This document shows, one piece after another, positions 1-64,000 of a stretch of 64,000 nt of DNA (position 1 is its first letter; every line of letters starts with the position of its first letter). The position numbers were made by a program, and so were the translations under genes. The notes beneath the pieces were generated by a model that saw nothing but the letters and a program-made list of their open reading frames with translations, made no database searches and was not told the origin of the DNA. This stretch comes from Diadema antillarum (Eukaryota). The stretch is from NCBI RefSeq assembly GCF_040938485.1, contig NW_027272284.1, positions 744,001 to 808,000 on the forward strand. Direction: 5' to 3'.

Positions 1-590
1 GAAATGGCGAAGGAGTAGCATTTGGTAGCAAAATGTACAATACAGGTCAAAAATCAAGGTCAGAGGTCAAAGAAGTCAAAGGTTAAAATTCTGTGTAGAA
101 GTTTTGAAGCCCTCACCTAGTGCCATCACTTAAAGCAAACGGAATTGAAATCGGGTTACAAATGGCGAAGGAGTAGCATTTTGTAGCAAAATGTACAATA
201 TAGGTAAAAAATCAAGGTCAAAGGTCACAACTGAAATTCTGTGTAGAAGTTTCAAAGCTCCCATGTAGTGCTATCATATAAAGCAAACAGAATCAAAATC
301 GGGTTAGAAATGGTGAAGGAGTAGCATTTTGAAGCAAAATGTACAATATAGGTCACAGGTCAAGGTCAAAGGTCACAACTGAAATTCTGTGTAGAAGTTT
401 CATAGCTCCCATGTAGTGCTATCATATAAAGCTAACAGAATCAAAATTGGCTCATAAATGACAGAGAAGTAGCAAATTGAACATTTTGATCACACACGGA
501 CGCACAGACAGACGGACGGACGGACAGACACACACACGTACGGAGCCCGTTTCATAGTCCCCTGCTCGAACTCGTTCGGCGGGGACAAAT
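1..590 (-). mobile_element. Helentron-associated / DINE-like non-autonomous element (5' end at about 590, truncated by window edge)
   Basis: Reverse complement begins TTTGTCCCCGCCGAACGAGTTCGAGCAGGGGAC, followed by (GTCC/GTCT)n microsatellite and about 150-bp internal tandem repeats containing GGTCAAAGGTCA. Confidence 0.6.
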
Positions 591-863
591 AGTGGAAGGT
601 CCATCTGGGGGCAGTGTTATTAAACAAACAGGAGGCTACCTAAGGTAAATTAAAGACCATGCAAATATAGTCATATTTATCTCTACTGCTGTGTGGCTTT
701 TTTTTTTTTTTCTTGGGGGAGGGGGGGTCTGTTACATTGTATGTCTTTTAATTCAGACTAAGATCAATGATACCTGTATCTCACTTCAGCATTCCTGCAT
801 TTGTCCCAGTAGATATTCTTTGGCATAAACCAAACACTGACAGGTTTTTATGGTGTTACTCAC

Positions 864-1098
864 TGCCTTTGAGGCCAGATATCTTGAAGATGACACTCGG
901 TTTCTCGTTAGAGATGAATCCCAGAAAGTGCCAGCTCATTCCCCCTGCCTCAGGCTGGCCGAAGTGAACAGCCCCGGCCATGCCATCCGGGAAAGGCATG
1001 GCTCCGGTCAGAAAAATGATCACATGATTGATGTTTGTCGGATTGTCAATGTTGAAGACGAAGTGGGTGGGATCCACCTCCTGGGCCTGACCTTGGAC
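864..1098 (-). CDS. HIKESHI: HIKESHI coding exon 2
   Basis: AG acceptor at 1100-1099 and GTGAGT donor at 863-858; 235 nt; overlaps ORF 856..1077(-). Confidence 0.93.
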
Positions 1099-2790
1099 CT
1101 AAAGCAAATGATGAGGGAAGGCACCCAAAAAAAAAAAAATAAATATTCAGGGGACTTGAATGAAAACTGTAAGCTCTCCAGCTGATTAAACTGAAGTTAG
1201 CCATCATTTAGCATACCTTGTACATATTCAGACTAAATAGAAAATGCCATAAAATCTAACAACAACAACAGACCACGTGCTTTTTTTTAATGTGAGAGAA
1301 ATACTTTTCTACCGTAACTGAATGTTACCTGGATGAATCAGAACTTACATGAATTAGACATCATCAGCAGAGAATGAGAAGGATGTTAAGGTTCCTTGAA
1401 GACTATGGCTTTAGTGGCAATTTAGCTCCCTTATCATTCTCAGCCAACAGCATATCTGGAAACACTACAACTTGTACTTATAATATTTTTACTAATGTCA
1501 TTGAAATTGTTTAATACAACACAAGACAACTCGCTACTCAATGACATTGAACCTTGAAGGTATAATCCCGATAGCAGCTTGTCCATGAAGCTAAACTGGG
1601 ACATTGTCTTTAAACAACTGACATCAACAATTTCAAACGTTTGTGGTAACATGACTTCATACAAGTGGGTGTAACATTCTATCAGAATAAGAAAGAAGTT
1701 TTATAAATGGATTTTAGTTTCATTTATATCCCACATTCACAAATGTGTATTGTTTGACCAATGGGATTACTTGAATTTGGAACACGTGCCCGAGAGATAT
1801 TTTTCTCCCAACATCCATTGCATGCCGTGGTATTATCACGTGTGATAGTCTTTTTCGTTAGCACTTTTTACATACCCGTGATTGTAATTGATAAAGGTAT
1901 CGCTTGGGTCTATTGGCGATGGACACATTACGTGCTAGCAAAGCGCCACGGCCACCGCCAATTATCGATACAATTAACGATACATCAGTATTGTTTGTTA
2001 TCGTCTCATTAGACTTAGATTGGAGGGGGAGGGGTTTCAGTCTCTGACAATAACCATAGTAACAGTCAGTGACCAGAGCATCAGAGCCAATCAAAACCAA
2101 GGATTTTGCTAAAATTGTCAGAGACTGACAACTTGTCAGCGCAGACTAAATTGATGAAACACTCCCCAGGTCTAACGTTACTCTCATCTCATTCATTTGA
2201 CTGCTGCAGACTGTGGTTGTAATGCCTGTGTTGTAATATTCAGCACGATCACTGACGATTACACGTATACATTTAAAATCTGTGTGGTTGATGGATAATG
2301 TGGGATATAAAGCACAAAAAAAAAATCATCTAGGAGTAGTACTAGTAGAATCTATTTCTCGGGCAATGATATTTTCAATCTCATACTATCTAATGTTTGT
2401 TATATAGACGATTAGTATCGCCTAGCCTCGCGACTAGCTCGGTGATCCTTGAGGTGTTTATCAGCCAGCCCTCGCCTTCACCTTTGGCTCGGCCTGATAG
2501 ACACCTCGCGGGTCACCTCGGCGATGTTATTGTTAGATTGTACCATAGCATCGCCTCGCAGTTGATGACTAAAATATTTGCTTATTCTCGTCCGCGTTCC
2601 CGTGATTTTGTTTTCAACGCGACAAGTGAGTTAATATTGTCCCATATACTGCAATTCATGTAAGTACACATTACGACATTCGCTAAATATGCACCTTCAT
2701 TTCATTTGAACGACGAAATTACACACTCTCAACTGATCAAATTGCTAGAATTATACGTACAAGTCGTCCTGCAACCAAACATGCAAACAT
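864..2790 (-). CDS. HIKESHI: Hikeshi (HSP70 nuclear import carrier, OPI10/C11orf73 family), 5' part of gene: coding exon 1 (2790-2761) and exon 2 (1098-864); remaining exons lie beyond the left edge
   Basis: Exon 1 reads MFACLVAGRL followed by a GT donor (gtacgt). Exon 2 after a tttag acceptor reads VQGQAQEVDPTHFVFNIDNPTNINHVIIFLTGAMPFPDGMAGAVHFGQPEAGGMSWHFLGFISNEKPSVIFKISGLKG, then a gtgagt donor. This matches the human Hikeshi N-terminus as I recall it ([56 protein letters not shown]...KPSAIFKISGLK). Confidence 0.95.
2761..2790 (-). CDS. HIKESHI: HIKESHI coding exon 1 (MFACLVAGRL)
   Basis: Reverse complement is ATGTTTGCATGTTTGGTTGCAGGACGACTT|gtacgt; 30 nt, phase 0. Confidence 0.93.
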
Positions 2791-3294
2791 TGTCCCACGC
2801 AATTGTCGATATTGTGAGAAACTCTGTTGAATTCACCAACATCCGCCAGCTACATTCGCACGCAACAACTTACTGTTGAGTTATTGTATGCGTTTCCGTT
2901 TGTGGTTGCTGGTGGTTGGTACGTGCACGTGTCCGTGTACGCGCGGTGTACACCTTGCATGCATCCTACCAAAAACAACCACACCCCGCCCCGCATCACA
3001 ATAAAGAGCGCTCGAACAAGGGGCGAGACCGGTGGGCGTGTCCCTGTTCATGCACCGCTTCTAAGACGCACACGCAATGTACATACTCTTTAATCTCAAC
3101 TGATGCGAATAATGCGTCACCTACACAACTCATGGAAATGGTATGATGTAAGTCTTATTATCGAAGATGCCATTTCTCTTTCTTTTTTTTTTCTTTTTAT
3201 TATGATCATCGAGTGGGGATGAAATGGAAGCTCATAATTCCTTCTCTGGCACCATATACAACCTCAAGGGTGTTGCTGCTGCCCCCCCCCCCCC

Positions 3295-3900
3295 CCCCCG
3301 ACTCAGGTGGTCATCCGTACCGCATACGCGTCCCCGATTTTTCGGGAGTCGGGAAAGGGGTATATTTACCGGATCTCAGCTCCGGGGAAAAATCCCCGAA
3401 AATTCCTTCAAGTATAATAGGGGGTCTTTTATCATTTACCCCCGAAATATTTCTAATTAGGGGTAGTTTACTAATCTTTCCCAACATCTTTCAGACTTGT
3501 CCATCTGTAGAAATCCCAGCCTGAGTGAAGGAAAAGTGATGCAGGAACTACATCTTCTCTGGTATATTCAGCTTGAGAACGTCCCTAAATATATTCCTGT
3601 CCACGCAGGTGCTGAAATTGTTGAAATTCACTCTTTACCTCAGCATTCTTTAGAGGGTAATTTTGTTAGTTTCCCTCCAAAAGCGTGTGATAGGGGAACA
3701 ATTTTGCTGGCCTCCTTTCCAAAACCCTGAAATAGGGGGGGGGGGGGTAATTTTGATGGCTCCTCTTCCAAAGGCCTGTACAATCAAAATCCTAACCCAT
3801 ACATCTCCCTCCGTAAAGGGAGTATTTCTAGGAATCTGGAAGGAGCATGTGTATATGTGTATTGTTGACCATCTGAGTGCACCCCCCCCCCGGGGGGAGG
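3295..3900. mobile_element. Degenerate non-autonomous TIR element
   Basis: ACTCAGGTGGTC (about 3301) versus GACCATCTGAGT (about 3867), both abutting G/C homopolymer runs. Confidence 0.4.
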
Positions 3901-5154
3901 GGGGGGGGGCGGGCTGCTACCGTTGTCTGCAAATTGAAAACCAGTCTCTGTCCAACTTACCTATAAACAGCTCGCTCCATCCTAGCTTATACACTGACAC
4001 GAGAGACTCCCTCCATCCAGTCTCCCGATGCCGAGTTATACACTTATATACTGCAATATCATATTATGGGTTTAATATCTGTTGTCGGGTCAGTCTTGTT
4101 GACTCAATTTTTCGTGTTTAGGCTATCAAACAAAGAGCTACCCCTCCTTAATAAACTAACAACAAGCAAAAACAATCGACATAAAGAGACAAGTAAACCC
4201 ATGCCAGTTTCCTGTGGTTCAGCCCCGAGATACTTCCCATCGAATGATCTTTGTTGTTGTTCCTTTTGCCACTTTGGAGACCTAATAGAGAGTGGATTAC
4301 AGTATTACATACTTCCTCTTTCTCTGTGTAACATTTTACCATAGTTTTACACGAAAATAAAGGTACATGATTATTGAGAATGATTTTGGAGAATGTGGAT
4401 GTAGGGAGAGGGAAATGGCGAGCAGAGTCACAAAATTTGTTTCGAGGTTTATCCAATGTCAGCTGCTGAAGATGTCTACATGTAACTGTCGAGCTCATAC
4501 TAGTTTTACATCACATATCATATCAAGGGGTTGTTCATCAGCTAAGAAGTGAAACATTTCCTGTCTGCACTTCATTGTAATCTTTCTTCTCCGATTATCC
4601 TCATCATGCCACGATGGCCCCGTCAGTCGCCCTCTGACACTTAACATCAGATCAACTTGCTAGGCCTACATATAGTGCATAAACACTTCTAGTTACAACC
4701 ATCCTTTGTCTGCAATTCCAAATCTGTCGTTTAGAGAAAAAGCAGACGAATACCATGTACTTAAGAGGTCTCGTCAAAATCCAGGAATTAGGTATGATAC
4801 AGCTCTTGAGTTAAGTTCCAAGCATTTTAACAAAACAATGATATTTATATATAGTTGCTGAAATGCAACTTAAGTAAACGAGGTGGTGATGACAGGATCT
4901 CGTCAATCCATTAACCTGCTCTGCACACAAACATTTTTACATTAATTCACTACAACATAATAAAAAAAAAAGGTAGGCCCTATATCTTCAGAAATATCAA
5001 GGCCAGAGAACAGTTACAGAAACGAAATTTTTTACTGTGCAACAGCGCCATCCGAACGATCGAAGTGAGAGCCAACGGGGTGGGATGGATGGTGGAGACT
5101 AGCGTGTAACATGTCTCCTTCATATAGAATCTCATAAAGAGGTGTTGAACACAC

Positions 5155-5390
5155 CAAAAAAAAAAAAAAAAAAAAAAAAACAACAACAACAACAACAACA
5201 ACAATAAAACAAACAAAAAAACCCCCACAATCAAACAAGTAAACAAAAAACTTTGAAAAAAGAAAAAAAAACACTCCCCCCCCCCAAAAAAAAAAACCCA
5301 CCACAGTGCAATGTCAAAAATATGAGGACTTTTGGGTTTTTTTTTTCTTTTTGTGTGTGTGTGTGTGTTTCTCTGCAGGCATTATGTGTG
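5155..5390. repeat. Poly-A / (ACA)n / (GT)n low-complexity cluster
   Basis: Directly visible. Confidence 0.85.
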
Positions 5391-5432
5391 TTTTCTTTGT
5401 ATTTGTGTGCATTTCTAATTTCAAATGCAGAT

Positions 5433-5598
5433 CAGGGGCGGATCCAGGAATTCTGTAAAGGGGGGGGGCGTGACTAATATTTCTGGTGCCACTTCTGGGT
5501 TTCATTTCATTTTTTTCTTTTTATTTCTTTCGTTTTTAACGAAAAATAAAGGGGGGGGGGGCGTGCGCCGGTTGCGCCCCCCTCTGGATCCGCCACTG
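5433..5598. mobile_element. hAT-type MITE with apparent 5-bp TSD (CAGAT)
   Basis: TIR CAGGGGCGGATCCAG / CTGGATCCGCCACTG; CAGAT at 5428-5432 and 5599-5603. Confidence 0.75.
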
Positions 5599-5949
5599 CA
5601 GATTGAAAAAATTTCACTGCTCATACATCCATGAGGCCACGGACTGACTTCTGAACCATTCATATTTAGCTACCGGATCTCCATCTCCATCTTATACTAT
5701 CTTGGTTTCAGTAGTCCCATTTATTTAGCTAAGTACAAGTGACGCTAAAAACATCGCTACCATTCATCTTGCTAATGAAAACGAAACCGTCCTTTGCTAT
5801 AATTAGTACATGCACTAGTAGCTTTCTTAATTTGTCTTCATTTGTAAACCAACATCCCCCCCCCCCCCCCCACACACACACACACACTTTGAATGCTGTT
5901 TGATCGAGGGCAACGACCTTTCCCCTTATCCCGCCCGCGTGTTTTTTTT

Positions 5950-6165
5950 AGACGGCACAGATTGGGGAAACTACAAATTTATCGGGGACCCTATGCCTAA
6001 ACCTAACCCTAATCCTAATCCTAACCCTAACCATCAAACCCTAACCCTAACCCTAACCCTAACCCCAACCCTAAACCTAACCCTAACCCTAACCATAACC
6101 AAAAACCCTAACCCAACGTTTTTCCCATAGGTTTAACACGCGCCATGCCCCAATCTGTGCCGTCT
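5950..6165. mobile_element. MITE carrying an internal telomeric (CCCTAA)n array
   Basis: Perfect 18-bp IR AGACGGCACAGATTGGGG (5950-67) / CCCCAATCTGTGCCGTCT (6148-65) enclosing about 20 degenerate CCCTAA units (about 5990-6115). Confidence 0.75.
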
Positions 6166-6399
6166 TTTAAAAAAACCGCCCGGATCTACAGTACCTTCTC
6201 GCCGCACCAAATCCAAGGAGACCTTCTCTCTTCGGGTAATAGCTCTAGCATAGCACGCAAAGCATTCACGATGCAGACTGTCTACCACCGATTTGTAGCC
6301 AACTAGCTCGCGCTACTGCTGCTGCACCCCTATGGTGATACTAGCATCTTGCAACCTGCATGCAGCAGCTACCCGGATGCGATGGATACACGAGGTTAC

Positions 6400-6591
6400 T
6401 GTATCTCAAGAGCTAGTATTGTTGTGATCACGTACATGTACTGCTATGCTGTGTGTTGACCTATCTGTTATTGTACAAGAAGTGCTCGCCAGACAGACAC
6501 AAATGAAATACTGACTTTACCCTGTGGATCACTGCGACGAAGAAGACGTTATCGTTTCCGCAGCATCTGAACGTGTGTTATGATTGTGAAG
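6400..6591 (+). promoter_or_regulatory. Putative promoter / non-coding first exon of the SMCR8 gene (5' boundary uncertain)
   Basis: Locally CpG-enriched stretch ending in a good donor GAAG|GTATGT at 6591/6592. The first coding exon has an upstream acceptor (cttccctctgcag|, 8613), so an upstream UTR exon is required. Confidence 0.45.
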
Positions 6592-7262
6592 GTATGTGTA
6601 CTGTTCAGTATTTCGCAAAGTGTGAGAGGACTACGGCAGAAAGCTACATTACATTGTGGGCGTTTTTCCTGTCCTCCCCTTTGTTTTTCCTTGCTACATT
6701 TCTTGCTATCGGGCAGCTGGTATGTTCGTCCGCTAGCCTAACGGCCTGCCTTCGGGCGTGCAACTGCAACTGCTCGCTCCCACCCGTTTGGCGCAATATG
6801 GCGTGTGTGACCAATTAAAAGATGGTGGCAGAAACATTCACATGGGATTCGAAATGATTTTGCCAGACCTTTCCTGTCTGCCTGCGATGGTTTTATTTCT
6901 CCTGCATGATTCTCACAAGTAGCAAACTTACACCCATCACCGCAATTTTTATTTTGCCTTGATTGGTTTTCGCCATTTGCTGCTCATTCATGTGTAAATA
7001 GCAGTCAGTCCTTACTCATTAGATGACTCACTCCATTACTGGAAACCCGTCTCTTTTTAGTGGACAAAGAGGTAAAATTAAGGGGAGTAGAAATGGCAAG
7101 AAGTGAATCCTGACCTCACATAACAAGAGTCATATTTTTCTGAATGATTCAGTTAATAGACATGCAATCCTATTCATGGAGCTGGAGCAAGTGGCATCCA
7201 GATTCCAATTCAAGAAATGTTTCAGTAGAAACTCAATAGGATAAATTACTGGAATACCGGTA

Positions 7263-7481
7263 CTGTAAAGTGGAAATTTTTTGCAGTGTTGAAATTTTTT
7301 GCGCATTTTGTGCAACCAGAAACTAGCGCAAAAATAAATGCACGCAAATATTTTTGCATGCCATATGTTCCAGTAACGTTACATGTCTTGATTCCGCGGA
7401 ATTAACAACACTCGAAACTCTTCTTACCGGTACTGGGCCGAGCGCGAAAAATTAGTTGCGCGAAAATATCCACTTTTACAG
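7263..7481. mobile_element. TA-type MITE (CTGTA...TACAG ends)
   Basis: TA|CTGTAAAGTGGAAATTTT ... AATATCCACTTTTACAG. Confidence 0.7.
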
Positions 7482-8344
7482 TGTCAGTAATTCAATTGGG
7501 CTGCCAATTAATTTAATGCAAGATAGTGAAGCTAGTGTAGTGTAGAACTATAAACAATAATAACTTGAATATTTCAGGAAAATAATTAATAGGATTCTAG
7601 AAACTCTTATAAACGTTAAAGCATTTGCCTTTCAGCCCTCGGTGTTGATGACTTGATTGATATACACTACAGACTAGTACAGTCATAGACCTAGCTTTTG
7701 TGCGTGTAGTAGAATAGTCTAGGTTACATGATATTCTTTGGCAATGTGTTATAACTGTTAAAACGGGATCTACACCGCTTTTGTAATACTTGAGCATGCT
7801 GGCTTCCCTGAGTGATAGTGATGAGCGAAATGAAGTACACTTGTACAATTCAGGCAGAGGTAATTTTCCAGTGTGGTATATATCACAGCTGGAGGAGCCA
7901 TAGTCCACCCAAACCACAGGAAATTAAAAGGTCAGTGATTAGGTGTACGGATGATTTGTTTTCATTTTTTTTTGATTTAGCCTTTGTTAAAGTCCTGTTT
8001 TTATATAAAACAGGAATTCACTGGACTCTCTCGCAAGATTGGCATTTGATCATTGAAATAGAAAGTGCAAAATATGAACCAAATATCCCAAGGTTGAAGT
8101 GATGACAGATTTAAATCTCTGAAATTTCCTTGTTTTCTTTTTGAATGGTGGAGATTTTTTCTTGTTGCCCAGTGCCAGCGATAAGGAAGTAAATTTCCAG
8201 GATGTACACTGTATGTTGCAGAAAAATTTTGTTATTCCTTTGAATGGAGGATCACCTCTTTTATCACAGCAAGTAATCATACATTTTGTAGGTCAATATC
8301 TGTGGGATGCCCATAGATATTTGCAACATACTATACTAGAAATA

Positions 8345-8490
8345 TTACTGCTACCACCACTATTGTTGTTGTTGTTGTTGTTGTTGTTATTATCATTATT
8401 ATTATTATCAGTAGTAGTATTACTACTGCTACTACTACTACTACTATTACTACTACTGACATTACTACTAACTACTATTACTTCTACAGT
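8345..8490. repeat. Compound trinucleotide microsatellite (GTT)n(ATT)n(ACT)n
   Basis: Directly visible about 120 bp upstream of the 8613 acceptor. Confidence 0.9.
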
Positions 8491-8658
8491 ATGATTACTT
8501 TTTCTGCAAGAAAGCAATTTTTCTAGAATGGAAAAGATTATTCTGCCCACTGTCATTTCTATGGTGAATAGGATGACGACCCTTTTGTATGTCTTGTCCC
8601 CTTCCCTCTGCAGAGCCCATGACCCAAGGTGTTGAGTTCAGTGTCTAGTCGTTACGCC

Positions 8659-8883
8659 ATGCTGGGGGGAGTGCCCCAGGTGGCCTTCTACGGCCACGCT
8701 CCCGAGATGAACTACTTTGACGCAGCGAAGGATGAGGCGGCCTTTGTCCGGTCCCGGCCCCCCTTGCCCATTGACCTGGCCCAGAGCTACCGGCCCCCTA
8801 ACCCCTGGCCGGTCAGTCCCACCTGTGGCAAGGACTTCATCCTGGTCTGTGAGTTCTCGGAATTGGAGGGGCCAAAACCACTG
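8659..8883 (+). CDS. SMCR8: SMCR8 coding exon 1 (exon starts 8614, ATG 8659)
   Basis: [75 protein letters not shown]|gttagt; 225 nt, phase 0. Confidence 0.9.
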
Positions 8884-11800
8884 GTTAGTTGAGTTTGCTT
8901 GTATACATTCAATGTGTAACCTAGTTGTCCTCAATCTGTTGTGCCTTGTAGCCCTTCCAGTCCCTAGGGAATGTTGCTGCAGGAGTTCATCTTGCCTGCA
9001 TCATTTGGCAAATCTGAATACATGCATCTCTTGATAGGAGAAAGTTTTGATGGAATTGACTATAAAGTCATTTTTACAGTTTGTACTTATCTGCACAAAA
9101 TCTCAATAAATGAACAAGTTTGCCAATTTTAGACAGAAACAATTACTTTGATATTCTAAGATCAGTAAGATGTATTGTCAATTTTAGTACCAATTACATG
9201 TATTCTGCATGTGAAATATGGGTTGTGTAAAGTCGCTTTTTGACCAAAACAGATCTCGGATAAAGTATTTTCTCACTCATAAGACATTCTAGCAATGAAT
9301 AATAGGTAATATGAAAAAAATCAACATCGTTCAGTGGTTCCTTGAACTTCAATGGGTTAACACAGATTCCTGGGGCAGCAAATGTCACAAGGGTGTCGAG
9401 AGTTTTAAAATGTAGGTGTGGAGAGAGATTGGGAAGATAAGCTGGGCAGAGCAATGAATGAGGAGAGTTTAAGAAGAGAATAATCAAGATACTCTAGGAG
9501 TGGCAAACTAACAGAGCTATGTAGGTAAGTACAGTAGGGCATGTATAAGATCAGCTCATTGATTAAAGGTTCTATGTAATTCTACCGTGAGGCAAATTTC
9601 AGGTTATGAATAAAATCATGTACTAATTTGTTTCATTCTTCTTTGTTTTTGCTGGTATATAATAATACATCTGTGTGAGTCCATGATAAATCCTGATGTC
9701 AAGCAAGATTTTTGACTTTCTCTTGAACCCAGGCCGTACCTATGAAAAAAAAGAAAAAAAGACAAGTAGTAATCACATCATGATACTGTAAAACCAAAAA
9801 TTTTGGCATGCATAAAATTGTTCTAAATTTCATGAGGAGCCAAGATTCAAGAAAAGTGCATGCAAACTTATACACGATGGATTTAATGCCAGTTGCCAAT
9901 TTGCTAAAGTTTCATGCTGCAAATGTTTATGATCTTACAGTTGCCTCATGGGCAAAACAGGCAGATCAGTGTGTCCTTTATTTACCCCCTTTTGCTAAAT
10001 GTAAGAGTGTTTGAAACATTCACTACCATGTGAATGCTAAGCACACAATGCTCACACTCACCTTGGGCAAATACCCATGATGATGTCCTGTGGATTCTGT
10101 AAATCTTTGAAAATTGGGGGGGGGGGGGGGGCACTGACAATTCAGATCTATTCAAATCTAGATTTCATTTGCTAGTGATATAGAACTGGAAGAAGAAGAT
10201 TTCAGGATACACTGTATGAGACATGCAATTACCCTGTATTTAGTCAGTCTAATTTTTTTTTTTGCAAATCAGAATTTCCCAACAACTTTAACAAGTGGTT
10301 AAATTTGCAGTTGCAGAATTCAGTAATGAATGGATAGATGTATTCATGCATGTTGCATTCATCTTGAGATGAGAGGTAATCATTTCACATGTTGTTTAAA
10401 GGTGCAAATAGTACCTGGCTTGTGAAATTTGTGAAAATAAAAAGCCTTGCAAAATTACATGTAGTAGTTGAGCACTTGAGACAAAACGGGAGGGGGAGGT
10501 GTATTTTACATGTTGCATGGTGTAAAATATGGCAGGAACAGTATACGAATAATTTATGAGTTGTGAGTGCATAGGGCACGAATATCGCACGAGGCGCGAG
10601 ATATGTAAGCCACTGGTCTATTCAACAAGGCGCGTAGCGCCGCGTTGAATAGACCAGTGGCGAATCTCGCGCCGAGTGCGGTATTACGTGCCCCAATGCA
10701 CGAACAAAATCATAAATTATTCGTTTTATACAACACCTTGTCCACAATCACAGTACTAAATTAGTGACCGCTTACTCAGGAAGGCCCAAAAATAAATGTA
10801 ACATCAGGCAGAGAATTGTAAACCACCCTAGGCCCTGTGTACTGCTTTCAAACACTCGTCATGATTCGACCACGACACAGGAATCACAAACTCCGCAGGG
10901 TCTACTAGTATACCTCATTTATTACGCTTACGTTAGATCGAGTTAGGCCTGACTGTTAGGCCGATCTGAGATGTCGGTAGATCTAGTAGTAGGTCTAGAC
11001 TTTGTCTATTTCCGAAAATGATTTTGTATAAAAACACAGAAAAATAATCAAATTACGGTTTCTCAACTTGAAATGAAGTCTTGATTTTGGGATCACTGTG
11101 GTCCACGTAGCAGATCAGAGTCAAAAGTAAAAACACAGCAGGAGGTGTAAAGGTCGCGATACATGCAACTAGCTAGGTAAAGTAGCTGCGCGTTGCAGTA
11201 CTCCGCCGCGCCTGGTATGGGAGACTTACCGGCAGCGCAGCGCAGCCGGCCAGCACGTACAATGTACACTGTAGTTTGCTGGCGCTTTGCTACGGGTGGG
11301 TGTGAGCCACAGAACTCTGTGAGCGGCCATGCATTAGTAGCCCCCCGCGAAGCCGTGCTATAGTACCTTCGAGCCATGCAATAGGCCCATGCCAGGGGCC
11401 TATTGTATGGCTGTCACTCTCAATGAGTTTGATAGGTATTTTCTATTGAATGTCATGTGACATGCTCTTGGCCAATCACAATTCGACATCATTCTGAGGT
11501 GTTGTATAATATGTTATATACCGTCGTAAACAGCAACAGCTCAGTCACATAACATGCACTGACAGAGTTTGAGCTGTAATAGTGAAATGGTGCTTCCATC
11601 AACCTCTGTACACAGATGTTCGTCCTGACTTAATGGGTCATTGCCCATACCATGTGACTGCCTCATAATGGTAAACTCACTTATTGCAGGTTGTGAGCCT
11701 GCTTGTAATGTGATCTATTTCCTGGGACAAAAGATTAAAGCACTCAGTCACATTTGAGTGGTCTTCAATGTTATATTACGGTACATGAAGATTATAGATC

Positions 11801-14800
11801 CTTTGATATGATACTCTTGATGTGGACTATATCTGTGAACAATCCTATTTGTAATTCAATTCATAATTCTTTTTTTTTTTGCCAAACACAAAGACAAGAA
11901 CAATGTAAAGAATTCTGAGCAGTTGATAGGACTGAGTATTTGTATTCAATCTTGTTTTAATCATGTTTTACCATCACATGCTCTTTGCTTGTATCTTTTC
12001 TTTTACTTCACTTTCATCCATAAAAAGCATCTATGCGAGACTTCTGTAGAATGTAACATGTATGGACTACATGTATACAATGATGATTTTTTGTCATTAT
12101 ATTATTTTCCTTTATAGACTTTGAATTTCAAGACTTGAATTGGATGTGGAATTAAAGCTTAGTTTAAATGTCATGTAATGGCACATAAACTCCAAATACA
12201 TAAATGTAGAAAGTCAATCATGTCTTGCAGCGAATACTATGCTATTTTCCAGGCAAATTAATAGAGTTCAAGCAGAATTGATCAAAAATTCAAACATATT
12301 CAATAAGTTGTCAAATACATACGGGTATGTGTGAACAATGCTGTACATCTAATGGCAGATGTATATGTACAATTGTACAAGAAGATTCAGTGTGAAAGAT
12401 AACGTTTCTGCCATTCGGATGCTACTCCACTGAATACAAGTTCTCTGTTTTGTTTGTGTGTTTTTCAAGGAGAGCTTTGTGTCCAAATCCAAATAACCTC
12501 AAATGGACGGAAAAGACTAAACCTGTTTAGTACCTAGGACAAACTGATTTTGCTGTAACGCTCATTTCCTATCTAGGCACCTGCCTGAACCAAGGAGGTT
12601 TTATACAAATTACATGGAGTTCCAGCTGGCTGTAATTATTCAAACAGTTGTCCGATTTCTGTTGATGTACAAAAGAGTTCCACAGGTGCACTTATGCCTT
12701 TGATGATCGATGTTTGATGCCGCCGTCTTGCTGAGCAATCTGAAAATTCATTTTGAACGTTATCATAATGTTGGCCATATTTTGCTTATTTATTAAATGA
12801 AATGAAATTTCACTCAATGATAAAGCATGTAAAACAAAAGCCGACCCCGTCCAGAAATTTGCGCAGAAGTGTAAATCAGAGCTGTATCATGTAAAAATGT
12901 TTAAAACTGTACCATCCTGGAAAGCAGGTTTTATCACTTTTCTGCTTAATTTCCACAAATGAAACTAATATGGAATAATCTTCAAGTATAATTCACTATT
13001 GATAGATATATCAGATTAGTGCCCGGGTATGCCCAGTCGAGTAATTTTCATCTTTATTTTAGCATTTTTTGCTCAATTTCTATGCGCGCATCCTCGTGTC
13101 TGTACCACCTACCTTGTATAAGAAGGGATAGCGAAAAGTAATTACCATCACAAAGACATCTTCCTTTGAAAGTGGCTAGTGATTATGCAATGAGACACGA
13201 GTCAATTGTCTTCGTATCTGCACGGCAGATCCTGTTTGGCACATGCTTCAAATATTTTTGAGTGGCGGCTTTTAACATGGGATCAAAGGGAATAAGACTG
13301 ATGTCACTCCATCTCCAGAACCTCCTTGCCTGAACTGGTTAAAGGCATAGAACACATCCATGCAGTGCCTGTATTGAGCCTGACCACTACACTAGTAGAT
13401 AATGGAGAGGTTGCTGGCTTGTCATCTTTACTTCTCTATTTGTGCATAATGAATCTAAGGCTTGTGACATTGATCCACATGAACCTGTACCGTTATCTGT
13501 TCACCTATTGTCAATTGATGCTCAGACATCTACAATAAGCACACAGCTGCCTGGAATGATACCCAGTAAATTGAGATCGCATGGTGCCCTTAATAGTCCA
13601 TGTTGAATCCTGTGTGCTTGGCTAGTGCTATTTGATAGTTGGGTTGTCTCACATTGTGGCCAAGATTTCAGAAGAATCAACCAAATGCCAATAGAACAGT
13701 TTGGCAAAATGTTGCAAAGTCCTTCAACTCACGACATGTGAGATCTTAAAGTGAACATTGTAGTGCTCATATTACCAGTCTCTTCCTGTAAAAAGGTTAC
13801 TTGATGAGTAATACGAGGTGGTTTCCAAGAGAGGGGATTATTAGTTTTCAGAAATGATGAGAAAAAACACAATGACTCACAGACGGTAACTATACTGTGC
13901 ACCTGCTATATGGTTCAACATTGATCTTTGATTTCATGTCTGAATGTGTGATATTCCACTCTCTTACATTGTAAGTTCCATACCATGTAGTCTAGTGTGG
14001 AACAACAGTGCAGTTGACAGAACTTGAATCATTCATAGAGACCATGTTAATGTCATTGTGTCAAGAGTATTAAACAACATAATTGCAGTACGTAAGACCA
14101 TATCCGGGCAATTACCACCCCTGCTAAATACTGGATTAGTGATAGGGTTAGGTTTAGGTTTAGGGTTAGAATTTGGGTTAGGGTTACAGTAGGATTACAT
14201 TGTATGTTCAAGATCAGGATTAGGGTTACTGTCAGGAGAAAGGTCTGGGGTAATTGTCCAGCCCAGTGTACATTTTGTAATTCATCTTTCATCTTCAAGG
14301 AGATAAGGTCAAATTTTGACCATATCCAGATTGATGTTGTTAGTGCCACCATCGCAACTGACCAGTTAGGGAACGTATGTAGAGTGGGATGTGCACTTAT
14401 ACATGAATTCACATGTGAATTACTGTGGTATTAAATATCATGGTAATTTGTTAGCGCCATTCTAATTGGCAAAATGCGGTGATAATACATGTTCTGTAGA
14501 TACTGTGGCAATATTGATACCATTCTTGTTCATGAAATACTATTGTTGCTCTTGCTTGAAAGTACACCTTTCTGGGGTAAGCACTGTGCATGCACATGAC
14601 AAAATGTTATACAACCTGTATAACTCCTTTCGTTTCCATTTCTATGAAAGGGGAGAAGATAGGGGGTGTGTCAGGTTATGTGAGAAATACACCACTGTGT
14701 ATGATTGGTGGTATTTCATGACACAAGTCATAATACTCAAATCTTGCATGCATATTTTGTGCGAAGTGTGACTACCACCCTCAGTACCATGCTATTTCGC

Positions 14801-17800
14801 TGTATATTTCTCAGGTGTATTTTGTGGTGTGTTTGTGTTCACATAAAAACAAGTCAACAAACAAAATACTATGATATTTTACTGTAAATGTGAATGTGCC
14901 TTTACAAGTATGTCAGTGAGGTCATCTATTATGACATCACAGACTGTGGAGTGTCAGGGTCATCTGTTTAAGTGAAAATTATGAGAGTAGTTTTTCACAT
15001 GAGTGAAGTCAACTTACAGGGATTTCTAGTATAACATTCATCACTTGCTCTCTGTAGTCACAAAGAGCTACCAGAGCATATCATCCGGATATATTCATGA
15101 TGTAATAAACTATTTTAGAATCCAGTCTGTCGAATTCTTGAGATTTCCTTGTAGTGATTGATTTGAACAATATTCACTGAGGTGATATACAAAGACATAA
15201 ATTGTACTCTGGAACCTAAAACTCATGTCTAGTGGGAGTTGGTAGCAGGACAAGTGTGTCTGTGTCAAGAAATGCAAATATAATCAACTACCAAGTATTG
15301 ACATTAGTCAAGATATCATCACTTCACACTCCCTACCTGAAATACACAAAATGTGATTTACCGGTAATCTCAGAAGAGGAAATCATGTTATGCAGTTAAG
15401 TTTTCAGATCTTTTTTTAAAATACAAGATAGACATCATTGTTTACCAGGCAATTGTACTATTACTCAGTATCTTATGATTTTTTTTTTTAAAGTATCATT
15501 TTGATTGTAAAAGTATTCTATCCACATGTTTTTTTTTCACTCTTTGACATACACACTACATGTATGTTTAAGTATACTATGTAGCGAGTGAAAGCAGTGT
15601 AATGCTGCTTTCTTTACTGAGAAAAATTGAGGGTAAAGTCGTTATCGACAATAAACCAGTCAAATGTTGTCACAGTCTGGTGGCTGCTATACATTTTAAC
15701 TATCAGACCTTCAGCAAACAATTCTTAAGACTGACATGGTGTGAATAGTTCCCTGTTCATACGATTCCTTTATCTTAAAGCATGGAGCTACCAAAAAGAT
15801 GGAGTAACAACGAAGGCCACCAATATTACGTAACCCAACTACGAGCGGTCAGTTCTGACAGACTTCAAAGCACCGCACTCGCTGGGACGGCTTAACTCGT
15901 CCCGCAGGGGATACTTTGGCAAACGATGCTCCGAGCCGCAAAAATGACGTCATACTCACCAACATTGCACATACAATATAGTGCTGTATCGAGTCGAAAA
16001 CTCGACTTGCAACAACATATGGCTGCGCAAAACTTTGCTGAAGACCACGCGCATGCGCATAATATCCACAGGCAAAACAGAGGAGATACCGAGTGCAGTG
16101 CACTTTGAACGAACTGAATCGGCCCATGAACAGCGAAGGTACTGTACAGTGTATTGTCGTCATGCTTTGTGACTTGTAAAGTACATACCCTAAGAATAAA
16201 ATTCTTAATAAAAATCCCTCACATTTCTCCACATATTTCAATATCTGTCCGTAAAGCTGACATTTGAAACTACAATCTTACGTAAGTGTTGACTGCGTAC
16301 AATTGCGTACATTTTATCTATACCGTTGTGAAGCCAGCTGTTATTTGTCTTTGTGTTTGTTCGGGACAGCGTGACGGCCATTGTTGATCGTGTCGAGAGT
16401 GCAGTGTTTGTTTACATGCCGGTCGTATCATATCGTGATTTACATACTAAACGACGGTATGACATGTTAAACAATTTGTTACACTGCAGATTCACTATTT
16501 GTAGCTATAATTAATTCAGAATCATGTTAAATCGAATATGCTCGAAGTCGACGGGGCAGTTGCAGTTTGTGTAGTCCCATGCATTGACGTTCCATGGTGG
16601 AACCATGGAGCTAGGTAACTCCATGGTAAGAACCAGTTTGCGAACGCGCTGCGGATGACGTCATTGTGCGTACGCACTGTCTCATCTGTCATCGCTCTCG
16701 CTCACGGGGGCTTAGCGAGGATTATTTTTTACGAGTCGGCTTCGAGCATCACTTCAAAAGGACCCCAACCGTTGTTACTCCATCTTTTTGGTAGCTCCAT
16801 GCTTAAAGGTTACACATTGTTTTGGAGCTCGTAGTAGAGCCCCATGTACGATGTAGTCTACGATATGTACACAAGTTTTCCGTTCCGCACGAGAACCTGG
16901 CTGCCTATATACAGTATGGAATGGGATAGTAGCAATCTAAAAAAGTAGTCAAAGATTAGAACGACAAGACATCTTAGGATTTGTGCGTATATCCATGAGC
17001 CTTTTTTTTTTGGGGGGGGATGGTTCCCACTTGTAGTTTGGCGTCATGTCTACATGGTAAACAACAAATGCAAAAGTTAGTGTGACCTCGTGTGAACCGT
17101 ATTCCCCCATCTGCTGCCGGGTCAACCATCAGTGTGCTTTGTACACTACTGCGTGTATGGATCTTCCAGTTCTGTGGTTTAATCATCTTGCTCAAAAACT
17201 CAAACTTTAAAGACGCATAGACCTGGAAGTTGCAGGGGCGCTGTTGGATGATAGTGCCGATCACGTTAGCGTTTCTACGAAGATTGCTGAAGTTGAGCTG
17301 TTATCAAGAGTAAAGCTCGTAGCTGTTGCTCAGTAACATTGCTCTCGTTGTCTTCTGCGCGTCATGCAGTCAGTAGTGATGCCAGGGTGCATGCTTCTTA
17401 GTATGACGTCAAAGAAGAAGTTTGCTAAAGCTGTCACCATCAGCCAAATTATCAGCCGAACTGTGATCAGCCACTGACTACAGTGGATCGGACTTCTTCG
17501 GACTCATGGAAATGGGTAAAGCGTAAGCACTAAAGAGGAATTGATAGCATAGGTATCTGTAGGAAACTTGAGCAGTCTACCCGCGTACATTCGACTAAAC
17601 CACTGGGTCTATGTGCCTTTAATATTAGGTGTCATGTGGATGTAAGCTAATCATTGAAGTTTAAAACTTTGAAGATTACAAATGTCGTGTGAACATAACT
17701 TATGATAGATTAGAGGGTGTAATGAACGTGTAATGTGTGGAGATACAGATGGAGAAATGAGACGGGTGATTGACAGGTGGAAGCTGCTAGTGGAAGCATC

Positions 17801-20800
17801 TCATCAATCTCTCATCTTTGGAATCCATTGCTTCACTGGAGGTTAATGTCTTTACAAGGATAGAGAGACATTAGGGTATAACATAGTCAAACACTGAAGG
17901 AACAATGCAGCGTAAAGGAATTTGAGCATCAAAGATTAACCCATTGAGGACGGGCTGATTTTGCTGCAACACGCATTTCCCATAGACACCTGCCCGAGTA
18001 TGGTATCAAAGATTAACCCGTTGAGGACGGCCTGATTTTGCTACAACAACACGCATTTCCCATAGACATCTGCCCGAGTATACTCGGAACTCCTCGTCAA
18101 CAGGTTAACGCGTTCAATTGGGACTGCTCTAGGTGTCATAGTGAGACTGAACTTAAATCTCTTGAATTATCTGTATGTTGTGATTTTTCTTTTCTATTCA
18201 ATTTAGTATAGTATCATGTTTATAAGATATCATATCGTATAATTAGCAATCATTCAAATATGTCTGTAGCAAGAATCTGTTTTAGGTGTTGTATGATAAT
18301 GGTATGATAATGGAAATAGTAACATTAAATCTATAAAGAGGTATATCTACAGTGTATGATGTATGTTTTGATCATTGCAGATTACAATACCCAAAGATGG
18401 AGGGAGTTCCTTTGACAAGAACATGTATGCTGTAAAAATCATGGCTGTTGACTACAACGCAACCAACTATGCCCGCACAACGTAAGTACAAGTATAGTAT
18501 TTCCACTCTCCTATTTCATTTAACGTACCTGTTCCATAGTTCAATGTTTTTATGGCTGTAATTGAGGAACTACATTTCCCTATAACATCAGTTGCTTTGT
18601 GCATCGATTTTTATGCCTCCGCCACGAAGTGGTGCCGGAGGCATTATGTTTTCGGGTTGTCCGTCCGTCCGTCCGTCCGTCCGTCCGTCCGTCCGTCCGT
18701 CCGTCCGTCTTTCCGTCCGTCCGTCCGTCCTTCCGTCCGTCCGTCCGTCCTTCCGTCCGTCCGTAATGAATTTTGTGGACAGGGTAACTACCAAAACCTT
18801 TTGAGGTATCCTAATGAAACTTGGCATGTATGTGTATTAGGGGGTGAAGTTGTGCCTATCAACTTTTGGGTGCACATGCTCAAGGTCAAAGGTCAAAAGG
18901 TCAAGGTCAAATGCTTAAAATTTTACTATTTCCCCCATATCTATGCAATGCCTGAAGATATTTTCTGGAAACTTAGTGTATACATGTACTACCCAATTAA
19001 GATTCTCTGGTGAAAGTTTGGGGTCATGAGGTCAAAAGGTCAAAGGTCAAAAGGTCAAGTAAAATGTTAAATTCTCACTTTTTTCTCTGTATCTTGGAAA
19101 TTGTTTAAGGTATCTTCATGGAACATAGTATATATATGCATCTACTGACTGGCAGTGGTTATCTAGGGAATTTAGGGTTCATGGGGTCAAAGGTCAGGGG
19201 TCAAAGGTCAAGGGTAATACTTCAAAATTTTACTATTTTCCTTATATTTATGCAATGCCAGCAGGACTTTTTTTTTTTAAAACTTGATGTATGCCTGTAT
19301 AACCCAATAGAGATTCTCTGGGATTTTTTTTTTTTGCCAAGAAGGTCAAAGGTCAAAAGGTCAAAGATCAAGTGAAAGTGCTGAACTTTATTCTTTCTCC
19401 ATATCTCGGAAGTGGCTCAAGTTATCTTGAAACTTAGAACATGCCGAATTTATGTATGTTCTGCCTGACAGTGATTCTCTTATAAATCAAAGGCCAGATG
19501 AAAATGATAACAATTTACTGTTCAATACAGAAATTGCACTTTTTCTCCATACCTTGAAAATTACTCAGTGCATAAACTTATGAAATGGTCAAAGTCAAGT
19601 TAAAGTTCTTTAATCCCCAAATACATGCTCTCCTATTCATCCAATAAACATACATGGTAGGTCAAGGAAGGTAAACATTCAATACATTTGTGACAAACAT
19701 GTCATTTTAATATTTTGCCAATTTTGTGAAAATGTAATCACACATTGTCCACATGTACTATAGACCTATTAGGAGAATCATGCATTATGGCGGAGGCATA
19801 CCAGTCGCCATAGCGACATTTCTAGTTAACTATGTCTTTTGCGGAGTTATCTAAAATTCTAAGAGCACGATCAAATTTTGAATTATCCCTTATCAGAGTA
19901 ACAGTATGACAATTTTGAATATGAATAATCAAATTACATCAGTACCGTGTCTGTTCTAAATTTATTTTATGCAAATTTCAAGTGTGTTTACGATGTCTCT
20001 ATATTCCTAGTATGTGAAAATGCAAACTTGGGGTATTACACAAGAAGCTTCAAAATCACATGACTGAAGTGACTATCAATGTGATGACAAAATATTATAT
20101 TTGTTGATGTACTGAGATTTGGGTAATTTTTTGGCATTCCTTTTGTAACCCTGAAAATTAGATTCCTCTCATACAGTGGTACAGCTGTATATCATTGTAG
20201 AGACACCACATGTAGGTATTTCAGACCTTTCCTCAGAATGATAAATCTGGATTCTTTTATTTTATTTTTTTTTTTTTTGCGATAGAGGGGGAATAAATAT
20301 ACATGTAAATACCATAGATTTCCAGAGAATTTATTCGTATCCTGAAAAGAAAAAAAAAAAGAAAAAAGAAAAATTCTAGCCATTATTCGTGGTACAGATG
20401 GTGAGCATATTCTCAGGTGACTTGGGGCTTGTTTTTTAAACACTAAGGTGTATTACCGTAAGATTTCATACACAATGTTGACAGATGCTATTCTTCAACC
20501 GTGCAAAATGTTTTGACATTAGCAAAAGGGATATATGACCTTTAAGATGTGCTTTGTCCTTTTAGTCAAGGACAGACAACATTTGATCACCCAATCTGAC
20601 ATGCCCACATGCACACACTCATCACACATGAAACACAACATATCGAAGCCGAGCCAACGGCCGTCCCTCACCCATCCCATCCCCTCCCATGAATAGCTGC
20701 AGTTTGGATGCTGTGTCCTTGTCTTCCTACAAAGTGTGCATAATAATTATAGCGAGGGCTGTGGGTCATTAAGAGACTGTGAATGGGATTTTATGCGCTG

Positions 20801-23800
20801 GCCACATTAACACACTTTACCTTCTTCATTATGAGTCAGCCAACAGTAATATCATGTGACCAAAGTAAAATGGCAAAGCTAAAACTGGGTTAACAGTCTC
20901 AGCATACTGATTGTATGTACATGAAAGCACTGCGACATTTCCTTACTCGATTCCGAGGCAGACTCCAATAAAAGCGTAATGCATGTATATGCACCTTGAC
21001 CGTTTTATTTAGTGGATTTGGCGCAAGATACAGTAGCGCTCACGGTAACCTGTGTCACTCCCGCGTATTCCCGCGTGCTTCTTCGAGTGAATAAATCGGT
21101 GTTCACTTCCGACATACCTGCGGGGATACGCGGGAATACAGCGGGAGTACAACGCAGCGAGACCGCGTGCGATTTATCGTGTGGGAAACACGCCAAAACA
21201 GCCCGATGTACGATCAACGCAAGCACGATGTACGATCAACGCAATGTATGAACAATGCTATGCTTCGCATGGCTGATGAGTGTGCGATTTGCGCTGTGTT
21301 GGTCTACAGACCGTACATCCTTGCACTAAGTTGCAGCGCGCGTGTTCTTGCAGACAAACCAGCTCAGTCACAGTTGCAATTTGCAGAGTAAGAAGAAAAG
21401 CACGCAAAGAAAGCTGCCTAATTGTAATTTAATTTCACGTGCCAGCACATCGTACTAGTACCTCGCACGGAGGGCCCTGCAAGTAGCGAGGTTGGAGGGA
21501 CTCGATTCTACCTTCCTGTCAGTCCACTGCACAAAACTGCAAAGCAGCAAGCAACAGTAACACGAATGAAGCGATGTTACAAGCACGTGATTTCCCGAAG
21601 TTTAGGTGATGAAACGTCGTAGACTCACAGAGAAATTACAAAAAAAACCCTTTCTTTTCTAATTCGTGCACTCACCTCGTGACACATTTCCTGAGAAGAG
21701 TTCTTCTATCTTTGTCAATAAATTCACATCGAACCATGCAGTAATTTTCCAGAAAAAAAAAAAAAAAAAGATTCATCTTTAAACAATCAAATATTCCTGA
21801 ACGGGGAAAACCTTGTGAAGAAATTTATACTACATGTACGGTATCCGTAAATCGCTACTCATTCTCGGGGAAGTTGCACATCTCTCCCGTAAGTGGAGGA
21901 GTGTGAGGGAAACGCGGGAGTTACAAAACTCGCACCCCTCCCATAGTGAGAGCGTGTTGTGCGGGAAACGCGGGAGTTATAAAGCTCGGATAACAAAGAG
22001 CGTACCCCACCCGTATTAAGAGCAGGGTGTGAGGGAAACGCGGGAGTTACAAAGCTCGCACCCCTCCCATAGTGAGAGCGTGTTGTGCGGGAAACGCGGG
22101 AGTTACAAAGCTCGGATAACAAAGAGCGTACCCCACCCGTATTGAGCAGGGTGTGAGGGAAACGCGGGAGTTACAAAGCTCGCACCCCTCCCATACTGAC
22201 AGCGTGTTGTGTGGGAAACGCGGTAGTTACTAAAGCTCGTACCCCTGCCGTATTATTTTGTGCCCGTTTACATTTCCTTTTTTTTTTTAATCAGGTGATG
22301 AAACATCGTAGACCAACAGAAAAATAACAAAAAGCCTTTCTATTTCTTTTCTAATTTATGCACTTTCTCTACTGATCTAATCTTTTTCTGTTCTTCTTCT
22401 AATTACTGTCATTACAGTAGACCTATTAGTATCATCACAACAACTTTTTTACTATAACCTCAGTTTCTATCTTTCGTCTGCATGGGCACCAAGTGTTTTC
22501 TTTATTCAAGAGAAAAAAGAAAAAAATCACAAGCGTTGCGCTCAATCTACTTCGTTACGGTTATTATTGAGAAACTTCAATATACTATAGCAACGATTGT
22601 ACTAGAAATGCATATCAGCATCAAAGTAAGCCCATTTTCTATTATTCCTTGAGTTACAATAATCTCGCAGCCTTCCCTTGTTAACTCTATACCAGAGGAG
22701 GGATTACGGGGTAATTTCAAAGTTTGCGCTCTCTATTCAGTGGAGTGCGGTAAACGCGGGAGCACTAATCTTTTATCCCTCTCGTGATGCTCAGAGGAAG
22801 TTGAGGGAATACGCGGGAGGTACAAAAGCTTGCATATGCCCTCCGTGTTCACTGGAGCGTACGCGGGAATCGCGGGAGCTACAAAGTTTAATCTCGACTC
22901 CTCCCGTGTTCACAGGAGGTTCATCAGTGGAGTGCGCTTCTGCGGTAAACGCGGGAGCACTAATCTCTCATCCCTCTCGTGATGCTCAGAGGAAGTTGAG
23001 GGAATACGCGGGAGTTACAAAGCTCGGATAACAAAGATCGTACCCCTCCCGTATTAAGAGCAGGGTGTGAGGGAAACGCGGGGGTTACTATAAAGCTCGT
23101 ACCCCTGCCGTATTATTTTGTGCCCGTTTTACATTTCTTTTCTTTTTTTAATCTGGTGATGAAACATCGTAGACCAACAGAAAAAGAACAAAAAGCCTTT
23201 CTATTTCTTTTCTAATTTGTGCACTTACTCTGTGACACATTTTTCTGGGTAAAGTTCTTCAATCTTTGGCAATAAATTCACATTCATACTTTTTTCGAAA
23301 AAAATTGTGTTGCACAATATAAGTTGAGGGAATACGCGGGAGTTACAAAGCTCGGATAACAAAGATCGTACCCCATCCCATAGGGTGTGAGGGAAACGCG
23401 GGAGTTACAAAGCTTGTACCCCTCCCGTACTGAGAGCGTGTTGTGCGGGAAACGCGGGAGTATACTATAAAGCTCGTACCCCTGCCGTATTATTTTGCGC
23501 CCGTTTACATTTCCTTTTTTTTTAATCAGGTGATGAAACATCGTAGACCAACAGAGAAATGACAAAAAGCCTTTCTATTTCTTTTATAATTTATGCACTT
23601 GCTCCGAGACACATTTTCTGGGGAAAGTTCTTCAATCTTTGGCAATAAATTCACATTCATACTTTTCTCGAAAAAAAAAAGATTGTGTTGCACAATAAGC
23701 AATGAAATATTCTTGCTCACATTTTCTTCTCTACAGTTATGGTTTAATGAGAAAAATAGCGATATTTCCTTATAGTTTAGGCTTTATTGAAAAAAAAAGA

Positions 23801-26800
23801 GTATGGTTGGATGTTTTGTGATACAACTGACATACACATTTGCACCAAAAGTGATATCCTGAACATTTTTAAAATCATGATCATCAAATAGATACAGTAA
23901 AATGTGATATATAATTTTTGTTTACTATATCCCTTTTTTCAATTAGATATAATTGCATTTCTTCAATTTCACAAGCTCTGAATCTTTGATCTAACAGTAC
24001 CATAATACAAAGTGCCTACATTTTTTTCCTTTTTTTTTCCACTCTTTTTTAGTGGCCTAAATCACTTAGCGATAATGGTATATACTATAGTTAACGCATC
24101 ATGGTGTGATAGAAAATTATTTTCTGGCACGGGGTATATCCCTTTCTCATTTTCGCATGAGTGACATAGCTCGTATCCCCCTCCTGTATTGAGAGTAGAG
24201 AGTGCCCCTCCCCCAACTGATACTTCATAAGTGATATCCAGAGTGCGTGACTACACGAGTGACGAGGTTCGTATCCCGCCCGTATTGAAAGTAGGGTGTG
24301 CAGGATTACGCGGGAACTTCAAAGCTGATTACCCCTCCTGTATCGAGAGAAGGGGCGCGGGAAAACGCGGGAGCAACAAAGGTCGTAATCAACTTGCCTG
24401 TATTGTGATTACAAAATGCGGGAGCACGCGGGAGCTTCAAGGGTCATTACCCGTTCCCTCCCTTATTGAGAGTTAAACAGGGAGAGCGGGACTACACGGG
24501 AGCTACTACCTTTCTTCTCATTTACATGACCACTTTCAGTGTTAATGCCTTCACAGACCACAGGCAATTATTGAAATTATATAATAGGCATGCTTTATTT
24601 TCACTTACCTTTCTCCTCACTTTCACGAAGAGTTTGTCGGTATATCATTATCCTCACTTCCTTGACAGAATGCTTGCCCTTCCCATAAGGTCTTGGTTCA
24701 CATGTCCATCGACAAGCTCCGGATCTTAAATTTATATGTTAAAATTTAATATCTGATGAACGCTATTAACGAAAGCTTACCTCTCTGCCACGACACGGAG
24801 TGATCATGCATTTCTTCATCTGGCGGCAAAATATTACATACGGTGAATATCCAAATGATGGTTGTACACCCGGAAACTTGAGTCGTAACGTGGCAAGCAA
24901 AATCCTCGACGTTGTTGCAATATCAAGTGTATATTGTAGATTTCATTGACATCCAATGAAGTGAAAAGGGAAAACTTGTCACATAGTTTCATAACCTTAC
25001 TAAGTTAGTGTTCATCACACGCAGACGAAGAAAAATTTGTCAAGGCAAACCTATGGTTTCACTATGCGTTCACTTTTTGAATTGTATTCAAATAATCTAT
25101 TCTGTACTATCCTTAATCTGATCAATCTTGCTGCTCTTCTCTGCGTCTTCTAGTATCATCGTAACTTCGTTTCTTTCAATGTCCTTTCCGATAGGCGATA
25201 AGGCAACTGTCTTCTCTATATTTCCTCTGAGCACCAAATGGTTTCATCAGTCAAAAGAAAAGAAAAAGAGGAAGACAAACAGCGAGGAGCTCGATATGCA
25301 ATTTATATACATTCTTCGTAGAATATTCATGTTTTGGCAGGATATTGGTCCTGGCAATCACTATAATGTCTATTTCATGTATTTATGAACTGTGCATTCT
25401 TTTCTTCAAACCCACCAGTTATCAAACTCATTTTCTTTACTGGAGTAACAGTAACAGTAACAGTAATGTCGCATCCTCCCCTTGTTAAGACAGGATACAG
25501 AGGGGCAATTTCAAAGTTCGCACTCTCTATTCAATGGAGTGCTCTTCTGCGGTAAACGCGGGAGCACAACACTGATCTCAGACTCCTTTCATGATGTTCA
25601 GAGGATGTTAAAGGAATACGCGGAAAGTGCTACCAGCTCCACAATACTTTGGGTGCTGAGGATTACGCGGAAGACACAAAAGCTTGCACGTACCCCTTCC
25701 ATATTCCTTGGAGCGAACGCGGGAATCGCGGGAGCTACAAATCTCGACTCCTCCCGCGTTCACAGGAGGTTCTGAGCAAATACAAGCATACACAAATCCA
25801 TTCCAGAATTGTATTTTCTGTTACATTTAGTACTATCCATGGCCACATTTTTTCGGGATTGTGGTACCGGGAATTTTATATTGTACTTCTTCCCATCCAC
25901 AAGCTTTGGTTCTACTAATCATTTTTTTTTTCCGGAAACTTTTTTTTTTTTTTTAATAGTATACATGTAATATGGCAAACCTGTAAATCCATCAACAGAT
26001 TACAAGTAGTTTTTGATTTGTTCTGCATTTTGATATACAGTAGTTACAAAAATCCATGGGAAGAGGGAAACTTGTCAAATGCATATAGTATTCAGCATTC
26101 ACCTTAAACAAACAAATGCGTTCATCTTTCGAACCTTATACTCACATCTTTACAACTGGTCAGTCTTTTTCTGTTCTTCTTCTTCTTCTTCTTCTTCTTC
26201 TTCTTCTTCTTCTTCTATACTGTCATTCGTATCATCACAACAACCTTGTTGATAACCTCTGTAATTTTCTTTTAGACAAGCAGCAAACTGTCTTTCGCTA
26301 TCTTTCCTCTGCATGAGCACCACGTGTTTTCATTATTCAAGAGAAAAAATCACAAGCGTTGCACTCTTAATCAATACTTTCTTGACAGAGTATTTGTTAT
26401 GGCCGATTTTGGTCCGGGTCATCAGTAATGAACATGGGAACCATTTTTCAAACTCACCAACTTAAGATCTATAGACATGAAGCAGAGAGGCGGAACTGCT
26501 TGAATTAATGAACTATAAACTATGGGTATATACGGTTATATTTACTTGAGAAACTTTAGTATAATATAGCAACGACTGTAGACATGCATATCAGCATCAA
26601 AGTAGGTCTATTTTCTATTATTTCTGGAGTTAAATAATCTCGCATCTTGTATACTTGTTAAGACTATTATATTATACAGAAGAGGAGGGATTACGGGGTA
26701 ATTTCAAAGTTCGCGCTCTCTATTCAGTGAAGTGCGGTAAACGCGGGAGCACTAATCTTTTATCCCTCTCGTGATGCTCAGAGGAAGCTGAGGGAATACG

Positions 26801-29800
26801 CGGGAGGTACAAAAGCTTGCATGCCTTCCGTGTTCACTGGAGCGTACGCGGGAATCGCGGGAGCTACAAAGTTTAATCTCGACTCCTCCCGTGTTCACAG
26901 GAGGTTCAGCGTGAATGCAAGCTTACACAAATCCATTCCAGAACATACTTTTTTTTTGTTTTGTTACATAGGTCCTGCATGGCCACATTTTTCGGGATTG
27001 TCGTACCAGAAATGTTATACTGTACTTCTTCAAATCCACAAGCTCCGGTTCTTAATAAAATAATAAATAATCAAATATGAAATTTTATACAATGTATATA
27101 TACATTTTTCGGAAACGTTGTATATAGTAATAAAAGATGGCAAATTAATCCCTCGAAACATCACAAGTCTTTGTTTTTATCTTTTAGTTTGATAACAGTA
27201 GTAACAAAAATCCATGGTTAGAGGGAAACTTATCAAATCACTCAGCAATATTATTCAGCGTTCACCCAATAAACAAACAAAATAGCATGCGTTCACCTTT
27301 TGAACTGTATATACTCACATATTTACACCCGTTATCTAATCAAATCTTTCTCTGTTCTCTTCTTCTACTTGTTACTGTCATTATTAGTATTATCATAACA
27401 ACTTTGTTATCCTCTATAATTTTCTTTTGGACAAGCAACAAACTAACTGTCTTTCTCTATCTTTCCTCTGCATAAGCACCACGTGTTTTCATTATTCGAG
27501 AGAAAAATAATCACAAGCGTTGCACTTAACCAATACTAGTCTTTCTTGACAGAGATTTGTTATGGCCGATTTTGGACCGGGTCATCAGTATAATGAACAT
27601 GGGAACCATTTTCTTCAAACTCACCAGCTTGAGATCTTACAGACATGAAGTATTGGGAGGCGGAACAATTAGAATTAACGCATATTTATTTGAGAAACTT
27701 CAGTATATTATAGCAACGACTGAATACCAGTCTTGCATAATCAGCAGCAAAGTAGCCAGTATAGGCCTATTTTCTTTTATTTCTGGAGTTAAACTTAATA
27801 ATCTCGCATCTTTTACTTGTGAAGACTATTATACAGAAGAGGAGGGATTACGGGGTAATTTCAAAGTTCGCGCTCTCTATTCAGTGGAAAGCGCTTCTGC
27901 GGTAAACGCGGGAGCACTTATCTCTCACCCCTCTCGTGACGCTCAAAGGAAGTTTAAGGAATGCACGTACGGGAGGTACAAAGATTGCATCCCTTCCGTG
28001 TTCATTGGAGCGTACGCGGGAATCGCGGGAGCTACAAATCTCGACTCCTCCCGCGTTCACAGCAGGTTCAGCGTGAATACAAAGTTACACAAATCCATTC
28101 CAGAATATTATTTATTTATTTATTTTTTTTAACACTGGTCCTGCTTGACCACAATTTTCAGGATTGTCGTACCGGAAATTTTATACTGTACTTCTTCAAA
28201 TCCACCAGCTCTGGTTCATAATCAAATATTATACAATTTTTTTTTTCCGTACACGTTTTTTCTTCTAGTAATATCAGATGGCAAATAAATCCCTAAAAAC
28301 ATTACAAGTCCTTATATTATTCATTTTCATAACAGCAGTAACAAAAATCCATGGTAAGAGGGAAATTTATCAAATCATTAGAGTATTCTGCATTCACCTT
28401 AAAAACAAGCAAAATTTAATGCGTTCACCTTTCGTACTGTACTCACATATAAATACACCCATCATCTTACCAATCTGTTTCTGTTCTTCGTCTTCTACTT
28501 ATTACTGTCATTATTACTACTATCATAATAACTTTGTTACTATAACCTCTATAATTTTCTTTTAGACAAGCAACAAACTGGTATAACTGTCTTTATCTAT
28601 CTGTCCTCTGCATGAGCACCAAGTGTTTTCATTATTTAAAGAAACAAATATCAAAATCACAAGCGTTGCCCTCTACTTTCTTGACAAAGTATTTGTTATG
28701 GCCAATTTTGCTCAGGGCCATCACTAGGTAGTAATGAACTTGGAACCATTTTCTTCAAACCCGCACCAGCTAGAGATCTTAGACTTGAAGCAGGGAGGCG
28801 GAATTGCTTGAATTAACGCACTATCAATCTATGGGTACGGTTATAAATTATTTGAGAAACTTAAGTATACTATATAGCAACGACTGCATATACTATAGAC
28901 ATGCATATCAGCATCAAAGTAGGCCTATTTTCTATAGTTGAGTTACAATAGTCTCGCATCCTTCACTTGTTAACTCTATACCAGAGGAGGGATTACGGGG
29001 TAATTTCAAAGTTCGCACTCTCTATTCAGTGGAGTGCGCTTCTGCGGTAAACGCGGGAGCACTAATCTCTCACCCCTCTCGTGATGCTCAGAGGAAGTTG
29101 AGGGAATACGCGGGAGGTACAAAAGCTTGCACCCCTTCCGTGTGCATTGGAGCGTACGCGGGAATCGCGGGAGCTACAAATCTCGACTCCTCCCGCGTTC
29201 ACAGCAGGTTCAGCGTGAATACAACCTTACACAAATCCATTCCAGAATATTTTTTTTTTTTTTTTAATTTTTAACACTGGTCCTCCTTGGCCACAATTTT
29301 CAGGATTGTCGTATCGGAAATTTTATACTGTACTTCTTCAAATCCACAAGCTCTGGTTCATAATCAAATATTATGCAATTTTGTTTTCCGTACACGTTTT
29401 TTCTTCTGGTAATATCAGATGGCAAATAAATCCCTAAAACATTACAAGTCCTTGTATTATTCATTTTGATAACAGCAGTAACAAAAATCCATGGTAAGAG
29501 GGAAATTTATCAAATCATTAGAGTATTCAGCATTCACCTTAAAAACAAACAGATGAATTCATCTTTCGTACTGGACTCACATATAAATACACCAATCATC
29601 TATTCTTATCAATTTTTTTGTGTTCTTCGTCTTCTATACTTATTACTGTCATTATTACTACTATCATAATAACTCTGTTACTATAACCTCTATAATTTTC
29701 TTTTAGACAAGCAACAAACTGGTATAACTGTCTTTATCTATCTGTCCTCTACATGAGCACCAAGCGTTTTCATTATTTAAAGAAAGAAATATCAAAATCA

Positions 29801-32800
29801 CAAGCGTTGCCCTCTACTTTCTTGACAAAGTATTTGTTATGGCCAATTTTGCTCAGGGCCATCACTATATAGGTATAGTAATGAACTTGGAACCATTTTC
29901 TTCAAATCCGCACCAGCTAGAGATCTTAGACTTGAAGCAGGGAGGCGGAATTGCTTGAATTAACGCACTATATAATCTATGGGTATGGTTATATTTGAGA
30001 AACTTAAGTATACTATAGCAACGACTGTACTAGACATGCATATCAGCATCAAAGTAGGCCTATTTTCTATTATTTATTGAGTTACAATAATCTCGCATCC
30101 TTCCCTTACTCTATACCAGAGGAGGGATTACGGGGTAATTAAGTTTGCGCTCTCTTTTCAGTTGATGTGAAAGCGCTTAACTGCGGTAAACGCGGGAGCA
30201 CTAATCTCTCACCCCTTCGTGATGTTCAGAGGAAGTTGAGGGAATACGCGGGAGGTACAAAAGCTTGCATGCCTTCCGTGTTCATTGGAGCGAACGCGGG
30301 AATCGCGGGAGCTACAAATTTCAACTCCCCTGCGTGTTCACGGGAAGTTCTGAGCGAATACACTAGTCAGGAGGTAAAATCGAAATTTGTCAAATCATTA
30401 TGAAGATGAGAGTTCACAAATGCGTTTATTTTTCGAATCGTATTACATCGTCTGTGTCTACTCTTTGCCTCCTCTTGTAATCATAATTTTTATTGTCTCC
30501 TCTCATTTTGCAAGGGGTCTGTGCCGTCCATTTACTCACTTCACAAAAGCTAATTCCAATAATCATTTATGTCATTATTATCATGACATCATAATTTTCT
30601 TTTAGCTCTATAATTTCCTTACGGATATTTCTAAGCGATACGACAGTTGTTTTCTAGCTCTATTTTTCGTATGAGCACGGTATGGTTCCTAGCTTTTCAT
30701 ATAACTTAAGCAAATTTAATAAACAAAATTGTCGATCGCGCGTGCCAGCTGTTGTGATCGCATTTTTCTCGACAGGTTGTGAGTATCAATGACATTTCGG
30801 GGAATACACGTTCTTTGGGGGCTACACGTGTTTTCATATGGTTCTCTGCTAAACTTAATTCTCTGACGTTCGTGGCATAAAGTTACGGCAAATATATAGG
30901 CCATAAGTAAAGCAAACAAATGGAAATTTTAAAAAAAAATCTTTCTCGTACGGTACGTTGCCTTACGCTGTGACAGGGAACAGCTGATAACCATGATACG
31001 AACTAGCACAGGCTTATTAATAGCTCATGCGGTACCAGAAACACATGGAAGGCAATATTATTTATTTATTTATTTATCATTATTATTATCATTATTATTA
31101 TTATTATTATTTTTGGTACTGCCAACCAATCGACTCGGCGGTCATACAGCACGGTCGGAGAACTAGATGTGAGACACAGGTGCGTCAGTTACCAGTGGGC
31201 CTACAAACTGTACTTTACGTACCTACAGGAATACTGTACTACTATAGCAAAAAACACATCGTGCTGTTTTCATGGGACTGGAAATAAATTCAACGTTCTG
31301 CATAAACTGTCGTGTTGCATTGATTCTTGCCGTTCGATGCCTCCTCGGGACTCGCTCGAAATGAGAAGGTAACGATATTATACCGTTGTGTTGCGTTCGT
31401 GGTCCAATGCGAATGTCTTCTAGTCTTTAATGATATGTAGCATAAATTTTACTTGGGTTTTGCTGGGATTAATTCCACATTTGTTTTTCAATGTACAAGT
31501 TTTGTACTGTGATTACGCCACTCGTAACACATACAGTGCACATTGCGTCGTCAGGAACAGCACGACAAGCACAACGTTGAATCGCGCGCTGCTAGCTGTG
31601 CTGTGCACAGTGTGCATGCATGCTGCAATCGCGATCGTACAACTCGCACTCGCTCGTGTGGGCGGGAGTTCCCTGTACTGTGTGCGGTATTGTCGCGATT
31701 TTTGGCGCCGCACACATCGTCCACGGACTTGCGAAAATTCTGCATGACAGAGCGCGGGAGTACGCGGGAGGACGCGGGCATACGCGGTAATCGCGGGAGT
31801 GACACGGACCCCCACAGGTTACCGCGAGCGGGACTGTAAATTGTTGATAATTATCATTTAAATATTTTGTAGGTTTTCTCGTAAAACGGGAGTCTTGCCA
31901 AACATTTGTCAATGGAATCCTCCATCCGACGTAATTTTGTTTTCCATTGTAATGTGATAAGTATGGATAGGAAATGAGACAAGATTGCCTACTTGCCTGC
32001 AGAAAGGAAATGCCTTTGATAAGATTAGTTTCAGAATTACATTTCTCTGTGGTTCAGTGTGTTTGCAATGCTCATATTGCAGAACTGCCCCGTTAGAGCG
32101 GATTAAAAATGATAGCCCTTCTTACTAGTCTTCTCAGTTTCAGCTCCTGTCTGTTAGTTTTTATGGAAGTTTTGATACCAGCACAGCTTGAATGACAAAT
32201 TTTAAATCCAACTCCCTCTTATTTTAGTATCTCAGTGAAAGGTTAACTCTAACTGTATATTGGACTTGTGTAGTGCATCATGTATATTCTGTGTTCAGTA
32301 GTCATTATCAGGTAGATACTTGTGAAATGACCCAAATTTAGACTGTACCTTACGTTGTACGGTGTATTTGTACATGTATACATGTAAAATCTGACCACAA
32401 ATCTTGATATGATCAGGAGACGTGCCAGATGAGTTCAAGCTATGTTGAGCCTTCATGTTATTGTATACAAAATCTTTGTGAGGCAATCATTCTAAAATAT
32501 GAGAAGTTACTTAAATTATGTTTGAACTAAAATAACTATTTTGTTATTTGGTATCATTGACATTTATATACATGAAGAGGTTATCCCTGTCAAAAACATG
32601 AAAATATTTTCAGCCTGTGGGCACGCACAAAGAAAGCTCCATTATCATGTGATCATGGTATATCTGTGTGGCTACTATTATTTTAGCAAACTATGTAGTT
32701 CTTCCATTGTTAGGTTTGAGGAGCAAATTTTGGTGTACCTGTAAAACCACAGGTCAGCTAACTTTACAGAATAACAGGAAATCTCAGGAACGATGTGATG

Positions 32801-35800
32801 CATGTTTTCACGAAGGGACATTTGTTTGTTCTAGGTGAAGTGCAGACACCAAACACTAGGGGAACATCAGTGCTACTGACATGGTAGAGCGAAAATAGGT
32901 TTAGGAACAAGACATTCTGTTGATTAAAAGGGGAATGAACCCCAAGTATGTTACAGCTGTATAAGTGTATAATATTATGTTGATTTATTGAATGCAGAAT
33001 TATTCATAGAACACTTCAGTGAAGTTTGATGAAAATCAGACAATCCTCTTGAAAGTTATAACTTTTTTACGTTTCGGTCCGAGGCTGGATATTAACGAAA
33101 ACTATGACAATCTTTGATATTGCAGTTGGACAACGATATAATGAAAGTACTAAAGAGAATTTACCATCTTCATTCTTCTAGCATGTATTGAAAGAGTACT
33201 TGGCTTATACATTGTACCTCTTTCAGGAGGCAAGATAATATTATTTTACCTCAAACTTTACTGATATTTTCTACCAATATTTCTGCATGCACTCAATCTA
33301 CATCCAATTTTTATGTTCCATTCTACTTGAAAAATCACCATAGTTGAAAAGGTCTTATCATAATTTACTTAGCTTAACCAGTCATTTCCCCCAAACCATA
33401 TTTATGTTGTTTGTTGCTGCATTCTTTTGTTATGACTTTTGGTGTAAATTGGTGTAAATTGTTGGTGTTTCGTGAGGAAGAGTAACAAATTTTCTTTCAT
33501 TTGACCCCTGTGTTAATCGTGTAGAATTCTCTTTTTTCTTTTTTCCCCTTCAGAATATTCAGAAGCCTAAACATGCATCTGCTGAATTTGTGACTGACTT
33601 CTCTAAGTAATTGATAACACATTTTGAAGATTGATTTCCTGTTTCTGTTCCAAGTTGGCGTTAATAAAAATGATTTTTTCAAAGTTTGTGCAGATTTCAC
33701 AACTTTAACTATTAAATGCCAGATAATATTTCATCAGTATAAGATATGCAGTGAATATAGGTGCTAATCTAATAATGGTAAAATCATCATTCCTGCAGCA
33801 AATATCCCTTGGGACTTGATGAGGGTTATAGAGCCAATAATAACATCAGGCTGGGTAGAGAGACAGTGAAAGTTTAGATTTGTTATTCGCTGAATACTAA
33901 ATGTGATATGTTTTTGTAATCTACGTCCTATCCAGGAATACTTTCAAGCTATCGGAGGATACAGCAGTCATCATGGAAGACAGACAAGAAGGAACCTACT
34001 CCTATGTAAGTCTCATTTTGGATTCTAATGTCGTCAGCTGAGAACCAGAAGGGCGCTATCATGTTCTAAGATTTGAGTGTGAATAAAAGTGAAACAATCA
34101 ATTTTTATGAAATAAAAAGTTTATTTTTAATCAAGAGTGGGTGGATCAATATGCATTGTTCTGAATATGGGGCAAAATAGCACCCTTGTGGTTTTGATTT
34201 TTAACATTTTACTGAAAATGAAAATAATTAGAATTGACACCATAACATCGAGGAGATTGAGCTCTACAACATGATACCAATAACTGAATACCCCCCAAAA
34301 GTGCAGTAAAAGCCCTTCTGGTTCTCAGCTGACGATATATGGTAGAAGATGGTTTAATAGAAAGTTTATGTGGAATACACGTTATGTATTTAGCAGAGGG
34401 GATATTTTCCACTTGACAGAACTTTTATGGAATCATGACATGTGAATAAGTCTGAACACGTGAGATGTTTTTATATAGGGAAATAGTCTCAACCACAAAA
34501 TTGTAAACAAGTGAAGTTTGCTGAAATAAGTCCTGTGTGAAAAGTTATATCATGTGAAAGATTCTACTTTTACAAATCTGTTCTTTTAATAGTTTAATAG
34601 GTCATAGTGACTGTAAGCCTTGAAGGAGACTAGTCTTAAGACCTGGTATTGTGGGGAAACATGGGTGGTTGGATTGCATCGGTCTTACAATGTAATTAGT
34701 TGCCAAGAGGGGTACATTCGGAATCGCGAATAGCGGCCGTCAGCGGATGCGTGCAAGGAAGCGTATGAAAAGCTCATTGATAATGGTCAATTCCGGTCAA
34801 GATTATTTGGCTAGGTGTGTGTACATTCATAGAATTCAGTAATGAAGCTTTTTGTAGACAATTTGTTATGGTTGCTCTTGAATGCATCCAAGCAGGGCCA
34901 GCTTTACCACTCAGTGGTATCCCCACACTACTTGGTCTAAAACAAGAAGACAGTCAAAGTTGGACAAAAAGAAAGAAGGCTTACAGAATTCTTTAATGTA
35001 ATATTACAATGCATGGACAGGCTAAAGGGATTCTTCATTATGCAACGCTCAGTGATTCCCAACCCAATTAAAGGACGTGCAGCTATTCCTGCATGCAGTG
35101 ACCAGCACAGCTCTGGGATTTAACAATTTCTGAGAAGATTCTTAGCCTTCTCACTCCATTAATCTAGGGGCAATCTAGGGTGAATCAATGCCAGCCTGCT
35201 GGTATCGGGAAAATGGTCTTCAAAGAAAAAGATGCTGATCTACATGTGTACATTCTTAACTTCATGAAAATGTACAAACGAAGGGCCATGTAAATTGTAA
35301 TGTATTGCACAGAAAGGGTAGTTGATTTGCTCTAGATTGTGGTGTTATCGTTTTCAATTTTCTCTGAAATGAATTCTCTGTAGAGTTGCCATGTTTGAAG
35401 CCACAGTATATTGTAGGTGCAGATGCTGAGACATGTACATCATATCACTCATAAACCTGATGAACACTCCATGTATGCCCTTGTTCAAGTGAACAGATAC
35501 CTAAATGATGAAATTACTAAACTACAAACGGACTACTTCTAGGTTAATTAATTTCTTGGAAAGCAATCATCAATTGTCAAGACGTAGTACATTGCACTTT
35601 CTGGAAGCTTCTGTAATAGTCAAAGTGTCATAGAATGGTGAGGTGTAAATTGATTGCTCTTACCAAAACAAAATTCCTGTCATCCTGAACTGACAGCAAA
35701 AGTGATAAAAGTTTCAGTTTTCATTCATAAATGATATTTCTGGCTCATTGAGTCCCTTCATACCTTTAGCACTATTGTTACTGGTAGGCCTACTAGTCAT

Positions 35801-38800
35801 TTGTGTTTCAGTGTCAGTACTGTTCTCATTGCATTCAAGATGATGCATTATTTCAGATCGCGATCAGAATCACTACCAAAACGTTGAAATTTTTACAGTG
35901 TGAACAGAAATGACATTTCACAAAGTTTAGGCTGCAATCCAGAGCGCAATAATTTGTGAGAAAAATGAATCAGAAAGATGCGACCCTGATCGTGGCCCAA
36001 ATTTTGCAATTTTTACAATGAGAACATACATTGTACCAGTCGACCTGTAGTCTACCAGCCTAGAACCAATGTGCATGGCATCTCTTGACATTTTGCCTGC
36101 AATACATTTCATATTCATGAATGTACACAAGTAGGCCTACAGTTTATGTTCTGATGAAAACAATATACAGCTGTGCACCTCGTCCCGCTGTACACCCCAA
36201 CGAGTGATGCAGCAACTGCTCTTTTCTTCTTGGAATGTGAATTACATTATCTCTGTACCATTGAATTGATGAACAAAGTCTACAAAATATTGATAAAGTC
36301 TAACACAGAGTTTTGACTGCCTTAATAGTACAGAGCTAGTATCAAAGTGCTGTGTAGTCAGGTGGACGACCTTGGCCAAGAAAGACGGCATCATTCATAT
36401 TTAATTAAACGTGTTCTACCGACAGGTATCCCTCCTATCAGCTGGCTCATATGCAGCAACGATATGAATATTGCTGCTCCCAAGCAGCAGTAGAATGTCA
36501 GCATTTATGGGATAACATGCAGTTCAATGACTTTTAGCCTGGACCGTGGACCCATGCCAGGAAATTAAGTGTAGAGCAAATTTGCGAGTGTGTCTAACAG
36601 GGCATGACTAGAACACCCAGGGAATATTGTGTACGACACAAAATATTTGCGAACACAGCCTAATGAAATTGATCCCCATGTAGCCATGCAGTCCTGGTAA
36701 TGAGAGAATGCAATAAACCAATATGCGATAATTCTCAGTTCACCATAATTGATGTCCTCTCACTAACCTTTTCCAGTAATTTTAATTTACAGCAAATACT
36801 TTTTTCCCGAATGCCTTCATTCCTCAAATCCCAGGTTTTACTTGTATCAACACAATGCAAGGATATTTTGCTCAGTTGTTGTGAGTCAAAATCTAGTTGG
36901 CAGTACTCTGCAAGTATAGCTCATACTACATGTAGTATTGGATTCAAAGGACTGCGTGAACATTGCCTTTGGAAAGAAACCAAGTGTATAAATTATACTT
37001 TTTGATCAGTTACATCTGTGTAAGTGCAGTACAAGTGGTGACATGATGCTGTATATGAAGATAATGATGATAACAAAGATGATAATTATAACTTAAATAA
37101 GAGGGGGAAAAAGCAAGGAGTAAAATTATGATAAGATAGTGATGATGATGATGATTATAAAAATGATTATGATCACCATCATCAACATCATTATCAGCCG
37201 TCTTTGTGATGTCACATCAGGGTTCGAAATTGGCGATGGTCCGCTGGCCATTGGCCACCCAAAATCACCTCGGACTAGCTAAAAATCATAAAATTCTGAA
37301 GTTACTAGTCCGTCTGGCTAGCCAAAATATTGCTTCAGTGTCAAAATTGATTCTAAGTAGTCCGCCTGGCTAGTTAAAAAAAAAAGTTAAGTGCGACCCC
37401 TGCACATGATTTTCATGTGACAAATATTCACAAAGTGGTTTTTCTCAAGAAATTTCAGTAATTTGATAATTGTGTTTTTTGAAAACAAATATGCTAAAGA
37501 TGTATTTATACAAGAAGTTTAATCTTGGACAGAAAAAAAAGAGTATGGTATGCTTTCAATGAGTAAAGCACTTGGAGAAAATAAGGAAGCTACACTTATG
37601 TCTTTTGTAATGTTTTTGTCAATTTTTTTTTTATCATTCATTTGATCAGAAAGCAAGGGGGAGGTGTTTTGGGATGGATAGATGGGGGTGAGGTGAACGT
37701 TAGACCAGATTTTATATTCAACACTGATCAGTGTATCACCGATTTTGATTTGCAATTTAAAAATAAATCATGTCATAGGTTTTTGTCACAGCGAGTTGAT
37801 CATTAAACTATCTTGTTGCTCTCATGAGTTACAGTCATTTACTTCTGTAGGATATTTAATTTAGTGCATCTTGGAAGAGTTCTTGTGGTAGCCTTAAAAA
37901 TGTGGGTTTGAGATGGGTTCTGTATATTTGGGTTGGATTCATTTGGTTTATTTTTGCATCCACACGAAGATACAAACATTACAATGACAAGTACCAATTA
38001 AATTTATAACAAACTATTATGCGAGAAGAAAACATAGGCAATACTTACATTATTGTACAACAAACATGTCCAAAACATGTGAATAAGTATATTAGAGATC
38101 ATATTTTTTCCAAAATGAGAGAGATAATTGAATGCAGATGACTGCCGTCATGAGCTGTTAGGCTGGAAATGGATTGGGCCTCATAACAAAATAAAAGAGT
38201 AAATAAAAATGAAAATGAGGGACGATTAACCATGTGAGGTTTAAATGGCAGAGTTCACTACTCTGAATAATTCAAGTGCATCCATAGACTCATACAGATA
38301 CAAATTGTACCCGCAGTGGCCTCGGTATAACACAGAATTTTATGTGACTGTGATATACCCTAGTAAATGAAGGAATAAAATACATGTATCCCTTTAACCC
38401 ACTGACAACGAGTCTTGATTATACTTGGGCATGTGTCTATTGGAAGTGCATGTTGTAGCAAAATCAGCCTGTCCTAAACGGGTTAACAAAATAGGTGTGA
38501 CTGTGTACCCTACGAGATGAAAGGATGATATTTCCCTTTAAATGTAGCATACAGCCATCAAACCTGCAGTATGCCTTGAGTGCTGCTAAAGTGTGATATT
38601 CAGTCCTAGTCCAATTATCATCTGAGTCTCGCATGAATTCTGGGGGCTGTCGGAAGTGGACAGATGCCTAATGACTTGGCTTACGCTGACCTCATTCGGG
38701 AGTTAAGTGTGCATGAGATGTGCAGAGTATACCAGAGTCGCGACTCAACCTCATGCATAGAATGTGTCGCAGTCGGTGAAACTACATGGTGTGAAATGAG

Positions 38801-41800
38801 GATGATGTACACATTATCAGCACCCAGATGCTGCCGTGTTTGACAGACAATTTAGAAATTATATAGATTAAAGGGGGAGATTGTCAATAAATGGATTGTT
38901 CCAGTCAGTTCAGTGTAATTTACTGTCAGGGGTTTGTTTCATATCAAATAGCCAGTAAATATGATGGACTGTTTTGAACAGGATGACATATTGAATACTA
39001 TAGGCACATTCTGGAGGTTAAACACACAAGATAATCAAGTGATCAATGTGTTCACTAAAAATTTTGGTTGTTTATCACACTTTTGATAGTAATGAATGTA
39101 AGGTATTGAAACAGACAAATAACATAAAAACAAACATCATTCTTTGTGTTCCCTGAAACCCTTTATTTCAGCCACTGTGTTAAATCCATGTGCTTCCTCT
39201 CTTTGTCCTTTAGCCAAGATCATTTTATTTTTCCAGTGAATATTGATAGTTATATGATTGTCTCATTTAGGGCAACATAAAGAATGTCAATGCAGTACAT
39301 ACTGTGTATAAACAACATGATTTCTAGCTGTCTCTTCCTCATAGACATAGATTGTAGACATAGTAACATAGTAGAATAAACTCGGTCATCAAAATATGTT
39401 TAAATAGCAGAGATAATAGAGAGACAAAACAGAGATAAACTAAAAAGTGATAACAGGGATTGAATGGAAACGAATTTTGATATGGACAAGATTCTCTTTC
39501 TGAATTGCCTTCCTTTTCTTCACAAGTTGTCTATCACAGTTTGTGCAAAGTGTGCTAGCATCTTGATTATTATCATTATTGCTAAATTACTATCATCATA
39601 ACCATTTCCATTCATTAATGTCAATTCATTAATTCAAGTCATTGTTGAAAACTTATCTGTTTACTCAACTTTAATTCTGTTGTTTTGTTGCTGTTGTTAT
39701 ATTATAATATTTACATGTACATACACTGTAATGCTGTGTTTCATTTCAATGTCATACTTTTTCTTTTCCGGATCGATGCGCTTAGAAACATCAGTATTAA
39801 GCGTTATATATAATTATGTTATTCATTATCATTATTATCATTAATTTTCTGCTCACAAGAAAGATTGCCTTTTCAGCCATAACTACAAGTAGGGCTGATT
39901 TTCAGAGAGGATCCTGGTATAATCATAGTGATAATGAAAATAATGACAAAGATTGTAAAATACATTCCAGCAACAGAATTGATATCAGAAAAAGAAAACA
40001 AAAATAACAGGAGCACACAGGTGAAATGAATGACTAACTTCTTGCCAGGGTTACAAGGCCAGAATAAAAACATTAAAAACATTCCATGAAAATATACCCT
40101 ACAATTCAGTTGATGCTTTTCTCATTATTCCTTCTTTCTCTAATTATTATTACAAGCTGTTGTTGACTTCTCATGTTTCTGTGAGTCTAGCAAATGCAAT
40201 TAGAAGTCCTCGCACTTCTTTAATTGAATCGTATAAATGTCTGCCGATGACAGCATCGTCGTGAAGGCATATTTATCGCACAGAGACTGGGGAACATGAG
40301 AATTACAGACGGCAATATGGAAGTGTAGTTCAAGAAAGGAGCCTCCTTGCAGGAGAACCTACTCCCGGGAGACAAATAAAATCTATCATGTTAGCGCATC
40401 ATGTCTCGGGGAAATTTTTTTTCCTCGCAGAAATCATCATCTTTTCTTGGTGAAATGGGAATCTCTGAATTTCACTGTGATATCTTACATTGGAGAAATA
40501 TTAGATGTATACTGACTGCAGACAGTAAAACTAAAAAAAAAGTAAAATGAATATGAAATTTGTTATGAAAATATGAGACAAATACTTTCATCTTCAAAAT
40601 GAATTTAAGATGCAGTCATAAATTCATTGCATTCAGTTTATAGGGGTATTGATGATTCTACAATTTAGCTTGGGGGCGGGGGTGGGGGCGGCGGAGGGCT
40701 GAAGGGCTGCACTCCCTCCCCAACACACTTAACAGGTCATTCTGGTCACATTGTCTACATTGTATGAGAGTTCATTCTTTGTGTGTCCATGCATCCCATA
40801 AATTGCTATGTCGGACAAGCTTAAATGCTACCTTATCATTAAAGGGAAAATATGACACTCTGCTGTGTTTTTTAGAAGTAAGGCTTTTTGTGAATCTTCA
40901 GGCTGTTGAATCAAATTTCTCTCTGATGGACTGTCATACATGATAAGGTGACATCATATGATCAAATCCATCCAGGTTCGCACACTGAGCAGTAGTGCAC
41001 ATTGCGTACATACAAGCAATGGTCCATGTATTGCCTTCATTCACGCTCACACTTGCAATGTACATCCTCTTGCGTTATGGACTATTTTTACAGGAAGAGG
41101 TCCCCCCCCCCCCCCCCATCCAAGCTATGTGCTGAATAGCTGTCTTGCAATGATCGCCATGGCAACGAGATGATGTGTTGAGATATTTAATAACATGTTG
41201 CTCCTGGAAGGTCCCTAGCTGCTAGCTAGTAGCTTACCTAGGATAGCACAAACGTCATAATATTATGATGGAAATACCACGTTAGACCAGCGGCATGTTT
41301 GTATGCATGAGAATATAACATGCAGGCATTGTATGGTACTAATGAGGGTACACTTTTCATATCTTTGTCATCATACATTTGTACTGCTTGTACAGCGTAG
41401 GTTCTGTCTTGCTCACATGATCATGAAAGAGTAGTCAGTCTTTGTCTTTGGTATCCCAAGATGACAAATACTGTAGGCCTTAATTCCTATCAACTTGTTA
41501 TACAATGTGTACATCATATGTCTATGATCGACATGTACAAGTTGTAACTCAGTGGATTACAACTTGTACAGATTTTGTTCATCTTTATGTTGTATCAGTT
41601 TTTTGTAGTCTACATGGAGAATGAGTTTGAAATTTGAAGTACTGTAAAACACAATATTTTTGCGAATTTTCGCGAATTAGAGCTGAAGGCCTTTTTCACG
41701 GCATGAAATGTTCGTGAGTTGCCTCTAGCATTCAATGCACTTAGTGTAGACAAGAACTTTTATGTGCATTTTAATTTGGCGAATCTTGGCTCTCGCAAAA

Positions 41801-42150
41801 TTCGCAAAATTAAAATGCACACGAACATTCCTTGTTTTACAGTATGTTCAAGATTCATGCCTTGCTCTACATGAAGTGCTTTTGACATGAATGTAAAAAT
41901 TAAACACACATTCAAAGCTAAATTTAGGTGGTTAGCTCCTTGTGTATAAAGTTACTCACTGGTCACTTGCATTTTGTTATTTATTTATTTATTTATTTTT
42001 GTCTGTCCGTTTCAGATCCACCACTTTACCTTGTATGATATTCATGCCAGGGGCTTCGTTCGTCCATTCTGCATGGCTTACATCACGGCAGATAAAAAGT
42101 GAGTACTACTCTAAATCAATTATCTTCAATGTCTTTTGGCAATGAAGAGG

Positions 42151-42181
<31 letters not shown>

Positions 42182-45100
42182 GGGGGGAGAAAACTACCAG
42201 TTTTAAATGCATAATCAACTCCCATCATACACAGACAATGTGTGTCACTGACAGTTAATAGCTCATAATGCTATACCATACTGTATGTGACCCTGCATCA
42301 CAAAACCAACAAAAAGTTGCCAGACATGGATTTTTCGTCAAGGGCAGATTGTAAAAGAGCATGCCGACTCTATGCTTTAAAATGGTGTATAACTCAATTC
42401 AAATAGACTCTCCTAACCTATCTAGATATTGCAAAGAAAGCACACACTCTGGAAAAGTGTGAACTGAGAAAAGAGGCTCTGAAATAAAGGGTCTTTTCAA
42501 CTGCTTAATCTTTACCAAGCCGCGCTAGCTGTGAGATGAATGGGACAAAACACAGGATGTAAACCACTGGAGCAATAACAGTGATGGGATTATCATATTA
42601 AGCTGAAATTAAGCATGCTTTACTAACACATTCTATTCATGATTAATGCCAACTTTCAAAGCAGTAGCGTCATCATTTCTATTTAAAGTTATCGGACTTG
42701 AAAATGAAGAGTGTGTACAGGGTTTTTAATAAATGAAAAGGGGACTCTCTTTTAGACATATCTAATCACACTATTCTACAAAAAAGTGTTTGAGAAAAAA
42801 CTGCTAAAAACACAGTTTTCTGTTTGTTTTATATTCCAAAACTATAAAATAATGTAGAAGAAGATTTGCTCTTTCAGAAAATATGAAAAACTCAAGATTG
42901 GCTAGGTTGACCCATTTCACCTATTTTCAATCCTCACACAAAATCACTGCATGCAACTCTTTGTTTGTTTTGTGATGCACAGTCACATGTCTTGCATGTT
43001 TGAAAACTATGTTTCATAGTACAACAAGTGTAAATCCACACATAACTATGTCAGGTGATGTTCAGGTATTTGATGTCAGGTGATGTTCAGGTATTTAAGA
43101 AGAGGGAGAAGTAGAAGAACTTTTCTTCGTTTTCTACATCTTCCTCTTTTTTTCTTTACCTTCATCCTTTCATCTTCATTGTTATCTCCTCCTTCTTTTC
43201 ATCTTCATCATCTTCCCTTTTTCCTTTTGGTTTATAATCATTATCTTCCTTTTCTCCATCATCTTCTCCTTCTTCCTGTTCTTCTTTATCATCATCTTTT
43301 CCTCTTTATCATTATCTCCTTCATTCCATCTTCATCATCATTTCCTTCCTATTATTCTTCATAATCACCACCCTTCTTCCAATATCTCCTTTTCATCTTC
43401 ATCTTCTCCATCATTTTCCTTTTCTCCTTCATCATGATCTCATTTTCCTTCTTCTAAATCATCTCCTTTTCCTTCATCTTCATCGATCTCCTCCTCCTCA
43501 TCTATCCCTGATGTTGACAGTGATTGTGTCTACCTACAGCTGATGTTTTCCTAGCCAGTGTCGATGTACAATGTATGCATCAGTCCAGCAGGTGGCAAAC
43601 CATGAATTTTTAACAGGTGGCATTTACCCTCCCTCTCCCTGCCTCACCCACTGCGGTGAGAAGATCCCAATTCAGCAGGCTTTAAAGGGATGGTGTAGTT
43701 TTGGTTGTGATGGGGGATTCAGATTTTAACTTTCTGTGAGATAATGAGAAGCCACTTATGAAATACATTTTATCAAAGAGCATACAATTCTATTCTCTAA
43801 GAGGAATTCAATGTTTATTTGATGAAAATACATTTTAAAATGGCTGAGATATCCAAAAAACAAAGTACATGTAAAACAAAGGGGTCATAAGAAAATGTTG
43901 ACCCCACCTTTTATTAGGACCTCTTTCTTCGATTTCTCAGCCATTTCAAAACCAATTTTCTTCAAATAAACTTTGAATTCTCTTAGAATTGTATGCTTTC
44001 ATATTTCATAAGAGGCTTCTCATTATCTCACAAAAGAGTTGGAAACCTGAAGCCCTATTTTAGCTAAAACTATATCATCCCTTTAAGTGTGGTGCTTGAT
44101 GTGTTATGCCAGTGTCAATATGTCCCTACCCTATCCTGTCCTCTGTGGCAGAGATATCTCTTACTGTGTCATGGTGATACAAGAAAGTCATTTATACACT
44201 AGTTGCATTGTGCATATATTCCTATTGACCCTTGTTTCAGACTGATTTGTTACATACCATTTTTGTCACGCTGTTCTTTAAAAAATGGACACTATCTTTA
44301 CCTACCTCTCGAAACAAAGAAACTACATGAAGACATGAAGTACGAATTTGTATCCTGAATATGCCATATATTTTGTGATCTTTTTATCATCATGAATTTC
44401 GCAAGTCTGGAATTCGCAAATTTCAAACCATGCAAAAATATCAACTTTGATCCCAATATGAATGTGACGTGCATGCATACATTTCTCTGTTCATTTTACT
44501 GTACTCCAAAATCACAAATTTAACCACTTGCGAAATCGTTTAGAAGTCCTGATTTGCGAAAAATTAGACATGCTAGGTATAAGGCATGTACAGTACATTG
44601 TATGTGTATGATATGTGTGTGTGTGTGTGTCTAAACATGACAGTAGATATCCAAACACCACAATTTTATATTAGGATAAATGTAACACTATCAAACACTT
44701 TTGATTTTGGCATGTCTGCAGCAAACTGCGCTCCAACCTACAGCACATCATGTCCTGCTTCAACCAAGTCAGTCAGTACTATCGCTATGGCAACTACGTC
44801 ATCTTCAGGGAGGAGATGGTGCGCCGACTGGCAGATCTCATCTACACCAAAGGTTTGTAACACCGTCTCGTTCTTGTGTAATGTGTTGAGAGATGTGTAT
44901 TTGTTAGACAGCACTGTGTTTAAATGGTCCATTGACTTTTTAGCTATTTGGGTGATTATAAGTGTTCTTGAACATTCAGAGCTTACTGTGTTATCACTGC
45001 ATTTAGCAAACTTTTTGGCTTAGCACGTTGTCGGGAGCAGCTCATATTGGTTTCTGTCTCCAGTTGCTGTGCCTTGAATGCACCTGAAACAGAAAGTATG

Positions 45101-48100
45101 CTGAAGAAAAACACACTTTGGAAAGCATAAAACATGGCTCTGGAATGATACCCATTATAAGTCATTATCAGCAGGATGAACAATTCAGTTTTACTTTCAT
45201 TGGGTCTTTTGACAAGCGTACTGCAATTGTTTCTCAAGGACGCATCCCTGAGTGATGATGATATTAAAGTTTGACAAGCATACAAAAAATAACAACAACA
45301 CCCCACAAAGATTTGTGGTTTTGAAAAAAAAAAAATGACTTACAGTGACCATGTTGCATTCTAAGGATGATTCAGCCCAGGTAAGCAATGATAAAACTCT
45401 TTCTCCATCCCTCATCCTCATAGAAATCATCAAGACACAGCTGGAGGAGACAGAACAGAAGCAAGAGGCGAGGGTGGAGAGGGCGAGGAGGCACAAACAC
45501 CGCAACAACCACACCCTCAACGCTAACTCAAACTCAAACACCAATTCACACTCCACCACGAACTCTGCCCCAAACTCACACAACCCCACCCACGATAAAG
45601 CCAACCCCACCGTCAAAACCGCCCGCATCAGCTCCAGTGGCAGCCAAGACGACGAGACGTGGGGACTCTTGGATGAATGTGACGGTGAGAATGAGGAGGA
45701 GGAGGTGGTGGTGGTGGAGGCGGTTACCAAGGAAACGGATGATGTTGTAGAGAAGGAGCAGGACTCCAAACCAGGGGAGGAGCCAGTGGGAGATAACACC
45801 AGCATTGTAGACATCCGACGAGAGGAAGAGGAGATCATCGCAGAGTTAAAGGAGTATGCTCGGAAACGGGAGGAGCTAGAGTCAGCGGAGAAGGGAATCA
45901 GGGAGATTGAAGTCATCCTAGAAGCTGTCAATCCGGCACTAGTGAGTTTGATTCATAGGGATGTGGAACAAAAACTATTATTGTCTATGTTATTGTAAAG
46001 TCATTCATGACTTGCAAGTACAAAACTCAAGCTGATACTTGGATTTCTGTAAAAGTTTGCCTGAACTGTATTTATATATGAACTTGTTTTGTAACAGTTT
46101 GCATTCATTTTTTTTTTCTTGAAAGTGTACAAACAATGCATGGCATATTTTAGCTCCTTAAAAAAAAAAATCTGATAACACATACTGTATAAGCTGTTAT
46201 TTTTGCGAGGGTTTAATTTTCACAAATTTCGCGAATCACAGTTGGATCGCGAATTTAACAGCACGCGAAAATGTCTCCATGCGCTAGAGTAATAGTGCAT
46301 TTACGTTAGCATCGGCATCAATTCGCGAAAACAACCTCTCGCAAAAATGCCTAGTTGATGACCTCATTCACAAAAATATCTGCTTGCGAAAATAACAGCA
46401 TATACAGCACTTGGCTGTATTTTGAACCATCCCTCTGTAGGCTGTTTTTTTTTCTTCAGATTTCGCTCCTCAATGATATTTATATTCATATTTAATATGT
46501 ATGACTTCTGGCTGATGAAAAATGTCTGTCATACAGTTTATAGGAAATTTACAAACAAACAAAGACAGAATCAAATTGTTAAAGCATTTCTAAAGCTGAC
46601 ATGGTATTAGACATGCTCCCAATCACTTTGCAGAATGTTCACACCAGGAATGAGAAAGTAGCTATAGAAATTTAATTGTAATAACGAGCTAATGTAGCCA
46701 TCAGCTTGTTCAGTGGATCACAAAGGGGGAATGGTTGCGGTTGGGTTGGACGTTGGACTTTCTGTCCCATCAATACATTCATAACGCCTGCAAATTACTT
46801 CGACAATCACAGGATCAAGTCTAAGGTTTTATTTGCAGAAATGGCATATGGTAGGTTTTTATGACTTGGGCATCTAAAGGCTTTTATGATACAAGTGTTT
46901 GCTTGTGCTTGTTATTTGTGCAGCATTGATTAGATATCAGATATAAACCTTCTTTGAGACCTCATCAACTATTAAGATGAGAATCCCCATAAACAGGATC
47001 TATATTGGAAGCAATTGACAAAAATTTTTACAAGATCATGAGATCAAACTTGCTTTATTTGTGATGAATGTCTAACAAACTACATCCTTTTGAGGGCACT
47101 CAGACTTGTTTAAATATATTGTTATATGGCTGTAGAATATATTTGATTAGATATTTACAAGTTACAGGAATCATACCCTTGCCCCCACTATTCTGCTTTT
47201 GGTGCTGTGTATGATATGGCAGAACTAGTGGCAAACCATACTTGTGTAGTACTGTATTTTTGGTCAAGAGTAGTTGATACTTTACAGTCTTAACATGTGT
47301 AATCCCCATATGAGCAGGACAGTTGAATTTATCTATTTTTTTTATACAATTAGAATTTTGGTCGTAGCTGGGCCTAAGGCACATATTTTGCTTTAGTACG
47401 CCTGAAAGGTGTTAGCATAAATCTTCATAAATAGTGATGTTGTCTCCAGCAGAGGTACCGTAGTTTCATTGCGGCCAAAAATGGCGACTCTGGTGTTTAG
47501 CAAAAAATTTGACACAACTCATGGTTTTGAGTGAAATATACACACACATTTTAGCAAAGGCAAATGCAGGCTATTTTAACCACACAAAAATGCTGAATGA
47601 TAGCTTAGTCTTTAAAAAAAAAGAGCAAATATCAGTAATGATGATATTTACACTTAAATACTAATCACAATTTGCACTCTTTCAAATTCCTGTGATTGCA
47701 ATATCTGCAATATAGATTTATAAGTGTTGTTTAAAATGATTCCTCTTTATCCAAGAATTATAAAATTACTAAAAGTACAAAGTGTAATAACCAACTAGTA
47801 TATGATTTACCAACAATGCCTGATTTTCACTTCACTTCCATTCACATTCTTACAGAAGAAGAACAAGAAAATGGAGATGAGGTACAGAAGACTACAGGAG
47901 CGCTACTCAGAGAACCCTACTACCAAGACCAAACCCCCTCCACCCAAGAACCTCCACAAGGAAGGGTACTGCAGCGATGAAGACACGCCCAGGCCTCCAC
48001 AGAGGAACAGGATCAGGAAGAGTAAGTGTCCCGCGACTTTTTGTGCTTTACCGGACTCTATATTTGCTTTGTCTGCAATCAAAATTGCTAAAGATTTATA

Positions 48101-51100
48101 TCTGTTCTCACATCATCTTTGTCAAAAACATCACACAATTTTTAGGAAGTGCCATTTGTAACTCCTGAAAAACAAGGTAAATATCCCCAATTTTGGTAAG
48201 AATCACCCCCAGTTTGGTACAAATCAATGCACTTTGCAAATTTTATAGATTATTTTTTTTGATTGACAATTAGATTATCTTCCTTTTCATGATCTGACTG
48301 GTGTAGCTGTTGTGTAATAGACCACTCTGCTCCTGTATCAGGGAGATTTTACCTCCACATTAGTGGATTAATGGATGGAGAGCCTCCAAACCCTGTCTCT
48401 CTCCTGATGGCCATGACCTTTAACCCCTATATATGCCATATTCATGTTAACCAGCTTTTAGAGTACTAAAGTATGATGTCATAGCCATTCATCGCCATGG
48501 AAACTGGTTCTAAACAACCTTACCTAGCCCATGTGATTATGTTCCCACCCAAGCTACAGCAAAAGACTGTGACATCATCACTTCTGTACTTCATAGCAGA
48601 GTGCCGTATGTGTGCATTATATGCAGTAAGAATTCACTTAAAACGTTCCTGGACAGATTTTTGTTTGTTTATTTGTTTGTTTGTTTTTTCTTGTTTACAT
48701 TGCTTGTTGTCCTCAACGCCTTCTGCCCATAAACTTTCCACTTTTGTTATTACTGGAATGATATTTTGTCATGGTCTAACCAGGGAGTTCCAGCCATTCA
48801 GAGGTGGTCGAGGAGACGGATTCCAACAACGATCCCAACGCCCCCTACCAACCTCAGATGGTGCGTACCGTTAACCCCCGCCGGTTTGACCGCAGTCTGC
48901 GCACCCTCCACGAACTCTGCAGCTATGGTGCCAAGGAGGGCTTGAATCGCCTCCGCAAGCTCCTGAAGGTGAGATGAGGTGGTTGCTATTGTCATAGCAA
49001 CTAGAGAGAGCATCACTGTGATGTAATTTGTGTTTTTATCTCCATGGTGATGAAACCATGAAATGTGGTCATTACTGCAGTTTTTTATCTTCAAGAAAAT
49101 CTATGCATCTATGCATCTTCATGGGAGAAAAATTCATATTGTTTTTTTTTTTTGTCAGCGATAAGTGTCATGTGATTGCTGCAGTTCTATTTCAATCACA
49201 GTCTCCTCATTAACATATTAATGTAGTACTGTAAATTTCTTTTGTCTATGATTAAAAACTGAAACTGTGGTAAAGTTGTGCACTTGGCAGTTTACCGCAA
49301 CATTAATGATGGAGAGGATCCTTTATATTCAAGCTTGGATAGTAATGTTTTAGTTTGACATGCTCTTGTGCGTTAGAAGAAAGCACAGATTCACAGTGTC
49401 TGTGAGAGCCGTCAGCTGTAATTTATTATCTGAACATCCCCTATCAAATTTAATGCTTCCCCCTTCCTATCTGTAAGATGGTACTGTGTTTTGTACAACC
49501 ATGGAGATCCAACCATTCCAAACACCCTGTATCCATTGCGTTATGTGCAAAGTTGTCACAATATGTACAAGTCAGGAAAACTCTGCAATGGGTAATGAGT
49601 AGAACTTCTTAAACATAACATTTCTGTGTTTGCAGTTTTGCTTTATCAGTATTTAAAAGACAAATTCTTTTAAGCTACCACTAGTCTTGCAGTGAATCAG
49701 ATAATTTTTGTATTCAATTGACATTGGTTAAATATTAGTTTGTAAGCAGCAGAAAGGTATTTGAATTCACTACATCAGGCAGTATTTTCTATTCATACCT
49801 CATGTGATGATTCCTCGATGCTGATTGTTTAAAGGTACAGTCTCTAGCTGCTATACTGCCTGGCAGTCGCCTAGCAGTTTTCAGGATGCGTAAAAGTATT
49901 ATATCTTACATGCATATCTACATTTTGAAATTATACTTTATGTAATTTTCCTGACTGGTAGCATGACAACTTCATTTCAATGCCTTAATTTAGCATAGAT
50001 ATCGTGAATGAAGTGGGATGTGATATATGAAACAAATGTCGACTCCATCTCTTTGAGTCGTGGCTCTCTGGCAAATAGTTTTAAAGGGGAAGGCTAGTAA
50101 CTGATCAGTGGGAATCAGTGGAAATGCTGGGAGATGATTGTTCCAATCCTTATGGGATTCATTCAAGAGTTCATTGTATATCTATTGTTGTGTGAAAATG
50201 ATTTGCTTCAGAACGGTCTCATATTCAAGTAATGTGCAGATTAATGCTCCGTCACTGACCAGGGACGCTAACCTGGAAGCATTAAACTGCACATTACTTG
50301 AATATGAGACCATTTTGAAGCAAATCATTTTCACACAACAATAGATATACAATGAACTCTTGAATGAATCCCATAAGGATTGGAACAATCATCTCCCAGC
50401 ATTTCCACTGATTCCCACTGATCAGTTACTAGCCTTCCCCTTTAACTATGTCCCCCAAAGCAGTCAATATTTTCTGCCAGGATTTAAGGGATGGTATAGT
50501 ATTGGTGGAGATGAGGATTTGTCTGTCAACTTTTTGCAAGATACCAAGAAACTGCTTATGAAATAATACAGAGCATACTATTCTAAGAGGAATTCAAAGT
50601 TTATGTGATGAAAATGGGGTTTGGCATGGCTGAGACATCTAAAAATAAAGTAAAGCAAAGCAATCCCAACAAAAGGTGAGTCCCACCTTTCATTGGGATT
50701 GCTCTGTTTTGGATATCTCGGCCATTTCCAAACCAATTTTCATCATATAAACTTTGAATCATCTTGGAATTACATGCTTTTTCATATTTCATAAGATTTT
50801 TCTCATCATCTCACCAAAAAATGTTAGAAACCTGAAGTTGGGTCTTAAACAAACTGTGTGATCCCTTTAAATGCATGTGCTGTCTCCTTTTTTCCATCTC
50901 CCCTCCCCCTCCTACCTTAGTTCTACTGCCGAGATGCTAATGTTCTCCACTTGGAGAAGCAAGAGTCGTCTCTGGTTGAGCCTTCCGTCTCTCTCCTGAC
51001 CATCGGCCGGACGGTCACCGTCAACTTCCTCAATGCCATCAACCTGTGAGTCCTGGACAGATCTTCACATTCTTAACCACAAGTTACAAATACAGTCAAA

Positions 51101-52348
51101 CTTGTGTATAGTGGCCACCTGTCTGTATAGGCCACTATTTTTTCATCTCCCTTGGGTGACCGGTATAGACAGGTTTGACTTGACTTTGCATTTGGCTGTA
51201 TTTGGATGACCACAAGAAATCTGGCAGTGCACCGAAATGAAATGACGTTGATGGTCAGTTAGGATGTTGTAGGGAACTGAGAATAGGAAAGACATATTTG
51301 ACGCACATCGATTATATGAGATTAAATTAGATTAAATTCAGACTTCCATCTGGAATAAGGAAGCAGGAATTTTTCGTTTGTTAATCATTCACTCTCTGTG
51401 TGTGTTTGTTCACCATGTTCCCCAGCACACATAAAGGCAGAGAGAACTAAAATAATGTTGTGTGCCTTTTGGTGTTCAAAAAGGTTCACTGATTTGGTAT
51501 TTACTCTTAATTCAAGCAAAATATACTATATTGATGTATCCTATTTGACTCAAATTCCTAAATGGATGGTATACATGTATGTAGTTTTGGTTAAGATGGG
51601 GGATTCAGATTTTAACTTTTTGCAAGATAATTAGAAACCACTTATGAAATGTGAAATAGCATTACAATTCTAGAGGAATTCAAAGTTAATTTGATGAAAA
51701 TTCGTTTTGAAACAGCTGAGATATGCAAAAATGATATACAACAATGTTGTCCTAATAAAAGGTGGGTCCCACCTTTTCTTAGTACCTTTGTTTTTGGATA
51801 TCTCAGCCATTTCAAAACCAATTTTCATCAAATAAACTTTGAATTCCTCTTTGAATTGTATGCTTTTTCATATTTCAAAAGAGGTTTCATATTCTCTCAT
51901 AAAAAAGTTGGAAACATGAAGCCCCATCCCTTTAGATATTGTCTGTGGATATAATATTTGCAATTGATTTATATGTCCCAGTCCAACATACAGTACCTTT
52001 TCTCTCTTTTATCTTTCAGGCAATGCATGGCCAATTGCCACTGGGATCCAAGGGGATTGGTGAGTTTAGCTCAAAAGTGACTTAAGTGCAAGAGAAATAA
52101 AGGGAAAGACCACCTTTAACCATTTCTGTGCCAGTGACTTTGGACAGAGTGTACGATGCTTTGGGCTTTTTCTGTGCCCACAGCCACTCACAAGGGTTTA
52201 CTAAGATAAGCATAACCATAGGCTCGTTTTGGCTGTGACTAGTGACTCCATATAAAACCATGGCACTAAAGTCACTTGTTGATCACAATACTAGTACTAG
52301 GATATCGTCATACTCCTGACTCTCCCATCATTGGAGTTCTTGAGGAGG

Positions 52349-52385
<37 letters not shown>

Positions 52386-55300
52386 ATTGCAATCGCTCTT
52401 CGTCCGGCGTCCGGCGTGCGTCGTCCGTCGTGCGTAAACTTTTTACATTTTCATCTTCTTCTTGAGAACCCCATGACCGATTTTCACCAAACTTGGCGGG
52501 TAGCATCCCTAGGGGAATAAGATATCAATTTGTTAAAATGGGCACCATGGCCCACCTGGGGGGCCCCAGGGAGAGGAGCCCAAACCCCCTAAAATTAAGG
52601 AATCTTAAAAAATCTTCTTCTCTAGAACCAGAAGTGATAGCTTTAAGTTAATACAATGAGTTAGTACATTGATGACTGTTATTTCAAGTTTGTTCATGGC
52701 GGAATCAGGGGTTGCCCCCATTGGGACCCAGAGGAGAGGGGTGGGGAGGGGTCCTAATGGGACCCAAATCGTACATTTTCATCTTTTTCTAGAAAATGTC
52801 ATAATGAATTGTCACCAAACTTGGCAGGTAGCCTAGGGGGCCGAAATTGGGGCCGAAATTGTAAATTTTCATTTTTTTTTTGAAAATGCCATGATGAATT
52901 TTAACCAAACTTGGCAGGTAGCATCCCTAGGGAAATAGAATCTTATTCCCATCAAATTGGCACCATGCCCCAACTGGGGGCCCAGGGGGCCTAAATTGGG
53001 GCCTAAATGGTAAATTTTCATATTTTTCTTGAAAGCCCCATGATGAATTGTCAGCAAACTTAGCATGTACATTTGTAGCATCCCTTTTGGGATAGAATCT
53101 CAATTCCATCAAAAGGGCACCATGCCCCAACTGGGGGCCCCAGGAGGCCCCCGTAATGAGTCTAGAACCAGAAGTGATAAAGCAAAGTTACTTTGAGTTT
53201 GTACATTGATGACTGTAGTTCCAATGTTATTCATTGCAAATCCAGGGCTGCCTCCCCTGGTTGGGGGGGGGGGGGGGTCCTAAGGCAGACCTAAATTTTC
53301 ATCTTCTTGCTGAAAACATCAGAATGGATTTTCACCAAACTTGGCAAGTGGCATTCCTAGGGGGATAGGATCTCAAAGTGTTTGAATGGGCAACATGCTT
53401 ACCTTGTAGCTCTCAAAGCTACCCCCCACCACAAGTTTCCAGTGTTCTCAGGTAAGAGTCTGCAAGAATGCATGGAAGGTGAGCTTGCGATACTCAGGTG
53501 AGCGCGTGACCCTCTGGTCTCTTGTTTCAATAGTACTGACAGTAATCCAGAGGTTAGTTTAGAAATCCTCATGTGAGCAAATCAGTGGTCTGCAAATGTT
53601 GTGACTCATTGATAAAGTCAGCTTTAGTGTTTCTGTTTCATAATGTCATAAATCACTGTGAAATATCAACAACCATATCATCTGAAATAAGAATTGCGGT
53701 TGTGGGGCAATGACTGTTTGTTGGTCTGTGTTTTCCTGTGGTGAAGAATGCATGAAGTAATTACAGTTGTACTTAGGATGCATGAAGTAATTACAGTTCT
53801 ACTTAGGATCACATGTTTGCAGAGCGAGGTTGTCTTTTGGAAATCAACTGTATACATGTATGCCATATATTCAATGAGTCTAATTTTTAGTGAGTGTGTA
53901 TATTCTTGATCACAGAGTATACAACCAATGTAGTTATGAATGGAGATATGTACACATGCACATTGCATTCACTTCGGGATCAGAGTTAAAATTTCTGTTT
54001 ACTTTTCGCAAAGGTACTTTATAAAATTTGCGAAAATGAAAACCCCAAGAAATATGTGGTATATACAGTATATGATGTCACTGTAGTGACTGTAGTATAG
54101 ACTAAGAAAAAAGTGTCTTTATTTTTGGAAACACATCATTGCTTATGCGCATTCTACTTTCGGAGAAACACTTGTTAAATGAGATGCTAGAGGAAGTTGG
54201 CATAGAATAAAAAATTCAAATGTAGCAACTGCGCACAAAATTTTCATGTATCCACAATGTGCAGTCTACATGTGTAAACAGTTTATGATGTATTTCAAGG
54301 ACATGCATACAGTAGCTAGGGAAAGTGAAATACTTTCAGAATTACAACTAGATAAATGTTTCAGAGGTTTTATCAAACACACCAACAATATTCAATCACT
54401 GAATGTTTTGCATTGTTTTGCATATGGTATATAAGGTTACCAATTCAAATTATTGTAAGAACTTTGTTTGTTGCAGTTTTTAATATGATTAAATAAATTA
54501 CCTCTGCAGAAAATTTTTTCTTTTGATTGTGTTAGGGTAAAAATTTGATTTAATTCCATTTATTAAAAAAAATTAAAAAAAATCTCTAAACGGGTATTTT
54601 TTGATCCTGAAAAAGCTTTGCTTTAAAAAAAAAAGAAAAACAAGTTTTGAAATGAAAAAGTGAAAAATGGCCTTTTGTTACAAATGTTCATGAAAATTCA
54701 ATTGTATTGAATCTTCTTGTTCCCCCCCCCCCCCCGTTTCTAATATGCATTCATTCTTTTTCTCACTCTGTTTTCTACCTTGTCTCCTATGACCAAATTT
54801 CCTCGCTCACCTCTTTTGTGCCTGTGTTTTGATTCCTCGATGTATTCCACGTATCTTTTGACCTAAAACTTTAATTTCTCCTTCTTGTCATTTTCTCTCT
54901 TCTTTGTTTTCACCTGTTGTGGTTTGATTCTTTTTGACAATTTTACAATTCCTTTCCACTTCCTTTTCACCCTTGCTCTCTGATTCATGCGTTCATTCTC
55001 TGTCTTTCCTTCTTTTCATCTTTCCTCCAACATAAAATCTTTCCTCTCTTTTTGCTGCCCTTGGATCCTCTCACCTTTTCTGCTCTAACTTGCCATTCTC
55101 TTCTCCGCCTTTTATTCTTGTAAATTTCTCCTTTGTATGCTTCTACATCCTCTGTAATGCTACTGTAAAACGAGGAATGTTCACTCGCATTTGAATTTCA
55201 CCAATTTCGCGAGAGCCAAGATTCGCGAAATTAAAATGCACATGAAAGTTCTTGTCTACACTATACGCATTGAATTTTAGAGGCAATTCGCGAAAATTTC

Positions 55301-58300
55301 ATGCCGCGAAAATGTCGTGTTTTACAGTATTCTCTCTCCTTGTTTTGATGTGAGAACTTTTCAACCAAACGGCTTTTACTATCATGAATTTATTCATTTC
55401 ATTACCATGATTTGTGTAATGTTTGTTTGGTGGTGATGATGGTCCTAACCCTCTACATTCCTCATCCATCCCTGTTTCCATTCTCCTCATGATTTCTGGT
55501 CTCCGGTCTTCCACTCCCTACATGCACTGATGACATCTTCTTCCAACCACCAGACGGAGTCCATCTCCTTGGACAGTTTTTCGTCTTGCCAGGAGGATTC
55601 GTCCCCCTTCGAGTCTCTTCCGCCGAGCTACGAGGCCAGATTTGTGATGGGGTCATCCTATGCATCGTTAGAGTAAGTCTTGAAAACAGTCTGAAATATT
55701 TGCTGACACATTTTGGGTTAAACTTATGACCAGTCAAGCACAGCATTGGTTGAACATGGCTGTCCACAGCTGATATTTTTCTTTCTTTTTTGAGAAGTGG
55801 TAGCTCCTTAGGCTAGACTTTATATCGTTATTTGGAATGACATTGTTTCATTTCACTCAGCATTTTACCAGACTTGGTTCATGATATTACATAAACGAAG
55901 GCTACTTTTGGAGTTTTTTGAGCAATTCTCCAAAGTTTATCCTGACTTATCCAGATTCCTTGACTCTGACCAACTGGAAAAGGATGGTCAAGCAGGCAAA
56001 GTGAGCACCTAGTGCAGGTCATGTCCAGTGGTGTGGTTGACCAACCTGAATGGAGACACCGCACCATCACCAGTCAGTTTCATAGAGTGAGATAAACCAT
56101 AACACTGTGATGTCTCCGTCACACTAGCCTTGTCTCAAATGAAGTCATTCATGGCTGCGTTCGAGTGCTCTAAAGTGAACCAAAGCAAACTGAACTAAGG
56201 CATGCCGTACTGAACTGTGCCAGTTTTGGAGCGTTCGAGCGGTCTGTTGAGAAAGTGTACCTCTTGAGTTATTTTTAGAAGAGGTCACGCATTTTGTAGC
56301 AAGAGGGTCATTCACCTGGTGCGCTTGAACTCCTTACAGCCGTCCCGAACAAAGAGAATGATGTCTTTGCATTGTGACATATGCGTATGTTACGCGCATT
56401 CTTTATATGCAAACTTTTGGTACGCTGTTGCTACGCTTTTGGTACGCTTTTGGTACGCTTTTGGAACACATCGGGAAGTGGTCCACTTTTGGCTCGGTAC
56501 CGTACAGTACAGAGCACACTTTTGGAGCATTTGAGCACTCCTCTGGCGTGGGTACGGTACGGTACAGTTGGCTTTAGGAGAGCACTCGAATGCACCCCAT
56601 GTCTGTAGAGGATGTCAGTATTGAATTCAACTACTGTATACGCTATAATTTTCGCGTACATAAATTTTCGCGAATTGTCGCTGTCACACATTTTTGCGAG
56701 TGGTTAAATTCGCGATTGGGGGACCAGAGAAAATATGAAGTGGCAAAGAAAGTGTGAATTTTCAACTTACTAGCAAATAAGAATGATACTAGTTATACAC
56801 TGCATGAAAAAGGCTTGCCAAACTCTGCGAACTAGTAAGTTAGAATTCAACATTTTTGAAGTGGTTAAGTCCATCGCGCTAGATTTCTGACGAGTGGTCC
56901 CCTTGCGATAATGGATTGGCTCTCTACAGTATTCGTAAGTAGACGTGGACGTACGTAAACAAGCTTAGCCAGAATGGTCTGTTCGGTAAGCCGTGACATG
57001 GTATACTAGTACTGAAATGTTCGTATCATCAAGGCAAGGGATTCATTTTGGAAGACCTGTAATATTTTCGCGTGTTGTTAATTTCGCGAATAGCTCCCGA
57101 CTCGCGAAATTCGCGAAAATAAAACCCCCGCGAAATATATAGCGTATACAGTACTTACATTGTAGTCCAGAAATTCTTGATGTTCCCCCACAATTCTCCA
57201 TTTTCTTTACCCATTTTCCACCATTAGAGCAGCCCTCATGCAATCATGTGTGATATATCACTTTGTGTGTATCTACTGCTCATTTCTCTGGTCTATCAGG
57301 TCACTGTACTATGAGGTAGGGGAAAGCATGGAGGACTTATTCTTGAGTCCAGACCCCAAGATGCCAGCCAATCTACCAGGCAACCATAGTCTCTTCATAG
57401 AAGACTCCTTTGGGAGCTGGATTGACATCTCGCAGGCTGACCAACACAGATCCTCTTCTGGTTAGTCCACTAGCTTAACTCGTAATAAAACTAGTCCTGA
57501 GTATGCTCCGGCAGGTGTCTATGGGAAATGTGTGTTATAGCAAAATCAGCTTGTCCTCAATGGGTTAATTAACCTTAACCAAAATCATTTGTATTCTCCT
57601 TCAGTATTTATTTGATATTTTGTTTGATTTTGAATGGTGTAAAAGGTTTCTAACCTTAGCTCAAATATTGGAATGCTACTCCATTAATTCATTATTATTA
57701 TCATTTTTTTTTAAGGTCCATGCTGCCTACAGTTTTCACTGTCTCTTGATGACGGAGTCACTGAAGCTTTACATTGGTGTGACACAAAATGGCAAAAAAT
57801 TACTGCACCCATTACATGTGATTTGGCAAATGACTGTATATGAGCCAATAATGTCAAGATGTCAAAGGAAAAAACATGTTGTCATCTTTATATCAATCTA
57901 AAGATGCAAAAATCACATTCCATGCAAAATCAATGCTTTGTTAGTGGAAGTACAATGTTTATCACAGATAATCAACTGTAGTCTTGATACCAGCCAGCCG
58001 TGTGTACATCATGCTTTTGTTTTGCGTGTGCAGTGTGCATTTAAAATATCTCTGTTGGCACAAGATACTTTCAAGATATAAGTTTGTTATCTTGATCAAC
58101 ATCAAATGCAAATGCTCTTTAATTTCAAATCCCATATTTTCAAATATGCCAATGTGCCTATAGCTGTCCATGGGTTTTTGCAAATGTTGTTCTCTAGTTT
58201 AAAGTCCAATGTTCCAAATAAAGTGAGTGTGAGGGAGAATTCATTTCCCTCAAATTGAAATTGCTCAAACTCATTTGTATGTATATTCAAGGGCTTGGAG

Positions 58301-61300
58301 TGGTCCATGTGTGGCTACATTAACATGCACCTTCATTCATTGTGTTGATTTTCAGGCGTCTAACTCAACTCGTTTCATTCTCTGTTTTTGTTTTACCTTC
58401 ACTGCTTCCACAAATCGGTTTCTCTCAAAACACCTCTACTTTCTTCTCTCGTCTACATGTTCCTGTTCTTTTTTTCTGTATGGTGTCCTGTTCAAATGAT
58501 TCTGGATGTTTTGGTTTCTTGTCGGTTAAATCGTGGGTGCCTGTGTTTTAATGTTTGCAATTGTAAAATAATTCTTAACTGTGACCTTGTGTATGTTCAC
58601 TGTCTATTATGTAATTTGCTTGTGCTGTAAATTAAAAAAAAAAAAAAAAATGCTTGCAAATTCAACTACCCTGCCACTTTGCTTGCCTATGCATGATGAT
58701 AATATTGTTTCATATGTCAATATTAACAACTTGCATCGAGATATTAACATACTTATATGTTTGTTCACATACTTCCTCAAAACTAAAATGTTGCTTCCCC
58801 GTTCATATTCTCTTCAATCCATTTTGCCTTTCCTTCATTGGTTACTTCACGCCCCCATTGTTTTTTGTTTTCAAATATTCAATGTGCTGGCATGCCTCAT
58901 TCACTGATCAACATTCATCATTCTTGAATATGATAAATGCAATCCTTGTATCATGTGTGTTATTTTGCGCATATTTATTCTTGTAATATTTTTCACTGTG
59001 TGCATGCCCATCTTGTTGTATTTCTGAAAAAAAAAAAATGTATGAGTCATATCTTGATGGATTTTGAATGTTCTTACATGCTTTCCTTTTCATGGCAAGT
59101 TGCAACTTGTCATTGTACATCCTTCCTGCTTATTTTGATTTGCTGTCCATACCTCTGTCCCTCTCTTCTTCTCCCTGCATGCGAAATGGAACTTTCCATC
59201 TTGTGTCCATGTCAACCTGTCCTCCCCCGTGTCATGATGGAACTGTCCTTGTATCCATACGGTGGCTGCATGGATATATCTCATCCGTCCCCCATAAAAA
59301 CAATCTGCTCCCTCATTGTCCATGCTTGTATTATCTGTCTTCCTGTATGTGTGCTCCACATCACCCTTTTCTCCCCCACCACCCCATCCCCTCCCCCCCC
59401 CATAAAAAAACAAAAACAAACAAACAAAAACCCAAAACAAAACAAAACAAAACACTCCCTGGCATGGTATTATCACTTCCGGTCCTTGGTGGAATCATCT
59501 CCTGTATTGGCTGCTGGACTTCGCATGACTCTTGCTGATGTAACATACTGTACATGTATTGTATACCTCCCCTTCATCCTTTCATGCAACACCCCATGGT
59601 GATATTCCGGTATACACCCCTCATCACCCCCCCCCCCCCCCCCACCCACCACCACCCCCACTACCATCACCATCACCACCATCACCACCATCACCACCAT
59701 CATCACCACCTCCCACCATCACCCTTCACTCCCGCCCCCTCTGCATGGCCTCCCTCCACCCGTCTCGACCCCTACTCCCTGGTATCTCTGCATGCCGTGT
59801 GATTGAATCTACCAGACTCCTCGTCTTGCTCTTTCCACTCAGTCTCCTCTGACACCAGAGACCAGCCATCTTTGCCCCTCCCATCCTGCCCCAACCCCTC
59901 CAAGCTCCCCTCAGTAAACGATAGTAATGAGGAGGAGGAGGAGGAGGTGGAAGAAGAAGATGTAGTAGAAGAAGAAGAGAAGGAGGAGGAGGCGGAGGAG
60001 GGAGAAGGTATCTCCATGGGAACCACATCAAGTAGAGGAGATAGTATCTCGAAGACCAGTGAAAGGGAGGAAGGTACACAGCACTGAACTTTGAAGCTAT
60101 TTTTGTCAATCAATCATCCAACACGATGCACACATTTCTTGAATATACTGTACACTGAAAAACTCTTGCTATGTTCATACCAATCTTTTTCATCTCATCA
60201 TGTAAACAGCTTTAGTTTTTGCCATAGTCCATTTTGCTTTGTTTCTTTACGTGAAACACTTTATAAAAGAAGAATGGGAATTGAATGGAAACTGACACTG
60301 TTTAAAGTTTAGCATCTAATTCAAGCACAATCAGCATTTTCTAAACAAGATGTTTAAAGAGAGATATTCTGAAAGAGAAGAAATCAAGAGATATGTGATG
60401 AGGTACAGGACTGAACTAAACCACTGGCATCACATGAGAGGAACTGATGGTACTAGAATTCTCGAGGTTTGGTCTTCATATTCAGGGTTTACGAAGAATA
60501 TTCCCACTCTTCTACAAGTTTTCAGATAAATCACAGAAGTCTGCTGTGCATTGAAATACACAGTTGTACATTGTAGATGCACAATAGATAGCCATAACAG
60601 AGATGCCAATTTTTACTTTTTTGCAATATTTTGTCCCGTTTTGTGTCAAAAGTACTGCAGGTTTCAATGTAAAATATTGTTTTCCCAAATTGTATTATCA
60701 CACAATACCACACATAGCTATTACAAGAAAGGTAAAAAATACTGTTTTTCCACCAAAAACATGCCTTTTCAACTCTCAGATTACATGTACTTATTTACTC
60801 ACAATGCTGTTAACAAGTTTGGCATCCCTGTTGCATAGCTTGAATTTTGTGATAATATCTAACTTAGGCAACAATAACAAAAATCTGCAAGGTGCTTGGC
60901 TTCTCATCAAGTAGTTTTGAATTTGATCCGCCAATGTCAAGTTATTTCCACTTTAAAGCAAAGCTTTGCTGTGGCAAAAATTTGTATTGAGAAACCTCAA
61001 TTATATCATATATGCATTAAATTCTAGTTCCCATGAAAACAGTTATTTACAGAACAGCTTATCGCCATGTATTCATGATTATTATAATGATGGCAGCTAC
61101 ATGTCCATATGCTTATATTTTCCTGTGATGAGCGAATAATATAAGTTTGTTTCTCCTTAATTGGGTATCTAGGATTTAGCATCCCAAAAAGTGATTTGTC
61201 CCATCATAAAGAGCTGTAAGGCCTAATGCATGTTCCGTTGTCTTTGAATTAATGAATGAAGACATCCACGCTATAATGCTATCCTCAATAATTATGTTCT

Positions 61301-63896
61301 TTATCAAGTGAGTGAATGCTTGTTCACAAATCTGGACAAGTAATAAATAGGCAAGATAATTGTGATAATAATGAAAGAAAAATTATGTGGCATCATGGTG
61401 TAACCATTTGATATCAAATTCTAATTTTCATGTTTGTCATGTAACTTTTGATGCGCTGAAACAAAGTAAATTTAGCATTTTTATCATAACTTATATGATC
61501 ATTATTATCACTCATTATTTTTGTCATTAAATTACTACTAGTGTCAAGGAATCAATATTGTTGAGTTTAAGAACAATGTTGACCTTTGTTGATGAGACTA
61601 TAGTAAAATATCTGAATATCCTAAATTTGGAAGACACGAATTATTTTGTGTCATTTTTCATGTGATTGCATAGAATGTGATGACCAGAAGTTTCAGTCTA
61701 TAGTAGCCAAGTGGTACAGTAATCAGTCTGTTTCTCAGAAAATCAGTGTTTTCTGATGAAACATTTCAAGTGTTAAAACTACATTGTATATGGACACTTC
61801 AAAGCAGTACAAGCAGCATTTCAGAGTTTGATGGATAATATAATCACTGTTCAGTATTGGAGTTATTTCTGTGATTGTCCGTAGTAACATAAAGGTGAGT
61901 GTATGGGACTAAAGGGCCAGTGCTGATTGTCTTTGTGTTTTGTATGCCGCACAGGTAGCAGTGTAGACAGCTTAGAGAGGTATAATAACTCAGTGCCTTC
62001 CACCGAGGAGCCAGTACTACAGAGGAACAGCCGGGTCCCCGTCGGTTGTTACGCCTCTAGGTTATCAAGTGTCAGTGTAGACCTACCAGGTAGGCTAGTC
62101 TCATTTCAGGCTTGATACCAACACAGAAATTCCATTATTGTTAATGTTATTATTTTTTTTTTAACAGGATTTGATTTAATATTGTGTGTTGATTACTTCT
62201 GATGTTATACAAGTAGTGAATAGTTATGAGTGTGATGGTACAAGATTTTATATGAGGTGAAAGATGAGACGCTCTAGTAATATTCAACTCGGTTTTGCCT
62301 CGTTGAATAGTGTGCCTCCTCTTTCACCGAGTGTGAAATCTTGTTCCATTGCAGGAATTAAGACCATACACTATTTGTTTTATGCAACACCTCAGATGTC
62401 AACAGATGTGGTCCACACAGATTCTTGAATTTAGCACAGAAAAGGTAACCATTCTTCGTGAAAAGAGAATGAGTAGCACAGTCACAGTCAGTCTAGGGAT
62501 GTAGTTGTATATGTACGTACACAAAACCAATCAGTTGAGGTTGTTTACAGTAAAACAAGTAACAAAATACGAGCTTGTAAGCTCGCTTGTAATTGTTGAG
62601 TGCACGCAGCAAAAAAAGGTTTATTTATTGTGACATCAGAGCCGTGCAATGGAACAAAAACTTTGAGCCAATCAAGAGTTTAACTCAAGAGTCAATGGAA
62701 ATGGGTGACGTCAGCCACGCGATATCTAATCCTGCTCAAACAGAATTGCACGGCTGACAGCGCCAGCATGTAAAGGAACCTTTAACTGCATGTCACATGA
62801 TGAATAATTGACCAATCGGATAGCTGCATTCTTTTTTGGTGTCGCATAAACTCACAGTGTAGTGTATGTAATTATGTCCACTGAGATTTACCATTTTGTG
62901 TGTGTGATTAGTCAACTGTATTTTGATCACATGACCAGGGTCAGGAATCAAGGATTTCATCACTCGCTACGTCTTCGCCGTTCACCTAATATATGCTCTT
63001 TTGTCTGGAAGGACGGTTGTCATAGCAGCGTCCCCCGTCAGAGAAAGGTCAGACATGGGTTTAATCCCAGTGCTATTTTAATAGCAAAAATTATCAATGT
63101 TCTTTGTGTGCTGATTGACACTTCAGCTGGCGTGCTTTTAATTTCTGATGAAAGCCAAAACATAATTCTCAGAATGGCGGAAAATTCATCTTCCACCATT
63201 TGCAATTTGCTTGCAATAATTATATTGAAGAGGGTCTACTAACAAAGAATCAAAGAAAACAATGTACAATGTAACAAAGAAAGCTGTGTATGATTGTAAA
63301 TATAGTTGTGACATCCTTTTTCATTCATGATTGCTTGACTTTATCAATTCAATTCATCATTTGAAACATTGTGCATTTTAGGTTTTTTTTCCATTTCTTT
63401 TTTTCTTTTTTTTCTTTTTTTTTTGGGGGGGGGGGACATATTCTATAATCTACTGTGTACGCCAAATATTTCGCGAGTCTAAATTTTCGCAAATCGGGAA
63501 TTTCCGACGATTTCACGATTGGTTCAATTCGCGATCATGGAGTTCTGAACTGAACGGAGAAGTGTACATGCGTACATCACATTCACATCGGGATCAGAGT
63601 CCATATTTTCGCGTGTCTTTACTTTCGCGAAGAGCACCTGACTCGGGGAAAGTCGTGAAAATAAAAACCTCTCGAAATATTCGGCGTATACAGTATATAC
63701 ATTGTACATGTACGTAGTTTATACTTAGTTTTGATTTCTTTGCATTGGTGATCATTATCTTTCATGCATAATGCCTATCCCTCTACTGTTAGTTTACCTT
63801 TTCAACAAGTAAATATATATATTTTTACATTCTTTTCCACAGAGAGGTCAACGCACTCATTAGGACCCTATGGTTGTTTGTTCCTGGCCATTCAAG
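8659..63896 (+). CDS. SMCR8: SMCR8-family guanine nucleotide exchange/GAP protein (uDENN/longin + DENN; C9orf72-WDR41 partner); multi-exon, 3' end beyond window
   Basis: Sixteen GT-AG exons join with consistent phases into one open frame. It contains SMCR8 signature blocks: [70 protein letters not shown] and [14 protein letters not shown]. These correspond to recalled human [70 protein letters not shown] and LVTALAIFVP. Confidence 0.93.
10542..10730. mobile_element. Palindromic hairpin element (Crypton-type non-autonomous architecture, tentative)
   Basis: Perfect 17-bp stem CCACTGGTCTATTCAAC (10610-26) / GTTGAATAGACCAGTGG (10644-60) inside longer imperfect arms ending cgaataatttatga / tcataaattattcg. 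Confidence 0.65.
12400..15400 (-). pseudogene. Possible decayed multi-exon gene relic (unidentified; possibly transposon-derived), antisense in SMCR8 intron 1
   Basis: Long single minus-strand frames with protein-like text broken by scattered stops (e.g. [43 protein letters not shown]; [32 protein letters not shown]) and a short GT-AG intron-like gap near 14970-15020. Confidence 0.3.
14106..14259. mobile_element. Degenerate MITE with internal (TTAGGG)-like array
   Basis: IR GGGCAATTACC / GGTAATTGTCC flanking degenerate gggtta repeats. Confidence 0.55.
15780..16802. mobile_element. About 1-kb non-autonomous DNA transposon with 33-bp perfect TIRs
   Basis: GCATGGAGCTACCAAAAAGATGGAGTAACAACG (15780-15812) and its exact complement (16770-16802); TTAAA on both flanks; CpG-rich interior. 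Confidence 0.85.
17940..18104. mobile_element. About 88-bp piggyBac-type MITE (18017-18104) with an upstream 77-bp partial tandem duplication
   Basis: TTAA|CCCGTTGAGGAC...CAACAGG|TTAA; duplicated left half at 17940 including the flank atcaaagattaa. Confidence 0.75.
18381..18481 (+). CDS. SMCR8: SMCR8 coding exon 2
   Basis: ttgcag|[33 protein letters not shown](T)|gtaagt; 101 nt. Confidence 0.9.
18608..19826 (+). mobile_element. Helentron-associated / DINE-like element
   Basis: T-run, subterminal IR ATGCCTCCGCC (18613) / GGCGGAGGCAT (19789), (GTCC)n at about 18660-18762, internal GGTCAAAGGTCA repeats, 3' stem-loop GTCGC-cata-GCGAC and CTAGTT end. Confidence 0.8.
21885..22260 (+). repeat. Minisatellite of alternating about 56-bp and 70-bp monomers (about 126-bp dimer) with core GGGAAACGCGGGAGTTACAAAGCTCG
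   Basis: cacccctcccata recurs at 21933, 22059 and 22183 (periods 126 and 124); further copies occur at about 23000-23100 and 23330-23490. Confidence 0.9.
25100..30350 (+). repeat. Tandem macro-repeat of about 1.15-kb units (roughly 4.5-5 copies)
   Basis: Marker GAGGAGGGATTACGGGGTAATT at 26682, 27839, 28984 and 30119 (periods 1157, 1145, 1135). A degenerate copy lies at about 25500 and a related module at 22695. Confidence 0.92.
33936..34005 (+). CDS. SMCR8: SMCR8 coding exon 3
   Basis: tccag|(T)[23 protein letters not shown]|gtaagt; 70 nt, restores phase 0. Confidence 0.88.
37218..37402. mobile_element. hAT-type MITE with apparent 5-bp TSD (CACAT)
   Basis: Ends CAGGGTTCGAAATT / AAGTGCGACCCCTG; CACAT at 37213-17 and 37403-07. 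Confidence 0.65.
38398..38482. mobile_element. piggyBac-type MITE, same family, opposite orientation
   Basis: TTAA|CCC...gcaaaatcagcctgtcctaaacGGG|TTAA. Confidence 0.7.
41642..41842. mobile_element. TA-flanked MITE (CTGTAAAAC...GTTTTACAG), TTCGCGAA-rich
   Basis: TA TSD on both sides; inverted homolog of 55163-55327. Confidence 0.8.
42016..42098 (+). CDS. SMCR8: SMCR8 coding exon 4 (arginine-finger motif)
   Basis: tttcag|[27 protein letters not shown]|gtgagt; 83 nt. Confidence 0.95.
42285..42988. mobile_element. About 700-bp TIR element
   Basis: ATGTGACCCTGCATCACAAAAC / GTTTTGTGATGCACAGTCACAT. Confidence 0.65.
43115..43505. repeat. Degenerate (TTC/ATC)n pyrimidine-rich tract
   Basis: About 390 bp almost devoid of G on the plus strand. 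Confidence 0.85.
43686..44082. mobile_element. About 400-bp TTAA-flanked Kolobok-like MITE (copy 1)
   Basis: TTAA|AGGGATGGTGTAGTTTT ... AAAACTATATCATCCCT|TTAA; homologous to 50487-50866 and 51562-51931. Confidence 0.8.
44722..44852 (+). CDS. SMCR8: SMCR8 coding exon 5
   Basis: ctgcag|(N)[43 protein letters not shown]|gtttgt; 131 nt. Confidence 0.88.
45424..45941 (+). CDS. SMCR8: SMCR8 coding exon 6 (Asn/Ser/His-rich then acidic insertion, probable coiled-coil flanks)
   Basis: ctcatag|(E)[16 protein letters not shown]...[11 protein letters not shown]|gtgagt; 518 nt; within ORF 45345..45998. Confidence 0.85.
46185..46407. mobile_element. TA-type MITE (CTGTATAAGCTGTTATTTT...)
   Basis: IR CTGTATAAGCTGTTATTTTTGCGA / TTGCGAAAATAACAGCATATACAG. 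Confidence 0.75.
47856..48021 (+). CDS. SMCR8: SMCR8 coding exon 7
   Basis: ttacag|[21 protein letters not shown]...RNRIRK|gtaagt; 166 nt. Confidence 0.85.
48784..48968 (+). CDS. SMCR8: SMCR8 coding exon 8
   Basis: aaccag|(R)[61 protein letters not shown]|gtgag; 185 nt. Confidence 0.9.
50085..50441. mobile_element. 357-bp near-perfect palindromic MITE, TTAA-flanked (Kolobok-like AG...CT ends)
   Basis: TTAA|AGGGGAAGGCTAGTAACTGATCAGTGGG ... CCCACTGATCAGTTACTAGCCTTCCCCT|TTAA; ORFs 50138(+) and 50182(-) mirror each other. Confidence 0.9.
50487..50866. mobile_element. Kolobok-like MITE (copy 2)
   Basis: AGGGATGGTATAGTATTGG ... GATCCCT|TTAA; shares internal blocks (aagaggaattcaa, gctgaga, aaactttgaat) with 43686. 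Confidence 0.75.
50921..51045 (+). CDS. SMCR8: SMCR8 coding exon 9
   Basis: ccttag|[41 protein letters not shown](L)|gtgagt; 125 nt. Confidence 0.87.
51562..51931. mobile_element. Kolobok-like MITE (copy 3, degenerate ends)
   Basis: gatgggggattcagattttaac and ggtgggtcccacc blocks shared with the other copies. Confidence 0.7.
52020..52059 (+). CDS. SMCR8: SMCR8 coding exon 10 (40-nt small exon)
   Basis: Long pyrimidine tract, tttcag|(L)[13 protein letters not shown]|gtgagt; converts phase 2 to phase 0 as required. Confidence 0.75.
52349..53527 (+). mobile_element. Helentron-associated / DINE-like element, second family
   Basis: T-run, subterminal IR GCTCACCTGAG (52356) / CTCAGGTGAGC (53493), CGTC-type microsatellite, internal repeats with caccaaacttggc, 3' stem-loop GACC-ctct-GGTC then TCTTGTT. 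Confidence 0.78.
55163..55327. mobile_element. TA-flanked MITE, same family as 41642
   Basis: TA|CTGTAAAACGAGGAATGTTC...GAGAGCCAAGATTCGC...GTTTTACAG|TA. Confidence 0.8.
55554..55672 (+). CDS. SMCR8: SMCR8 coding exon 11
   Basis: caccag|[39 protein letters not shown](E)|gtaagt; 119 nt. Confidence 0.78.
56153..56597. mobile_element. PIF/Harbinger-like MITE with 3-bp TSD (CAT)
   Basis: Ends GGCTGCGTTCGAGTGCT / AGCACTCGAATGCACCC; CAT at 56150-52 and 56598-600; internal GGTAC repeats. Confidence 0.7.
56634..57151. mobile_element. TA-flanked MITE (CTGTATACGCTATA...)
   Basis: TA|CTGTATACGCTATAATTTTCGCG ... CGCGAAATATATAGCGTATACAG|TA. Confidence 0.8.
57300..57460 (+). CDS. SMCR8: SMCR8 coding exon 12
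   Basis: tatcag|(E)[53 protein letters not shown]|gttagt; 161 nt. Confidence 0.78.
57479..57564. mobile_element. piggyBac-type MITE, same family, opposite orientation
   Basis: TTAA|CTCG...caggtgtctatgggaaatg...gtcctcaatGGG|TTAA, 18 bp downstream of the exon 12 donor. Confidence 0.7.
59630..59720. repeat. Poly-C and (CAC/CAT)n microsatellite
   Basis: Directly visible; source of spurious poly-His/poly-Pro ORFs. Confidence 0.85.
59843..60073 (+). CDS. SMCR8: SMCR8 coding exon 13 (acidic poly-Glu tract; alternative in-frame acceptor at 59816)
   Basis: ctttccactcag|(V)[39 protein letters not shown]...TSEREE|gtacac; phase 1 to 1. Confidence 0.68.
61955..62089 (+). CDS. SMCR8: SMCR8 coding exon 14
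   Basis: gcacag|(G)[44 protein letters not shown]|gtaggc; 135 nt. Confidence 0.75.
62236..62350. mobile_element. Palindromic hairpin element related in architecture to 10542-10730
   Basis: TATTCAAC-tcggttttgcctc-GTTGAATA core with outer arms atggtacaagatt..ggtgaaaga / tctttcacc..aatcttgttccat. Confidence 0.55.
62939..63047 (+). CDS. SMCR8: SMCR8 coding exon 15 (start of cDENN)
   Basis: gaccag|(G)[35 protein letters not shown](R)|gtcaga; 109 nt. Confidence 0.88.
63453..63693. mobile_element. TA-flanked MITE (CTGTGTACGCC...GGCGTATACAG)
   Basis: TA TSD, IR ends and multiple TTCGCGA motifs. Confidence 0.78.
63843..63896 (+). CDS. SMCR8: SMCR8 coding exon 16
   Basis: ttccacag|(R)[17 protein letters not shown]|gtaagt; 54 nt. 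Confidence 0.85.
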
Positions 63897-64000
63897 GTAA
63901 GTGTGCTACTTTGTTAATAAGAGGAGAGTCAAGCTATTCAAGGCCAAAATCTCCCCTGTCCCTTGAACTTCACAGTGATAAAGATGTGTGTAAGGTCAGG

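What the first reader, a model, noticed from the sequence alone, without database searches (positions are those of the whole stretch)
21031..31836. 10.8-kb TIR-bounded, transposase-less element that carries a multi-level satellite built from its own terminal motif
Seen in sequence: TA|CAGT...ACTG|TA ends, imperfect TIRs (21/24 identical, then a shared TCACTCCCGCG), no transposase-sized ORF, and an interior dominated by nested tandem repeats. It makes up about 70% of SMCR8 coding intron 2 (18482-33935). Established: TA TSDs with CAGT ends are typical of Tc1/mariner-pogo elements, and foldback-type elements (Drosophila FB, Galileo, Tetris; sea urchin TU) carry tandem arrays of transposase-binding sites and can seed satellites. 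Inference: this is a large foldback-like satellite-carrier family in which the array has expanded in one orientation between intact ends. I do not recognise it as a named family.
Basis: partly seen in the sequence, partly recalled or inferred. Interest (0 to 1): 0.85.

Follow-up and report, generated by a model that had tools for sequence, protein, structure and literature searches.

The report
Transposase-less TA-flanked transposon carrying internal satellite
A 10.8-kb mobile-DNA relic with no gene of its own sits in an intron of an SMCR8-like gene, and two thirds of it is tandem repeats built around a short motif copied from its own ends; this kind of element is already known.

Summary
Window 21031-31836 is bounded by TA|CAGT...ACTG|TA. 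The first 24 terminal nt match 21/24. After a 10-nt indel, a further 14/14 nt are shared (TCACTCCCGCG). The 24-nt end motif occurs only at these two places in 64 kb.

No ORF has a Pfam match. 67% of the interior is internally repeated: 10-bp subrepeats at the right end, 56/126-bp arrays, and a ~1.14-kb macro-repeat of about 4.3 units. CGCGGGA occurs 40 times on the + strand inside the element and never outside it. CpG density jumps exactly at both junctions.

One other copy of the interior, with a different arrangement, was found on a TARA metagenome scaffold.

Best reading (0.68): a non-autonomous cut-and-paste DNA transposon, probably Tc1/mariner-pogo type. Its right subterminal motif cluster, a putative transposase-binding site, was amplified into a co-oriented internal array.

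"Foldback-like" is not supported: the TIRs are about 45 nt and there are no inverted arrays.

Satellite-carrying TIR elements are already described (Tetris, Galileo, Xenopus miDNA4), so this is a new member of a known kind. Family copy number, empty sites, an autonomous partner and Repbase/Dfam identity could not be tested with these tools.

The scan's first readers flagged other satellite-filled TIR elements elsewhere in this genome. None is known to share this sequence.

The parts
21029..21030 (.). Left TA, putative target-site duplication
   Evidence: Read directly; matches the TA at 31837-31838
21031..21076 (+). Left TIR: outer 24-nt terminal motif (21031-21054) plus the inner motif TCACTCCCGCG TATTCCCGCG
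   Evidence: I1
21053..21150 (+). Left-end subterminal palindrome: two minus-oriented motifs pair with three plus-oriented motifs (stem about 22 bp, loop about 45 nt)
   Evidence: DNA fold -33 kcal/mol, z = -5.0, 0 of 200 shuffles as good; the right end has no equivalent (z = 0.16)
21151..21876 (+). Left unique region, CpG-rich; 21604-21730 is homologous to 'spacer B', which also follows the 56-bp arrays at 22270-22370, 23128-23310 and 23502-23700
   Evidence: D17
21877..22246 (+). Young array of 56-bp monomers organised as 126-bp dimers (2.7 dimers, 95% matches); each monomer carries GGGAAACGCGGGAGTTACA
   Evidence: TRF; D1/D3/D11
22247..23700 (+). Mosaic of segmental copies: spacers, one GC-rich four-monomer module (22684-23031, 84-88% identical to the macro-unit modules), further 56-bp monomers and two more spacer-B copies
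   Evidence: Self-BLAST
23701..25501 (+). Low-repeat middle: AT-rich unique stretch (23701-24150), old degenerate run of about six 56-bp monomers (24151-24500, four CGCGGGA), unique spacer (24501-25480)
25502..30362 (+). Macro-repeat of about 1.14 kb x 4.3. Units start at 25514, 26671, 27828, 28973 and 30108 (the last truncated). Each unit is a GC-rich module of four diverged 56-bp monomers, ending in one inverted motif, plus an AT-rich spacer of about 900 bp
   Evidence: pairwise unit identity 82-85%, U2-U3 94%
30363..31752 (+). Right unique region, CpG o/e 1.33, includes a (TTA)n microsatellite at 31074-31111
31753..31800 (+). Right subterminal array of 10-bp subrepeats (consensus CGCGGGAGTA, 4.9 copies)
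   Evidence: TRF
31792..31836 (-). Right TIR: inner motif (31792-31805), 10-nt insertion relative to the left end (31806-31815), outer terminal motif ending ACTG
31837..31838 (.). Right TA, putative target-site duplication
   Evidence: Read directly

Best explanation
This is one copy of a non-autonomous class II (cut-and-paste) DNA transposon inserted at a TA dinucleotide in intron 2 of an SMCR8-like gene. It encodes nothing. It would have to be moved in trans by a TA-targeting DDE/D transposase; Tc1/mariner-pogo type is the most likely (inferred).

The transposase would recognise the 24-nt outer terminal motif and the adjacent CGCGGGAG-containing inner motif (inferred). The right subterminal region, which holds five phased 10-bp copies of that motif, was the seed for the interior. 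Duplication by slippage and unequal exchange produced 56-bp monomers, then 126-bp dimers, then a four-monomer module that picked up a 900-bp spacer and was amplified as a 1.14-kb macro-unit.

All of these layers keep the orientation of the right end, so the element is strongly asymmetric: about 45 nt of inverted sequence on the left, and a 10.7-kb 'right arm'.

At least part of the array existed before this copy and a second copy (L001) diverged, so the array appears to travel with the element as cargo (shown for the order of events; transposition itself is inferred).

The element has kept its CpGs inside a CpG-depleted gene body. Either the insertion is recent or the element escapes germline methylation.
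For: - Ends. The 24-nt terminal motif is present only twice in 64 kb, inverted, with 0 expected. TA lies on both flanks. The gapped TIR alignment extends to about 45 nt.
- Same history throughout. CGCGGGA occurs 40 times on + inside and 0 times on + outside, and 5 times on - inside, of which 2 form the left TIR.
- Inner-TIR motif in the interior. The 20-mer recurs 7 times inside with at most 3 mismatches, always in the right-end orientation, with 0 expected.
- Link to the right end. The last double motif of the macro-unit module tested (29140-29215) matches the right subterminal segment 23/27, score 38 against a shuffle maximum of 27. That stretch is invariant in all seven aligned modules.
- Junctions. 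CpG per 500 bp goes 12 to 40 at the left boundary and 46 to 6 at the right. CpG o/e is 1.01 in the element and 0.51 in the rest of the window.
- No coding capacity.
- Second copy. L001, a TARA metagenome scaffold, joins the 56-bp array region (86% to 21993-22923) directly to a macro-unit that is 95.8% identical to U3, but only 90.9% to U2. The units had therefore diverged before the two copies split, and the array layout varies between copies.
- Precedent. Tetris TIR-220 repeats share a 37-bp stretch with the terminal domain, and Galileo's internal TIR repeats carry extra transposase-binding sites (PMC4079207). The Tc1/mariner MITE miDNA4 carries a satellite of variable copy number (PMC12628747).
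Against: - Only one full copy was seen, so no second TIR pair, no empty site and no autonomous partner could be examined.
- A 2-bp TSD is weak evidence on its own.
- Dense 10-bp-phased subterminal repeats are more typical of hAT, CACTA, P and Mutator ends than of Tc1/mariner (my own knowledge).
- 10.8 kb is large for efficient Tc1/mariner mobilisation (my own knowledge).
- L001 could be a rearranged ortholog from a related species rather than a transposed paralog.
- Binding of any protein to the motif is untested.
Confidence: 0.68

Rival explanations
1. Same kind of element, a non-autonomous cut-and-paste TIR transposon with an amplified subterminal motif, but belonging to a superfamily other than Tc1/mariner-pogo. 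One example would be an animal CACTA-like lineage with very short TSDs, whose transposases use many subterminal binding repeats.
For: - Five phased 10-bp subterminal repeats at the right end.
- Motifs in both orientations at the left end.
- Terminal CAGTA differs by one base from CACTA.
- My own knowledge: En/Spm TNPA binds such subterminal repeats.
Against: The flanks share exactly TA and nothing longer, which is the Tc1/mariner-pogo hallmark. CAGT is a common Tc1/pogo terminus (my own knowledge). No protein is available to decide.
Confidence: 0.12
2. A rolling-circle Helentron-derived carrier (HINE-like). These elements are common in marine invertebrates. They hold co-oriented central tandem repeats between a left module (subTIR plus complementary IR) and a right module (subTIR plus palindrome).
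For: - Co-oriented central arrays.
- The left-end inner motif is accompanied by a complementary inverted copy.
- A (GTCC)26 microsatellite of the type found in HINEs lies 2.3 kb upstream in the same intron.
- HINE features are taken from PMC7492417.
Against: - HINE inverted repeats are subterminal, 11-12 bp, with no TSD and insertion at TT (PMC7492417). Here the inverted repeat runs to the very termini, spans about 45 nt, and is flanked by TA/TA.
- The left hairpin has a 22-bp stem and 45-nt loop, not a 7-12-bp IR at 1-12 bp distance.
- There is no 3' palindrome at the right end (z = 0.16).
- There is no GTCY microsatellite inside the element.
Confidence: 0.07
3. Not mobile as a unit: an intronic, CpG-rich satellite that grew in place, whose two edges resemble each other in inverted orientation because both derive from the repeated motif. 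The TA flanks would be coincidence.
For: The inner TIR part is the array motif itself. TA is a common dinucleotide in this AT-rich intron. Only one full copy was seen.
Against: - The outer 21-24 nt of the ends are not part of any array monomer, yet match each other 21/24 in inverted orientation, only there.
- About 850 bp and 1.4 kb of unique, CpG-rich sequence lie between the ends and the arrays.
- CpG density changes exactly at the CAGT/ACTG boundaries.
- A second copy with a different layout exists.
Confidence: 0.08
4. Two independent insertions (solo ends or two small MITEs) flank an older, unrelated satellite.
Against: - Each terminal motif has no partner nearby.
- The interior monomers carry the inner-TIR 20-mer with 0-3 mismatches and a 23/27 copy of the right subterminal segment, so the ends and the interior are related.
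- CpG statistics are uniform across the ends and the interior.
Confidence: 0.03

Closest known systems
miDNA4 of Xenopus tropicalis (Tc1/mariner MITE carrying a satellite; Scalvenzi and Pollet, as summarised in PMC12628747 and PMC9659126)
   Same: A non-autonomous TIR element assigned to Tc1/mariner. A tandem repeat lies inside the element, and its copy number varies between copies.
   Different: miDNA4 is a small MITE thought to have captured a pre-existing repeat. Here the element is 10.8 kb, the repeat is hierarchical (10 bp, 56 bp, 126 bp, 1.14 kb), and it is built around the element's own inner-TIR motif.
Tetris (Drosophila virilis) and Galileo (P superfamily) foldback transposons (PMC4079207; PMC3688188)
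   Same: - No ORF in Tetris.
- The internal tandem repeats share a stretch with the terminal domain of the TIR (37 bp, about 80%, in Tetris).
- In Galileo the repeats carry extra transposase-binding sites.
- The repeats can seed satellites.
   Different: In both, the arrays lie within long inverted arms (true foldback), and the TSDs are 7-10 bp. Here the arrays are co-oriented, the TIRs are about 45 nt, and the flanks are TA.
Xstir satellite, derived from the TIR of the Xmix MITE in Xenopus laevis (Hikosaka and Kawahara 2004, as listed in PMC9659126)
   Same: A satellite derived from the TIR portion of a MITE.
   Different: Details could not be read here (the paper is not in the library). The organism, sequence and scale differ.
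HINE / DINE-1 / Cg_HINE Helentron-derived satellite carriers (PMC7492417)
   Same: Co-oriented central tandem repeats between conserved end modules; dispersed short satellite arrays in genes of marine invertebrates.
   Different: HINEs are rolling-circle elements with no TSD, TT insertion sites, 11-12-bp subterminal IRs and a 3' palindrome. None of these is seen here.

Membership tests
Tc1/mariner-pogo superfamily (non-autonomous member) | TA target-site duplication | tested here: met
   TA at 21029-30 and 31837-8, with no longer shared flank. Single copy only.
Tc1/mariner-pogo superfamily (non-autonomous member) | Terminal inverted repeats reaching the element ends, commonly starting CAGT/CAGG | tested here: met
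   CAGT...ACTG; 21/24 outer match, about 45 nt with one indel. That CAGT is typical of Tc1/pogo is from memory.
Tc1/mariner-pogo superfamily (non-autonomous member) | Mobilised by, or derived from, an element encoding a DD(E/D) transposase with matching TIRs | not testable with these tools
   There is no coding remnant in the element, and the rest of the genome is not searchable. Scans of public collections for the TIR gave 0.
Tc1/mariner-pogo superfamily (non-autonomous member) | Multiple dispersed copies, each with its own TA TSD; empty sites with a single TA | not testable with these tools
   Only one further interior fragment was found (L001), and it has no ends.
Foldback elements (FB, Galileo, Tetris, sea-urchin TU) | Long TIRs (hundreds of bp to kb) composed of tandem subrepeats in inverted orientation, so that the arms can fold back | tested here: not met
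   Self-BLAST gives no minus-strand hit. The longest inverted pair is the 52-nt terminal one. Motif orientation is 40 plus against 5 minus.
Satellite-carrying non-autonomous TIR elements (descriptive class: miDNA4, Tetris and the like) | TIR-bounded, no ORF, internal tandem array | tested here: met
Satellite-carrying non-autonomous TIR elements (descriptive class: miDNA4, Tetris and the like) | Array copy number or layout differs between copies of the family | tested here: inconclusive
   L001 joins the 56-bp-array region directly to a U3-like unit, unlike the window copy. But L001 is 1.46 kb, lacks ends, and its locus is unknown.
HINE (Helentron non-autonomous) | No TSD, insertion at TT; short subterminal IRs; 3' palindrome | tested here: not met
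   TA/TA flanks; IRs are terminal and about 45 nt; no significant fold at the right end. Criteria from PMC7492417.

The most novel reading that the evidence does not exclude
The roughly 45 co-oriented copies of the inner-TIR motif may be functional transposase-binding sites kept by selection, not neutral by-products. The motif cores are invariant in all seven modules, including the second copy (L001), despite two CpGs each. On this reading the element is a 'binding-site battery': it either soaks up transposase as a decoy or sink, or helps recruit it so that an unusually long (over 10 kb) TA-type element can still move. It would also mark a previously unnamed family of satellite-dispersing Tc1/mariner-like elements whose CpG-rich arrays stay free of gene-body methylation.
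Probability: 0.12. Interest if true: 0.6.

Novelty: new member of a known kind. Interest (0 to 1): 0.3.

Why it matters
If the family assignment holds, this copy is a clean, well-delimited example of a transposon's own end-recognition motif growing step by step (10 bp, 56 bp, 126 bp, 1.14 kb) into a satellite-like array that is then carried around the genome. That is one proposed route for satellite birth. It also shows a 10.8-kb CpG-rich insert tolerated inside an intron of a conserved gene whose surrounding DNA is CpG-depleted. That makes it a convenient natural probe of whether gene-body methylation spreads into young insertions. Neither point is new in principle, so the value is as a documented case and a lead to a family that may be abundant in this genome.

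Tried and rejected
- Protein-level search for other copies through spurious ORFs. The 191-aa satellite ORF gave one real hit, P0001/L001. ORFs over the right end on both strands gave nothing.
- An exhaustive representative search with a 110-aa module ORF gave only P0001 plus bacterial repeat proteins. P0002 lies on a 30% GC contig of giant ORFs and P0005 is a cadherin-repeat protein in a bacterial operon. Neither has DNA similarity to the window, so both were rejected as spurious.
- Exact look-ups of 12 window ORFs found none in the collection.
- DNA pattern scans for the TIR and for the monomer core in JGI metagenomes, GTDB genomes and IMG/VR all gave 0.
- The scan's own index gave nothing by sequence or by motif word beyond this same stretch.
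- Organism identification failed: the Atlas search on a neighbouring exon-like ORF gave no usable hit, and the TARA sample id appears in no paper.
- Idea that each 56-bp monomer is a hairpin: rejected (z = -0.1 and -0.5).
- Idea that each macro-unit is a head-to-tail junction of a whole ancestral element (right inner end followed by left inner end). The right-end match is significant (23/27). The left-end match is only 9 nt and lies within the shuffle range. Not supported.
- Rfam and tRNA scans, looking for a SINE, ribozyme or tRNA-derived origin: none.
Full report
**1. What is there**

The sequence reads ...AAGA TA|CAGTAGCGCTCACGGTAACCTGTG TCACTCCCGCG... at 21029 onward, and ...CGCGGGAGTGACAC GGACCCCCAC AGGTTACCGCGAGCGGGACTG|TA AATT... 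ending at 31838.

The first 24 nt of the two ends match 21/24 in inverted orientation. A degenerate pattern of that 24-mer is found only at these two places in the 64-kb window, one per strand, against none in 100 shuffles. With one 10-nt insertion in the right end (31806-31815), the inverted match continues through GTGTCACTCCCGCG (14/14) and about 10 nt further. Both ends abut TA, and no longer flank is shared.

**2. Coding capacity**

- The longest stop-to-stop frame is 200 aa and runs through repeats.
- Ten frames from unique and repeated parts gave no Pfam match near any gathering threshold.
- No Rfam family and no tRNA was found.

The element is non-coding.

**3. Interior**

67% of the 10,806 bp has a paralogous match elsewhere in the element, and nothing matches the rest of the window. 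The layers are:

- (a) A 10-bp subrepeat (consensus CGCGGGAGTA), 4.9 copies, at the right end, 31753-31800.
- (b) 56-bp monomers arranged as 126-bp dimers at 21877-22246, with 95% matches between dimers.
- (c) Segmental copies of monomers plus a 'spacer B' at 22086-23700.
- (d) An old, degenerate monomer run at 24151-24500.
- (e) A macro-repeat at 25502-30362. Units start at 25514, 26671, 27828 and 28973, with a truncated unit at 30108. Each unit is a GC-rich module of four diverged 56-bp monomers followed by an AT-rich spacer of about 900 bp. Units are 82-85% identical, and U2-U3 are 94% identical.

**4. Link between ends and interior**

- CGCGGGA occurs 40 times on the + strand, all inside the element.
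- On the - strand it occurs 5 times inside. Two of these form the left TIR, and three close the macro-unit modules. It occurs once outside the element.
- The 20-mer of the inner left TIR (GGGAATACGCGGGAGTGACA, read on the - strand) recurs 7 times inside with at most 3 mismatches. All are in the orientation of the right end, with 0 expected.
- The last double motif of the macro-unit module tested (29140-29215) matches the right subterminal segment 23/27, score 38 against a shuffle maximum of 27. That stretch is invariant in all seven aligned modules.
- The left end also carries three plus-oriented motifs about 50 nt inward of its two minus-oriented ones. This gives a strong DNA hairpin (z = -5.0). 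The right end has none.

The element is therefore highly asymmetric. About 45 nt of the left end is inverted, and everything else follows the polarity of the right end. There are no inverted arrays, so it is not a foldback element.

**5. Boundaries**

CpG counts per 500 bp go from 12 to 40 across the left junction and from 46 to 6 across the right junction. CpG o/e is 1.01 inside against 0.51 outside. The two unique terminal regions are the richest, at 1.23 and 1.33.

Within the macro-units, CpG positions have changed no faster than other C/G positions: 5.1% against 4.6%, on small numbers. The sharp steps at exactly CAGT and ACTG argue that the whole 10.8 kb has one history, different from that of the host intron. 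The insertion is either recent or protected from the process that depleted CpG in the gene body. The methylation interpretation is an inference.

**6. A second copy**

A spurious 191-aa ORF in the satellite found one protein, P0001, from a 1,459-bp TARA metagenome scaffold (L001).

- L001 aligns at 86% to 21993-22923 and then continues into a macro-unit.
- That unit is 95.8% identical to U3, but only 90.9% to U2 and 84.7% to U1. U2-U3 are 91.8% identical over the same stretch.
- The units had therefore already diverged when the L001 copy and the window copy separated.
- The layout differs. L001 lacks the roughly 6 kb that separates these parts in the window.
- No part of the window matches L001's left half better than 92%. 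It is therefore unlikely to be a simple allele, although a rearranged ortholog in a related species cannot be excluded.

All other attempts to find copies failed.

**7. Context**

The upstream ORF at 8623-8889 gives SMCR8 chains as the two best PDB hits, at the expected N-terminal position, though weakly (E = 0.07). The element fills 70% of that intron.

**8. Interpretation**

The best-supported reading is a non-autonomous cut-and-paste transposon that inserted at TA, with an internal array amplified from its own right subterminal motif cluster.

- The superfamily (Tc1/mariner-pogo) rests only on the TA flanks and the CAGT termini.
- The dense phased subterminal repeats and the size are atypical for that superfamily, so I hold the assignment at roughly 55%, within an overall 0.68 for the element being a mobile TIR element of this kind.
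- That the motif is a transposase-binding site is an inference by analogy with Galileo and Tetris (PMC4079207).
- Rivals are another superfamily, a Helentron-type carrier, an in-place satellite, and two unrelated insertions. Each fails at least one tested feature, or lacks any positive evidence.

**9. Novelty**

TIR elements that carry or generate satellites are documented. Examples are Tetris and Galileo, and the Tc1/mariner MITE miDNA4 and the Xstir satellite derived from the Xmix MITE. Rolling-circle HINEs do the same in oysters.

This element is therefore a new member of a known kind. Its distinguishing points are its size, its four-level repeat hierarchy, the strict one-way polarity, and the CpG contrast with its host intron. 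I could not check Repbase or Dfam, so an existing name cannot be excluded.

First-stage notes of this scan describe several other satellite-filled TIR elements on other pieces of the same genome. I did not test them, and none is known to share this sequence.

Noticed in passing
window 15774-16808: A roughly 1-kb element with 39-nt TIRs that are 97% complementary. The arms begin and end with TTAA, so a TTAA target (piggyBac, Kolobok or Sola2-type MITE) is possible. It lies in the previous intron of the same gene.
   Followed up: partly
window 18659-18764: A (GTCC)26.5 microsatellite with 92% matches, just inside the same intron. GTCY microsatellites are a hallmark of Helentron-derived HINE elements in bivalves and of some lepidopteran MITEs (PMC7492417, PMC9659126).
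   Followed up: no
window 5988-6114: An interstitial (ACCCTA)n array of about 21 copies, i.e. TTAGGG telomere-type repeats on the other strand.
   Followed up: no
window 1-447 and 52758-53149: Two short satellite-like arrays with nearly the same period (148 bp x 3.0 and 149 bp x 2.1). Whether they are related to each other, or sit inside mobile elements, was not checked.
   Followed up: no
window 21961-21975, 22087-22101, 23445-23459, 24352-24366: Alternate 56-bp monomers read GCGGGAAA next to the core motif. On the other strand this is TTTCCCGC, the textbook E2F site (from memory). A host-factor reading of the motif array was not tested.
   Followed up: no
window 21031-31836 versus flanks: The element is a CpG-preserved island (o/e about 1.0; 1.2-1.4 in the terminal 500 bp) inside a CpG-depleted gene (o/e 0.3-0.6 over most of 32-64 kb). 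Repeat units have diverged by 5-25% without excess CpG loss.
   Followed up: partly
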